Source of the DNA: Bacteroidota bacterium
GTDB lineage: Bacteria; Bacteroidota; Bacteroidia; B-17B0; Aurantibacillaceae
Direction: 5' to 3'
NCBI GenBank assembly: GCA_036845295.1
Contig: DAIUED010000001.1
Coordinates: forward strand, 1 to 53,456
Length of the DNA stretch: 53,456 bases
Of the stretch, positions 1-53,456 are shown piece by piece. The stretch's first letter is position 1. Every line of letters starts with the position of its first letter. Made by a program: the position numbers and the translations under genes. Under the pieces are notes generated by a model that did not search any database, was not told the DNA's origin, and saw only the letters and a list, made by a program, of their open reading frames with translations.

Positions 1-37
1 TTTAGTTAAGAAATAACCGACGCCTTTCCAGAACATT

Positions 38-72
38 AAAAATCTCCTGCCGAAAACAGGAGATTTTTTTTG
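38..72. terminator. Bidirectional rho-independent terminator
   Basis: The perfect 8-bp stem atctcctg / caggagat (42-49 / 57-64) has a 7-nt loop. An A-run lies on the left and T7 on the right, so it reads as hairpin plus U-tract on both strands. It sits directly downstream of the minus-strand ORF ending at 79. Confidence 0.75.
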
Positions 73-78
73 CCTGTG

Positions 79-624
79 CTATTCTGCTTTGAACGCAAAC
101 TCCCGAAACACCTCCCAACTGTTTGAATTGTGTTTTAAGAGGCAAAAGGATTGGCATTCAAACGCCGCCTGAAAGGGCTGATGCTGGTAGTAGTCCCAAA
201 GACGGTAAAACACCGCTTTCTTGAGATCCCGGAATGCTACTGTAACATGCGGATGAAAGCCACGCCTGTCGTCGCTTTGGTTAAACAACTGAAGATTCTG
301 CCTGGCGCGTCGCACCACGGCCTGCTGCAAATCCGCCAACGGCTCACTATTCTCTACCCCTATAAAGATCACGCGTGGTTCAAAGCAATCGTAGTTGTGG
401 AGACGAAGAGTGAAAGGCCCGCCCGAAAAGCACGCAGAAAAGGTTTCGATCAAACGGTTCTCTTTGGCTTCTTCCCAGCTGAAAGGCATGTGCAATGTGA
501 TGTGGGCCGGCGAACGAAGCGCTCCTTTGGTTCCGTAACTATCTGCGATCTGCTGTTTAATACCGCGGATTTCCGACAACAAGGGTTCGGGCGGAACAAT
601 GGCTATAAAGTACTTTTGCAGCAT
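79..624 (-). CDS. 2H phosphoesterase superfamily protein (LigT/ThpR-like 2'-5' RNA ligase / cyclic phosphodiesterase)
   Basis: The 181-aa ORF carries two H-x-T motifs (AHITLH and PHVTVA) with the spacing typical of the 2H fold. Its start overlaps the stop of the upstream PP2C gene (TGATG). Confidence 0.75.
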   Translation of the reverse strand: MLQKYFIAIVPPEPLLSEIRGIKQQIADSYGTKGALRSPAHITLHMPFSWEEAKENRLIETFSACFSGGPFTLRLHNYDCFEPRVIFIGVENSEPLADLQQAVVRRARQNLQLFNQSDDRRGFHPHVTVAFRDLKKAVFYRLWDYYQHQPFQAAFECQSFCLLKHNSNSWEVFREFAFKAE

Positions 625-1598
625 CAGATCCTAATGCCAATAACCAAAACGTCATCCACCTGCTCCTGGCTTCCTCTCCACTCTTCGAAGCGCTTTTCGA
701 GAATGGCGGCGTGGCTTGCCACAGGCTCACCGGCCAGCGACACCAGAAGTTCTTTGAGCTGGTTATACTTGAATTTTTTCCCTTTCGGCCCACCGAACTG
801 ATCGGCATAACCATCGGTATAAATATACACGAGATCGTTTTTCTGTAACGCAAATGTGTGGTTTGTGTATGTATCGGCCACGCCATCGGTATTGCTCCCT
901 ATTGGCAATTTATCGGGCCTTATTTCCAGGAGATCGCTGCCGTAAAACGCTTCCCGGGGTCCGACGGGACGGTAAGTATTGGCTATGTTTTTGCGGATAA
1001 TGCAAACGCCGTTAAAAGCACCGGCATATTGCAAACGAAGCGTCTTGTAATTGATGCTGCACAAAGCAAGGTCCATTCCATCTTTCACGGCATTAGCGTC
1101 GTACGACTGCCTGAGGGTGTCGTTAACGGAAATATCGAGATGGCGCAGGATCTCGCTCGGTTGCGCCAATTGCTTGTCCTGCACCGCCTGGTTCAGCGAC
1201 TTAAGGCCTACCACGCTCATCATGGCCCCCGGAACGCCGTGGCCGGTGCAATCAACGGCAGCCACCAGCACTTCGTCGCCGAGTTGCTCTACCCAATAAA
1301 AATCGCCACTTACAATATCCTTCGGCCTGTAAAACACGGCGCTTTGCGGGAGCAGAGCTTCCACGCGCGAGGCTGTAGGAATAATAGACATCTGGATGCG
1401 AAGCGCATACCGGATACTGTCGGTTATTTCCTGCTCCTTATGACGCAGGGCTTCTGTTTGGGTATAGATGCGCTCCTGCAAGTCGCGTCGCGACTCGTGG
1501 TGACGTTTCCGTTCTGAGGCAAGCATGGTTGTTACCACGCCAAGGCCCACTGCCAGAACAGCTGCAACTGAAAACCAGAAAACGGAAATCTCAAACAT
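624..1598 (-). CDS. Membrane-anchored PP2C/SpoIIE-family serine phosphatase
   Basis: It has an N-terminal TM helix, a coiled-coil linker and a C-terminal PP2C-like region (SGDFYW, DCTGHGVPGA, TDGYADQ, DDVLVIGIRI). Confidence 0.8.
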   Translation of the reverse strand: MFEISVFWFSVAAVLAVGLGVVTTMLASERKRHHESRRDLQERIYTQTEALRHKEQEITDSIRYALRIQMSIIPTASRVEALLPQSAVFYRPKDIVSGDFYWVEQLGDEVLVAAVDCTGHGVPGAMMSVVGLKSLNQAVQDKQLAQPSEILRHLDISVNDTLRQSYDANAVKDGMDLALCSINYKTLRLQYAGAFNGVCIIRKNIANTYRPVGPREAFYGSDLLEIRPDKLPIGSNTDGVADTYTNHTFALQKNDLVYIYTDGYADQFGGPKGKKFKYNQLKELLVSLAGEPVASHAAILEKRFEEWRGSQEQVDDVLVIGIRI

Positions 1599-1623
1599 AC
1601 GAACGAGGGCTACGCAAAACGCT

Positions 1624-1631
1624 TATCTTTG
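1624..1631 (+). promoter_or_regulatory. Candidate Bacteroidota -7 promoter box (TATCTTTG, matching TAnnTTTG)
   Basis: The motif matches exactly and lies 42 nt upstream of the ATG at 1673. No clear -33 TTG was seen, so this is weak. Confidence 0.3.
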
Positions 1632-1672
1632 TTTTATTATAAAATTATACATTTTAATTTAATTCGCACATT

Positions 1673-2149
1673 ATGGCCGAAGACCTGCTGATAGAAGGTT
1701 CTACGAAACAAGAAAGATACGAGTCGCTGATTCCGCAAATCCGCGCGTTGCTGCAAGGCGAAACCGATCCTGTAGCCAACATGGGCAATATCTGTGCTGC
1801 CCTGAAATACGGAATGGATTTTTTCTGGGTGGGCTTTTACCTGGTCAACGGCAACGAACTCGTGCTCGGGCCATTCCAGGGTCCTGTGGCCTGCACACGC
1901 ATTACCAAAGGCAAAGGTGTTTGTGGAAGTGCCTGGGACCAGAACGACGTGCTGATCGTTGATGATGTAGAACAATTTCCCGGCCACATCGCCTGCAGCT
2001 CGCTTTCGCGCTCCGAGATCGTGATTCCGCTACACGACAGCCTGGGCGTAGTGAAAGGCGTATTGGATGTAGATAGCAGTGACCTGGCTTCCTTTGATAC
2101 CATCGACTGCCATTACCTTCAACAAATCTTGTCGCTGCTGCAACTTTAA
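1673..2149 (+). CDS. msrC: GAF-domain free methionine-(R)-sulfoxide reductase
   Basis: The 158-aa ORF has the conserved fRMsr/YebR pattern: GFYL...LVLGPFQG.VAC.RI..GKGVCG...FPGHIACSS.S.SEIV.P. Confidence 0.8.
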   Translation: MAEDLLIEGSTKQERYESLIPQIRALLQGETDPVANMGNICAALKYGMDFFWVGFYLVNGNELVLGPFQGPVACTRITKGKGVCGSAWDQNDVLIVDDVEQFPGHIACSSLSRSEIVIPLHDSLGVVKGVLDVDSSDLASFDTIDCHYLQQILSLLQL

Positions 2150-2221
2150 CATCTTGCTATGTGACGACCAGCACAAGGTTTGCTGCAATTTCATTATCTT
2201 TAAACAAACTAAATCCGTGAT

Positions 2222-4012
2222 ATGGAAGTAACACGCCTCTTCGATATTCTTGATCTATACAAAGGCACTTATACCAAAGACGATCTGCTGTGTGCCAAAG
2301 AAAAAAGCGACGCCGGCCGCGGCTGGAAAAAATACAGCAGCGATGATTTTATCGACCGGACCAATTGGGTAAGCTACGGTCTTTTTGCTCTTGGTCTCGA
2401 AGAAGGAGACCGTGTTGCTATCATTTCCAACAACCGGCCCGAGTGGAATTTCTGCGATTTTGGCTGCCAACAGGCCAATATGATCTCAGTACCTATTTTC
2501 CCGACCATCAGTGGCCACGACCTTCAATATATTTTGAACCACGCCGGCGTAAAAGCTGTTTTTATTTCCGACAAACTGATATACACGCGCCTGGCGGCAA
2601 TCGAAAAAGAAATTCCAGAAGTAAAACATGTGATCAGTTTTACACCGCTCGATGGCATTATGCCTTTCAGCGATTTTCTGGAGCTTGGGAAAAAACAAGC
2701 TATCCCCGATAAAATAGAAGGCATCAAAGCAAGGGTAAAGCCTGATGACCTGATGACGATTCTTTACACATCGGGTACTACCGGCACTCCAAAAGGTGTG
2801 ATGATATCCCATCATAACCTGGTATCAAACGTAAAAGCCTGCCAACACCTGGCGCCATTCCAACTCAACTGGCGCGCGCTGAGTTTTTTGCCGCTCAACC
2901 ATGTGTATGAACGCATGATCAGCATGCTATATTTATATAAAAGCGTTTCGATTTATTATGCCGAAGGTGTAGAAACCATCGGCGACAACCTGAAAGAGAT
3001 CAAACCACACATCTTTGTTTCGGTACCCCGGCTCATCGAACGTGTGTACGAAAAAATAACTGCCACCGGCGAAAAGCTGACTGGCTTTAAGCGAAAGATC
3101 TTCGATTGGAGCTTGCAGCTTGCGCAACGCTATACGCTTCCCAATAACAATGGCGCCTGGTATAACATTCAGCGGAAAGTGGCTGATATGCTGGTTTATA
3201 GCAAATGGCGTGACGCACTCGGTGGCGAATTGGTGTGCATCGTTTCCGGCGGCGCGGCGCTCAATCCTAAGCTCGAGCGGGTTTTTTTATGTGCAGGCAT
3301 TACTTGTTTACAGGGCTATGGTCTCACGGAAACTGCGGTAGTGATCAGTGTAAATCATTATGGTGGCGACAACATCCGCATTGGCACTGTAGGCCCGGTT
3401 ATCGAAAATGTACAGGTTAAAATCTCGCCCGACGATCACGAGATCCTGATAAAAGGACCTAATATCATGCTTGGCTATTACAAAAATCCGGACGCCACCA
3501 AGGAGGCCATTGATGCTGAAGGATGGTTTCACAGTGGCGATGTAGGAGAGTTTGTAGAAAACCGCTTTCTCAAGATCACAGACCGCAAAAAAGAAATCTT
3601 CAAAACCACTTCGGGCAAATACATAGCTCCGCTGATGATCGAAAATAAGATTAAGGAAAGCCGGTTTGTAGAGCAAAGCATGGTAGTTGGTGAAAATCAG
3701 AAATTTGCCTCGGCTCTTATTGTGCCTTCGTTTGCCAATTTCAGAGAATATTGCAAAGATCACGGCATTGCCTGGACCTCCAATGACGAAATGAGCCAGC
3801 ACGAAGCATTACGGAAACTCATCAACGACCACATTAAACAAATCAACAAAGTGCTTGCACCTTATGAGCAACTGAAACGGGTAAGTATTCTGAAAAAAGA
3901 ATGGACCGTGGAAGGCGGGGAACTAACACCTAAAATGAGCCTGAAACGCAAGGTAATTAAAGAAAAATACGTCGCTGACATTGCGGGTATTTACGCAGCA
4001 GACGAATCATGA
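2222..4012 (+). CDS. Long-chain fatty acid-CoA ligase (AMP-dependent synthetase)
   Basis: It has the AMP-binding signature YTSGTTGTPKGV, GYGLTET, and FHSGDVG...ITDRKKEIFK. The length of 596 aa is typical of FadD-like ligases. Confidence 0.85.
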   Translation: MEVTRLFDILDLYKGTYTKDDLLCAKEKSDAGRGWKKYSSDDFIDRTNWVSYGLFALGLEEGDRVAIISNNRPEWNFCDFGCQQANMISVPIFPTISGHDLQYILNHAGVKAVFISDKLIYTRLAAIEKEIPEVKHVISFTPLDGIMPFSDFLELGKKQAIPDKIEGIKARVKPDDLMTILYTSGTTGTPKGVMISHHNLVSNVKACQHLAPFQLNWRALSFLPLNHVYERMISMLYLYKSVSIYYAEGVETIGDNLKEIKPHIFVSVPRLIERVYEKITATGEKLTGFKRKIFDWSLQLAQRYTLPNNNGAWYNIQRKVADMLVYSKWRDALGGELVCIVSGGAALNPKLERVFLCAGITCLQGYGLTETAVVISVNHYGGDNIRIGTVGPVIENVQVKISPDDHEILIKGPNIMLGYYKNPDATKEAIDAEGWFHSGDVGEFVENRFLKITDRKKEIFKTTSGKYIAPLMIENKIKESRFVEQSMVVGENQKFASALIVPSFANFREYCKDHGIAWTSNDEMSQHEALRKLINDHIKQINKVLAPYEQLKRVSILKKEWTVEGGELTPKMSLKRKVIKEKYVADIAGIYAADES

Positions 4013-5055
4013 AGAACGCGCACCCTGTTTCCAAAAAGCTGATTACCTGGTATAAAACGCATCAGCGGGATTTACCCTGGCGGAATACCGACGATCCTTA
4101 CCGGATATGGCTTTCGGAAATCATTCTGCAACAAACACAGGTAGCGCAAGGCTTGAGTTACTACCTCAAGTTTACCGAGCACTTTCCAACAGTGAAACAT
4201 CTGGCCAATGCGCCCGAAGATTTGGTCATGCGTTTATGGCAGGGACTAGGCTACTACTCGCGTGCGCGCAACCTGCATACGGCGGCTAAAACGATAGAGG
4301 CGGTACACCGGGGCAAATTCCCTGATACTTTTACAGGCATCAAATCACTTAAAGGCGTTGGCGATTATACAGCCGCAGCCGTTGCCTCTTTTGCCTACGG
4401 CCTGCCGCATGCCGTGCTCGACGGCAATGTGTACAGGGTATTATCGCGCCTGTTCAACATTCATACACCCATCAACTCAGGAGCCGGCAAAAAAGAATTC
4501 CAGATGCTGGCCGATATGTTGTTGGACCCGAAACAGGCAGCACTTCATAACAGTGCCATGATGGAGTTCGGCGCATTGTGGTGCCGGCCACAAAACCCGA
4601 AATGCCACGATTGTCCAGTACGCGAACATTGCCTGGCTCTGGAAAAAGGAACGGTAGCCGAACTCCCGGTAAAGGCTAAAACGGTAAAAATACGACCCCG
4701 CTATTTTCATTATCTTATCCTGAATTATGGTAATACGGTTTACATTCGCAAGCGCACGCAGAAAGATATTTGGCAAAACCTTTACGAGTTTTACCTCATC
4801 GAAACGGATGGGCCGGCATCTGAAAACCTTATACTGACTGAACCGTCACTCCGGAAACTGACAGGCCGCTTTCGCGTGGACGCGATAAAAACCCTTAAAA
4901 AGCACGTGTTGTCTCATCAGGAAATATTTGGCACATTTTATGAACTTAGTCTGGAAAGAGCGCCGCGAGACCCAGACCTTTTGGCTGTGAAACGTGATGA
5001 GCTAAAACACTATGCCCTTCCGCAATTGCTTATTAAATATCTGGCCGGGGCTTGA
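4009..5055 (+). CDS. mutY: A/G-specific adenine DNA glycosylase
   Basis: It has an HhH-GPD core (LPWR...PY.IWLSEIILQQTQV, GLGYYSRARNL, KGVGDYTAAAV), an Fe-S cluster motif (C-x6-C-x2-C-x5-C: CRPQNPKCHDCPVREHC) and a C-terminal NUDIX-like domain. There is a 4-nt overlap with the upstream gene. Confidence 0.9.
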   Translation: MKNAHPVSKKLITWYKTHQRDLPWRNTDDPYRIWLSEIILQQTQVAQGLSYYLKFTEHFPTVKHLANAPEDLVMRLWQGLGYYSRARNLHTAAKTIEAVHRGKFPDTFTGIKSLKGVGDYTAAAVASFAYGLPHAVLDGNVYRVLSRLFNIHTPINSGAGKKEFQMLADMLLDPKQAALHNSAMMEFGALWCRPQNPKCHDCPVREHCLALEKGTVAELPVKAKTVKIRPRYFHYLILNYGNTVYIRKRTQKDIWQNLYEFYLIETDGPASENLILTEPSLRKLTGRFRVDAIKTLKKHVLSHQEIFGTFYELSLERAPRDPDLLAVKRDELKHYALPQLLIKYLAGA

Positions 5056-5092
5056 TAGTGTGCGTAAATTTATTTTATTTTGATAAAGCACC

Positions 5093-5692
5093 TTGAAAAT
5101 CGAAACGATGAAAACAAAACAAAATCCATCCGGAAAGCTCCGCGCTATTCTCTGTATCCTAACCCTTGCTTCTGCATTTGGAACTGCACAGGCCCAGCTG
5201 TATAAAAACAAAGCGGATGGAGGCGTGATCTCCTTTTTTTCAAAAGCACCACTGGAAGATATTGAGGCCGTCAACAAAAAAGTAACGGTGGTGATGAAAA
5301 CAACGACCAGCGACCTGCAGTTTGGAGTTACCATGCTTAATTTTAAGTTTTCGAAACCGCTGATGGAAGAGCACTTCAATGAAAACTATGTGGAATCGGA
5401 GAAATACCCGACCTGCACTTTCAAAGGAAAAATTGCCGAAACGATAGATTACAGTAAAGATGGCGAATACCGGGTAACGGCCAAAGGCACCATGACGCTA
5501 CATGGTGTTTCGAAAGAGGTAGAAATTCCGGGGATGCTCACCGTTAAAAGCGGTAATATTCTCCTGAACGCCAAGTTCAAACTTAAGGTGGCAGACTATA
5601 ATATTAAAGTACCTTCGATGTATGTGCAGAATATTGCAGAGGAAGTCGAAATTACTGTAAATGCAACGCTTGAACCTTTCGAAAAAAAATAA
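5093..5692 (+). CDS. YceI-like periplasmic protein
   Basis: It has a signal peptide and a roughly 170-aa beta-rich body resembling YceI-family lipid/polyisoprenoid-binding proteins. This is recognition by eye only. Confidence 0.55.
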   Translation: MKIETMKTKQNPSGKLRAILCILTLASAFGTAQAQLYKNKADGGVISFFSKAPLEDIEAVNKKVTVVMKTTTSDLQFGVTMLNFKFSKPLMEEHFNENYVESEKYPTCTFKGKIAETIDYSKDGEYRVTAKGTMTLHGVSKEVEIPGMLTVKSGNILLNAKFKLKVADYNIKVPSMYVQNIAEEVEITVNATLEPFEKK

Positions 5693-5720
5693 AGCATTTT
5701 AACCCCCTCACAAGTAAAAA

Positions 5721-5749
5721 CGGATGCCCCCGGGGTTTCCGTTTTTTTT
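5721..5749 (+). terminator. Rho-independent terminator after the YceI-like gene
   Basis: A GC-rich hairpin (cgga-tg-ccc / ggg-gtt-tccg) is followed by T8. It covers the first ATG of the tracked ORF at 5724, which argues for the downstream start at 5781. Confidence 0.7.
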
Positions 5750-5780
5750 GTATATCTTTGAAAATCAAAATCCGAACTAT

Positions 5781-6728
5781 ATGGTAAGACCTTTTATGTT
5801 TTGTTTGTTATGTTTTGCTTCTCTCGCTTCGTTTGCGCAAGACGATCTTTTGGACCTCGTGAAAGACGATGTAAAAACGGAAGCACCCCGCAAGGTGTAC
5901 GCAACATTTAAAACCACCAAGATCGTGAGTGCGCAAAGTACCGAAACGGTAAAAAAACGCAACCTTGATTACAGGATCACACACCGCTTTGGCAATATTT
6001 ACAACAGCTCTACACCAAACCCACTCAATGATGCTGCTCATACAGCGTTCGGCATGGATAACTCCACCGACATACGCATGTCGTTCGACTATGGCATTAC
6101 CGATGAGCTTACGGTAGGCATTGGACGCAGTAAGTTCAGAGAAATGAACGATGCGGTGGTAAAATGGCGTTTTCTGACACAACGTGTCGATAACAAAATT
6201 CCGGTATCGGTATGCTTCTACGGCAATGTGGGATATACGTCGATGACGCCTTCTAACTTATATGCAGGCACCATTCGTCCGGCTAAAACCAACGAGGCTC
6301 ACCGCTTCCAGTATTGCAGTCAGCTTATTATTGCCCGCAAGTTCAACAACAGCTTGTCGTTGGAACTGATCCCGACATACGTGCACCGAAACTTCATCAA
6401 ACAACAGATCAATGCCAAAAACGGCGTTCAGGATCAAAATGGGCTTTTTTCGCTCGGTATTGGCGGACGCGTAAAACTGAGCAAGCGTTTTGCGCTGGTA
6501 GCTGATTATTTCTACAATTTCTCGGATTTCCAAAAAGGCAACCCAGCCGGATATTATAATCCCCTTTCGGTGGGTGTAGAAATCGAAACCGGCGGACACG
6601 TATTCCACATCAACTTTTCCAATTCTCCTGCCATCCTGGAAAGCAGCATGCTCACCGCCACACAGGACACCTGGACGAAAGGCCAGATTAAACTGGGTTT
6701 CAATATTTCGAGGTGGTTTGCGCTGTAA
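5781..6728 (+). CDS. Secreted beta-barrel protein (DUF5777-like)
   Basis: I moved the start to M20 of the tracked ORF. That gives a clean signal peptide (MVRPFMFCLLCFASLASFAQ) and avoids the terminator. Alternating beta-strand composition ends in an aromatic residue (RWFAL). Pairing with YceI is common in Bacteroidota, from memory. Confidence 0.5.
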   Translation: MVRPFMFCLLCFASLASFAQDDLLDLVKDDVKTEAPRKVYATFKTTKIVSAQSTETVKKRNLDYRITHRFGNIYNSSTPNPLNDAAHTAFGMDNSTDIRMSFDYGITDELTVGIGRSKFREMNDAVVKWRFLTQRVDNKIPVSVCFYGNVGYTSMTPSNLYAGTIRPAKTNEAHRFQYCSQLIIARKFNNSLSLELIPTYVHRNFIKQQINAKNGVQDQNGLFSLGIGGRVKLSKRFALVADYFYNFSDFQKGNPAGYYNPLSVGVEIETGGHVFHINFSNSPAILESSMLTATQDTWTKGQIKLGFNISRWFAL

Positions 6729-6737
6729 AGCTTATCC

Positions 6738-7487
6738 ATGTTGGTTGAGCAAGTACGCGATACAGTAGGGCAAGCCACGGTTTCTATCTTTAGCAACCAT
6801 GCGCTCCCGGCCGTAGATGCTGCTCCGGTTTTCAGGAACGGAACACCGTACTACTGGCCTATTGTATTGCTCTTCCTGGTGTTCAGCATCTATGTTTACC
6901 TCAACTTCACCAATCCCAAAAAGCTACTACAGGTATTTGTGTCGGTGTATAGCAACCAGGCGGCCAAACAACTTTACAGGGAAGATTACCGTCTCACCAA
7001 AAGCATGTCGGTACTTCTTTCAACAGCCTTCGTGATGGTTATGGCTTTTCTTCTGCATGTTGTCAACAGCTATTTCGGCTTTATCTTGCCGGATGTCCCG
7101 CCACTGAAACAATTCCTGTTTTTTACAACTGTCATTCTGGTGATGTATATCGTGAAACTATCTGTGAATTATTTCATCGCATTTAGCACGCTCAACCAGG
7201 AACTGTATAATGAATACACGTTCAATGTCTTTATTTTTTCGCAAACTTTAGGAGTCATCCTTCTTCCCCTGGTCATTTGCATCCAATTCTCCAGATATCC
7301 TACAGAATGGTTTCTTTACCCGGCTATCGTGCTATGTGGATTGTTTTATCTGTTGCGCTTTGTCAGGGGCTTTATTCTATCTGTAGCCGAACAAAACGTT
7401 GGGATTATCTATATTTTTTTGTACCTTTGCGCACTTGAAATCTTACCTCTTCTTGTACTAACAAAATTTTTACTGGTTAATTTTTAA
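6738..7487 (+). CDS. Multi-pass membrane protein (DUF4271-like)
   Basis: It has about 6 predicted TM helices and lies immediately upstream of the HemD-like gene, an arrangement I recall as conserved in Bacteroidota. Confidence 0.5.
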   Translation: MLVEQVRDTVGQATVSIFSNHALPAVDAAPVFRNGTPYYWPIVLLFLVFSIYVYLNFTNPKKLLQVFVSVYSNQAAKQLYREDYRLTKSMSVLLSTAFVMVMAFLLHVVNSYFGFILPDVPPLKQFLFFTTVILVMYIVKLSVNYFIAFSTLNQELYNEYTFNVFIFSQTLGVILLPLVICIQFSRYPTEWFLYPAIVLCGLFYLLRFVRGFILSVAEQNVGIIYIFLYLCALEILPLLVLTKFLLVNF

Positions 7488-7488
7488 T

Positions 7489-8724
7489 ATGGCTATCAAG
7501 AAAAAAAAGGCTGTTACCGTAGTTTCAAAAGCTAAAACCACGAAAGGAAAAAATTCGACAACGGGTAAATCCACGAAGAGTGTAAGCAAAAAAATGCCGG
7601 CAACTAAAGTGCCTGCTGCCAAAAATGCCGTTAAAAAAGCGGCGCCGAAAAAAGAAGCTCCTAAAAAAGCGACGGCCAAAGCGCCTAAGAAGGCTGTAAA
7701 AGCAGCGCCGGTTAAAAAAACGGTGAAAGTAGCGCCAAAAAAGGCAGCTAAACCTGTTGCCAAAAAAGCAGCGGCACCGGCTAAAAAGCAAGTTGCCCGC
7801 CCGCTTACCGAAACTAAAGCCAACAAACAAGTTCATGCAGAAGTAAAAAGCATTGCCGAAACAAGCAAGCCTGTTGCCGCCGCAGAAAAGATCGTGAAGG
7901 TTGGCGTTAAAACAAAAAAACAGCTGGTGGCAGCTGCACCGCAACCGGCGATTGAGGTATCCAATCACCCAAAAAGCAGGGTGAAAACGATCCTTATTTC
8001 GCAGCCGAAACCTGAAACGGAAAAAAGTCCATATTACGATCTTGCTAATAAATACAACCTGATCGAAACATTCCGTCAATTTATCAAGATCGAAGGTCTG
8101 CCGGTTAAAGATTTCAGGGCACAACGCATCGATATTCTTGAACATAAAGCGGTGATTCTTACCAGCCGTATGGCTGTCGATCATTTCTTCAGAATGTGCA
8201 ACGAAATGCGTGTGACCGTTCCGGAGTCCATGAAATATTTCTGCATCAACGAAGCAACCGCATACTACCTTCAGAAGTATATCCAGTACCGTAAGCGTAA
8301 GATTTTCTTCGGGCACCAAACCATCCAGGATCTGGTGGACGTGATCCGGAAAAACCGGGATGAAAAATTCCTGCTGCCTGCTGCCGATGTGCAAAAGGAA
8401 CAGATCGTGGATTTTTTAGATGCCCTTCATATCAAATACACCAAAGCGGTAATGTACCGTACTGTAAGTGCCGACCTGAGCGACATTAAAAACCTCAACG
8501 AATTTGATGTGCTGGTGTTCTTTACGCCGGCCGGTATCCGTTCGCTGAAACATAACTTTCCGAATTTTGTACAGGGTAATACGCGTATCGCCTGCTTTGG
8601 CGTAGCTACAGCCAATACACTTATTAAAAACGGCTACCGGCTCGACATTTATGCGCCGAATCCGAAAAACCCGAGCATGTCTGGCGCGCTGGATGCCTAT
8701 ATCAAAGAGGCTAACAAACGCTGA
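7489..8724 (+). CDS. Uroporphyrinogen-III synthase-like (HEM4) protein with a long Lys/Ala/Pro-rich N-terminal extension
   Basis: The C-terminal ~245 aa (from VKTILISQPKPE) resembles HemD/HEM4. The N-terminal ~165 aa is low-complexity KKAAPKK-type sequence. Confidence 0.65.
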   Translation: MAIKKKKAVTVVSKAKTTKGKNSTTGKSTKSVSKKMPATKVPAAKNAVKKAAPKKEAPKKATAKAPKKAVKAAPVKKTVKVAPKKAAKPVAKKAAAPAKKQVARPLTETKANKQVHAEVKSIAETSKPVAAAEKIVKVGVKTKKQLVAAAPQPAIEVSNHPKSRVKTILISQPKPETEKSPYYDLANKYNLIETFRQFIKIEGLPVKDFRAQRIDILEHKAVILTSRMAVDHFFRMCNEMRVTVPESMKYFCINEATAYYLQKYIQYRKRKIFFGHQTIQDLVDVIRKNRDEKFLLPAADVQKEQIVDFLDALHIKYTKAVMYRTVSADLSDIKNLNEFDVLVFFTPAGIRSLKHNFPNFVQGNTRIACFGVATANTLIKNGYRLDIYAPNPKNPSMSGALDAYIKEANKR

Positions 8725-8795
8725 TTCCTGCTCCAACGTGCAACCGGCGCGCCTCGTTATGAGGCGGTAAAACAGGCACTGTATTTATAGCTTTC

Positions 8796-9188
8796 ATGGA
8801 TTTTACTTTTGATAAGGCCGAACGGTTATGCAGCAAAAAGGCATTAGACGCCCTTTTTTCGGGTGGAAAATCCAAGAGTCACTTCCCTCTCAAACTTATT
8901 TTCAAAGAAAGTGATTATGAAAGTGCATTTCCTGCCAGGGTTGTATTTATTGTTCCAAAGAAAAAACACCGGCGGGCAAACAAGCGCAATACCATCCGCC
9001 GGCGCATGCGCGAGGCCTACCGCCTCAATAAACACGGTTTATATCAAAGCCTGGGCGAGCGCAAACTAGACCTGATGTTTGTTTACCTGAGCACCGACAT
9101 GTCAACCTACGCACAGATAGAATCTGTTATGCAGAAGCTCATGGAACACCTTGCTGCGACATTGCCCATCAAAGCCACAGAGTCCTGA
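8796..9188 (+). CDS. rnpA: Ribonuclease P protein component
   Basis: The 130-aa basic protein has the RNR-like motif (KKKHRRANKRNTIRRRMREAYR) typical of RnpA. Confidence 0.85.
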   Translation: MDFTFDKAERLCSKKALDALFSGGKSKSHFPLKLIFKESDYESAFPARVVFIVPKKKHRRANKRNTIRRRMREAYRLNKHGLYQSLGERKLDLMFVYLSTDMSTYAQIESVMQKLMEHLAATLPIKATES

Positions 9189-9233
9189 TCCTTTAACTGA
9201 TACGTGGCGTCCCATTGGGCTGCGTTCGATATA

Positions 9234-9263
9234 CAAAAAAAGCCATTCGCGTTGCGAATGGCT
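9234..9263 (-). terminator. Rho-independent terminator (minus strand)
   Basis: The perfect 10-bp stem agccattcgc / gcgaatggct has a 3-nt loop. It is preceded on the plus strand by A7, which is a U-tract on the minus strand. It lies just downstream of the minus ORF ending at 9288. Confidence 0.65.
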
Positions 9264-9287
9264 TCCAAACAGACTTATCTGCTGTTT

Positions 9288-9572
9288 TTAGTTGATTTTG
9301 ATGCAGCCGTCTTTGATCTCGATGTTGGCGCCATCTTTAATTTTTACTTCGCCGCAGCTCGTAATGATTACAGCTTCCTTGGCGCCGCCCTGAATGGTTA
9401 CGCTGGATGTTTTACTGCCATCGAAAGTTACTTCTTTCGTGCTGCCGTCGATTTTTACTTTAAAAGTAACCGACTTAGAGTCTTTGTTGTAGTAGCGGAT
9501 GGTGATGGCGCTGAACGCTGTTGAAATTGCCATTCCGAGAATAGCCACTGTAAGGATCAATTTTTTTTTCAT
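9288..9572 (-). CDS. Small secreted beta-rich protein (94 aa), function unknown
   Basis: I trimmed the start to M36 (MKKKLILTVAILGMAISTAFS), a signal peptide start that clears the anti-sigma gene stop at 9656. It lies downstream of the ECF sigma/anti-sigma pair. Confidence 0.55.
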   Translation of the reverse strand: MKKKLILTVAILGMAISTAFSAITIRYYNKDSKSVTFKVKIDGSTKEVTFDGSKTSSVTIQGGAKEAVIITSCGEVKIKDGANIEIKDGCIKIN

Positions 9573-9655
9573 GTGCTTTGGGTTTTGTTTTGTAATTACG
9601 TTTTTATAAATATATAAATAATACCTAAACCCCGCAAAACAGAGAGGGAAAATCA

Positions 9656-10468
9656 CTAGACGTTGCCTAAAAGACACATGGTGTCAAGGCTTGGGCTCGG
9701 ACTCCCGCCATAGGCTTCGATCGTTACTGCAAACGCTTTGGCGCCCGTAATGGGTTTCATCTTCTGAAAAACAACGCCGTTTTCGAGTGCAATGACGCCC
9801 GCATCCACCGGTTTGCCATCGACAATTGCCCAGAGTTGGTATTGTTTATCGCCCGGGCTTGGTGGCAAGGCCGTTGCATTAAAATAAAGGTCGTTGGTTT
9901 CGGGATTCCAGTGAACCATGGCCGAACGGGTTGCCAGCGAATTCATGCCGTTAAGCGGAATGGCTTTCATGCCAGGGTCTGAAACAATGCTGAAGTTCGC
10001 TGCCAATTTATGCATCGATTCTTTTTCAGCGGCCATCTCAACAGAAAGCATGGTATTGGAAGCACTGGCATCGGCCAGGCGGTTCTCCAGGTCAGACACC
10101 TGACGGTGGAGTGTGTAAATATAAACGCTACTGGCTATGAGCAAGGCTACACTGGCAGCAACAGCCAAGCGGTAGCCAAACGATTTGCCGGCAACAGGCT
10201 CCACACGATTCAATGGAACAACTCTGGCTTCGGGTTCCGCATTGCTGAACTGAATCTGAGAGGCGATCCGGTCTTTGAGATTATCGTTAGGCGCTGGCGT
10301 TTGTTGTGATCCTAACCCTATCAGAGCCGATTCGATCTGCTGGATCTCTTCGAGAAGTTCGGGATGTTTCACACATAGGTCCCTGACCAATGCCGATTCT
10401 TCTTCGGTGGTCATTCCCAGCACATAGCCTTCCAGCAAGCCCGAGGATATGATCTGCTCTACGTTCAC
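9656..10468 (-). CDS. Anti-sigma factor (RskA-like, single TM)
   Basis: It has an N-terminal zinc-less anti-sigma domain, a central TM segment (LAVAASVALLIASSVYIY) and a C-terminal RskA-type domain (YQLWAIVDGKPVDAGV). There is a 4-nt overlap with the sigma gene. Confidence 0.8.
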   Translation of the reverse strand: MNVEQIISSGLLEGYVLGMTTEEESALVRDLCVKHPELLEEIQQIESALIGLGSQQTPAPNDNLKDRIASQIQFSNAEPEARVVPLNRVEPVAGKSFGYRLAVAASVALLIASSVYIYTLHRQVSDLENRLADASASNTMLSVEMAAEKESMHKLAANFSIVSDPGMKAIPLNGMNSLATRSAMVHWNPETNDLYFNATALPPSPGDKQYQLWAIVDGKPVDAGVIALENGVVFQKMKPITGAKAFAVTIEAYGGSPSPSLDTMCLLGNV

Positions 10469-11061
10469 TGCAAAATCTCCTTTTTGGTTAGTTCGCGTAA
10501 CATAAGAATAGCCTGCCGCACTTTGGTTTTAACAGTTCCAAGGGGCATGCCAAGCCGACCCGCAATTTCCTCCTGGGTAAAACCCTGGAAATAGGCCATG
10601 TCGATGATCTGCTGCTGATCTTCTTTCAAACCGGCAATAAGCGTTTTGAACCCAATGGTCTCGTGGCTGCTATTTTCTGTGTACATGCGATTTCGATGAT
10701 ATACGGTATCGCTTGCCTCCTGGATTTTGTTTTTAACTTTTTCGTGTTTCGAGCGGGTACTATCGATCGCCATATTTCGGGCAATATTCAGCATCCAGGT
10801 GTAAAGCCGGCCTTTTTGCTCGTCGTAGGAAGAAAAATGATTCCAGATTTTGACAAATACGTTCTGAAGCACGTCTTCGGCCTCTTCCTGATCATTGGTG
10901 ATGTGGTAAATAACACCAAACAGCGCTTTGGAGTAGTTATCGTACAGGTAAGAAAAAGCCTTTTGGTTTTTCTCCCTGATCAATACAATAAGCTCGTCCT
11001 GAGTATAGGTAACTTTTTTGATGGACCGTTTGTTTTCACGAAAATAGGAGATTATTCCCAC
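10465..11061 (-). CDS. ECF-type RNA polymerase sigma-70 family factor
   Basis: It has a region 2 (VFVKIWNHF...LYTWMLNIARNMAIDSTR) and a region 4 HTH (GFTQEEIAGRLGMPLGTVKTKVRQA). Confidence 0.85.
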   Translation of the reverse strand: MGIISYFRENKRSIKKVTYTQDELIVLIREKNQKAFSYLYDNYSKALFGVIYHITNDQEEAEDVLQNVFVKIWNHFSSYDEQKGRLYTWMLNIARNMAIDSTRSKHEKVKNKIQEASDTVYHRNRMYTENSSHETIGFKTLIAGLKEDQQQIIDMAYFQGFTQEEIAGRLGMPLGTVKTKVRQAILMLRELTKKEILQ

Positions 11062-11088
11062 AAAAAAAAACGTGTTCCTGGCATTGTA

Positions 11089-12390
11089 TCAACTCTTATC
11101 TCCATCCAGCGCGTCGGCAACCGTAAAGGTACTTCCGCCCACAAATATTAAGTCCTTGGTAGTTGCCCGTTTTTTAGCACTTGCCAGCGCGTCGGCCACT
11201 GTGCCGAACACGTTGCCTTTAAGGCCGGCCTTTTTTGCCAGTTCTGCCAATTCGTGCTCGTCCATAGCGCGCGGAATACTCGCCTTACAGAAATAATACA
11301 GCGCATCTTTTGGTAGCAGCTTCAGGATCTTCGACACGTCTTTATCGTTTACCATCCCCAACACGATGTGCAGATTACGGAATGTATAACGTGACAGGTT
11401 GGCCAATACTTCGCGGATGCCATCTTCGTTATGACCTGTATCGGCAATCACCAAAGGCTTTTCCGAGATAAGCTGCCACCTTCCGCGAAGGCCGGTAATT
11501 TTCTGTACCTGGCGTAGTGCGTGGGTTACTTCCTTGTCTTCGATCATAAAGCCCTTGCTGCGGAGAACATCCACCATGTTGAGCACGCCTGGCAGGTTCT
11601 TAAGCTGGTAGCTGCCTTGTAAATCGAGTTCGTAAGTAACCTGTTGATTAAGCCTTTTGTTAAGAACCGTAGCGGCCAGAACGTTCCCGGAATAGGCATG
11701 AGATAAGACTTTATAGTTTTTATCGGCAAACTCTATGGGTGCTTTTAGTTCTTTGGCGCTAGCATTAAAAACGGAAATTACCTCCAGTTGGGTCTGGCTA
11801 ATGACAACCGGCACGCGGCTTTTGATAATGCCTGCTTTTTCGGTAGCAATTTTTTGAAGGCTGTCACCCAGCAGGTTCATGTGGTCGAGCCCGATGTTGG
11901 TGATAAGGCAAGCTACCGGGTTGATCACGTTGGTGGAATCGAGCCGGCCACCTAAGCCCACTTCGATCACGGCAATGTCCACTTCTTCTTTCACAAAATG
12001 ATCGAAAGCCAATCCTACCGTCCATTCAAAAAAAGACGGTTCTATTTCTTCGAAAGCCTCTTTGTACTTTTCTACAAATTTAACCACGTCGGCTTGTGCG
12101 ATCATTTTGCCGTTCACCTTGATCCGTTCCCTGAAATCGGTGAGATGTGGCGAAGTGTAAAGACCGGTTTTATAACCTGCCTGTTGCAGAATGGCAGCAA
12201 GCATGTGCGACGATGACCCTTTGCCGTTGGTTCCGGCAATATGAATGCATTTCAGTTTTTTTTCCGGATTACCCAGCTTGGCGCAAATAGCCAAGGTATT
12301 ATCGAGATTGGCTTTGTAAGCCGCTGCGCCCACGCGCTGATACATGGGTAGCTTGGTAAAAAGGTAGTCGAGGGTTTGTTTATAGGTCAT
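11089..12390 (-). CDS. folC: Bifunctional folylpolyglutamate synthase / dihydrofolate synthase
   Basis: It has a Mur-ligase fold with the P-loop HIAGTNGKGS and the typical FolC N-terminal motif (LDYLF...P.YQRVG..AY). Confidence 0.9.
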   Translation of the reverse strand: MTYKQTLDYLFTKLPMYQRVGAAAYKANLDNTLAICAKLGNPEKKLKCIHIAGTNGKGSSSHMLAAILQQAGYKTGLYTSPHLTDFRERIKVNGKMIAQADVVKFVEKYKEAFEEIEPSFFEWTVGLAFDHFVKEEVDIAVIEVGLGGRLDSTNVINPVACLITNIGLDHMNLLGDSLQKIATEKAGIIKSRVPVVISQTQLEVISVFNASAKELKAPIEFADKNYKVLSHAYSGNVLAATVLNKRLNQQVTYELDLQGSYQLKNLPGVLNMVDVLRSKGFMIEDKEVTHALRQVQKITGLRGRWQLISEKPLVIADTGHNEDGIREVLANLSRYTFRNLHIVLGMVNDKDVSKILKLLPKDALYYFCKASIPRAMDEHELAELAKKAGLKGNVFGTVADALASAKKRATTKDLIFVGGSTFTVADALDGDKS

Positions 12391-12422
12391 TGCCTGATGC
12401 CTTGTGAGACCTGCCGAACGTA

Positions 12423-13268
12423 TTAAAATTTAAAGACGATAGTAATGGTTCCTTTCTGCTCCTCAAATTCGCCGCTCACATTGAAACGCGTTGCCAATGC
12501 CGCCTGACGGGCTTTTGTTTTCAGGATCGGGCTGTTGGTGTCGGTTCCTCTACCTGTAGGTTCAGCTTTGATTACTTTCCCGGTTTTATCGACGGTAATT
12601 TCCACCACCACAGTGCCCTCTTCCTGAGTGTCTTTACTAATAGGTGGCGGCGTTACGATGGAGCGATTTCCTAAACTGTAGCCAAATCCTCCGGGGTCGT
12701 TGCCGCTACCTGGTCCTTTCCCAGGGCCCGTTGATCCGCCCTGGCCGCCGCCCGTGCCACCATCGCCGTGCACATTCGGCTTGCCGTCGGGCCGTCCTTC
12801 ATCGCCGGCCTGCCCGCTGTTTCCATCGCCGCCAGCACTTTTACCCTGATTTTTCTTCGCAGCCTCGGCAATTTTTTCTGCTATGGTTTTTTCTTTGGGC
12901 TTAACCGGTATAACGACTGTCTGTGCCGGCTTATTTTCGCTCTTTTGTATATCCGACTCTTCACCGTTATCAGAAGTTACAAATTCTTCTGTGGGATTCT
13001 GAGGCTGTGGCGGAGTTGTTTGGCTGCTCTCGACCACTTTTACAGCTTCGCCGATACCATTGCTGGGATCTACATTCCCGGTGCCCTCGATCATGTTACC
13101 GATGTTGAACTCCAGGCCACCGCCTCCCGCCGACGTTACCGGAAAAGGCGGATTTGGCGTTACAATGATGAATAAAATAAAAAACAGGAGCAGCAGAGCA
13201 AAAATTGCGACGGAAATTCCCCAGGATATGAGTTTATGCCTGGTTTGTTCTGATTGTGATAAAACCAT
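12423..13268 (-). CDS. tonB: Energy transducer TonB
   Basis: It has an N-terminal TM anchor, a Pro/Gly/Gln-rich spacer and a C-terminal TonB-like domain. It lies in a cluster with exbB and exbD. Confidence 0.75.
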   Translation of the reverse strand: MVLSQSEQTRHKLISWGISVAIFALLLLFFILFIIVTPNPPFPVTSAGGGGLEFNIGNMIEGTGNVDPSNGIGEAVKVVESSQTTPPQPQNPTEEFVTSDNGEESDIQKSENKPAQTVVIPVKPKEKTIAEKIAEAAKKNQGKSAGGDGNSGQAGDEGRPDGKPNVHGDGGTGGGQGGSTGPGKGPGSGNDPGGFGYSLGNRSIVTPPPISKDTQEEGTVVVEITVDKTGKVIKAEPTGRGTDTNSPILKTKARQAALATRFNVSGEFEEQKGTITIVFKF

Positions 13269-13280
13269 AACTATTCGTTT

Positions 13281-13691
13281 TTATTTGCCGTTTGAGGGCT
13301 TGGTTGCCCAAATCATCTTGCACTTGAGTTTATCCAGGATCACCATTACATCCACGGCGTCTTGTATGCTCAAATCTTTATCCATCTGTAATACGACGGT
13401 TGGCTCCGGATTGTTTCCGATTTTTCCAGTTAAAACAGACTCCAGGGAGCCGAAATCTACCGGCTCTTTTTCTACAAAATAATTCCTGTCGCTCGAAACG
13501 TCCAGGTGAATAGGATGTTTGTTGTTCTCAACCGGTTTGGTAGGTTTAGAGCTTGGCAAATTTACCTTGATAGCATTCGGGCTTACCATGGTTGACAGGA
13601 TCAGGAAGAATAGCAGGAGAAAGAACATGATGTCGTTGAGCGACTCTGTACTTACTTCCGCTTCCCGGTGTGCTTTTTTGCGTAGTCCCAT
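13281..13691 (-). CDS. exbD: Biopolymer transport protein ExbD/TolR
   Basis: The 136-aa protein has one TM helix (DIMFFLLLFFLILS) and an ExbD-type periplasmic domain. Confidence 0.85.
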   Translation of the reverse strand: MGLRKKAHREAEVSTESLNDIMFFLLLFFLILSTMVSPNAIKVNLPSSKPTKPVENNKHPIHLDVSSDRNYFVEKEPVDFGSLESVLTGKIGNNPEPTVVLQMDKDLSIQDAVDVMVILDKLKCKMIWATKPSNGK

Positions 13692-13748
13692 GGGTTAAAT
13701 CAGATTGAAACGTTACTTTGGTGTGATGTCTGGCCGCTTGGCTATAGC

Positions 13749-14483
13749 TTATTTACTAGGTTCGTTCAGGATATCAAGAAAAGCGATCTGCGATTCTTCC
13801 ATGCGATGAGCCAGTTTGTCGATGCGGGCATTAAGCCAGTGGTAGCCTACAAAAGCAATCACACCAACAACGAGACCGCCGCAGGAAGTGATCATTTTCT
13901 GGTAAAGACCGGAAGAGATGACTTCAATTTCCACGGTTTTGGCTACCGAAATATCATAGAAGATCTTGATTACACCAATGATGGTTCCGATGAAGCCGAA
14001 CATGGGAGCGATACGCCCGGTGATGTTCAGGATGCTCATGTTTTTCTCGAGAGCGGCCAATTGCGCCGATCCTGATTTATCCATGGCCTCGCGGATTTCA
14101 CTCATCGGCTGACCGATGCGGGAAATGCCTTGTTCAAGCATCAGTGACTCGGGCGTATTGACGGTTTTGCAGAGGTTGCGTGCGCTATCCAGGCTTCCTT
14201 TGTTGATCATTTCTTTGACATTGGGCAGCAGCGTAGGGTTTTTCTTGGATGCTTTGGAAATGAGCATCAAACGCTCGATCATGACATACAAGGAAAGCAC
14301 CAGCAACAGGGCCAGTGGTATCATGATCACACCACCTTTCACGATGATATCGAAGAGAGAGATCTCGTTGGGAGGCAGCGCTGGCACCTGTTGGATACCG
14401 ACAGCACCCGATTGCGCGCCCGCCATAGAGTCTGACGCAATGCCCGCCACAGAATTGGCGGTTTGAAGAATGAAAGAAAGCAT
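13749..14483 (-). CDS. exbB: MotA/TolQ/ExbB proton channel protein
   Basis: It has three TM segments and the conserved C-terminal ExbB motif (APMFGFIGTIIGVI). Confidence 0.85.
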   Translation of the reverse strand: MLSFILQTANSVAGIASDSMAGAQSGAVGIQQVPALPPNEISLFDIIVKGGVIMIPLALLLVLSLYVMIERLMLISKASKKNPTLLPNVKEMINKGSLDSARNLCKTVNTPESLMLEQGISRIGQPMSEIREAMDKSGSAQLAALEKNMSILNITGRIAPMFGFIGTIIGVIKIFYDISVAKTVEIEVISSGLYQKMITSCGGLVVGVIAFVGYHWLNARIDKLAHRMEESQIAFLDILNEPSK

Positions 14484-14702
14484 GTGGCTTATTATTAATT
14501 ATACGAAGTTACTTTAGAAAGAAACGGGTAAATTAAGCCATAAGCGATGTTTTTAAACAGATTTGTGTTAGTATAATAGTACACTTGCCCAAAAGATACA
14601 ATTCCAATCAACTTTTCTTACCACGGCTCCTGAAGCCTGTTTTGTCGCGATCACACCTCACATCAGGCAAATTTACACAGCTTTTTTGTCCCATTACCAG
14701 GC

Positions 14703-14710
14703 TACTTTTG
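14703..14710 (+). promoter_or_regulatory. Candidate -7 promoter box (TACTTTTG, matching TAnnTTTG)
   Basis: The motif matches exactly and lies 35 nt upstream of the ATG at 14745. An upstream TTG at 14686-14688 is closer than the usual spacing, so this is tentative. Confidence 0.3.
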
Positions 14711-14744
14711 CTACCATAACCCATTTAAACCGCTTAAACGCCTT

Positions 14745-15152
14745 ATGACGACACAATCTGTTTTTATTAACCTGCCTGTGAAAGACCTCGCCCGCTCCAT
14801 TGCTTTCTTTACCGAACTGGGCTATTCGTTCAACGCTCAATTTACCGACGAACAAGCAACCTGCATGGTCATTAGCGACACGATCTTTGCGATGCTGCTT
14901 ACCCACAAGCGTTTTGCCGATTTTACCCGCAAGCCCATTGCCGATGCCACCAAAACTACGGAAGTACTTATTGCCTTATCGGCAGAAAGCCGCGAAGCCG
15001 TTCATCAACTGGTAGAAAAAGCATTGGCAGCAGGCGGCAAGGAGGCGAGCGATCCGCAAGACCATGGCTTTATGATCAGCCGCAGCTTCGAAGATCCTGA
15101 TGGCCATATTTGGGAGATTGTGTGGATGGATCCTAATTTTGTACAGAAATAA
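14745..15152 (+). CDS. VOC (glyoxalase/bleomycin-resistance fold) family protein
   Basis: The 135-aa protein has a typical VOC beta-alpha-beta-beta-beta pattern and C-terminal motif (FEDPDGHIWEIVWMDP). Confidence 0.75.
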   Translation: MTTQSVFINLPVKDLARSIAFFTELGYSFNAQFTDEQATCMVISDTIFAMLLTHKRFADFTRKPIADATKTTEVLIALSAESREAVHQLVEKALAAGGKEASDPQDHGFMISRSFEDPDGHIWEIVWMDPNFVQK

Positions 15153-15173
15153 TTTATTAATTTTAATTGTTAT

Positions 15174-15704
15174 ATGACTATCGTTTTCATCTCTATCGGG
15201 GCACTTATTGCCCTTGTGCTGATCGCCGCGGCCTTTCAAAGCAACCAGTTCAGCATTTCGCGCAGCGTGCTTATCAACCGGCCTGTTGAGCCGGTATTCG
15301 ACTACCTGCGCTACCTGCGCAATATGGAGCGCTACAATAAATGGGTGATGACAGACCCATCTCAAACGGTGCACACCACTGGCATAGATGGCCAGGAAGG
15401 GTTTATTTACGCCTGGGAAAGCAAGCATAAAAATGTTGGGAAAGGGGAGCAGGAAATTAAAAGCGTTGCGTTGAACCAAAAAATCACCACTGAGATCCGT
15501 TTCGAAAAACCATTTAAAGGCATTTCGGAAGCGGTATTGACTACCGAGTCGGCCGGCAACGGTCAAACGAAAGTAACTTACACATTCCAGGGGCCAAAAA
15601 ACTTTGGGATGAAAATCGCGCACCTGTTGCTTGGCCTCGAGAAAGTGCTGGGTAAAGACTTGCAAACAACTGTCGATAATCTAAAAAGCCAGCTCGAACA
15701 ATAA
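15174..15704 (+). CDS. SRPBCC (START/polyketide-cyclase-like) family protein with N-terminal TM anchor
   Basis: An N-terminal hydrophobic helix is followed by a ~150-aa SRPBCC-like body. This is recognition by eye. Confidence 0.55.
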   Translation: MTIVFISIGALIALVLIAAAFQSNQFSISRSVLINRPVEPVFDYLRYLRNMERYNKWVMTDPSQTVHTTGIDGQEGFIYAWESKHKNVGKGEQEIKSVALNQKITTEIRFEKPFKGISEAVLTTESAGNGQTKVTYTFQGPKNFGMKIAHLLLGLEKVLGKDLQTTVDNLKSQLEQ

Positions 15705-15723
15705 GTTTATTTGTTTCTCGAAA

Positions 15724-15747
15724 CCCCGCCCAATGCGGGGTTTTTTT
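15724..15747 (+). terminator. Rho-independent terminator
   Basis: The perfect 6-bp GC stem ccccgc / gcgggg has a 5-nt loop and is followed by T7, 20 nt after the stop at 15704. Confidence 0.8.
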
Positions 15748-15827
15748 ATGGGCTTTTTAGCCCCCGTCTGTTTGCAGGACCGCCGTGACGTTGGCACCTG
15801 CTTTGAACACTTGCCGTAAAACCAGTT

Positions 15828-18662
15828 ATGGCACTCACCAGCTATCGAAAAAAACGCAACTTCAAGGAATCGCCAGAGCCTACGGGTGGAAAAGCCGATA
15901 CGCCAAAATTACGTTTCGTGATCCAGAAACACGATGCGTCGCACCTGCACTACGACTTCCGGCTAGAAATGGAAGGTGTGCTGAAAAGCTGGGCTGTTCC
16001 AAAAGGCCCATCGACCGATCCCAGTGTAAAACGCCTGGCCATGATGGTGGAAGACCATCCGTATGATTACCGCAATTTCGAAGGCATCATTCCAAGCGGC
16101 TACGGTGCCGGAACGGTTATCGTATGGGACGAGGGCTTCTATGAACCGGCAGATGCTGGTACGAAAGACAAAAAAACCATGACCCGGGAACTGATGGCCG
16201 GCCTGAAAAAAGGAAAGCTGCACATTGTGATGAAAGGCAAAAAGCTAAAGGGTGAATACGGCCTCATCAAAGCTTTCGGGCGTGGTAAAAACAGTTGGCT
16301 ACTATTTAAAGCCAAAGACCGCTATGCATCTACAGATGACATTACATTGAAGGACAAATCGGTGATCTCAAAAAAAACGCTGGCCCAGGTTGAAAAGACC
16401 ACGACGAACTTCTACGGATCGAAGCGTGTAAGGGAAAGCTCCCGTAAAAGCACCAAGGAAAAAACCCTGAACGGTCGAAGTGACGTCGAAGTAGCGAGCG
16501 CTAAAAATGCTGCCGAAAAAAGAGGACGTAGAAAAACTGCCGCGCAAGGACGCGAAACGACAAGTCTCAAAAAGGTCGCCGCGAAAAGCCCTTCACGGAA
16601 AAAAAGCAGCGGCAAAGCGGAAAGCACGAAAGCGCCTGTCCGCAAACGCCGAAGCGCCGGAATGGCGAGTATTCTGAAAAAAGCACCGAAATCGGCCTTC
16701 CCTGCCAAACTGAAACCCATGCTGGCTACCCTGGTGGACAAACCTTTTGACGAAGCCGGTTGGCTCTATGAGATCAAGTGGGATGGCTATCGCGCCCTTG
16801 CGTTTTCCCACAATGGCGTGGTGTCTTTAAAATCCCGGAACGACAAGTCGTTCGACGAAAAGTTTTACCCGGTGAAAGAAGCAATAGAGGCCTGGGGACC
16901 CGAAGCAGTAATCGACGGTGAGATCGTTGTGATCAGGGAAGACGGCATTAGCAACTTTGGCGATCTGCAAAACTGGAGAAGCGAAGCCGATGGCGACCTG
17001 TACTATTATGCCTTCGACCTGATCTGGTACGAGGGAAAAGACCTCAGCGATCTTCCACTGTCAGATCGAAAATCCATATTGAAGTCGATCGTACCGCCGG
17101 AAGGATTGATCCGCCTCAGCGACAGCTTTTCCGAATCGGGCACCGAGTTCTTTGAAGCGGCAAAAAAAACGGGACTGGAAGGTATTATTGCCAAACGCGC
17201 CGACAGTATATATGTGCCGGGCGACCGCAGTAGCAATTGGCTAAAAATCAAGGCGAACAAGCGGCAGGAAGTCGTGATCGGTGGCTTCACAAAAAACGAC
17301 GATTCAAGCAAGCTGTTCAGCTCCCTGCTGGTTGGCTTCTTTGAGAAGGGTAAACTGATATATACCGGCAAGATCGGAACAGGCTTCAATGCACAGGATC
17401 AGCGCGACATGATGAAGCAGTTTAAGCCGTTGATCGTGAAAACCGCGCCTTTTTCTGAATTACCCGACGTGAACAAACCTTCGCGTTTCAGGCCTGATCC
17501 GCCACACGCCAAGGCTACCTGGCTAAAGCCGGTGCTGGTCTGTGAGGTGAGCTATACCGAAATGACCAGTGACGGCGTGATGCGCCATCCATCGTTTGAA
17601 GGCATGCGCATCGACAAAGACGCTGGCGATGTGGCGAAGGAAAAACCCAAATCCACAACCAAAACGGTAAAAGCGGCCAAAACTTCCCGCAAACCGGTAG
17701 TTACTCAAACGCCCAGGCGCGACCGGAAAACACTTCTCAATCCTGGCGACGAAACACAGGTAAGAAAGGTAAACGGACACGAGCTAAAATTTACCAACCT
17801 CAGTAAACTCTACTGGCCGAAAGAAAAAATAACCAAACGCGATCTGATCAACTACTATTACCAGGTAGCGCCTTACATCCTGCCCTATCTCAAAAACCGG
17901 CCGCAGTCGATGTTACGGCACCCCGACGGCATTGGCAAATTCAGCTTCTTTTATAAGAACATCAAAGGGAAAGCGCCCGATTGGGTGGAGACGTTCGATT
18001 ATCTCAGCGAAAGTGATGGAGAGGAAAAAGAATACCTGGTAGCGAAAGACGAAGCCAGTTTGCTCTATATGGCTTCACTGGGCTGTATTGAAATGAACCC
18101 CTGGCACAGCCGAGTGGAAAGTGAAGATTTCCCGGACTGGTGCATCCTCGACCTCGACCCTGGAAGCAAGAGCAGCTTTGAACATGTTATCCAAACGGCT
18201 CTGGTTTGCAAAGATATTCTGGATAGCTTAGGCGCCGACGCTTATTTGAAAACGAGCGGATCGACCGGTATGCATATCTATCTGCCACTTGGCGCCAACT
18301 ACAGCTATGAGCAATCGAAAGAATTTGCGAGGGCCGTAGCACATTTGGTTCATGAACGACTTCCGCAGATTACCAGCATTGAGCGTACTGTAAAAGACCG
18401 AAAGGGAAAGCTATACATTGACTTCCTGCAAAACCGGCCACAAGCCACCGTGTCGGCACCTTATTCCCTCCGGCCCAAGCCCGGTGCCACCGTGTCAATG
18501 CCCTTGCATTGGGATGAGGTAAAACCAGGGCTGAAGATGAGCGATTTCACCATTTACAATGCCCTCGAGCGCCTCAAACGCGAAGGCGACCTCTTTAAAC
18601 CGGTTCTAGGGAAAGGTATCAAACTTGAACGTATTGCTTCAACATTCCATCCGGGCACATGA
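15828..18662 (+). CDS. ligD: ATP-dependent DNA ligase D (3'-phosphoesterase - ligase - polymerase/primase domains)
   Basis: The N-terminal PE domain has LRFVIQKHDASHLHYDFRLE. The ligase adenylation motif I is EIKWDGYR. The C-terminal LigD polymerase domain has YWPKE..TKRDLINYY and LDLDPG. Lys/Ser/Arg-rich linkers separate the domains. Confidence 0.9.
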   Translation: MALTSYRKKRNFKESPEPTGGKADTPKLRFVIQKHDASHLHYDFRLEMEGVLKSWAVPKGPSTDPSVKRLAMMVEDHPYDYRNFEGIIPSGYGAGTVIVWDEGFYEPADAGTKDKKTMTRELMAGLKKGKLHIVMKGKKLKGEYGLIKAFGRGKNSWLLFKAKDRYASTDDITLKDKSVISKKTLAQVEKTTTNFYGSKRVRESSRKSTKEKTLNGRSDVEVASAKNAAEKRGRRKTAAQGRETTSLKKVAAKSPSRKKSSGKAESTKAPVRKRRSAGMASILKKAPKSAFPAKLKPMLATLVDKPFDEAGWLYEIKWDGYRALAFSHNGVVSLKSRNDKSFDEKFYPVKEAIEAWGPEAVIDGEIVVIREDGISNFGDLQNWRSEADGDLYYYAFDLIWYEGKDLSDLPLSDRKSILKSIVPPEGLIRLSDSFSESGTEFFEAAKKTGLEGIIAKRADSIYVPGDRSSNWLKIKANKRQEVVIGGFTKNDDSSKLFSSLLVGFFEKGKLIYTGKIGTGFNAQDQRDMMKQFKPLIVKTAPFSELPDVNKPSRFRPDPPHAKATWLKPVLVCEVSYTEMTSDGVMRHPSFEGMRIDKDAGDVAKEKPKSTTKTVKAAKTSRKPVVTQTPRRDRKTLLNPGDETQVRKVNGHELKFTNLSKLYWPKEKITKRDLINYYYQVAPYILPYLKNRPQSMLRHPDGIGKFSFFYKNIKGKAPDWVETFDYLSESDGEEKEYLVAKDEASLLYMASLGCIEMNPWHSRVESEDFPDWCILDLDPGSKSSFEHVIQTALVCKDILDSLGADAYLKTSGSTGMHIYLPLGANYSYEQSKEFARAVAHLVHERLPQITSIERTVKDRKGKLYIDFLQNRPQATVSAPYSLRPKPGATVSMPLHWDEVKPGLKMSDFTIYNALERLKREGDLFKPVLGKGIKLERIASTFHPGT

Positions 18663-18928
18663 AACACCGATCTGTCAACCCCTACTATAACGTTTACAGG
18701 CTTATTACCAACCGCAGGGAACGCCTCTGCGTGGCAATATCCAAAACATTTGAAACGCTTATTGATGAGGCGGTGAAACGTTATGGCTCCATTCAAAAAG
18801 TGCCGGTAGAAATAACCGTTCGCGGCATTTTTATGGAATGCCACGAAAACCACAACTATACATTTGATGCCGAGCGGCAGGAAAGCGATGTGGTCATGAA
18901 TCAACTAAGACCTTATGCTTACGATTAA
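18659..18928 (+). CDS. Hypothetical 89-aa protein translationally coupled to ligD
   Basis: An ATGA start/stop overlap joins it to ligD. I recognised no motif. Confidence 0.45.
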   Translation: MKHRSVNPYYNVYRLITNRRERLCVAISKTFETLIDEAVKRYGSIQKVPVEITVRGIFMECHENHNYTFDAERQESDVVMNQLRPYAYD

Positions 18929-19035
18929 GCGTAAATCTCCGTATGGAATTTTTTACACAGCTTGGCCGGAATTGCCTTTAAAACAGCAGGCACGGAATTG
19001 AATTCGGATTTTACGGAACTTTAATACTTACGGCC

Positions 19036-19227
19036 ATGGGGAAAAATCCTTTCAAGAAAAATCCAGCGGATGCGTATATGATCAATATGAACGAATCTTG
19101 GGAAATTATTTACTGGTGCAAAAAATTCAATTGTACACGCGAGCAACTAACCAAAGCGGTACAAACCGTAGGAATAGATCCTGAAAAAGTAAGGAACTAC
19201 TTTATCAATCTCTTTCGCTATAATTAG
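19036..19227 (+). CDS. DUF3606-like small protein
   Basis: The 63-aa protein has a pattern (I.MNE.WEI.YW.KKF.CT.EQL..AV..VG.D) that matches my memory of DUF3606. Confidence 0.55.
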   Translation: MGKNPFKKNPADAYMINMNESWEIIYWCKKFNCTREQLTKAVQTVGIDPEKVRNYFINLFRYN

Positions 19228-19246
19228 CATTTAAGGCAACTGCATA

Positions 19247-19423
19247 TCACCGGTGGATGGTATCCGCAAGGTGTGCGGTAGCCGTGTCCACTGCTACTTT
19301 GGTATGATCTTTAGGGTCTTCGGCTGTTACAGCAGGTATTTGGTGATGATTGGCTTCGAAACGGTTGCAGGCGCCGTTCAACATGACTAGCAAGAACAAG
19401 GTAAGTGGAATAAGGTGTTTCAT
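19247..19423 (-). CDS. Untracked 58-aa putative lipoprotein, His-rich mature part
   Basis: My manual translation is MKHLIPLTLFLLVMLNGACNRFEANHHQIPAVTAEDPKDHTKVAVDTATAHLADTIHR*. It has a signal peptide with a lipobox-like LNGAC and lies 27 nt downstream of the HTTM gene on the same strand. It falls below the ORF-track length cut-off. Confidence 0.4.
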   Translation of the reverse strand: MKHLIPLTLFLLVMLNGACNRFEANHHQIPAVTAEDPKDHTKVAVDTATAHLADTIHR

Positions 19424-19450
19424 GAGGACGATTTTTCAAAGCCTGTGCCA

Positions 19451-20914
19451 TTACTCACCGCACTGCCATAGCATTACTTTTTCAGGCCTGGAATAATGGT
19501 AATCCGGCTGTGTGAGTTCACTCATATAATAGATACGCAGTTCGCGAAGAGGTGCGTCGCGATGGGCCTCGTTCCAGATGCGTTTGTAGTAAGTACAAAA
19601 ATACCCGCGTGCATATTCGTTGTAGGATAGAATAAAGTTTTCGGAGTACTTTCGCCAGCGATCGTTTTTGAACATCGATACTACACTAGCCGGCTTCCGG
19701 TAATCCACCGGTTCACCGGGCCTTAATACATTCACCACTCCCCCTTGTGCTGTGATCCCTTCCAATACATACCATCCGTCGTCTTTAAACACCCCAGGGG
19801 CAAACATTCCCCAGTTCTGGTCGAGACGTAAGCCATAACCGATGAACCGCAGCCGATCGGATAGTTTACTGGTAACTATGGAAATATTACTGAAATTCCA
19901 GTCGAACACGAATACGGTAAGAAAAATCAATGAGGCTGTGCGAACCCTATCCCATGCTGGGGACAGCTGGTAGGATGGCTGTTTCCATGGCAAAAAGGGC
20001 AACAGGAATGTAGCATATCCGCGAAACGACTCCGACACGCGCTGTTTCAAACCCCGGAAGCGCTGCTCGAGTGTATCCATCGCAGACGAAGGAAGAAGGC
20101 CCGTCACCGTAACGCACCCTATCAGCGGGAACAAGCCTATCATAAGATTGAAACTATTGAAAAGGTGAAATATCAGAATAAGCACGACACCAATGCTACG
20201 AAAGCGTTGGTGGGCGAAGGGAATAAACAATAACAAAGGCACGAGCAACTCGAAATAATACGCCAGGAATGTCATGCCACGCAAAAGATCGGGATAATAG
20301 TAGAACAACCGCGTGACGGGATAAGCGATCTGATCGAGGCTATACGCATAATACAACGCGGTAAAATCAGTATGCCATTCAGGCCCTTTCAGCAAGGCTG
20401 AACCCGAATAGATATAACAGATTTGAAGAAGGTAAGCAATGGTAGCTACCGTAAGGATAGCCGGAGGCAACCCCGCTGATGGCCGTTTGTCGAGAAGCCT
20501 GTCGCAGGAATAGCGTGCTCCCCAGGGAATAAACATGGCCCAGAATAACACCATGCGCAACAAATCGTCGCCGCCTTGAAGTATCAGTGTATTACGGTTG
20601 TGCAACGACAAAAGCATCACCCAACTGATGACCGTAAAGAGCCGGGTCCGGTAGCCAATCAACAACATTGCGGCACTAAACCACGCAAAAATGAAGAGTA
20701 AAAGCTGTACCTGCCATAAACCGCTTATTGCATGAAACGAAATGAAATAATCGTTCCACATGTGCTCAAATAGCATGGTAAGCGGCACAGCACCGCTATT
20801 GGAATAAAATGCTTCCAGGTCGGAGACCCGAATAGCCAGATCCAACATGAGGATGGCCGCCAGCCCCATGCGCATCACTGCCAGGGCTCTTAAATCGCAA
20901 AACAGATATTTCAT
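19451..20914 (-). CDS. HTTM-domain membrane protein (vitamin-K-dependent gamma-carboxylase / SdpB-like)
   Basis: It has an N-terminal polytopic HTTM-like region (LAVMRMGLA..L.D...R..DLEAFYS..G..P, GYRTRL, H.RN..I..GGD.L) and a C-terminal region containing QNWGMFAP. Confidence 0.7.
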   Translation of the reverse strand: MKYLFCDLRALAVMRMGLAAILMLDLAIRVSDLEAFYSNSGAVPLTMLFEHMWNDYFISFHAISGLWQVQLLLFIFAWFSAAMLLIGYRTRLFTVISWVMLLSLHNRNTLILQGGDDLLRMVLFWAMFIPWGARYSCDRLLDKRPSAGLPPAILTVATIAYLLQICYIYSGSALLKGPEWHTDFTALYYAYSLDQIAYPVTRLFYYYPDLLRGMTFLAYYFELLVPLLLFIPFAHQRFRSIGVVLILIFHLFNSFNLMIGLFPLIGCVTVTGLLPSSAMDTLEQRFRGLKQRVSESFRGYATFLLPFLPWKQPSYQLSPAWDRVRTASLIFLTVFVFDWNFSNISIVTSKLSDRLRFIGYGLRLDQNWGMFAPGVFKDDGWYVLEGITAQGGVVNVLRPGEPVDYRKPASVVSMFKNDRWRKYSENFILSYNEYARGYFCTYYKRIWNEAHRDAPLRELRIYYMSELTQPDYHYSRPEKVMLWQCGE

Positions 20915-20934
20915 GATGGATAAAGCACATCTGA

Positions 20935-21447
20935 CTACATCGTCGTGTTTCCGGTTTTCCCGGTGCTTGTGGTAGAAGATGTACTGCCTGTACTCTGGGT
21001 TGTTGAGGTCATAAACGTGGTGCTGGTGTTCGCCGTCAGATTAGTCGTGCTGGTTGTACCCGTGGTATTATTAGGTGTGGATGGCGGCAAATTGCCGTTG
21101 GTCGTGTTGGTGGACCAGGTGGTGTTGGTTGTTGATGTAGTACCTGTTGTGTTATTAGGGGATGACGGCGGCAAATTGCCGTTGGTGGTATTGTAGGTAC
21201 CTGTTGTGCTTCCGGGCACGTTTCCATTGGTAGTAGCTGTAGTGCCGGTATTGTTGGTGGTGCCGTTGGAATAAGTTGTTTCCGTCATGGCAGTTGTCCG
21301 GGTAGAACTTGTAGTGGGATCGTAGGTAGTGGATGTCGTCGTTTGCTTATCGGCAAGAATGGGTTTTGTGTTGCAAACACGTCCAAACGAGAGCAACGCC
21401 GCCGAAACAAGCAGACATGTTGCAATAAAAAGTTGATTCGCTTTCAT
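20935..21447 (-). CDS. Secreted Thr/Ser/Asn-rich low-complexity repeat protein
   Basis: I trimmed the start to MKANQLFIATCLLVSAALLSF, a signal peptide. The rest is more than 60% T/S/N by eye, with two copies of NGNLPPS(S/T)PNNTTGTTSTTN. Confidence 0.55.
   Translation of the reverse strand: MKANQLFIATCLLVSAALLSFGRVCNTKPILADKQTTTSTTYDPTTSSTRTTAMTETTYSNGTTNNTGTTATTNGNVPGSTTGTYNTTNGNLPPSSPNNTTGTTSTTNTTWSTNTTNGNLPPSTPNNTTGTTSTTNLTANTSTTFMTSTTQSTGSTSSTTSTGKTGNTTM
21068..21208. repeat. Imperfect tandem repeat, 84-bp period, about 1.7 copies, inside the T-rich gene
   Basis: ttattagg...ggcggcaaattgccgttggt recurs at 21068/21083 and 21152/21167. The second copy is shorter by about 27 nt. Confidence 0.65.
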
Positions 21448-21564
21448 AATATCAGGATTTATAACAGGTGCTTCCAATGCCATGCCAGCGCAATACCGGA
21501 TCAACGCACAGGACTACAGGCATTAAAATTGTTTAGCTCTTGTTATCTCTTAAAAAAATACATC

Positions 21565-21873
21565 ATGGCAAAATATTCCAAAAAAGCCCAGGAAAAGGTT
21601 GAGAAAACCATGCACGAACGCAAAAAAGGCACATTGAAAAGTGGTTCTGGAAAAAAAGTAACCAGCAGGAAACAGGCAATTGCTATTGGCTTATCGGAAG
21701 CCAGGGAAGAAGGCGCTAAAGTACCTGCAAAAAAATCGGCATCTAAAAAAACCGGAACTAAAAAAACAGCTGCCAAAAAGGCGGCCAAGAAAAAAAGTGC
21801 GGCCAAGAAAGCCCCGTCCAAAAAAGCCGGTAGCCGTAAAAAGAGTGCAAAAAAAACAAGCAGCAAGAAATAG
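21565..21873 (+). CDS. DUF6496-like small protein with Lys/Ala-rich C-terminal tail
   Basis: I placed the start at the internal ATG (MAKYSKKAQEKVEKTMHE.KKG.LKSGSG.KVTSRKQAIAIGLSEAR), which matches my memory of DUF6496. The tail is AKKKSAAKK-type. Confidence 0.6.
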   Translation: MAKYSKKAQEKVEKTMHERKKGTLKSGSGKKVTSRKQAIAIGLSEAREEGAKVPAKKSASKKTGTKKTAAKKAAKKKSAAKKAPSKKAGSRKKSAKKTSSKK

Positions 21874-21940
21874 AAAACCCTGCACTTTCAAAAAAAAGGC
21901 ATCACGCGCTACTTCCGTGACTTATTTCTCGAATCCGCGG

Positions 21941-22720
21941 CTAAGACTCCCGGATGGCGACGGCATTGAATACCCAGCTATAGATCACGAAAGAAAAGAT
22001 ATAAGCCGTGGCGAAGCTATTGACGACTTCGCCACCCGACAGGAAAACAAACATAGCCGCAAGACCGAGAGCGACCATCGTGATGGTGTACAAAACGAAC
22101 AGTTTACGGATGCGCGTGCCGTGAGGGAGCCGAAAGACCGATCCCAGGGGAATGCACATTGTAAGACAGAAAAAGCCGCTCATCAGGAATAAGTCTTTGT
22201 CTGTTGCAAGGTAAACAAGGCCACTAATAAGCGATAATAGAAGGCTGGTACCAAGCCAATTGGATTGTCTGACTTCTTCCGGGCTTAGCGCAAATTTGCC
22301 GTAGTTATTGAGCCTCAGCAACAGATTGGAAATAGGGTCAATGATCCAGGTGGTGAGGGCAAAAAAGAAATAAAGCACGATAAGCGGGATGGTGATGAAC
22401 GAGACTCCGGGAAAAGTGTGATTGATGCGTATTAGCAGCCGTGAGCCGACATAAAATCCAAGAAGAATCACCCATTGCATGGTGCCGCTCTTGCTTTGCA
22501 TCCACACACTGTAATTCCAGAATATCCGATAAAACCAATAACGCGCTTTCAAAGCAAGCAACATGCCTTGCTTAGCAGTTTTGTTATAAGGCATACAGAT
22601 CAACGCCTCTTTGAAATGCTCAAGGGCCTGGCGGTTGTCGCCGCTCTGCAGGGAGGCAAACCCCAATGCCGTTTCTTCTTCCGACCGCTCGAGATCAAAG
22701 ACATAATGTTCTTCTTCCAT
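21941..22720 (-). CDS. Polytopic membrane protein with short soluble N-terminal (TPR-like) segment, function unknown
   Basis: The 259-aa protein has about 6 hydrophobic helices. It lies 36 nt downstream of tolC on the same strand. Confidence 0.5.
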   Translation of the reverse strand: MEEEHYVFDLERSEEETALGFASLQSGDNRQALEHFKEALICMPYNKTAKQGMLLALKARYWFYRIFWNYSVWMQSKSGTMQWVILLGFYVGSRLLIRINHTFPGVSFITIPLIVLYFFFALTTWIIDPISNLLLRLNNYGKFALSPEEVRQSNWLGTSLLLSLISGLVYLATDKDLFLMSGFFCLTMCIPLGSVFRLPHGTRIRKLFVLYTITMVALGLAAMFVFLSGGEVVNSFATAYIFSFVIYSWVFNAVAIRES

Positions 22721-22756
22721 GCGGCAAATATAGCAAACTATCGCCGTAGCTGTCGT

Positions 22757-24181
22757 TTACTCAGGCCTCCGGTAAAGATCGATCACGCGGCTTTTGAAAA
22801 GGCATTCGTAGCGGGCATTGATGAGTGCGGCAGAAGACTTATCGAAGTTGTTTTTGGCAGCAATGTAATCCACACTGTTGATGGCGCCGTTTTCAAATTT
22901 AGCCGATGCGATGCGAAATGAATTTTCATAGTCATACACTTGTTGCAACAACACCATGTAGCGCTCGTAGGCGTTGCGGTGTTCGTTGATGAGCTGGCTG
23001 AGCAACGAGGTATAACGGATCAGGGTACTTTGCTCCTGAACCTTCGCTTGCCGGTAGGCAATTTCCGACTGCACGTTCTGCGTGCGGGTCCGCAGGCCGT
23101 TGAACAGAGGTATTTGTAAGCTCAGGCCGATGTAGCTGTTGAAGTTATTCCTGACCTGATCGTTGAAACCGATCCTGGTACTCCGGTAACTATTGCGCGT
23201 TTCATAGACGGGAAGTAGCGTCCCGGCGGCGTTGACATAGGCACCAGTGGGCTCTTCGGTAAAGCCGACCGCTTGTTGCGACAAGGCGGCGCTGGAATAG
23301 TTGGATGCAAGGGCACCGTTCAGACTAACGCTGGGAAAGAGCGCCCCGCGAGATACACGCCACTTTTTCAAGGCACTGCTGCTGCGAAGTATGGTGGCAC
23401 GAACGGCTGGCAAAGCGTCCGCAAGCGTCCCCGCAGCGAGATCATCTTCACGCGCACGAAGATCAAATTGAAATTCTGTTTTTTCGAAACGGGCATCTTC
23501 AGGTATAAGCACATTCAGCAACTGACTCATGGCCAATTTGGCATTAACGAGCGCTCCCCGCGCCTGAATAAGGCTGAGCTTATCGTTCGACAGCTGCGCG
23601 CGGGTATCGTATAGCAGTGAGGGACTTACGGCTTCATGGGCCTGCAATACCTGCAACCGATCGAGTTGTGCCTGGCTGGCTGCCATTTGCGAAAGGGCCT
23701 GGTTCATCAGTTCTTCGCAACTGAGGATTTGCAAATAAGCCTGGGTTACCTGGATGCTGACATCCATCCTGGCCTGCGCCAGCTCCATCTTACCGGCCTC
23801 GCAGGCAAGGGCATTCTGGCGGATGGCCTGCAGGGTACTAAAGCCGCTAAACAATACCAGGTTTGCATTGAGGCCGTACTGCCCTGTGCCCACTTCCTGG
23901 TTGATAAAGGCATTGGTGTAAGGATTGATGCTTTTTCCGGTGCTGATTCCCTGGTTGGCGTAACCCGAGAGTGAAGGTAGAAGTGAAGCCTCCGACTGCC
24001 GGAGCGCCGCTGTGTTGTTCTTTACTTGCAGGTTGGCGTTGATCAGCGTTTGATTTTGCTGCATTGCCAGGTCAATGCATTGAGGCAGGCTGTAAGATGC
24101 CGCTTCCTGTGCACAGGCCACTGTTTGCCATGTTACCAGGCACACAGAAATTATGAAGTGTTTAATGTTCAATCCTTCCAT
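22757..24181 (-). CDS. TolC-family outer-membrane efflux protein
   Basis: It has a signal peptide, two-fold repeated coiled-coil/beta-barrel architecture and typical TolC heptad-rich sequence. There is a 20-nt overlap with the upstream ATPase gene. Confidence 0.85.
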   Translation of the reverse strand: MEGLNIKHFIISVCLVTWQTVACAQEAASYSLPQCIDLAMQQNQTLINANLQVKNNTAALRQSEASLLPSLSGYANQGISTGKSINPYTNAFINQEVGTGQYGLNANLVLFSGFSTLQAIRQNALACEAGKMELAQARMDVSIQVTQAYLQILSCEELMNQALSQMAASQAQLDRLQVLQAHEAVSPSLLYDTRAQLSNDKLSLIQARGALVNAKLAMSQLLNVLIPEDARFEKTEFQFDLRAREDDLAAGTLADALPAVRATILRSSSALKKWRVSRGALFPSVSLNGALASNYSSAALSQQAVGFTEEPTGAYVNAAGTLLPVYETRNSYRSTRIGFNDQVRNNFNSYIGLSLQIPLFNGLRTRTQNVQSEIAYRQAKVQEQSTLIRYTSLLSQLINEHRNAYERYMVLLQQVYDYENSFRIASAKFENGAINSVDYIAAKNNFDKSSAALINARYECLFKSRVIDLYRRPE

Positions 24182-24824
24182 CTTCTAAGTGAATAATGCG
24201 TGAGCCGTAAGCGGCGTTTTTTTCCGAATGTGTTACCTGGATGATCGTCAGACCTTCCTGGTTAAGTGATTTGAATAGTTCCATGACTTCCAGCCCTTGC
24301 TGGGAGTTAAGGTTACCGGTAGGTTCGTCGGCAAGAAGCAAAGAGGGCCGGGAAACAATGGCCCGCGCAATGCCTACCAATTGTTGCTGACCACCCGACA
24401 GCTGATGCGGAAAAAGGTCTTTCTTCCCAACAATGTGAAAACGGTCGAGCATGTCGCCTACCATTGCTTTCCTTTCCGAAGCAGTGTAGTTTTTATAAAG
24501 AAGCGGCGTTTCTATGTTCTCATACACCGTAAGCTCATCGATGAGATGATAGGCCTGGAATACAAAGCCAATCTGCTCTTTGCACAATGCCGCGCGTTGC
24601 TTCTCTTTCATGCTATCGACTGATTGACCGTTAAAAAGATAGCTGCCTTCGTCAGCCTCATCGAGCATCCCGATGATGTTGAGCAAGGTTGACTTTCCGG
24701 AACCCGAAGGTCCCATGATCGAAATGAATTCACCCGAATGGATATCGAGGTTAATGTCGCGGAGCAGGAATACACGGCTTCCTCCCTGGTTGACATACTT
24801 GTAAAGATGTTGAAGTGTGATCAT
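24162..24824 (-). CDS. ABC transporter ATP-binding protein (MacB/LolD-type), copy 1
   Basis: It has Walker A GPSGSGKST, the signature LSGGQQQ, Walker B LLLADEPT and the H-loop VTHS. Confidence 0.9.
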   Translation of the reverse strand: MITLQHLYKYVNQGGSRVFLLRDINLDIHSGEFISIMGPSGSGKSTLLNIIGMLDEADEGSYLFNGQSVDSMKEKQRAALCKEQIGFVFQAYHLIDELTVYENIETPLLYKNYTASERKAMVGDMLDRFHIVGKKDLFPHQLSGGQQQLVGIARAIVSRPSLLLADEPTGNLNSQQGLEVMELFKSLNQEGLTIIQVTHSEKNAAYGSRIIHLEDGRIEH

Positions 24825-24870
24825 CTGTTATTTGATAAAAAATAGTATTGGTGCAGCTGTTTATAACGTT

Positions 24871-27258
24871 TTACTCGGTTCTGAGATTTGCGGCGGGTTT
24901 GGAAGTAGCCGCTTTTAATGCCTGAAAAGCGACCGTTAGCAAAGCGGTTGCTACGGTGAGAAGCAATGTAGCGACGCCGATACTCCAGCCAATACCGATG
25001 TGAAATGCAAAGTGTTCGAGCCAGCTCGTCATAAGTAACCAGGATAACGGTAGGGCGATGGCGCCAGAAAGCAGCACCTGTAATATAAATCTCCTCGAAA
25101 TGAGAATAAGAATCTGCGCCACAGAAGCACCGAGCACCTTCCGAAGACTGATTTCCTTCAGACGTTGCTCGATCATGTAAGCCGATAAACCAAACAGGCC
25201 AAGACAAGCCAGCAGAATAGCAAGCCCCGAAAACAGGAAGACCATGTCGAGGGCTTGCGACTCGCGGGCATACAACGAACGCAGAAATCCGTCAAGAAAT
25301 ACCTGATCCAGGGCGGCGTGCGGAAGGTGTTTCGAAAAACGGCTACGGACTTCCGCCAATGTGGACGCCTCCTGACCACCACTCATTCGCACCATCAGGT
25401 AAGCACAGTTCTCGGTGGCTGCGTTATGAAAGGCGTAGGCACCAATAGGTTGATGCAGACTTTGGTAATGAAAATCTTCCACTACGCCCACGATTTCATC
25501 GTTTTCCCCGATCAGGCTAACACGTTTTCCGATAGCCTCTTCGGGCGTATAGCCCAGAAAATCGACAGCTGTCCTGTTCAGTATCAACTGGTGACTCTCC
25601 GCGTCCTGGCCAGCAGTTTCTCTGAACGTTTTTCCGGCAAGCAGTTTCAGATCCAGCACAGAAAGCACCTCTTTCGAAGAGCGACAGGTGATGATTTCTT
25701 TGTATCGGGCGGGGTCGTTGGATTTATAAAGCGTCCGCAAACTACCATCTCTGCCCGGATAAGTCTGCGACAGGCAAACGGCACCGATGCCGCTTACCCC
25801 TTTAAGGTCCGTCATCAACCCTTCCATTTGCTTCTCTGTTTCGGCCCCTGATGTATTGAAGCATACCACGCGTTCCGGTTGAAATCCAGGGTTTTTGGAC
25901 TCAATGTATTTCAGCTGCCGGTAGAATACGATGGTGGAAAATATCAGGACGATGGATACCGAAAATTGGATCACCACCAGGCCATAGCGCAATATACCGT
26001 TGAAGCGATCTGCCCGGAAACTGAAACGGAACAAGTCCTTGGGATTGAACGACGACAGGTATAGCGCCGGGTATAAGCCTGAAAACAAGATGATGGCCAG
26101 CAGGCAAAGACTGATCGATCCGGGAGCTACACCCTGAAGCAGCTGTCCGGCTTTGAGCTGAGTATGCGCAAAGGTATTAAAGTACGGCAGGATAAACAGT
26201 AGCAGCAGGATCGAAACCACAAAGGCAATCAACACCATCACCGCCGTTTCGATGTAAAAATGACGAACAAGCTCTGTGCGACCTGCACCCAATGTTTTAC
26301 AGATTCCTACTTCCCGAAAGCGCTTTTGCGACCGGGCAGTGGAGAGGTTCATGTAATTGATCGAGGCGATCAGCAAAATCACAAATACCAGAAGGCTGGC
26401 GATACGGCAACTCTGTCGGCTACCTGTATTATCAACATAAGTATTTTGGATATCTTCCGAACCAAGATGGATGTCGAGTAAGGGTTGAAGCGAAAAACTG
26501 AGCCAGTTGGATCCGGCAGGCTTCTTTTCTTTCGCCACCCGATCGATCTCCTTCTCCACGTTCTTATAGTCAGCGCCTTTCTGTAATAAAAAATAGGTTT
26601 CAAAGCTGGCGTTACTCCATACCAATGGACTATTCATCCAGGCAATGCTGCTGATCGAACCCATCATGTCGGGCCTGAAGGACGATTGTTCGGGTATATT
26701 TCTATAGACGCCTGTAACCAAGCAGTTGACCTGGTTATCAACGACCAGCTCGGATCCGAGAGGATTCTGTGTACCAAAGTATTTTTTAGCAACGTCTTCG
26801 CTGATGATGATGCTATGGGGTTTACTTAGCGAGGTGAGTGCATTTCCACTGATAAAGTCGAGGTCGAATACACGGCTTACCGACGGATCTGTCCAGAATA
26901 CACCAGATTCAATAAAAGCTTTCTCATTTGCGCGGACATTGGCCGGTTCTCCGAAGTTATGCTGTATCATGCGAACATGGGCTTCGATGGAAGGAATTTC
27001 GCTATTGAATGCATCAGCGGCAACATTCGGGGAGCAACCCCACTTTTCGGGCTTATCGCCAAGTGTCGAATGACTGATGAGCCGAACGATGCGATCAGCC
27101 TTAGACTGAAAGGCATCAAAATTCTGTTCATAATCAAGGTACAGAAAGAGAACCATTGCAATCGTAATACCAATAGCAAGCCCGCCAATGTTGATCAGCG
27201 AGAATAACCTGTTCCTGTAAAGGTGCCTGAAGGCGCGTTTTAAATAGCTATGCCACAT
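24871..27258 (-). CDS. Double-FtsX (MacB-type) ABC permease, paralogue 1 (795 aa)
   Basis: The N-terminal motif is LKRAFRHLYRNRLFSLINIGGLAIG. It has two FtsX 4-TM modules, each preceded by a large extracytoplasmic domain, and ends in LRTE. Confidence 0.85.
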   Translation of the reverse strand: MWHSYLKRAFRHLYRNRLFSLINIGGLAIGITIAMVLFLYLDYEQNFDAFQSKADRIVRLISHSTLGDKPEKWGCSPNVAADAFNSEIPSIEAHVRMIQHNFGEPANVRANEKAFIESGVFWTDPSVSRVFDLDFISGNALTSLSKPHSIIISEDVAKKYFGTQNPLGSELVVDNQVNCLVTGVYRNIPEQSSFRPDMMGSISSIAWMNSPLVWSNASFETYFLLQKGADYKNVEKEIDRVAKEKKPAGSNWLSFSLQPLLDIHLGSEDIQNTYVDNTGSRQSCRIASLLVFVILLIASINYMNLSTARSQKRFREVGICKTLGAGRTELVRHFYIETAVMVLIAFVVSILLLLFILPYFNTFAHTQLKAGQLLQGVAPGSISLCLLAIILFSGLYPALYLSSFNPKDLFRFSFRADRFNGILRYGLVVIQFSVSIVLIFSTIVFYRQLKYIESKNPGFQPERVVCFNTSGAETEKQMEGLMTDLKGVSGIGAVCLSQTYPGRDGSLRTLYKSNDPARYKEIITCRSSKEVLSVLDLKLLAGKTFRETAGQDAESHQLILNRTAVDFLGYTPEEAIGKRVSLIGENDEIVGVVEDFHYQSLHQPIGAYAFHNAATENCAYLMVRMSGGQEASTLAEVRSRFSKHLPHAALDQVFLDGFLRSLYARESQALDMVFLFSGLAILLACLGLFGLSAYMIEQRLKEISLRKVLGASVAQILILISRRFILQVLLSGAIALPLSWLLMTSWLEHFAFHIGIGWSIGVATLLLTVATALLTVAFQALKAATSKPAANLRTE

Positions 27259-27261
27259 TAT

Positions 27262-29655
27262 TTACTCTGTTCTTAATTGATTAATCGGATTAGACCGTGC
27301 GGCCCTGAGAGCTTGTGCGCCTACGGTGAGAAAGGCAATGAGCATCACCGATAGCATTGCGGCGCCAAACATCAGCGGATGCAGTGCTACGTGGTAGGGA
27401 TAATTTTCGAGCCAAGCAGTGGCCGCCAGCCAGGCCAATGGCAACGAAATGCAGGCAGCCAGCAGCACCAATGCCAGAAAGTCGAGCGAGATCTGACGCA
27501 CGATGCCCGCTACCGAGGCTCCAAACACTTTTCGGATACCGATTTCACGAGCACGCTTTTCCGCCGACAGCGAGGCGAGTGCCAGCAGGCCAATGCAGGA
27601 AATGAACACGGTGAGCATCGATGCAAACGTGATAATCTGCTTCCAGCGGGCTTCACTGCTGTAATGACCGGCGATGAGGTCGTCGAGAAAATCGTAGCGG
27701 AAAGGCTCTTCGGGATACAACTTCCTGAGAACGACACGGGCATGCTCTACCGCCGCCTGCCTCTCTCCTTCCTTTACCCTGAGGTGCACGTTCCGGTAAC
27801 GGAAATTCGGGTTCATACTGAACAATTGCGGGTTGACCTTTTCGAAAAGCGAAGAATAGTGGTAATCTTTGATGACGCCTATCACTGTAACTTTGCGGTT
27901 ATCGTAAAAAAAATCGACGGTTTGGCCGAGCGGATCTTTCCAGCCGGCAGCATTTACAAAACTCTCGTTCACGATCACCGAGTTAAGGCTGTCCGAAGGA
28001 AATTCAGTAGAAAAATTGCGGCCATTCAGCAGCGGGATCTTGAAAAAAGAAAAATAATCGGAGCTGATGTGCCGGATATCGAATTGCTGCTCGACACTGC
28101 CATTGATCCTGGCAATGGTTGTCCATTGTCCGCCAGCTTCGGCACTCGATTCGGTAATAGAGGGACTTTTCAAAAGCTCCTGCTTAAGCGTTGCCAGCTG
28201 AAGCGGGGTAATGCTCGCTGTTTTCAGTCGAAGCACCTGGTGGTGGTCATATCCCAGGTCAAAATCAAGAAGATAGTTGAACTGTGAATAGATAACGATG
28301 GTGGCCACGATCAGGAACGTGGTTAGCGAAAACTGAAAAACCATCAAGCCTTTCGAGAGGTAGTTTTTCCCTCCGAGACGGAATTTACCGTACAATACCT
28401 GCACGGGTCTGAATGCAGACAAGACCATCGCTGGATACAACCCGGCAAGGAAAGCCGTTACGAGGAATAGTGCGATATAGACCAAGATCAACTTGACATC
28501 GAGCAGGTAGGAAAAAGACAGTTGTTTATTCACTAAGGTGTTGAAGAGTGGCAACAGAAGGTTGGCAATACCGATTGCCAGAATAAATGCCAGAAAAGTA
28601 AGCATTGCCGACTCGCCCAAAAACTGGTATATCAGCGAGCGCCGTTGTCCGCCAATGGCCTTGCGAATGCCAATCTCTTTCGAACGTTTCAATGAACGGG
28701 CCACTGTCAGGTTCACAAAGTTAATGCAGGCAATAAGCAGGATCACGACCATGATGCTGAGGAGAATATAGGAATATACCGGGTTGCTGCCGGCAACCAC
28801 ACCATTCTCTGCCGGATAATCCGCATTGAGGTGGATGTCGGTAAAGGGTTGCAGGTGGTAGCTGATCTTCTCGTTAACCCCATATTCTTCCGACAAAGCC
28901 TTGATCTGGTCAGCTGCTTCATGCTGGTAAATCCGGTTCATGGCCGCATCTATCTTTTGAAGATCGGCGCCCTCCTTCAATGTAATAAAGGTATTGAGGT
29001 AAAAATTGGTCCATCCCATCTGCCTGCCCGACTGTTTGCTTTCCTGGAAAGCCATCGGCACAAGCATCTCTGGCCTCAACGACGAATTAAGAGGTGGGTT
29101 CCGGATAACGGCCGATACCGTGAATGGCTCCTGCTTGCCTTCGGTATTAAGCTGCAGAATGCTGCCAACAACATCCGTTCTTCCGAAATACTGCATGGCG
29201 AGTTTTTCCGAAAGAACCACCGAATGCGGGTCTTGTAAGGCTGTGCCCAGGTTGCCATACACCGCCGGAAAGGAAAACATGGAAAAGAAATCCGGGTCTG
29301 CAAATAACGCCTCCTGCTCAACGACCTCCGCGCCGTGCCGGATATAAAACGATGTTACTTCGATACGAACCGCTTGTTCCACTTCTGGTAGATTGACTTT
29401 AAGCCGCGGCCCCGGAGACATTCCGGTACTCGATTCTTTCGATACCTGCCCGTTAGGAGAACGCATTTCCGCAACGATCCGGTATATTTTATCTTTTTTG
29501 GGATGAAAGAGATCAAAGCTAATCTCGTCTTTCGCATACAGGAAAATGAGCATGCAGCAGCTGATGCCAATGCTCAGACCGAAAATATTGACGAACGAGA
29601 AAAATTTGTTTCTCCACATATTTCGGAGCGCTGTGATGATGTAATTCCTAAGCAT
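27262..29655 (-). CDS. Double-FtsX (MacB-type) ABC permease, paralogue 2 (797 aa)
   Basis: I trimmed the start to MLRNYIITALRNMWRNKFF by alignment with the paralogues. It has the same architecture and ends in LRTE. Confidence 0.85.
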   Translation of the reverse strand: MLRNYIITALRNMWRNKFFSFVNIFGLSIGISCCMLIFLYAKDEISFDLFHPKKDKIYRIVAEMRSPNGQVSKESSTGMSPGPRLKVNLPEVEQAVRIEVTSFYIRHGAEVVEQEALFADPDFFSMFSFPAVYGNLGTALQDPHSVVLSEKLAMQYFGRTDVVGSILQLNTEGKQEPFTVSAVIRNPPLNSSLRPEMLVPMAFQESKQSGRQMGWTNFYLNTFITLKEGADLQKIDAAMNRIYQHEAADQIKALSEEYGVNEKISYHLQPFTDIHLNADYPAENGVVAGSNPVYSYILLSIMVVILLIACINFVNLTVARSLKRSKEIGIRKAIGGQRRSLIYQFLGESAMLTFLAFILAIGIANLLLPLFNTLVNKQLSFSYLLDVKLILVYIALFLVTAFLAGLYPAMVLSAFRPVQVLYGKFRLGGKNYLSKGLMVFQFSLTTFLIVATIVIYSQFNYLLDFDLGYDHHQVLRLKTASITPLQLATLKQELLKSPSITESSAEAGGQWTTIARINGSVEQQFDIRHISSDYFSFFKIPLLNGRNFSTEFPSDSLNSVIVNESFVNAAGWKDPLGQTVDFFYDNRKVTVIGVIKDYHYSSLFEKVNPQLFSMNPNFRYRNVHLRVKEGERQAAVEHARVVLRKLYPEEPFRYDFLDDLIAGHYSSEARWKQIITFASMLTVFISCIGLLALASLSAEKRAREIGIRKVFGASVAGIVRQISLDFLALVLLAACISLPLAWLAATAWLENYPYHVALHPLMFGAAMLSVMLIAFLTVGAQALRAARSNPINQLRTE

Positions 29656-29713
29656 GGTGATAAGGCGTGATGTGGTTCTTAATTGAATTTTTTTCTTCCC
29701 GGCCACGAACGGC

Positions 29714-32134
29714 CTACTCGGTTCTCAGACTTTTAACCGGCTTTGTCATTGCCGCTCTAAGGGTGTGAAAACTTACGGTGAATACAGCGATGGCAATAGC
29801 TGCCAAACCAACTACAGCAAAGAGCATCCAACTGATTTCTGTTCTATATGGAAAGTTCGCCAACCATTGCGTCATCATCCACCAGGCCAGGGGTGTTGAG
29901 ATCATAACAGACAAGATGACCAGTTTCAGGAAATCGCGGGTAAGAAACAGGTTGATATTCATCACCGATGCGCCGAGCACTTTTCGGACACCAATCTCCT
30001 TGGTGCGCTGACGGGTGAGCAAGAGCGCAAGGGCGAAGAGTCCGAGGCAAGACAGGATAATGGCGACAAGGGCGGAAATACCAAGAAGCACCGACAAGCG
30101 TTTTTCTTTCTGATACCAGCGATCGGTATTCTCACCAACCAGTGAAGCCCGGAACGTGGACTGTGGCGCGAGTTCTTTGAACAAGACCTCTAATTGCTTC
30201 ATAAATGCCACTGGATTACCATTTCCTGTTTTGATAAAAACATAGCGAATCTCACGCTGCGAAGACATATTCAGGGTAAGGGGCTCGATTGTTTCGTGAA
30301 GGGAATAGAGATGAAAATCAGGAATGATGCCGACAATCTCGTAGGGCGGCGCATTTTCATCGGGCGAAAACTGTAAACCAATAGGCTCTTTCACGCCAAA
30401 CTGCCTGGCCATGCTTTCTGTAACCACCACACTCTGTGCCGCATCACTCCCGAACTCGCGGTTGAAGTCTCTTCCTGATTTCAATTCGATACCGAGGGTT
30501 TTTAGAAAATCGTAATCAACGGTCATCAGGTTGGTATTGATCACTTTATCACCATGTGTAAATCCCTGGCTCGAGCGTGAGGCACCGCCGTCTTTCCCGA
30601 TACCGAGGTTGACATCGGAACCACTGATGCTAATAACGTTGCTGTTTGAGGCCAGGCGCTGACGCAGCTGCGCCAGCAACTCGCGGCCTTTATGACCAGG
30701 TACCGGCAAACTGATCACAGATTCTTTAGTATAACCCAACGGACTGTTTCGGATAAACTCAAATTGCTTGTACGCGATCAGGGTGCACGACATCAGGATA
30801 GCCGCAGCAGTGAACTGAAGAACCACCAGCGAGTTACGGAACATCCCTGGTTTCTTAATAGAGGCATCCCCTTTCAAAACGCCTGAGATCGGAAAGCGGG
30901 TTATCATGAGTGCCGGATAACCTCCCGATAGGAAAGAAATAAACAGCACGCTAAGGATCAGCACAACGATGGTAGATGGTTTATAGAAAAATGGCAACGA
31001 CAAACTGGCCCCGAACAACTGGTTGAAATAGGGGAATACGAACATAGCGGCGATGAGACCGATGATCAGCGCAACAAGGCATACCATCAGGCTCTCGGTC
31101 CATAGTTGCAGGAATACCTGCCTCCGACCGGCACCGAGGCAGGCACGTACGCCCATCTCGCGGGTACGTGTAAATGCGCGCGCTACATTGAGGTTCACAA
31201 AATTGAAACTGGCAATGGCAAGGATAAAAAAGCTGATGAGGATGATGGTGTAAATATAGGAGCGGCTACTACCAGCGTTGGAGCCTCCTACTTCACGATC
31301 AAAGTGCAGATCGGTTACCGGCAGTAGCTTGATTGAGGTGTAATTTCCGTACGCATCTTTATGGTAGCCTTTGGTACGCATGAACGCGGTGTCGGCGGTA
31401 TTGTATTTCTTAAAGTTATACGCCAGTTGTTTTTCCACGTCTGCCGCCGTTGCGCCATTACGCAATTTAACGTAAACATCGTGGTGCTGAGTGCCCCAGG
31501 CGTCTTTATCCTGTGCAAAATCGCTCCGCAATTCTGTGCGGGCAAGCACGTCGTAGTTAACCGACGAGTTGTCTGCGAAATCGGCAATCACGGCACTTAC
31601 CACCAGCTCCCGGGGTTCTCCTACTACTTTGATCTCTACTTTTTTACCTATCGGATCTTCTTTACCAAAAAGGCGTTTTGCCGCATATTTGGTCAGTACA
31701 ACACTTCCAAGCTCCTTTAGCGGACTAGCGGCATTCCCGCTCTGCACCGGTATGGAAAAGATCTGGAAGAAATCCGGGTCCACCAGGTTTACCTGCAAAT
31801 CTATTTTTTTATCGAGGTATTCCACTTGTCCTTCGTTCCACATGAAGCGCGAAGTATATTCAACCAAAGGCGATTCTTTCTTTACAGCAGGCGCCACGGG
31901 GTATCCCATGCTCTGCCCTTTCACTTCCCCTTCCGGACCTTGAAGCGAATTGTACAACTTAAAAATGCGATCCTTATCCGGATATTCCTGATCGTAGGAT
32001 AACTCGTACCAGGCATTCAGGAAGAGTAGCGTACTGCACAAAAAGGCCACAGCAATCCCGAAGATATTGATAAACGCATCGGTGCGGTGTTTTTTAAGAT
32101 TGCGAAAGGCAATCAGGAGATAATTTTTAAACAT
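29714..32134 (-). CDS. Double-FtsX (MacB-type) ABC permease, paralogue 3 (806 aa)
   Basis: The N-terminus is MFKNYLLIAFRNLKKHR. It has the same architecture and ends in LRTE. Confidence 0.85.
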   Translation of the reverse strand: MFKNYLLIAFRNLKKHRTDAFINIFGIAVAFLCSTLLFLNAWYELSYDQEYPDKDRIFKLYNSLQGPEGEVKGQSMGYPVAPAVKKESPLVEYTSRFMWNEGQVEYLDKKIDLQVNLVDPDFFQIFSIPVQSGNAASPLKELGSVVLTKYAAKRLFGKEDPIGKKVEIKVVGEPRELVVSAVIADFADNSSVNYDVLARTELRSDFAQDKDAWGTQHHDVYVKLRNGATAADVEKQLAYNFKKYNTADTAFMRTKGYHKDAYGNYTSIKLLPVTDLHFDREVGGSNAGSSRSYIYTIILISFFILAIASFNFVNLNVARAFTRTREMGVRACLGAGRRQVFLQLWTESLMVCLVALIIGLIAAMFVFPYFNQLFGASLSLPFFYKPSTIVVLILSVLFISFLSGGYPALMITRFPISGVLKGDASIKKPGMFRNSLVVLQFTAAAILMSCTLIAYKQFEFIRNSPLGYTKESVISLPVPGHKGRELLAQLRQRLASNSNVISISGSDVNLGIGKDGGASRSSQGFTHGDKVINTNLMTVDYDFLKTLGIELKSGRDFNREFGSDAAQSVVVTESMARQFGVKEPIGLQFSPDENAPPYEIVGIIPDFHLYSLHETIEPLTLNMSSQREIRYVFIKTGNGNPVAFMKQLEVLFKELAPQSTFRASLVGENTDRWYQKEKRLSVLLGISALVAIILSCLGLFALALLLTRQRTKEIGVRKVLGASVMNINLFLTRDFLKLVILSVMISTPLAWWMMTQWLANFPYRTEISWMLFAVVGLAAIAIAVFTVSFHTLRAAMTKPVKSLRTE

Positions 32135-32137
32135 GTG

Positions 32138-34531
32138 TTATTCTGTTCTTAAGTGTTTAACGGGATTGGAAATCGAGACTTTGTAAGTTTGCAAAAATAC
32201 CAGCGACACCACGAGCAGCATCAGGATGCTGATAGCCAACAGGAAAGGCCATACGGTTAACTCTACGCGCATAGAATAGTTGTAGAGCCAACGTTGAATG
32301 AGATAGTAAGCCGGAGGACAGGCCAGCAGCGCTGCAACAAGGCCGGTGATGAGGAATTCGGAAACAAAGAGTTTGCCAATGGAAATCGGGGTGGAACCAA
32401 GCACTTTACGCACACTGATCTCTTTGGCGCGTTTGCGGATACTGATAGAAATGAGTCCGATCATGCCCAACAAAACCACCACAATAGCCAGCCCTGCCGC
32501 TGCATAAGCCGCTTTCCGTAGCCTTAGCTCCGAACGATAGAGCTGCGCCAACGCGTCGTCCATAAACCGAAGCTCGAAGGGCTCGCCTGGAAACAATTCA
32601 TGCCACTTGGCGGCGAGGGCTTTGGTACTCTCTTCGATGCGACCTTCCTGTAATCTGAAAGAGAGGTAACGGAAACGCGGAGCCACACCAAGGCTTACAA
32701 AACACAGGGGCCGTATCGTTTCTTTCATCGAAGTAAAATGAAAATCGTTTAACACACCGCGCACCACATAACTTTCTCCGGGCGAGGTCCTCAATTCCTT
32801 TCCTATCGCTACTGCCGGATCGCTCCACCCATAAGCCCTGGCGGCACTTTCGTTGATCACGACACCTGCGCTATCTTTTGTATCCAGTAAAAAGCGACCA
32901 GCTGCCAGCGTCAACCCATAGGTGTCGGCGTACCGGCCGTCGGCTTCAATAGCCGCCATAAGCACCGGTTCAGCTTTTCCAGTTACACTCAACTGTATGC
33001 TACCTCCGGTCTTTCCGTCGGGGATAGCATAGGAAATGCTTGCATCAGACACTTGCGGTAATTTCCGGAGCTCGTCGCGCGCCACTTTCAGTTTTGCTAC
33101 ACCTTCCGTCGTCCAGTCTCGAGGTGTAGCAACCGACACCATCAAGTCTTTCCGGTAACCCAATCCCTCGCCAAAGAACAAAGCAACCTGCTGCGATACC
33201 ACATACACGGAAGCCAATGCACAGGTGGCCACCGAAAACTGAAAACCCACGAGGATTTTACGAAGCCAGATATGCTTTGCAACGCTGTTCAATCTTCCTT
33301 TCAGCGAGTCGATGGTTTTATAAGATGATAAAGCGAGGGCAGGAAAAAGTCCGGCGATCAGGCCAACACAAATCGCGGCAAAGGCCAAGATACCATATAC
33401 CACCAACGGAAACTGGTGAAGGCTATACAGGTTTTTGCCAAACAACCCGGAGAATGCTGTACGAGTAAATTGATACACGAGCAAGGCCAGAACGGAAGAG
33501 ATGATCACCAGGACAACCGATTCGGAAAGAAATTGAATAAGCAGTTGCTTTCGGTAACCTCCCAGCACTTTCCTTATCCCGATCTCACGAATGCGACGCG
33601 TGGAGCTACTGATGCTGATGTTAATAAAGTTGAACACAACCATTGCAAGAATAAAGAGAGAGATCGCGAGCAATGTTTGCAGAAGATTTCGCACCGCAGA
33701 ACCACCGCTGTCGAGATAATAGGTGTTCAATGGCAGGATCTGAACCCTGAGATTAGCCGAGATATCAGGGTGTGCATGCCTGGCAATAAGCATGCTGGCT
33801 GCCTGCCGCACCTGTTGTGGTGACACACCTGCTTTAAGGGTAATATAGCTTGGGATCACGGTATTGCTCCAATCGTTCAACGGCGCACGCCCGAAAAAAG
33901 AAATAGCATCCGGCGATAAATAGATTTGAGCCTGGCCCTCGCCGCTAAGCCCGGTCACGGAGTTATAGGGCATCGGTTGCATCACCGCAGTTACTTTAAA
34001 GTCCTTTCTTTCATGCGCAAAATTACTAAACGTCAGTATTTGCCCCAGTGCACGGCCGTTCCCGAAATAGCGGGTAGCTGCTTCAGCGGTCAGCACAACC
34101 GAAAAAGGTTCCGAAAAAGCGGAGGTCACCAGGCCTTCCCGCAGCTTGAACCCAAACATATCCAGGAAACTGGTATCGCCTATTTGTACCTCTTCGCGGA
34201 AGTGTTTATCACCATACGATACCGTAGCACTGATGCCATCCCAGCGGTAGTACTGCTCAATGAGTTGGGGATGTTCACGTTTCATCGTTTCCGCCAGCGG
34301 AGCCAGGGTGGTGAGCTCCGGTCCCATATCTGCTTCCTTCCATTGGCTCTGGATAATATATTGCCGGTCGATGTTGCGCAGGCAGCTATTGACCTGATAT
34401 TCGCCATAAATGTACGACCCTATCACAAAGGTGAAAGTAAGTCCGAGCGCAAAACCGACCAGGTTTATGGCGCTGATTCCTTTGTGTTTCAACAGGTTTC
34501 GCCAGGCTATTTTCAGGTAGTGATCCAGCAT
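32138..34531 (-). CDS. Double-FtsX (MacB-type) ABC permease, paralogue 4 (797 aa)
   Basis: I trimmed the start to MLDHYLKIAWRNLLKHKG by alignment with the paralogues, which removes the overlap with the ATPase gene. It ends in LRTE. Confidence 0.85.
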   Translation of the reverse strand: MLDHYLKIAWRNLLKHKGISAINLVGFALGLTFTFVIGSYIYGEYQVNSCLRNIDRQYIIQSQWKEADMGPELTTLAPLAETMKREHPQLIEQYYRWDGISATVSYGDKHFREEVQIGDTSFLDMFGFKLREGLVTSAFSEPFSVVLTAEAATRYFGNGRALGQILTFSNFAHERKDFKVTAVMQPMPYNSVTGLSGEGQAQIYLSPDAISFFGRAPLNDWSNTVIPSYITLKAGVSPQQVRQAASMLIARHAHPDISANLRVQILPLNTYYLDSGGSAVRNLLQTLLAISLFILAMVVFNFINISISSSTRRIREIGIRKVLGGYRKQLLIQFLSESVVLVIISSVLALLVYQFTRTAFSGLFGKNLYSLHQFPLVVYGILAFAAICVGLIAGLFPALALSSYKTIDSLKGRLNSVAKHIWLRKILVGFQFSVATCALASVYVVSQQVALFFGEGLGYRKDLMVSVATPRDWTTEGVAKLKVARDELRKLPQVSDASISYAIPDGKTGGSIQLSVTGKAEPVLMAAIEADGRYADTYGLTLAAGRFLLDTKDSAGVVINESAARAYGWSDPAVAIGKELRTSPGESYVVRGVLNDFHFTSMKETIRPLCFVSLGVAPRFRYLSFRLQEGRIEESTKALAAKWHELFPGEPFELRFMDDALAQLYRSELRLRKAAYAAAGLAIVVVLLGMIGLISISIRKRAKEISVRKVLGSTPISIGKLFVSEFLITGLVAALLACPPAYYLIQRWLYNYSMRVELTVWPFLLAISILMLLVVSLVFLQTYKVSISNPVKHLRTE

Positions 34532-34532
34532 G

Positions 34533-35210
34533 TCAGGCTTTGAGGTTTTGTGTAATGATCTGCCCATCAAGCATGTTGATGACGCGATGTGTGTAGCGCG
34601 CATCGTGCTCGGAGTGGGTTACCATGATAATGGTTGTGCCTTTTTCGTTCAAGTCGGTCAGTAATTGCATCACGTCGTTACCATTCCTGGAATCGAGGTT
34701 ACCGGTAGGCTCATCGGCCAGGATGAGCTTTGGGTTATTCACAACCGCCCGGGCTACTGCCACACGCTGCTGTTGCCCGCCCGAAAGCTGCTGCGGGAAA
34801 TGGTTTCGCCGGTGCGCAATCTGGATCTTTTCGAGCACCTCATCAACGATTTTTTTCCGTGCGGCGGCGCTCACTCCCGTATAAATGAGCGGAAGCTCCA
34901 CGTTTTCAAATACGGTGAGTTCATCGATCAGGTTGAAGCTCTGAAACACAAAACCGATATGTTGCTTGCGGAGTTCAGCCCGTTTGCGTTCGTTGAAGCC
35001 AGCCACTTCGATGCCGTTAAACAGATAGCTGCCCTTATCCACGTCATCGAGCAAGCCAATGATATTCAAAAGCGTGGATTTTCCGCAACCCGACGGTCCC
35101 ATCATGGCAACGAATTCGCCCTCTTTGATATCGAACGACACGGCATTAAGCGCCACTGTCTCGATCTCCTCGGTGCGGTAAATTTTTTCTAGTTGTTGTA
35201 CCTGTATCAT
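34533..35210 (-). CDS. ABC transporter ATP-binding protein (MacB/LolD-type), copy 2
   Basis: I trimmed the start to MIQVQQLEKIY by alignment with copy 1. It has Walker A GPSGCGKST, LSGGQQQ, LILADEPT and VTHS. Confidence 0.9.
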   Translation of the reverse strand: MIQVQQLEKIYRTEEIETVALNAVSFDIKEGEFVAMMGPSGCGKSTLLNIIGLLDDVDKGSYLFNGIEVAGFNERKRAELRKQHIGFVFQSFNLIDELTVFENVELPLIYTGVSAAARKKIVDEVLEKIQIAHRRNHFPQQLSGGQQQRVAVARAVVNNPKLILADEPTGNLDSRNGNDVMQLLTDLNEKGTTIIMVTHSEHDARYTHRVINMLDGQIITQNLKA

Positions 35211-35220
35211 GATCCGGTTT

Positions 35221-35670
35221 TTAATTACTGCTTGAGGTGCTGATGGACGTGGATGAAGAACTGTGATTGCGGGCATGTGCAATACTCTGACCTTTGGTGA
35301 TGTGGTACTTGGTCCTGAATTTCTCCAGCACCGATTCGCTCTGGCGTTGGTTGTTCACAATCAGTTTATCCACCGTCAGCGAAAATGCCAGCTCTTTCTT
35401 ATCATGAACGATCTTCATGGCATACAAGTCGTTCACGATGTTTTGGATGAGGGCATCCTGGCTTTCTTCCCGCTCCAGAGGTTTAACGATGCTTTCCTGC
35501 ATGGCGTTGATGTCACGTTGATTTTGGTTCAGCACTTTCTGCATCGCGTTGATATCGCGCTGCTTCCTGTTAAGCTCTTCCTGGAGGCGATTGATGGAGT
35601 CCTGTGTGATTTGTGCTGTAGCCGCGCAGGCAATCATAAAGGTTGAGAGCAAGATGGTGATTCGTTTCAT
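35221..35670 (-). CDS. Secreted coiled-coil protein with internal QRDINAMQ repeat and Ser-rich tail, function unknown
   Basis: It has the signal peptide MKRITILLSTFMIACAATAQ, a heptad-like region with QRDINAMQ twice at a 14-aa period, and ends in SSSSTSISTSSSN. It is embedded in the efflux operon. Confidence 0.6.
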   Translation of the reverse strand: MKRITILLSTFMIACAATAQITQDSINRLQEELNRKQRDINAMQKVLNQNQRDINAMQESIVKPLEREESQDALIQNIVNDLYAMKIVHDKKELAFSLTVDKLIVNNQRQSESVLEKFRTKYHITKGQSIAHARNHSSSSTSISTSSSN

Positions 35671-35681
35671 GGTATGGTTGT

Positions 35682-36941
35682 TTATGGTTTTTCTTTTAAT
35701 ATTAATTCCTGTGTATTCATGTAGGCATCGTAACCTGATGTGATGATCCTGTCGCCCGGCTTCAAGCCGCTGAGCACTTCGTAGTAGTCCGGGTTTTGTC
35801 GCCCGAGCTGCACATCGACGCGATAGGCCGCTGTACCATCTTCGTTGAGTTTGAATACCCAGTTACCGCCGGTTTGCTGGTAAAAGCCTCCGCGAGACAG
35901 CAGAAGTGCCTGGCTTTCGTCGCTGAGTGTAAGCCTTATCTGCAAGCTCTGGCCGCGGCGAATGTCTTTTGGTAAGGCACTTTCAAAGGTCATATCAACC
36001 TGGAACTTTCCATTCTTCACCTGCGAATATACTTTATGGATGCGTAAACGGTACTCCTTCCCAGCCAATCCGAACTCGCCCGTGAGACCAGGATAGATCC
36101 GCGCGATGTAATGCTCATCGATCTCGACCCTTACCTTAAAACCGGTGATCACATCGATCTGGCCAAGGCGTTCGCCTTTGTTCTTATTCTGCCCCGGCTC
36201 GGCCGCCAGTGAAGTCAGCTGCCCGTCCACCGGAGCCCTCACCACAAGGTCTTCTACTTTCCGGCGCATGATCTTCAGGGCTTCCTGCGTGCGCTTAAAC
36301 GACTCTTTTGCCTGTGCCAGCTCTTCCTTTCCCGAAAGCGAATCTTGTTTGAGGATTTGTTCGGTGAGTTTCTTTTTCTGAAGCGCGTAGTTGTAATTGT
36401 TTTCGGATTGCCTGAACTCCTGCAATGAAATGGCTTGCGAACCGTATAGTTGTTTGTTAAGGTCGTACACACGCTTCGCTTCGCGGTACAGGTTCTCCAC
36501 ATCGGTACCCTGGTTCAGTTTCATGATGGTATTCTGTGTAGCAGCATTTCCCGAGATCCGCATTTGCGTGAGCAGATTAAAGACAGATGTTTCCTGATTA
36601 GCAAGACTAAGCTCCAGATCGGTATTGGAAAGCCTGAGGATAGGATCACCTTTCTTCATCATAGCCCCGTCTTCAGCGAAAATTTCTTCTACCCGGCCAC
36701 CTTCCACAGCATCGAGGTAAATAGTAGAGATTGGCATTACAATGCCGTTCACAGGAATGTATTCCCGAAAAGCGCCTTTTTTTACTTCGCTGATGGTAAT
36801 ACGCTCGGTATTAACGTTGAGGCGACTTCCACCGCTTGCGTAATAGATGCTACCTCCTATCAGGAAGGCCACAACCAGGATTACACCGATCGTGATCACT
36901 TTTTTTGTCGTCCACTTTTTTTTGGGTATTGCCCTGTCCAT
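35682..36941 (-). CDS. HlyD/MacA-type periplasmic adaptor (membrane fusion) protein
   Basis: It has an N-terminal TM anchor and lipoyl/barrel-sandwich motifs flanking a long coiled-coil hairpin. It is the first gene of the efflux operon. Confidence 0.85.
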   Translation of the reverse strand: MDRAIPKKKWTTKKVITIGVILVVAFLIGGSIYYASGGSRLNVNTERITISEVKKGAFREYIPVNGIVMPISTIYLDAVEGGRVEEIFAEDGAMMKKGDPILRLSNTDLELSLANQETSVFNLLTQMRISGNAATQNTIMKLNQGTDVENLYREAKRVYDLNKQLYGSQAISLQEFRQSENNYNYALQKKKLTEQILKQDSLSGKEELAQAKESFKRTQEALKIMRRKVEDLVVRAPVDGQLTSLAAEPGQNKNKGERLGQIDVITGFKVRVEIDEHYIARIYPGLTGEFGLAGKEYRLRIHKVYSQVKNGKFQVDMTFESALPKDIRRGQSLQIRLTLSDESQALLLSRGGFYQQTGGNWVFKLNEDGTAAYRVDVQLGRQNPDYYEVLSGLKPGDRIITSGYDAYMNTQELILKEKP

Positions 36942-37065
36942 ATCCTATGCTCGTGTTGATGATGTATTCATTCGGGGGGAGATGCAGAACTATGTTGTCT
37001 TCGTTGCTCGTAAAAAAACTATCTGTTTCAGCATCTCTCCCTGATATGAATTGATGCATACCAGA

Positions 37066-37083
37066 ACATAAACTCCGTGCCAA
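37066..37083 (-). promoter_or_regulatory. Weak candidate sigma-54 promoter (-24 TGGCACG perfect, -12 degenerate)
   Basis: The minus strand reads TGGCACGGAGTTTATG about 125 nt upstream of the hlyD-like start, next to a divergent sigma-54 activator gene. The -12 element is TTAT instead of TTGC, so support is poor. Confidence 0.25.
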
Positions 37084-37266
37084 GTCTTTTAACTATTGAT
37101 TATCAATAAATTACAAAAACTAAAAAACTGTCTGCTTGTGCGTTGGTGATACAATAGTGTCCGGTTTCGATACACTTTTAAAATTTCCTTGTTTATGATT
37201 TGTTTGGTGCACAGGCATTTAGCGTTTGGGAATATTTATTGATCTTTGAACAGACAAAACTAGAAT

Positions 37267-38619
37267 ATGGATTTAAAGAAAGCGAGTGTGCTGGTGATCG
37301 ATGACGACCGGGATGTGCTCACGGCGATGGAACTATTGCTGAAAAAAGAAGTGGGCTATATCGCCACCGAAAAAGATCCCGGAAATTTGCCAATGCTCCT
37401 GAAGAAACACAGTTTCGATCTGGTGCTGCTCGATATGAACTTCAATGCGTCGATCAATACAGGCAACGAAGGCATTTACTGGCTAAAGCGTGTTCGTGAT
37501 ATTGATGCCAATCTTATCGTAGTGATGATCACTGCGTATGCCGACATCGACCTGGCCATCCGGTCGCTAAAAGAGGGTGCCGCTGATTTCATCGTGAAAC
37601 CCTGGAACAACCAGGTATTGCTGGATTCGTTGAAAGACCTGTTACAAAAGAAAAGCCGCAGGCAAACCGATGGCTCGCCGGTAAAAGGGCATTACGAGGA
37701 TGCCGGCATGATCGGGCAAAGCGAAGCCATGCAACATGTTTTCAGTAAGATCACCAAAGTGGCTCCAACCGATGCCAATGTACTCATCCTGGGAGAGAAC
37801 GGTACCGGAAAAGACCTGATTGCGCGGGCTATCCATCAACACTCGCTCCGGGCCAAACAAGCCTTCGTAAAAGTGGACGTGGGCGCGCTTACTGAAACCC
37901 TGTTCGAAAGCGAACTCTTTGGCCACAAGAAGGGCGCTTTCACAGATGCCCGCGAAGATCGCGAAGGCCGCTTCGAATCTGCCGACAAGGGCACACTATT
38001 TCTTGATGAGATCGGCAACATTAGTCTGCAGCAACAAGCCAAGCTGCTTACTGTGCTCCAAAACCGGCAAGTGACAAAGTTGGGCAGCAACATACCGGTA
38101 CCTGTAAATATACGCTTGCTGTGTGCTACCAACCAGCCTCTCAGTGGCCTTGCCGACGAAAATCGTTTCCGGAAAGATTTGATTTACCGCATCAATACCG
38201 TCGAGATCATCCTGCCGCCTTTGCGATCGCGAAAAGAAGATATTGCGCCACTCACAGCACACTATTTGAAATTCTACCGCGAGAAATACTTCAAATCATC
38301 GCTCGAGATCAGCCCCAAAGCGCTTGATAAACTCCGCGAGTACCACTACCCAGGTAACATCCGCGAATTGCAATACATTATCGAACGTTCTGTGATCATG
38401 GCCGATGGTGATGTGTTACAGCCACAGGATTTTATCTTCTCGCCCATCGAATCCCGTGCGACTGCTGACCATCATGCGGAGACTAGCCTGAGTGCTGTAG
38501 AAAAACAAACCATCATGCGGGTGATCGAAAAAAATAACGGCAATATTACTAAAGCCGCGAAAGAGCTGGGAATTACACGCACAGCCCTCTACCGCAGACT
38601 CGGAAAATATGAACTATAA
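37267..38619 (+). CDS. Sigma-54-dependent response regulator (NtrC family enhancer-binding protein)
   Basis: It has a REC domain (DDDRDVL...LLDMNF), an AAA+ domain with GENGTGKD, the GAFTDA loop (a GAFTGA variant) and LFLDEIG, and a C-terminal Fis-type HTH (ITKAAKELGITRTALYRRL). Confidence 0.9.
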   Translation: MDLKKASVLVIDDDRDVLTAMELLLKKEVGYIATEKDPGNLPMLLKKHSFDLVLLDMNFNASINTGNEGIYWLKRVRDIDANLIVVMITAYADIDLAIRSLKEGAADFIVKPWNNQVLLDSLKDLLQKKSRRQTDGSPVKGHYEDAGMIGQSEAMQHVFSKITKVAPTDANVLILGENGTGKDLIARAIHQHSLRAKQAFVKVDVGALTETLFESELFGHKKGAFTDAREDREGRFESADKGTLFLDEIGNISLQQQAKLLTVLQNRQVTKLGSNIPVPVNIRLLCATNQPLSGLADENRFRKDLIYRINTVEIILPPLRSRKEDIAPLTAHYLKFYREKYFKSSLEISPKALDKLREYHYPGNIRELQYIIERSVIMADGDVLQPQDFIFSPIESRATADHHAETSLSAVEKQTIMRVIEKNNGNITKAAKELGITRTALYRRLGKYEL

Positions 38620-39955
38620 ACAGATATTCAGGCACCAACTCTTCAAAACCATACTTTTGTTTGCGCTCCTGCTCGCGCTCGCTTTTTGTGTGGTGAAAGA
38701 ATGGTACATGACGGCACTTCCCATCCTTCCGCTCATTGGTTGGCTCCTGTACAACTCGCTCAGGTATCATAACCGGGCAAGCATCGAGATCCGGCAATTT
38801 GTTGATGCTATCCAGCACCGCGATTTCTCAAGGCATTTCAACACCAGGGAGGTATCGCCTGAGATCCTGCCGCTGCGTCTGGGCTTCAACCAGATCATCG
38901 ATACGTTTAAACTTATCAGCAAAGAAAAAGAAACGCAGTTCCTCTACCTCAAAAATATTCTTGATATTGTAGATACCGGCATCCTTTCTTACGAAACATC
39001 GCAGGGTGAAGTACTCTGGATGAACGAAGCCCTCCGCCAGCTATTGCACATTCCTTATCTGAAAACGATCCATTCGCTCGAAAAGCGCAACCAGGGATTA
39101 TATCAGGAGATTGTTTCCCTGGAGCGCGGACAAAAGATCGTAACACGCATCCCAAAAGATAGCAGCTTCTTCAAGATTCAGCTTTCGGCTACCATGTTCG
39201 AAAACGAAGGAAAGACCTATAAGCTCATTGCTTTCCAGAATATCAACGACGCGCTGGATGAAGGCGAATCACAAGCCTGGCAAAAGTTGCTGAGTGTGAT
39301 GACGCACGAGATCATGAATTCGGTGGCTCCTATTGCTTCATTGGCCGAAACGATGAAGAACCGTCTTGCAGAACATAGCCTGCAGGCAGGAAATTACAAG
39401 GAAACCCTTGCTGACATGGAAACCGGCATCGTCACGATTAAAAAACGCTCCGAAGGCTTGCTGAAATTCACCGAAACCTACCGGAGCTTAAGTCGCATCA
39501 ATAAGGTGCATCCTGCGCCGGTATATGCTGCCGAGCTCTTCGAGCATGTGCAGCAACTGTTGCAGCCTGGCATCGACAGCCGCGGCATCGACTTCGAGAT
39601 CATCCTAAAAGATCCGCTCCTGACGGTAAATGCCGACTCTGCACTGATCGAGCAGGTGCTTATTAACCTGACGCTAAATGCGATGGATGCCGTGAAAGAA
39701 CAACCTCACCCGCGGATCAGCCTCAGTGCCTCGAGGCAACCACACAAAACCGTGATTCAGATCAGCGATAACGGTTCGGGCATTGCCCCCGAACTTCTGG
39801 ATAAGATCTTCATTCCGTTCTTCAGCACCAAAAAAAGCGGTAACGGCATTGGCCTGAGCTTATGCAAACAGGTCATGTTGCTGCATAAAGGGCAGATCAC
39901 AGTGAAATCAACTGAACAAGAGGGAACGGTATTTAGCCTCGTTTTCGATCAGTAG
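38609..39955 (+). CDS. Sensor histidine kinase with two closely spaced TM helices and a cytoplasmic PAS-like segment
   Basis: It has the H-box SVMTHEIMNSVAPI, the N-box LINLTLNAMDA, G1 DNGSGI and G2 GNGIGLSL. The TM1-TM2 loop is only about 5 aa. There is an 11-nt overlap with the response regulator gene. Confidence 0.85.
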   Translation: MNYKQIFRHQLFKTILLFALLLALAFCVVKEWYMTALPILPLIGWLLYNSLRYHNRASIEIRQFVDAIQHRDFSRHFNTREVSPEILPLRLGFNQIIDTFKLISKEKETQFLYLKNILDIVDTGILSYETSQGEVLWMNEALRQLLHIPYLKTIHSLEKRNQGLYQEIVSLERGQKIVTRIPKDSSFFKIQLSATMFENEGKTYKLIAFQNINDALDEGESQAWQKLLSVMTHEIMNSVAPIASLAETMKNRLAEHSLQAGNYKETLADMETGIVTIKKRSEGLLKFTETYRSLSRINKVHPAPVYAAELFEHVQQLLQPGIDSRGIDFEIILKDPLLTVNADSALIEQVLINLTLNAMDAVKEQPHPRISLSASRQPHKTVIQISDNGSGIAPELLDKIFIPFFSTKKSGNGIGLSLCKQVMLLHKGQITVKSTEQEGTVFSLVFDQ

Positions 39956-39978
39956 GTACCGGGTGAACTCGTTAGGAA

Positions 39979-40497
39979 TCAGAAGCCAATAGATTCCACC
40001 TCATCGCTTCTAATGCTAAGCAGTCCGATGCAGGATCGCGTAAACGCCTCGATCTTTTGTTCGGCCGTGAGAATCTTCAAATCTCTTTGATCTGACTTGG
40101 TCAGGTATTGCTCTATATGAGGGAGCGTAGTGCTTTCAACATTATAGTTGAGGCGGTGAGCAATTTTGTTCCTCAAAGAATTCAACTCCGTCAGACCCGG
40201 TACAATCATTTCGAAAAAATCGGCAGCTGACGGCAATAGATAAATCTTCTGCCGAAAACCAAGATCAATGGAGGCGTAAGCTCTCTCTGTTAAAGACAGG
40301 TGGCGCCTCAATACGCCATCCATAAGATTTTCTATCACGAGATGGCAAACAATGATCTTTCCAAAATGATCGTGCTTCTGCTCGAGCATCCTGGCATTCT
40401 CTTTGGTTTTTTGTTCCAGCACATCAAATAGCTTCAACATATCAAAAATAGGTTCTACCAACTTAGGTGAACCGGATCTAGGGTTTTTTCGTTTCAT
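39979..40497 (-). CDS. HEPN-like all-alpha protein (putative RNase) with RNKIAH motif
   Basis: The 172-aa protein has an Rx4H motif in LNSLRNKIAHRL near the C-terminal half and helix-favouring composition throughout. An ATGA start/stop overlap joins it to the upstream nucleotidyltransferase gene. Confidence 0.5.
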   Translation of the reverse strand: MKRKNPRSGSPKLVEPIFDMLKLFDVLEQKTKENARMLEQKHDHFGKIIVCHLVIENLMDGVLRRHLSLTERAYASIDLGFRQKIYLLPSAADFFEMIVPGLTELNSLRNKIAHRLNYNVESTTLPHIEQYLTKSDQRDLKILTAEQKIEAFTRSCIGLLSIRSDEVESIGF

Positions 40498-41567
40498 AAT
40501 TTCTGATCTTTATATAAGACGTTCCGAATCTCCACCAAAATCTCCTCGGCCTTTGCGATGTTTGGCTCCACAGGTAAAGACGATGTTTCGTAAAGTGCCT
40601 CGATTTCTGCGATCTTTTCCTGCGCCATTTCTACGAGTACATCGTAATCGAAAGCGCCCGAACGAATCTTCAACAGGAAGTCACGGTCGGAGCGACGCAC
40701 GTTCACGCGGCCCTCGCGCGCAATCTCTGCAGCCATGCCCAATAAGCGAAACGTATGCATCATGTTTTTAGCGTCGTAGTTTTTGCCGTGGTCGATGGTG
40801 TTTTCGTACCGGGCTTCGTTTCGCTTCTCCACCCATTCCCAGTACTCCCGGTAATCGCGGCAATACTTCGAATAACCATCTTTATTGAAACTCATGACAC
40901 CCAGCGGCGCAATGTTTCTTTCCACGGAACTAAGCAATACGTCGTTGGCCTCGCTGCCGGAGCTGATGCCTTTAAGGGAACGATCCAATAACTGGCTGTT
41001 GTGGAAGAGCAGGTACATATCGCGCATGTGTGCGATATGTATCAAGCCACAATCTTGCTGAACAAAACCCTTTCGCTGAAGCCATACCGGCAGTGCCAGC
41101 GAACCCTGGCCCTCGACCACGTAACAGAAGTCGAGGATGGATTTGCGTTCCTGTTCCACCGGGTTAACGATCTTTTTATTGAGTCCTTTCGCCTTTTTTA
41201 TCTGCGATTGGGCATAGCCGGCAAAGGTGTCGCGGCAAAGCCTGGAAAGAAAAAACTCCGGTTTCAAAAGATCCATCACCGGATGCCGGTAGCGCACGCA
41301 GTCTTCGGGACTGCTTAGCAACTCCAGGATGTTCGGGTTGTTTTTAACCAGCAGATCCACAAACCTACCGAGTTCGTAATACACTTCATCATTTGTTGCA
41401 TTATTGAGCTGCTCTGTATAGGAAAGCCCATAGAGCTCCTTTTTCGGAAGCAGGAAAACACCCTTCAAATCGGTGTCCGATTGTGCGGTATGAAGGCCAT
41501 AGGCCCGACTTCCGCTGACACACTCCAGTAACAGATGTTTGCTGCATTTTATATCCTGTAAGTTCAT
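40494..41567 (-). CDS. Pol-beta superfamily nucleotidyltransferase, YcgL/PF10127-like ('RlaP'-type), long paralogue
   Basis: The N-terminal motif is SGSRAYGLHTAQSDTDLKG (GS-x10-DxD). The 357-aa protein starts 1 nt after the stop of the preceding paralogue. Confidence 0.7.
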   Translation of the reverse strand: MNLQDIKCSKHLLLECVSGSRAYGLHTAQSDTDLKGVFLLPKKELYGLSYTEQLNNATNDEVYYELGRFVDLLVKNNPNILELLSSPEDCVRYRHPVMDLLKPEFFLSRLCRDTFAGYAQSQIKKAKGLNKKIVNPVEQERKSILDFCYVVEGQGSLALPVWLQRKGFVQQDCGLIHIAHMRDMYLLFHNSQLLDRSLKGISSGSEANDVLLSSVERNIAPLGVMSFNKDGYSKYCRDYREYWEWVEKRNEARYENTIDHGKNYDAKNMMHTFRLLGMAAEIAREGRVNVRRSDRDFLLKIRSGAFDYDVLVEMAQEKIAEIEALYETSSLPVEPNIAKAEEILVEIRNVLYKDQKL

Positions 41568-41568
41568 G

Positions 41569-42336
41569 TTACTTTTTTATGTATAAAAGTTCTCTGAATA
41601 ATTCGTCGAGGTTCACACGCGGGTCTTTCCGGCCTTTCAACCCGTCGAATGCTTTCGTTGCGTTGTCAAGTTCGACGGAAATGAACGCATTAAGTTCGGC
41701 CTCGGCCGGATGACAGTAGCTTTCGTTCTTTCCGGATTTGAGTTGCACCAGCTCGCGGATACGCCCTTTGAGCGAATGATCGAAATCCAGCTTTCCGACC
41801 ATTGTGTCGAAGACGATAGGCGGCACACTATCTTCTTCCAGTATCCATTTGCAGCAAAGCGTCGCGCGCAAGGCGTAAAACAATTTTTTGAGCTTTACCT
41901 GATCCCTGTGTTCAACCTCCGAGAAGCTGTTCCTTGCCATTCCGAGGTAATGATACATAGAAGCCACGGGTACGAAGCACCGCTGCGCATAAGCATTTAA
42001 GAGTGCCTGCACACCAGGTACCTCACTATAAACAACAGGCGACTGTATCCGTTCCAGTAAGGCACCATTGGACTTCCACATCAGTTTTAAGCTCTTACGA
42101 ATATCCCAACCAGTAATATCAAGCTCTCCATCATCCGACATGTACTCAATACTGTCTTTCTTTTCCGACAGAGATAAGTACCAATCGAGATCGTGCCGGT
42201 AGATCATGCGCACGTCATAGTCGCTGTCGGGCGACGCAAATCCCCAGGCGCGCGAACCTGTTTCACAAGCATACAATACTGTAACTCCATATTGAGTCTC
42301 GATGTCTTTCAGTTTCTGTTGTATCTGTAGGGTCAT
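41569..42336 (-). CDS. Pol-beta superfamily nucleotidyltransferase, YcgL/PF10127-like ('RlaP'-type), short paralogue
   Basis: The N-terminal motif is ETGSRAWGFASPDSDYDVR (GS-x8-DxD). The protein is 255 aa. Confidence 0.7.
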   Translation of the reverse strand: MTLQIQQKLKDIETQYGVTVLYACETGSRAWGFASPDSDYDVRMIYRHDLDWYLSLSEKKDSIEYMSDDGELDITGWDIRKSLKLMWKSNGALLERIQSPVVYSEVPGVQALLNAYAQRCFVPVASMYHYLGMARNSFSEVEHRDQVKLKKLFYALRATLCCKWILEEDSVPPIVFDTMVGKLDFDHSLKGRIRELVQLKSGKNESYCHPAEAELNAFISVELDNATKAFDGLKGRKDPRVNLDELFRELLYIKK

Positions 42337-42378
42337 GATAATTCGATTTTAAATACATTTGTTTACTTTAAAAATTTT

Positions 42379-43806
42379 CTAATCCTCCCGGCTTCCGTCA
42401 TCGGCCATCCGCACCATTTTCGGTGTGAACTTCGCTACTACATCCACCAGGTCCTTTTGTGAAGCCATCACCGCTTCGATGTCTTTATAGGCCATTGGTG
42501 CTTCGTCTAATCCAGCTCCTATCAAGGTGACACCATGATCTTTCAAGACTTTCCGCATCTCATCATTCGTGATGTTTTTTATCGCCTGCGTACGACTCAT
42601 CTGCCGACCTGCACCATGAGAAGCCGAATTGATGGCATCTGCTTCTCCTTTTCCGCGCACCAAAAAACCAGGCGCAGTCATGGAACCCGGGATGATTCCC
42701 ATCACATCTTTGGATGCCGGTGTCGCGCCTTTCCGGTGCACGATTACCTCTTCTCCATTCCAGGTTTCTTTCCAGGCAAAGTTATGGTGGTTCTCCACCT
42801 TAGCCAACACCTGGGCACCTATCGCTTTCGTGATGCGCTCGTGGATCACTTCATGGCAAGCAGATGCATAGTCGCCGGCGAGGTTCATCGCCAGCCAATA
42901 TTCCTGCCCTTCGGCGCTGTTCAGATCAAGGTAAGCGAGGTTGGCTGCCTCTTTCGGAAGCCTGCACTGTTCTTTTGCAACCTTGGTATAATGCCCGGCA
43001 ATGGTGGCACCGAATCCGCGCGAGCCTGAATGAGTAAGCAATGCCAGGTATTTTCCCTTTGAGATATTCAATTTCTCGTCGTCTTTCTCAAAGTCGATGA
43101 TCCCGAATTCAACGAAGTGATTTCCTCCGCCCGAAGAACCAAGCTGTTCCCATGCCTTTTGATGAAGATTCTTCACCAAAGGATTCATTTGGAACAAGGC
43201 ATTGTCCAATATCTCATGTTCTACACGTTGCTTACCATGCCAGCCGGCACCGGCTCCGAATTTGGTCCAGGCGATGAGTTCGCGCTTATACTTCGATTCG
43301 TCAGCCATAAAGTGCGACTCCGGGATATCAAATACGGACAATGCCATCCGACATCCAATATCAACACCCACGCCATACGGAATAATGGCTCCGTGTGTAG
43401 CCAGCACACCGCCTATTGGCAATCCATAACCCTGATGCGCGTCGGGCATCAACGCTCCGGCAGCCGCAACCGGTAACTTCATGGCAACTTCCATCTGATT
43501 AATTGCGCCCTCCTCGATATGATCAGCTCCAAAAACGGTATAAGGCAACGCCTTTTCTCGGAGCGCAATCACTTCCTCTTGCACATCATTCATTTTTTCC
43601 ACCAGCGCCTGAGCGAGATCTGCGAGCACCTCGTCGTCGAGGAAACTTTCGGGGTGTTGAATTACTTTTGTGAAGATGGCCAATAGTTGTTCCTTTTCCG
43701 GCATAGTGGCATATTGCCTGGCAGCAGTAAGCGCAAGGCCGATGGCTTTCCCTTCGGAATAACCGATCGCTTTGAGATCGGCACCATTGATGTTTTGAGT
43801 GTTCAT
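42379..43806 (-). CDS. rtcB: RtcB-family 3'-phosphate/5'-hydroxyl RNA ligase
   Basis: It has the conserved motifs VDIGCRM, GGGNHFVE, HSGSRGFG and SASHGAGR (catalytic His). The 475-aa protein has a ~70-aa N-terminal extension relative to the minimal bacterial RtcB. Confidence 0.9.
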   Translation of the reverse strand: MNTQNINGADLKAIGYSEGKAIGLALTAARQYATMPEKEQLLAIFTKVIQHPESFLDDEVLADLAQALVEKMNDVQEEVIALREKALPYTVFGADHIEEGAINQMEVAMKLPVAAAGALMPDAHQGYGLPIGGVLATHGAIIPYGVGVDIGCRMALSVFDIPESHFMADESKYKRELIAWTKFGAGAGWHGKQRVEHEILDNALFQMNPLVKNLHQKAWEQLGSSGGGNHFVEFGIIDFEKDDEKLNISKGKYLALLTHSGSRGFGATIAGHYTKVAKEQCRLPKEAANLAYLDLNSAEGQEYWLAMNLAGDYASACHEVIHERITKAIGAQVLAKVENHHNFAWKETWNGEEVIVHRKGATPASKDVMGIIPGSMTAPGFLVRGKGEADAINSASHGAGRQMSRTQAIKNITNDEMRKVLKDHGVTLIGAGLDEAPMAYKDIEAVMASQKDLVDVVAKFTPKMVRMADDGSRED

Positions 43807-44055
43807 GTATGTTTGTTTAAATGTAACAATACAAAAGAACCTTACAAGTGCGCAGTGTAGTTGCGCAGTTAAATTAAATCTTAGAAATCAATGTAAATTA
43901 CTGATTTACAGCTGCAAATTTTCAGGCTCGAAAAAGCGGCTCACTAAATAAACAAAGAGACTCACTCAATACAGCATTTGCTATCAACTGAATAATCCTA
44001 GCTTAGCGGTGCGGCGGCAGGCTGCATTTGCTTTCATCCACTAAGATCCTAATTC

Positions 44056-47000
44056 ATGAAAACAAAACTCTGTACTCTTTTCTTAAGTCTCGCTTCGTTT
44101 TTTTCTTTTTCGCAAGCACCATCATGTGGCGATGATATTATCCGCGATTTCCAGAAACGTCATCACCGGAATTTCGACCGTGATATCCGACTCCAGGACG
44201 AGCGCATCCGGTATTACATGCAGCAACAGCCGTCGGGTGCAACTGGAAGACCATCCACTTCCACAAGCTACACCATTCCGGTTGTGTTCCATGTAGTTCA
44301 CAATGGCGAAGCATACGGCTCAGGCTCTAACATTTCTTACCAGCAGATCTTGTCTCAACTCAATGCCATGAACGCGGCTTTTTCTAAAAACTACCCGGCA
44401 TACAATAACCAAACGCATCCGGCATACGCGCAAAATACGGGCATTCAGTTTTGCCTGGCGTCTATTGCGATGCCTTCTTCCGTATCGTTTTACAACGGAC
44501 CTGGAGGTGTGGAGAAAGGCGTGATGCGTTACGCCAATACCTCCTTGAGTCATCACCAGATGGGCAACACCGACGCCACGGCGATGGTCGCGCTCACGCA
44601 TCCTACCGGCAACCATTTCCCTTTTGACAAATACCTCAACGTGTGGGTAGTGTCTTCTATTGGCGGAAGTAGTTCGGGTATTGTGATGGGATATGCGCCG
44701 AGGCCGTTGATGGGCGCTTACCCACTGGATGGCGTGGTAATGCGGTCTGACGTGGTCGGGGATAATTCTACCGGAAATACTTTCGCTCTCGGGTACGGCC
44801 TTGCACAAGGCAAAGTGATGGTGCATGAGCTTGGCCATTACTTTAACCTCATGCACATTTTCGAAGGTGGTTGCGCCGGGGCTAATGCCGCCGGCTCTGC
44901 AAGCGACCCCTGCGATCTTAACGGCGATATGATCTGTGATATCGAACCCTGCACCACACAGAACATCGCCTGCAATGCCCCTGTGCCCAATACCTGTTCG
45001 GCAAGCTATCCCACAGGCACAACCAGCAATGACATGATTGAGGACTACATGAGCTACGCCGACGACGACTGTATGAATACATTTACCCAGGACCAAACCT
45101 CTCGCATGCATGCCACCTTAAATGTGTTGAGGCAAGGCCTATGGCAAACATCTAATCTTGCTGCTACCGGGGTTATCGGAGCGGGTGGCTGTTCCAACTC
45201 TACACTCTATCTGGATATCGTAAAACCAAGCATTAACTACTGCATCAATACGCCTCTTGTGTTCTCGAACCCTACTGTAGGAAATACAGCAAACTCCTGG
45301 CAATGGACACTCACCGGCGGCACACCCGCCAGCGCCACTACCAGCAGCGTGAGCGTTACATACACCGCACCTGGCCTCTACTATGCCAAATTGAAGGTAA
45401 GCGACGGCACATTATCCCGTACCGACAGCGTACCGGTAGCGGTAACGAGCTGCACACTCGACCCGAAGAAACTCAACCGAAGCAACTGGCTTTTTGGTGA
45501 CTCCTGTTCGATTGCCTTTACCACAGGAAATCCGGTAGTGAATGATCTGGTGCTCCGCAAAAAAACGCAACGTGCGTTCGAAGTGGCTGTTTCCATGAGC
45601 GATTCGCTCGGCAACCTGCTGTTTTATTCAGATGGTGTGAATCTTTGGGACAATAACCACGTGCAGGTAAACACAACGCCTCTGTTTGGCTGGAATGTAT
45701 CAACCGGAAGCTGGGATTATAACGGCTCTTCGGTATATGGTTTCACGGCTTTCGAGGTTCCGAAACAGCCAGGTAAATATGCGCTAATCTGCATTCCACC
45801 TCAGGAAACCAATGGCGGTGCCATGAACGCCTACTGTAAAATCTCTTCCGTTATATACGACGTCAATACCCATACCGTTAGTGCCTTTCAAAGCCTTACC
45901 CATCCTTCTATCTACACACCCGGCAGCAACCGTTTTTCAGAAGATCTCTGCGTGGTACCACACTGCAATGGCGTTGATTATTGGGTGCTTGCCCGCGGTT
46001 GGACAAGCAATTTCATGAACGGAAACATTTATGCTTTTCTCTTCAACCAAAACGGTCTAAATCCGACTGCTGCACCTGTAATATCCGGGCCGTTCCAGAG
46101 TCCGACAGGCGTGGGTGGCATCAAATCGAATCCTGCCGGCAACAAGATCATTTGCGGATCGGGTATCGGACGCTTCTTATTGTACGACTTCCATGCGGCA
46201 ACAGGCGTGCTAAGTAACCAGGTAATGCCACCCGTGAGCGCAGCCACTAACTCTATTTGCCTTACCTGTGCGTTCAGTCCTAACGGCCAATACCTGTACC
46301 TCAAGTACGGCACTTCCGGGGCAGGGAGTTTTATTGAGCAAGTGGATGTAAATACGCTTAGCGTCGTAAAAACGCTCAGCAACCCCAACCCGAATACCGA
46401 ACCGCATTCTTTTGGATACATGGAGATAGGGCCGGACAACAACATCTACTATAATGCTATTAATTCCTATTATCTCGGTAAGATTGCCAATCCCGACTCG
46501 CCCACGCTTTCGGCGATAGCAGCTCCGGTATCGTTTGTACCGACATACAGCATGTGCAGCACCAACCTCTCGCTTCTTAATTTTATGGAAGCCGACAAAC
46601 CTGCTGAAGTACCTGCCCTGATGGTGCAAAACAACACGTGCAGCAGCTACTCCTTTGCTGTGAACCCCTGCTGGAGCGTTTACAGTGCCAGCTGGAATTT
46701 TGGCGATGGCAGTTCTATCGTTACTGGCGCGGGAGTTTCTCATACCTACAGCGTTACCGGCGTTTATACGGTAAGTCTTACCCTGAGCTACAACGGGCAA
46801 AGCATACCAGTATTTACACGAACAGTAAGCGTGAACTCGCCAACAGCTTCCATCAGTGGTCCCAGCGCCATCTGCAAAGGAAACACGTATGTCAACAATT
46901 ACAGCACGACCAACATTGCCGGCGCCACCTATAGCTGGACGGCATCGAATGCAACAATCTCCGGTCCGGGTACGATCCCTTCCATCAATCTTGTATCTGG

Positions 47001-47559
47001 AAATACCGGCGTGGCTACCTTATCGTTACAGGTGACAAATGGCGGTTGCATTGCCAGGGCAGTGAAAACGATCGCCATTGATACCATTCCTACGGTTTCC
47101 CTGAGCGCTTCTACTGTGGCCTGCACCGGGAGCACGGTGAACCTAAGTGGCACACCTGCAGGCGGTGCTTATACAGGTGTTAACGTCGGCTCTGGTGTTC
47201 TCACGCCAACCACCACCGGCATCCATCAGGCATATTACACGTACACGAACGGAAACGGTTGTTCCAACACAGCCTCGGTATCCATAAACGTGAATGCGTG
47301 TACAGGCCTTCAAGATGTAGGTTCTCCCGCAGTATTTACCGTTTATCCGAACCCAAGCGATGGCATGGTTTACCTGAACGGAAATGTGTCGATACGTTCC
47401 GTTGAGATCTTCAATGCCATCGGGCAACTGATCTGGCAACAAAACGGAGCAGGGGCGGAGACGATGGCTATCGATCTAAGCCAGGCAAGCAAAGGCTTCT
47501 ATACACTGCGGGTTCACACCGGCGGCGGCATTTATCATCAACGCATCCTGAAGGAGTAG
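44056..47559 (+). CDS. Secreted M43-type metzincin (cytophagalysin/pappalysin-like) with PKD domains and T9SS C-terminal sorting domain
   Basis: It has a signal peptide, the zinc site HELGHYFNLMH, at least two PKD-like modules (WQWTLTGGTP...YYAKLKVSDG and WNFGDGSS...YTVSLTL), and a C-terminal ~75 aa of the VYPNPS...FYTLRV type typical of a T9SS CTD. Confidence 0.8.
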   Translation: MKTKLCTLFLSLASFFSFSQAPSCGDDIIRDFQKRHHRNFDRDIRLQDERIRYYMQQQPSGATGRPSTSTSYTIPVVFHVVHNGEAYGSGSNISYQQILSQLNAMNAAFSKNYPAYNNQTHPAYAQNTGIQFCLASIAMPSSVSFYNGPGGVEKGVMRYANTSLSHHQMGNTDATAMVALTHPTGNHFPFDKYLNVWVVSSIGGSSSGIVMGYAPRPLMGAYPLDGVVMRSDVVGDNSTGNTFALGYGLAQGKVMVHELGHYFNLMHIFEGGCAGANAAGSASDPCDLNGDMICDIEPCTTQNIACNAPVPNTCSASYPTGTTSNDMIEDYMSYADDDCMNTFTQDQTSRMHATLNVLRQGLWQTSNLAATGVIGAGGCSNSTLYLDIVKPSINYCINTPLVFSNPTVGNTANSWQWTLTGGTPASATTSSVSVTYTAPGLYYAKLKVSDGTLSRTDSVPVAVTSCTLDPKKLNRSNWLFGDSCSIAFTTGNPVVNDLVLRKKTQRAFEVAVSMSDSLGNLLFYSDGVNLWDNNHVQVNTTPLFGWNVSTGSWDYNGSSVYGFTAFEVPKQPGKYALICIPPQETNGGAMNAYCKISSVIYDVNTHTVSAFQSLTHPSIYTPGSNRFSEDLCVVPHCNGVDYWVLARGWTSNFMNGNIYAFLFNQNGLNPTAAPVISGPFQSPTGVGGIKSNPAGNKIICGSGIGRFLLYDFHAATGVLSNQVMPPVSAATNSICLTCAFSPNGQYLYLKYGTSGAGSFIEQVDVNTLSVVKTLSNPNPNTEPHSFGYMEIGPDNNIYYNAINSYYLGKIANPDSPTLSAIAAPVSFVPTYSMCSTNLSLLNFMEADKPAEVPALMVQNNTCSSYSFAVNPCWSVYSASWNFGDGSSIVTGAGVSHTYSVTGVYTVSLTLSYNGQSIPVFTRTVSVNSPTASISGPSAICKGNTYVNNYSTTNIAGATYSWTASNATISGPGTIPSINLVSGNTGVATLSLQVTNGGCIARAVKTIAIDTIPTVSLSASTVACTGSTVNLSGTPAGGAYTGVNVGSGVLTPTTTGIHQAYYTYTNGNGCSNTASVSINVNACTGLQDVGSPAVFTVYPNPSDGMVYLNGNVSIRSVEIFNAIGQLIWQQNGAGAETMAIDLSQASKGFYTLRVHTGGGIYHQRILKE

Positions 47560-47561
47560 CC

Positions 47562-48257
47562 TTAATCAGCCTCTACCCAACGGGCAAGAAATGCGTCGTC
47601 GTCGCTGATCTTTCCGAGCACACGGTATTTGGATCTTTCCAATACGGAAGATTCGGAAACCTTGTCTTTAACAACTTTAAAAGGAAACCAACCGGTAGAA
47701 TGGATAAAGTAGTGGTCGTCGCCTTCCACCAGAATAAAGCCGGTATGACTATCGAGGCCGATGATGTAAAGTCCATCACCATAGCCGACAAGCTGTTTCT
47801 CAAATTCCTGAAGTGTGGTATTGGAAATATAATGCACATGTTTCTTTGCACTCAGTGAGCGGATCATTTCTTCCGAAGCACATTGGGCCATCTTTACCCG
47901 GTTGATGGGAACGCCCATGTCACGGAGGGTTGTGGTGACGAAATACCCACATGCGATGCTTCCCTTCTGCGGCATTTCGGTTGTTCCGTTATAATCCCAT
48001 TTGGTACCATACCAATACGGGAAAACCTTTTGGGTGATTTGGTGGACAAAGGCTTTGCGTAAGGCGTTCTTGCCGGCGCCACGCTTTTTGAGATCGTGGC
48101 GAAGATCGCGGATGGTGTCCAGCTCCGCATGATAGTAGCGGTTGTCGAGGATTTCTTCTTCGCCATCCATTAAGCGGTGGTAAAGCAGCCAGGATCCAAG
48201 CCCGAGAGCCGCGAAGATCAAAAGGAACACGACCCGTTTACGTTTGAGAACAGCCAT
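47562..48257 (-). CDS. Membrane-anchored hypothetical protein, possible NlpC/P60-like Cys/His hydrolase
   Basis: It has an N-terminal TM helix. GSIACGYFV followed about 70 aa later by DSHTGFILV and HYFIHS resembles the Cys...His...His order of NlpC/P60. This is by eye only. Confidence 0.4.
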   Translation of the reverse strand: MAVLKRKRVVFLLIFAALGLGSWLLYHRLMDGEEEILDNRYYHAELDTIRDLRHDLKKRGAGKNALRKAFVHQITQKVFPYWYGTKWDYNGTTEMPQKGSIACGYFVTTTLRDMGVPINRVKMAQCASEEMIRSLSAKKHVHYISNTTLQEFEKQLVGYGDGLYIIGLDSHTGFILVEGDDHYFIHSTGWFPFKVVKDKVSESSVLERSKYRVLGKISDDDAFLARWVEAD

Positions 48258-48338
48258 GGTGCAAAGCTACACATTCGGAGGAAATACGCTACGGCTTCAA
48301 CATAATACCATCAGGCGTTTTCATTGAAAAACCTATCG

Positions 48339-48983
48339 CTAATCTTTCTCCCAGATGCGTTTTATGCTCCCTTTCTGCCTCAGGATCGGCTGCCGTTGCT
48401 GCATCGCCAGCTTTTCGAGCCTTCGGCGGGTCTTCCGTGGATAAAAGAATTTACACCATGTTTTAGGGATGGTATAAGGTTTTGTGATTCCGGCTTTTGC
48501 CAGCAAATCATACGTAGCGGCACCACAACGCATGCCAAAGAATGCGTAATCATAAGGACTTTGCGCCATATAAGCCGCAGCCACTGAATCAAGGCGGGCT
48601 TTTTGTGTGGCAGTAACTGACAGGAAAACCACTGTTTTTTTCATATTGGCATAGTTCCCTCCCAATATTTCATAGAATGAGACGGTATCATTCGATCCGA
48701 ACAGACTATTGATGAGGTGACGACTTGAAAAAAAATGAATGGGTGCCTTTGGCTGAAAGTTGATGATTTCACCCGGTGTATATTCTACCCCAGCGTGGCC
48801 ACCCAGGATACCGCCAAACCAACGGTTTTCTTCATGGCGAAATCGATGCTTGGGTTTGGATCCGTGCAAAAAATGCACTTTGATGATTAACAGGGAATCC
48901 GAATTAGCCAGGCCCTGTTGAACCTGGAATATGGCAAAGAAGCATAAGGCGATGAGTAGTCGCCTGTTGTTAGTAGTTGACAT
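48339..48983 (-). CDS. Secreted hypothetical protein, possible permuted papain-like (His then Cys) fold
   Basis: It has a signal peptide. GGHAGVEY followed about 90 aa later by FFGMRCGAATYDLL is reminiscent of DUF4105 or permuted NlpC/P60 families. This is by eye only. Confidence 0.4.
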   Translation of the reverse strand: MSTTNNRRLLIALCFFAIFQVQQGLANSDSLLIIKVHFLHGSKPKHRFRHEENRWFGGILGGHAGVEYTPGEIINFQPKAPIHFFSSRHLINSLFGSNDTVSFYEILGGNYANMKKTVVFLSVTATQKARLDSVAAAYMAQSPYDYAFFGMRCGAATYDLLAKAGITKPYTIPKTWCKFFYPRKTRRRLEKLAMQQRQPILRQKGSIKRIWEKD

Positions 48984-49318
48984 TATGATTTCGTATTAAG
49001 ATTAGGAAAAAGAAATTCTTACCGCCGGAGGCAGTATAACTGGCAGATACCGTCTGCCTACGAAATCAATGATCAGGATAAGTGGTAATAGAAAAAATGG
49101 TGTTGCGAACGCAGTTGGAAGTGCCTACGGAGGATCTTCCCTTCTTTAAAAGCGCATTGGTTATAGCGTACATCAAACACAAAGGTAAAGGTTTGACCTA
49201 ACCAGAAAATCTTTTAAATGAATTTAACAAACAATTAGGTTGACGACACCTAATTGCCGACTTATGTAACATTTACACAAACTCCGAAAAATTGTCACCT
49301 GGCAAGATGGGGGCATTG

Positions 49319-49364
49319 CAAAAAAGGCCCGCACTTAAGCAACCCGTTCATGCGGATTGCCTTT
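49319..49364 (-). terminator. Probable rho-independent terminator (minus strand) after the BNR-repeat gene
   Basis: Nested stems aaaggc/gccttt and ccgca/tgcgg are preceded on the plus strand by A6, which is a U-tract on the minus strand. It lies 16 nt below the stop at 49380. Confidence 0.5.
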
Positions 49365-49379
49365 CGCAGCGGCTATCTG

Positions 49380-52300
49380 CTAATAGATGATCAGCTTTTC
49401 GGTAATCTGGTGATCCTTGCCCTTCAGCGATACTGTATAAAAGCCCTTTGCTAGACCTGTGAGATCGATTTCCCGGGCATACACTCCATCATCGATTATC
49501 CAATCCGCTCTTTGCACAACCTGACCCGCGCTATTACTTACAACCAACTCCATCTTCTCTTTTCCTTTGGCTGAAACCGTTAGCGTGGTTTTGTCGCGGG
49601 CCGGATTTGGACTTATATTCGACGAAAAACCGGCAGCTTGTTGCTTCTGGATCGCCGAAAAAGAGGTGAGGTTAATGTTATCCACGTAAAGTGCATTTCC
49701 GTAGTGTCCTCTGTTTTTGAAAGCGAATTGGATTCGCGGATTACCATCGTAAGCACTCAGGTGAATCGTCTCTGTTCGCCATTCGGAGTTATCCGGAATA
49801 AACAATTGCTGTTCATCCGGTGCCGTTGCCAAGGTGCTTCCTCCCTTTAAGTAAATACTTGCATAAGACATTCCGCAATCGCCAGATATCAGCACTTCCA
49901 GCGAATCCTCCACTCCTGATCCCCATCTGGCATACGCAACATCAAATTGTAATGCAGTTCCCGTAACATTGGCCAAATCGTACCCTTCTGTGACAAATGC
50001 ATCTCTCTTCGGGCTAACATCCACAGAATAATTATCGAAGTACGAAGACTCGCTGCTGGTACCAAAACCACCAACCGTTGTGTTATGCTGCCAAACGACT
50101 CCATCCGAACCGTCATCAACTAAATTCCATCCAACGGGAGGATACGTTCCGGCAAACGCTTCCTGAACCGGTAATACATGAGGCGACGTAACATGTATGT
50201 ATGCTGTTTTAACAAGTGTATTGTTCCCATTCGTATTGCCTACCGTGAGGGTCACCTGATATACGCCTGTAGCATTATATGTTACCGATGGATTCTGACT
50301 GGTGGAACTTGAAGGGCTACCTCCCTGAAAAGTCCATTGCCAGGAGTTTGGTGCAGGAGTTGAAATACTTTGATCGGTAAAGTGAACTGTACTACCCGGA
50401 CACACATACACCTGGTCTGCGATAAAATCAACTGCCGGCGGCATGCTGGTATTGATCGGCATTTCCCAAACACCACGCCCATAGTAAAAAACCCTTAACA
50501 ATGCAGAGGCATTGCCAGGATTATACATCGAAAAACCAACGATGTCGGCTACTGTAGGAAGATTATAGGATATATTCTGCCAACTGCTCATGCTGCTGTT
50601 TCTATAATACATGCCCTTAGCAGTACATAAATAAACACCTTCATTTGTACTGAACTCCTCATACTGCACTTTTATAATATTGACGCCAGCAGGTAAGCCT
50701 GTGCTGATATTGGTAAAGGATTGTCCCCGGTTGGCCGACCGATATACTTTGTTTCCACAACTTACATAAATAACATTACTGTTTGTTCCGATGCTTGTGA
50801 TGGACGCAGCTACTGCTGTGCCCGCAGGAGCCGGAAACGTAGTATATACAGGACTTGCCGCAAAAATGTTGTCGCATCGATACAGGGTATTGTTCGATCC
50901 GAATGCATATACAACTGCTGTATCAGCAAAAGATGAATGCAATGCTACTATACTGGTATTGATGGAGCCCGCCTGGAGCCAGTTTGGGGAAGCCGAGGTT
51001 ATGTTTTTGCTGACATAAATATTGGTTGATGCTGTAAGAGCTGTTGTCGGCATGTTGCGGTTAAATTCGAGGCATAATTTGTTATCACCAGCAAATGGCA
51101 GATTGTAGCTATTTTCAGATCCCAGCACCGTGCGCCTTTTGCCATTCTCATAATAATACACAACATCTGCTTCTCTATAGTTAAAGGTAGATTTACTGCC
51201 CCAGTCACCACCACGGTTTGTAAACCAGGAATTTGTACTACCATACAATTCGCCATTGTCCTGCGTTCCAATACTAATTAAATCGCGTCTTATCTGGCTC
51301 TGCGAACCATGATATATTTCTGTGGCAGCAATCCCATCGGAACGACTCGTCCAGTTCGCTCCGCCATCCCGACTTAGAAATATGCCTCCATCGTTGACGT
51401 TAAACAACATGTTATTATAAACAGGGTGGACACTGATGCCGTGCATATCCGTATGACAACCGTCCCACCAGTCGGTAAGTTTAGTCCAAGTAAGTCCTCC
51501 ATCAAGGCTTTTCCATACGCAATGTGCCGCCACATATACCACGTTGGCGTCTCCCGGATCACAGGTCATCGAAAAATTATAATCGCCTTGGCCTGAGCTG
51601 CTGGCGTCATAACCAACCAGACTTTGTGCAGGGTTATTATACACGGTAGAAAATGTCGTTCCAAAATCGGTCGATTTCAGGATAGTGCCTTCGTCAGCAA
51701 TCATTCCCACATATACGACATTCGGACTTGCCTTACTCACGGCCAATCGCATTCCCTGACCGTTGCCGCCCGGAATGGTAACGCCGCTCGTGATCTGCTG
51801 CCAGGTGTTACCAAAATCTACGGAGCGCCAAATCTGTGATGACGTGACGGCATAGGCGGTATCATTGCTATTTGGCTTCAGAACCATTGCTTTGAAATCG
51901 CCACCTGTTTTTACCTGAGTCCAGCTACTTCCACCATTGGTCGTTTTAAAGATCCCGCTATTGGTTGCCGCCAGGAGCGTTTGATTATTGGATGGATGCA
52001 TGATAAGCTCTATGATAAGGCCGGTGCTGATGCCGGTGGAAAACGATGTCCAGGATGCTCCGCCGTTAGTGGTTTTATATACACCATATCCGCCCGAATA
52101 GTAGTTAGGATCGCCTGTGCCCAGGTATATGGTATTGCTATTCGTGGGGTCGAAGCAGACTGATGCGCATTCGGTGCGTGGCAAAAAATCGGTGCCGAGA
52201 TTGATCCAGGTTTTTCCTGTATCGTTGCTGCTCCACAATCCTCCAGATGCGCTCGTTGTATAAAGCCTGGCCGGATTTGAAGGATTCACTTTCAATTGTG

Positions 52301-52445
52301 TACAACGCCCGATACCATTGATCTGGCCGGAAACATTAGCTGGGAATGCAATTGGCCCTTTTTCAGACCAGGTGGTTCCGGGTTGAGCCCGAAGGAATAT
52401 CGTGAGCAGCAAAAAAGCTAGCAAAGAAAATACATGTGATTTCAT
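49380..52445 (-). CDS. Secreted BNR/Asp-box (sortilin/VPS10-like) repeat protein with PKD domain and T9SS C-terminal sorting domain
   Basis: It has a signal peptide and at least 7 Asp-box motifs (SNDTGKTW, TTNGGASW, TTNGGSSW, SVDFGNTW, STDFGTTF, SLDGGLTW, SRDGGANW). It also has a PKD-like module (WQWTFQGGSP...YQVTLTV) and a C-terminal ISPNPA...FYTVSL CTD. Confidence 0.8.
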   Translation of the reverse strand: MKSHVFSLLAFLLLTIFLRAQPGTTWSEKGPIAFPANVSGQINGIGRCTQLKVNPSNPARLYTTSASGGLWSSNDTGKTWINLGTDFLPRTECASVCFDPTNSNTIYLGTGDPNYYSGGYGVYKTTNGGASWTSFSTGISTGLIIELIMHPSNNQTLLAATNSGIFKTTNGGSSWTQVKTGGDFKAMVLKPNSNDTAYAVTSSQIWRSVDFGNTWQQITSGVTIPGGNGQGMRLAVSKASPNVVYVGMIADEGTILKSTDFGTTFSTVYNNPAQSLVGYDASSSGQGDYNFSMTCDPGDANVVYVAAHCVWKSLDGGLTWTKLTDWWDGCHTDMHGISVHPVYNNMLFNVNDGGIFLSRDGGANWTSRSDGIAATEIYHGSQSQIRRDLISIGTQDNGELYGSTNSWFTNRGGDWGSKSTFNYREADVVYYYENGKRRTVLGSENSYNLPFAGDNKLCLEFNRNMPTTALTASTNIYVSKNITSASPNWLQAGSINTSIVALHSSFADTAVVYAFGSNNTLYRCDNIFAASPVYTTFPAPAGTAVAASITSIGTNSNVIYVSCGNKVYRSANRGQSFTNISTGLPAGVNIIKVQYEEFSTNEGVYLCTAKGMYYRNSSMSSWQNISYNLPTVADIVGFSMYNPGNASALLRVFYYGRGVWEMPINTSMPPAVDFIADQVYVCPGSTVHFTDQSISTPAPNSWQWTFQGGSPSSSTSQNPSVTYNATGVYQVTLTVGNTNGNNTLVKTAYIHVTSPHVLPVQEAFAGTYPPVGWNLVDDGSDGVVWQHNTTVGGFGTSSESSYFDNYSVDVSPKRDAFVTEGYDLANVTGTALQFDVAYARWGSGVEDSLEVLISGDCGMSYASIYLKGGSTLATAPDEQQLFIPDNSEWRTETIHLSAYDGNPRIQFAFKNRGHYGNALYVDNINLTSFSAIQKQQAAGFSSNISPNPARDKTTLTVSAKGKEKMELVVSNSAGQVVQRADWIIDDGVYAREIDLTGLAKGFYTVSLKGKDHQITEKLIIY

Positions 52446-52467
52446 CTTATCAATATTTTATGTTGAA

Positions 52468-52884
52468 TTATCGGCGGCGTTGTTCTTCCCAAAGTTTAAG
52501 TTGTTCTTCGCTTGTAAGAATATGGCCGTCTTCCTGCACATAGGGCTGCACTTGCATCTTCCAGTGCGCGAATTTTTTACACTCGAGGCCATATAGCCGT
52601 TGCAGGTCTCTTGCTTTTTTTCGTTCTCTCAGCTCGCGGCGGCTTATGTGCTTGTCCTCTGCTTCCTCGGAAGTGCCTAGTACATCCTGTTCTTCCAATG
52701 GCTGAGGCTTTCCTTTCCAGAACAACTCGTACGCCTTGACTACTTCGAAATAGTTGGCCTCAGGATCTTTCATCATCTCGATCCAATACGGGTGATTTCG
52801 GTACTCACTGTCTTTGTGTTTTATCTGAGCCTTGGCCAGATTGATGCCCAACAGCAACAAGGCACATATTAAAAAATGTTTCAT
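52468..52884 (-). CDS. Small secreted protein (138 aa), function unknown
   Basis: It has the signal peptide MKHFLICALLLLGINLAKAQ and a charged helical body. It lies 22 nt upstream of the BNR-repeat gene on the same strand. Confidence 0.55.
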   Translation of the reverse strand: MKHFLICALLLLGINLAKAQIKHKDSEYRNHPYWIEMMKDPEANYFEVVKAYELFWKGKPQPLEEQDVLGTSEEAEDKHISRRELRERKKARDLQRLYGLECKKFAHWKMQVQPYVQEDGHILTSEEQLKLWEEQRRR

Positions 52885-53199
52885 AAATACTTTATTATGG
52901 GCTAAAAGTAGAAAGTGGAAATGAAATCCACTATTTCTAAACTTGCTTTAGATCAGTATTTGCACATCAAATTTCAATCAAAAACGTATGGCTAAGTAAC
53001 CGACACTCGTTTTGAAACACGAACAAATGCAGATTCTACAAAATAATTCCAACATTGCGGATGGCAAAAACCAGCTGACATTCTCTTTCAACAATGTCAT
53101 CTGTGCGATTTGGTATTTACCTAAAGGTACAGAAGCGTCGGCGAATATGTCGTTTAAACGACTCCATGAGCAAGAAAAACATTATGATATCGTCGCGTA

Positions 53200-53231
53200 T
53201 AAAAAAGCCGTTCCTGATAACAGGAACGGCT
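53200..53231 (-). terminator. Rho-independent terminator (minus strand)
   Basis: The perfect 11-bp stem agccgttcctg / caggaacggct has the loop ataa. It is preceded on the plus strand by A6, which is a U-tract on the minus strand. Confidence 0.65.
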
Positions 53232-53404
53232 CGCTCGGGGGAGATTTGAGTTTGGCAGATGCGGTGTCTTGCATAAGGCTTTTTCGGAACTTTGCCCCTA
53301 TTGTTATCGGGCGGCGGCCTCTAACCGCTCCTTATGCCTGCACATCAACAAAAACACAGTGACACAACATCATCTGCCAGGCCAGCCTGAAACAGCCCGC
53401 CTAT

Positions 53405-53456
53405 GGGATAAAGGAGGATTCGAACCTCTTGTGCGCAGGCAAACTGCACGCATCCA
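53405..53456 (-). tRNA. tRNA-like 3' portion (T-arm and acceptor 3' strand), truncated by the window edge; identity undetermined
   Basis: The minus strand reads ...GTGCAGTTTGCCTGCGC ACA AGAGG-TTCGAAT-CCTCC TTTATCC C. This gives a canonical GGTTCGAATCC T-loop, a preceding 5-6-bp hairpin (anticodon arm with TTG, or a class-II variable arm), and no encoded CCA. One T-stem pair is an A/C mismatch. Confidence 0.35.

Follow-up and report, generated by a model that had tools for sequence, protein, structure and literature searches.

Why would a gene for an RNA ligase share its transcript with a gene for a putative RNase whose cuts that ligase could mend? The question is raised by a minus-strand block at positions 39979–43806 of the window, a 53,456-nucleotide stretch of a Bacteroidota genome. 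Four open reading frames follow one another in the order rtcB, short rlaP, long rlaP and a HEPN-domain gene, at intergenic distances of 42, 1 and −4 nt, the last being an ATGA overlap seen in the sequence. The ORF list and the sequence bear out the original prediction on the four same-strand genes, their coordinates and their spacing. The features are:

43848..43868, minus strand: candidate operator or promoter element CTGCGCAACTACACTGCGCAC, conserved upstream of rtcB
42379..43806, minus strand: rtcB, the operon's first gene; 475 aa, 3′-phosphate/5′-OH RNA ligase (PF01139)
42337..42378, minus strand: rtcB–rlaP spacer, 42 nt
41569..42336, minus strand: short RlaP (NTase 1), 255 aa, Pol-beta nucleotidyltransferase (PF10127)
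40494..41567, minus strand: long RlaP paralogue (NTase 2), 357 aa, with PF10127 on its N-terminal part
39979..40497, minus strand: HEPN-domain RNase candidate, the operon's last gene; 172 aa, HepS-related family

The block is an RtcB–RlaP RNA-repair operon of a described class, with the make-up typical of Bacteroidota, in which a short RlaP is paired with a long one. One narrow lineage of uncultured Bacteroidota has gained a small stand-alone HEPN gene at the end of this operon, tightly coupled to the genes before it; the addition is facultative. Every motif first quoted for the block is present in the translations: VDIGCRM, GGGNHF, HSGSRG and SASHGAGR in RtcB, which we take to be its metal-binding and His-GMP motifs; GS-x8-DSD in NTase 1; GS-x10-DTD in NTase 2; and RNKIAH in the last gene product. 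Pfam scores and the family-wide invariance of R109 and H114 in the HEPN protein indicate that these are not chance matches. The four gene identities proposed at the outset (RtcB, two Pol-beta NTases and a HEPN protein) likewise proved correct by Pfam and by family profile and alignment. The novelty is narrower than was supposed: because the RtcB–RlaP core has already been described, what is new is the HEPN addition alone.

The RtcB–RlaP core

RtcB matches PF01139 with E = 1.8e-83 (281.6 bits against a cut-off of 27) over residues 107–465, covering model positions 4–423 of 426, and about 100 aa of its N-terminus extend beyond the Pfam domain. Full-length homologues with 55–84% identity occur across Bacteroidota. 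An E. coli-type Rtc system (RtcR–RtcA–RtcB, sigma-54) was considered and rejected, RtcB scoring 189 bits on NCBIfam PRK09588 against a cut-off of 407. The ORF list and Pfam show neither RtcA nor RtcR in the operon, and nothing upstream of rtcB matches the sigma-54 promoter TGGCAC-N5-TTGC. A neighbouring sigma-54 activator gene is convergent on the operon; its Pfam hits include no CARF domain.

The region upstream of rtcB does contain a conserved element. The hexamer TGCGCA appears twice in CTGCGCAACTACACTGCGCAC, at a spacing of 7 nt; the element, which occurs once in the window, precedes the rtcB start by about 45 nt. The hexamers are kept in the three aligned upstream regions, those of the window and of two syntenic relatives (loci L004 and L005), with one substitution in the first hexamer of L005. 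Of 78 Bacteroidota loci, 15 have a similar motif ahead of rtcB, compared with about two expected. We consider CTGCGCAACTACACTGCGCAC a candidate regulatory element of the operon, either an operator or part of a promoter.

The two nucleotidyltransferases both belong to PF10127, which Pfam names RlaP, 'RNA repair pathway DNA polymerase beta family'. The short protein matches it at full length (E = 4.4e-77, 259.6 bits, model positions 2–248 of 249), and its G27, S28, D37, D39 and D73 are invariant across 17 homologues. In the long protein, the match is confined to residues 11–126 (E = 1.3e-23, 84.5 bits against a cut-off of 23), and at least 15 of 17 homologues keep its G19, S20, D31, D33, D60 and E65. 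Both thus keep the Pol-beta catalytic signature of GS, DxD and a third carboxylate. The long RlaP combines an N-terminal RlaP NTase core with a strongly conserved extra C-terminal module, which includes the block Y264-D265-x-K267-N-M-M-H271-x-x-R274. No solved structure matches either RlaP by sequence. The original remark that PF10127 NTases lie beside RtcB was accurate: a short and long RlaP pair adjoins rtcB in the window and at 15 further loci in Bacteroidota, where the long RlaP is always paired with a short one and the HEPN gene is always absent.

RlaP adds one or two NMPs to RNA 3′-OH ends, an activity shown only for the Pseudomonas enzymes (2025 preprint, PMC12776372). By analogy, the short RlaP is predicted to be an RNA 3′-end NMP-adding enzyme, and the option that the NTases remodel RNA ends before ligation, offered in the original prediction, fits this activity. 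The RlaP products, which end in 3′-OH, are incompatible with RtcB, and the same preprint proposes that two NMPs are added and the terminal nucleotide is then cleaved off to regenerate a 3′-phosphate (PMC12776372).

A HEPN protein related to HepS

About 189 clusters, collected at E ≤ 1e-3, make up the family of the 172-aa protein, and residue conservation was read from an alignment of 60 members. E56, R109 and H114 are invariant among these 60, and conservation at N106 and N110 reaches at least 90%. RNKIAH is the Rx4H motif of the protein, running from R109 to H114. The family profile matches HepS (PDB 9oij) with E = 3.9e-11 and places RNKIAH on the catalytic R100–H105 of HepS; it also matches Csm6 HEPN domains with E = 0.005–0.007. 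HepS is STM14_3211 of the Salmonella Gifsy-1 prophage; a phage protein switches on this nuclease, which cuts tRNA anticodons, and its homologues lack conserved partners (PMC13043305). The AF2 model of the 172-aa protein is all-helical (pLDDT 90.3). Its best Foldseek match is again HepS, albeit a weak one (probability 0.95, E = 0.07, TM 0.37, ∼19% identity), and the HEPN toxin 7ae8 ranks fifth (E = 2.4), which leaves the structural case for a HEPN fold weak.

The family appears to fall outside Pfam coverage. No Pfam HEPN model reaches its threshold for the 172-aa protein, the best being HEPN_Swt1 (12.7 bits against a cut-off of 27.5, E = 0.16), and weak matches to HEPN_Cthe2314 and Cas_Csm6_HEPN occur in 5 and 3 of the 60 members, respectively. 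In PADLOC 2.0, the four window proteins have no match at E ≤ 1 and four other family members (P0005, P0008, P0030 and P0040) have none at E ≤ 0.01; another, P0007, gives only a weak Csm6 HEPN match (E = 0.0032). A search of phage genomes for the HEPN gene returned no match. The N-terminus MKRKN aligns with the N-termini of homologues, which makes the start codon and the 4-nt overlap credible. At the other end, the protein is 23–38 residues shorter than its two closest relatives (172 aa compared with 195 and 210 aa).

Elsewhere, the genomic contexts of the family are of the defence or conflict type. Distant members adjoin AriA/AbiL/OLD-like ABC ATPases, a second HEPN gene or restriction-modification genes, one is carried on a small Acinetobacter plasmid, and others are solitary or lie within defence islands. 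None of the sampled members outside the window's clade adjoins RtcB.

Distribution and evolution of the HEPN–rtcB linkage

A co-conserved four-gene cassette, as originally envisaged, did not emerge from the gene-neighbourhood survey. The HEPN gene is terminal after rtcB only in the window and in its two syntenic relatives L004 and L005, and the window's exact four-gene order was found at no other locus surveyed. It is absent from 83 other rtcB loci (80 genomic and three metagenomic) and from the syntenic locus L092. By RtcB identity (84%), L092 is the closest syntenic relative, and it has cleanly lost the HEPN gene; the repair operon therefore works without it. Within the clade the window is the outgroup, which makes the linkage ancestral there. 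The same genes flank all three HEPN–rtcB loci, so the linkage goes back to one acquisition that was then passed on vertically, and it counts only once as evidence for functional coupling.

The inner genes of the block turn over around the terminal HEPN gene: zf_Tbcl may be present or absent, as may the RlaP pair, which L005 lacks. The zf_Tbcl gene (PF13451) encodes a treble-clef zinc-finger protein of 181–190 aa and takes the place of the 42-nt spacer in the three syntenic relatives; the window is without it. The HEPN gene is also the fastest-diverging gene of the block, with 37–48% identity compared with 70–93% for flanking and repair genes. For example, L004 and L005 share 90% identity in RtcB and 44% in the HEPN protein.

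Relation to known systems

The 'syntax' of RNA repair operons in the survey of Burroughs and Aravind is reportedly made up of a ligase, an NTase, an end-modifying enzyme and a scaffold; a nuclease is not known to belong to it. The window resembles RtcB–RlaP repair systems (Burroughs & Aravind 2016, NAR 44:8525; PMC12776372) in combining RtcB and PF10127/RlaP NTases in one operon and in the variable accessory genes around this core. It lacks the common Bacteroidota partners Band_7/SPFH, WYL regulator and Ro60/TROVE, and it differs in carrying a HEPN RNase gene. Accretion of this kind around RtcB cores is described by Burroughs and Aravind, and other RtcB–RlaP operons carry different conflict-type additions (TatD, nSTAND3, PolyVal kinase and HipA_2–DUF3037).

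Like HepS, the 172-aa protein is a small stand-alone HEPN protein. However, HepS is prophage-borne and has no gene partners, whereas the window's gene is chromosomal and the last cistron of an rtcB operon. The tetramer, the activation by a phage tail-tip protein and the tRNA specificity are features of HepS.

The clearest known cut-and-reseal pairing of a HEPN-type nuclease with RtcB is that of IRE1 (a KEN/HEPN nuclease) in metazoan XBP1 mRNA splicing, where cuts with 2′,3′-cyclic-phosphate and 5′-OH ends are resealed by RtcB; RNase L is a further example of such a nuclease. IRE1/RtcB differs from the present case in being eukaryotic, with unlinked genes, a large multidomain kinase-RNase and a role in programmed splicing rather than conflict. 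Damage by conflict RNases that is mended by a dedicated ligase system is familiar from the PrrC anticodon nuclease and T4 Pnkp/Rnl1. RtcB2–PrfH likewise repairs the cuts of colicin E3 (PMC9223846, PMC9304027), and Salmonella rtcBA responds to prophage anticodon nucleases (PMC7790460, PMC9879122). In all three, nuclease and repair come from opposing parties or separate loci; in the window they share one transcript and one genome.

A possible cut-and-reseal pair

We favour, at roughly even confidence, the reading that a known repair operon has gained a lineage-specific HepS-like RNase at its tail and that the two plausibly form a cut-and-reseal pair. HEPN cleavage products, with 2′,3′-cyclic-phosphate and 5′-OH ends, are RtcB substrates, and the chemical argument made for the block at the outset is sound as established knowledge. 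The HEPN protein would be a latent, HepS-like RNase set off by a trigger. Once activated, it would cut tRNA or another RNA of translation in a metal-independent manner, leaving 2′,3′-cyclic-phosphate and 5′-OH ends that the co-transcribed RtcB could seal. The RlaPs may first restore nucleotides lost from frayed 3′ ends; their substrate would be RNA, not the HEPN protein.

A less probable alternative is that an autonomous HepS-type defence or abortive-infection gene chanced to land at the 3′ end of the rtcB operon in an ancestor and was merely passed down from there, with no functional interplay. HepS itself acts without partners, and none is conserved among its homologues (PMC13043305). Other members of the window's family stand alone or lie within defence islands, and the 84 rtcB loci devoid of the gene, one of them syntenic, together with the single acquisition event, fit such a passenger, as does rapid evolution, which is typical of stand-alone defence genes. 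However, the gaps before the HEPN gene (−4 nt in the window, 11 in L004 and 10 in L005) are too small for a promoter of its own, so that its expression is tied to the repair operon. It has also been kept terminal while zf_Tbcl and the RlaP pair came or went, and since HEPN products match RtcB substrates, some interplay, at least of a passive kind, is likely.

It seems unlikely that the HEPN protein is an end-processing enzyme, trimming damaged or RlaP-extended 3′ ends to a 2′,3′-cyclic phosphate that RtcB can ligate. Such trimming would supply the missing cleavage step discussed for RlaP–RtcB systems (PMC12776372) in an operon with neither RtcA cyclase nor kinase, and in the window the translation of the HEPN gene is coupled to that of the long RlaP. 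However, it is not a general solution, because 15 RtcB–RlaP–RlaP loci lack any member of the window's HEPN family; L005 conversely has the HEPN gene and no RlaPs. A HEPN identity of 37–48%, compared with 75–93% for its partners, is unexpected for a housekeeping processing enzyme, and the relatives of the family are defence-type nucleases. Highly improbable is a type VII toxin–antitoxin-like arrangement, in which one or both large NTases would nucleotidylylate and neutralize a HEPN toxin as MntA does HepT. The gene order recalls HepT–MntA, with Pol-beta NTase genes directly upstream of the HEPN RNase gene and a 4-nt overlap, and both NTases keep their catalytic residues. Yet the MntA model gives them only 13.4 and 13.8 bits against a cut-off of 60. 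At 255 and 357 aa, compared with about 100–140 aa for MntA, they are genuine members of RlaP, a family whose shown substrate is RNA, and the window's HEPN family differs in type from HepT/DUF86. Obligate pairing would be expected of a HepT–MntA system, whereas the RlaP pair and the HEPN gene each occur without the other in related genomes: 15 loci have the NTase pair and no HEPN gene, and L005 keeps the HEPN gene without RlaP genes, which disfavours an MNT-like antitoxin role. The suggestion that the NTases control the HEPN protein is thus not upheld.

If the cut-and-reseal reading is true, the operon would pair a growth-arresting self-cleavage of RNA with its reversal, or buffer leaky activity of the RNase.

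Organization of the operon

Four adjacent genes on the minus strand of the window encode the RNA ligase RtcB, two RlaP nucleotidyltransferases (NTases) and a HEPN protein:

42379-43806, minus strand: rtcB, 475 aa (ORF listing and Pfam)
41569-42336, minus strand: short rlaP, 255 aa (ORF listing and Pfam)
40494-41567, minus strand: long rlaP, 357 aa (ORF listing and Pfam)
39979-40497, minus strand: HEPN gene, 172 aa (ORF listing and family profile)

The original prediction had placed four ORFs here, separated by 42 nt, 1 nt and a 4-nt ATGA overlap. The ORF listing and a reading of the sequence reproduce all of these positions and spacings, every motif quoted for them occurs in the ORF translations, and the four gene identities hold (Pfam; for the HEPN gene, family profile and motif conservation). 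Downstream, the HEPN gene converges with a histidine kinase gene, their stop codons lying 23 nt apart (39956-39978) with no terminator-like hairpin found between them. Upstream, rtcB shares a 249-nt intergenic region with a divergent M43 peptidase gene. Given these borders and spacings, the four genes almost certainly form a single transcription unit. HEPN expression is tied to it, since the space ahead of the HEPN gene, -4 nt in the window and 10 and 11 nt in two syntenic relatives, is too small for a promoter. Transcripts of the operon and of the convergent histidine kinase may overlap as antisense.

The flanking regions (35682-39955 and 44056-47559) are syntenic, along with the operon, across all four related loci. 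In the window they encode a MacAB-type efflux system (MFP, ABC, FtsX), a two-component system made up of a sigma-54-dependent response regulator and its histidine kinase, and an M43 metallopeptidase of 1167 aa that carries PKD domains and a T9SS sorting tail. The two-component genes diverge from the efflux operon, and their probable target is that operon, not rtcB.

The RtcB-RlaP core

RtcB-RlaP repair operons are thought to counter RNases of other parties, among them phages, plasmids and competitors. The product of the first gene in the window is RtcB (Pfam, E=1.8e-83). Its N-terminal extension of ~100 aa (residues 1-106; window 43489-43806) lies outside the Pfam RtcB domain and is kept at full length in Bacteroidota homologues, whose tblastn matches span residues 1-475. 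The 255-aa NTase matches the whole PF10127 model (Pfam, E=4.4e-77); in the 357-aa NTase the match is confined to the N-terminal 126 residues (E=1.3e-23). PF10127 is currently named RlaP, ‘RNA repair pathway DNA polymerase beta family’ in Pfam, after a comparative-genomics survey that, as cited in later papers, found such NTases in operons with RNA ligases. Across 17 homologues the Pol-beta catalytic residues are conserved in both the short (G27, S28, D37, D39, D73) and the long protein (G19, S20, D31, D33, D60/E65), and a C-terminal block of the latter, Y264-D-x-K-N-M-M-H-x-x-R274, is strongly conserved. No PDB sequence match was found for either RlaP. Two Pseudomonas RlaPs put one or two NMPs on RNA 3′-OH ends, with a preference for damaged RNA, and how this 3′-OH product becomes an RtcB substrate is described as an open gap (2025 preprint, PMC12776372). 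The operon in the window encodes a ligase for 2′,3′-cyclic phosphate (2′,3′-cP) or 3′-phosphate plus 5′-OH ends together with two predicted RNA 3′-end NTases, and its core is the already described RtcB-RlaP repair system.

A HEPN protein related to HepS

HEPN RNases are metal-independent and leave 2′,3′-cP and 5′-OH ends that are sealed by RtcB, the classic example being IRE1 and RtcB in XBP1 splicing. The original prediction, that HEPN-cut ends are RtcB substrates, thus accords with established knowledge.

The 172-aa protein itself has no match in Pfam, NCBIfam or PADLOC; a PADLOC search with all four operon proteins returned zero matches, and a word-indexed homologue search recovered only the query. 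Searching 1.84 billion representatives exhaustively with HMMER uncovered 189 relatives at E<=1e-3, with E<=1e-30 reached by only three cluster representatives, the query's own cluster among them. No homologue was found in phage genomes. In a 60-sequence family alignment three residues, E56, R109 and H114, never vary, and conservation reaches at least 90% at H52, N106 and N110, giving the signature LNxxRNKxAH. The ORF was also considered as a spurious or degenerate gene; this was rejected, as it is conserved family-wide with an aligned N-terminus.

Profile searches, proposed as a check on the parts list, matched RtcB and PF10127 directly; the HEPN gene drew no Pfam match, and its own family profile reached HepS, the anticodon nuclease of the Salmonella Gifsy-1 prophage (PDB 9oij; E=3.9e-11), and the Csm6 HEPN domains (~5e-3). 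In a pairwise alignment RNKIAH of the window protein falls on RNKYAH of HepS, whose H105A mutant is catalytically dead (PMC13043305). An AF2 model built from the family alignment is all-helical (pLDDT 90.3; the single-sequence model, at 39.6, was unusable), and Foldseek ranked HepS first, but the match was weak (E=0.07, TM 0.37) and nothing in the PDB or among viral structures was significant. Mainly from sequence-profile evidence and motif conservation, we assign the 172-aa protein, as a predicted HEPN protein, to an uncatalogued, HepS-related family. At the sequence level its HEPN active-site signature is intact.

HepS is a stand-alone tetrameric anticodon nuclease activated by a siphovirus tail-tip protein, and its authors did not find conserved gene partners for its homologues (PMC13043305). 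The window protein shares with HepS the RNKxAH-type motif and profile-level homology; unlike the stand-alone, prophage-borne HepS, it is encoded by the terminal cistron of an rtcB operon. It also lacks (C-terminus at 39979-40060) a tail of 23-38 residues present in the homologues of two syntenic loci, L004 (195 aa) and L005 (210 aa). As terminal strands of HepS take part in trigger sensing, HEPN regulation may differ in the window.

Distribution and evolution

The two closest HEPN homologues (47% and 40% identity) sit one each in L004 and L005, whose flanks are those of the window: M43 peptidase, histidine kinase, sigma-54 response regulator and MacAB-like genes. Four metagenomic relatives (L092-L095), at 80-84% RtcB identity closer than the genome loci described below, were found by protein identity.

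Gene order at related rtcB loci, with coordinates of the treble-clef zinc-finger gene zf_Tbcl (PF13451, 181-190 aa), which directly follows rtcB
L004: RtcB - zf_Tbcl (5432-5998) - RlaP - RlaP - HEPN
L005: RtcB - zf_Tbcl (7418-7990) - HEPN; RlaP genes absent
L092: RtcB - zf_Tbcl (8531-9076) - RlaP - RlaP; flanking genes of the window; HEPN absent
L093: RtcB beside an RtcB2-PrfH module
L094 (7001-11480): RtcB - RlaP - RlaP - HipA_2 - DUF3037
L095: WYL / Ro60 / RtcB - RlaP - RlaP

A six-frame HMM search and tblastn found no HEPN remnant in the 215-nt gap of L092. Among 80 Bacteroidota genome loci (55-74% RtcB identity), a short and long RlaP pair adjoins rtcB in 12, and none has a HEPN family member within 8 kb of rtcB. 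The proposal of one co-conserved four-gene cassette is therefore not borne out, the HEPN gene being missing from L092 and from all 80 genome loci; the neighbourhood survey suggested to gauge its recurrence placed HEPN-rtcB linkage in the window, L004 and L005 only. In a census of 123 same-strand neighbour ORFs from 84 rtcB loci, Band_7/SPFH ranks first among the partners (22 ORFs), and the 25 most frequent families include none of the HEPN type. Typically, Bacteroidota loci combine a WYL regulator with Band_7 - RlaP - RlaP - RtcB. No description of a HEPN gene as terminal rtcB-operon cistron was found in the literature searched. The new element is this lineage-restricted, fast-evolving, HepS-related HEPN gene as terminal cistron.

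Pairwise identities place the window as outgroup to L004, L005 and L092, which implies that the HEPN gene and RlaP pair were already present in the ancestor of the clade, with later losses of HEPN in L092 and of the RlaPs in L005, and that zf_Tbcl is missing within the clade from the window alone. That gene is absent from the window, where the 42-nt spacer (42337-42378) stands in its place, and from all 80 genome loci; it too evolves fast (55-60% identity, L005 versus L004 and L092). Within the clade HEPN has diverged much further than any other gene: its pairwise identities are 37-48%, against 70-93% for RtcB, the RlaPs, kinase, regulator and peptidase. Between L004 and L005, RtcB is 90% identical and HEPN only 44%, with its catalytic residues intact. 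Diversifying selection on, or allele replacement of, a putative conflict gene would fit such divergence; a housekeeping processing enzyme would not.

Distant relatives and other operon additions

None of the distant HEPN family members examined lies near RtcB. One stands alone among housekeeping genes and one is carried by a small Acinetobacter plasmid; an AriA/AbiL/OLD-like ABC ATPase precedes two of them, and two have a second, overlapping HEPN gene behind them. Distant members at L088 (3-1832), L089 (1256-2537) and L091 (3623-7286) belong to an apparent uncatalogued defence module of an AriA/AbiL/OLD-like ABC ATPase (AAA_15/AAA_21), the HEPN gene and an overlapping second HEPN gene (~225 aa, weak Apea/RiboL-PSP matches). 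At L091 this module adjoins SSB, a D12 methylase and an REase-like gene, and PADLOC has no model for the HEPN proteins.

RtcB-RlaP operons bear other sporadic insertions. In RtcB-RlaP-RlaP operons these are a TatD nuclease and a 1450-aa nSTAND3 NTPase between the genes (L046, 8001-17042), a PolyVal-type kinase (L025, 2068-6301), a 922-aa PHP-domain protein (L020, 7989-15483) and, at the operon tail in L094, a HipA_2 kinase with DUF3037. Such operons seem to act as a hot-spot where conflict-type genes accrue. L093 (1-15422) is an apparent RNA-repair/defence island of Ro60/TROVE, RtcB, a second RtcB with PrfH (RF-1 domain), an M41 peptidase and an OLD-family ABC-ATPase/TOPRIM nuclease.

Regulation

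No sigma-54 promoter was found upstream of rtcB, and matches across the window are at chance (61 versus 61.6 expected). Neither RtcR nor RtcA is present; Rfam and ARAGORN scans of the whole window gave no Y RNA, tRNA-like RNA or other RNA family. Terminator scans and a sigma-70 scan, which does not cover Bacteroidota promoters, returned nothing informative. One conserved element precedes the operon:

43848-43868, minus strand: 21-nt element CTGCGCAACTACACTGCGCAC, two TGCGCA hexamers 7 nt apart, ~45 nt upstream of rtcB

It recurs upstream of rtcB in L004 and, with one substitution, in L005. Of 78 other Bacteroidota loci, 15 have a similar motif ahead of rtcB where ~2 would be expected, and the element may be an operator for a regulator of Bacteroidota rtcB.

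Possible functions

On our preferred reading, which we judge to have an even chance of being right, a latent, trigger-activated HEPN RNase has been added to a repair operon. The HEPN protein would fire on a trigger, co-expressed RtcB would reverse or buffer the self-inflicted RNA cleavage, and the RlaPs would put back lost 3′ nucleotides. More tentatively, the HEPN RNase, RtcB and RlaPs might form a self-contained cleavage/religation cycle on one transcript. Such a cycle could be a reversible immunity or dormancy switch, a HepS-like nuclease halting translation and the co-expressed ligase resetting it, or the nuclease could remake a 3′-phosphate or cyclic-phosphate end after RlaP extension, which RtcB would then seal.

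The HEPN gene may instead be a pure hitch-hiker with no functional interplay with the repair genes, a possibility we rate as real though somewhat unlikely: its linkage to rtcB counts as one evolutionary event, shared by three uncultured genomes, and the sister genome, L092, has lost the gene. Considerably less probable is a dedicated end-processing nuclease that regenerates a 3′-phosphate after RlaP extension. This would fill exactly the gap named in the RlaP preprint (PMC12776372), but 15 RlaP-RtcB loci have no HEPN gene, L005 has HEPN without RlaPs, and the HEPN gene diverges fast. The same presence and absence pattern contradicts the suggestion that the NTases are MNT-like antitoxins of HEPN, akin to MntA of type VII toxin-antitoxin systems; the MntA model, moreover, scores both at 13-14 bits against a cut-off of 60, and we consider this role very improbable.

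The HepS-related HEPN family comprises ~189 clusters outside Pfam and PADLOC coverage. A conflict-type HEPN RNase co-transcribed with a ligase able to seal its products offers a compact, testable case, and raises the question of whether RNA cleavage that bacteria inflict on themselves is coupled to its programmed reversal. HEPN is one candidate for the step that turns the RlaP 3′-OH product into an RtcB substrate, and end regeneration by the nuclease, if true, would solve the problem left open for RlaP-RtcB repair. Programmed reversal, if true, would recast ‘abortive infection’ as reversible arrest, and such a switch would be a bacterial counterpart of IRE1-RtcB.
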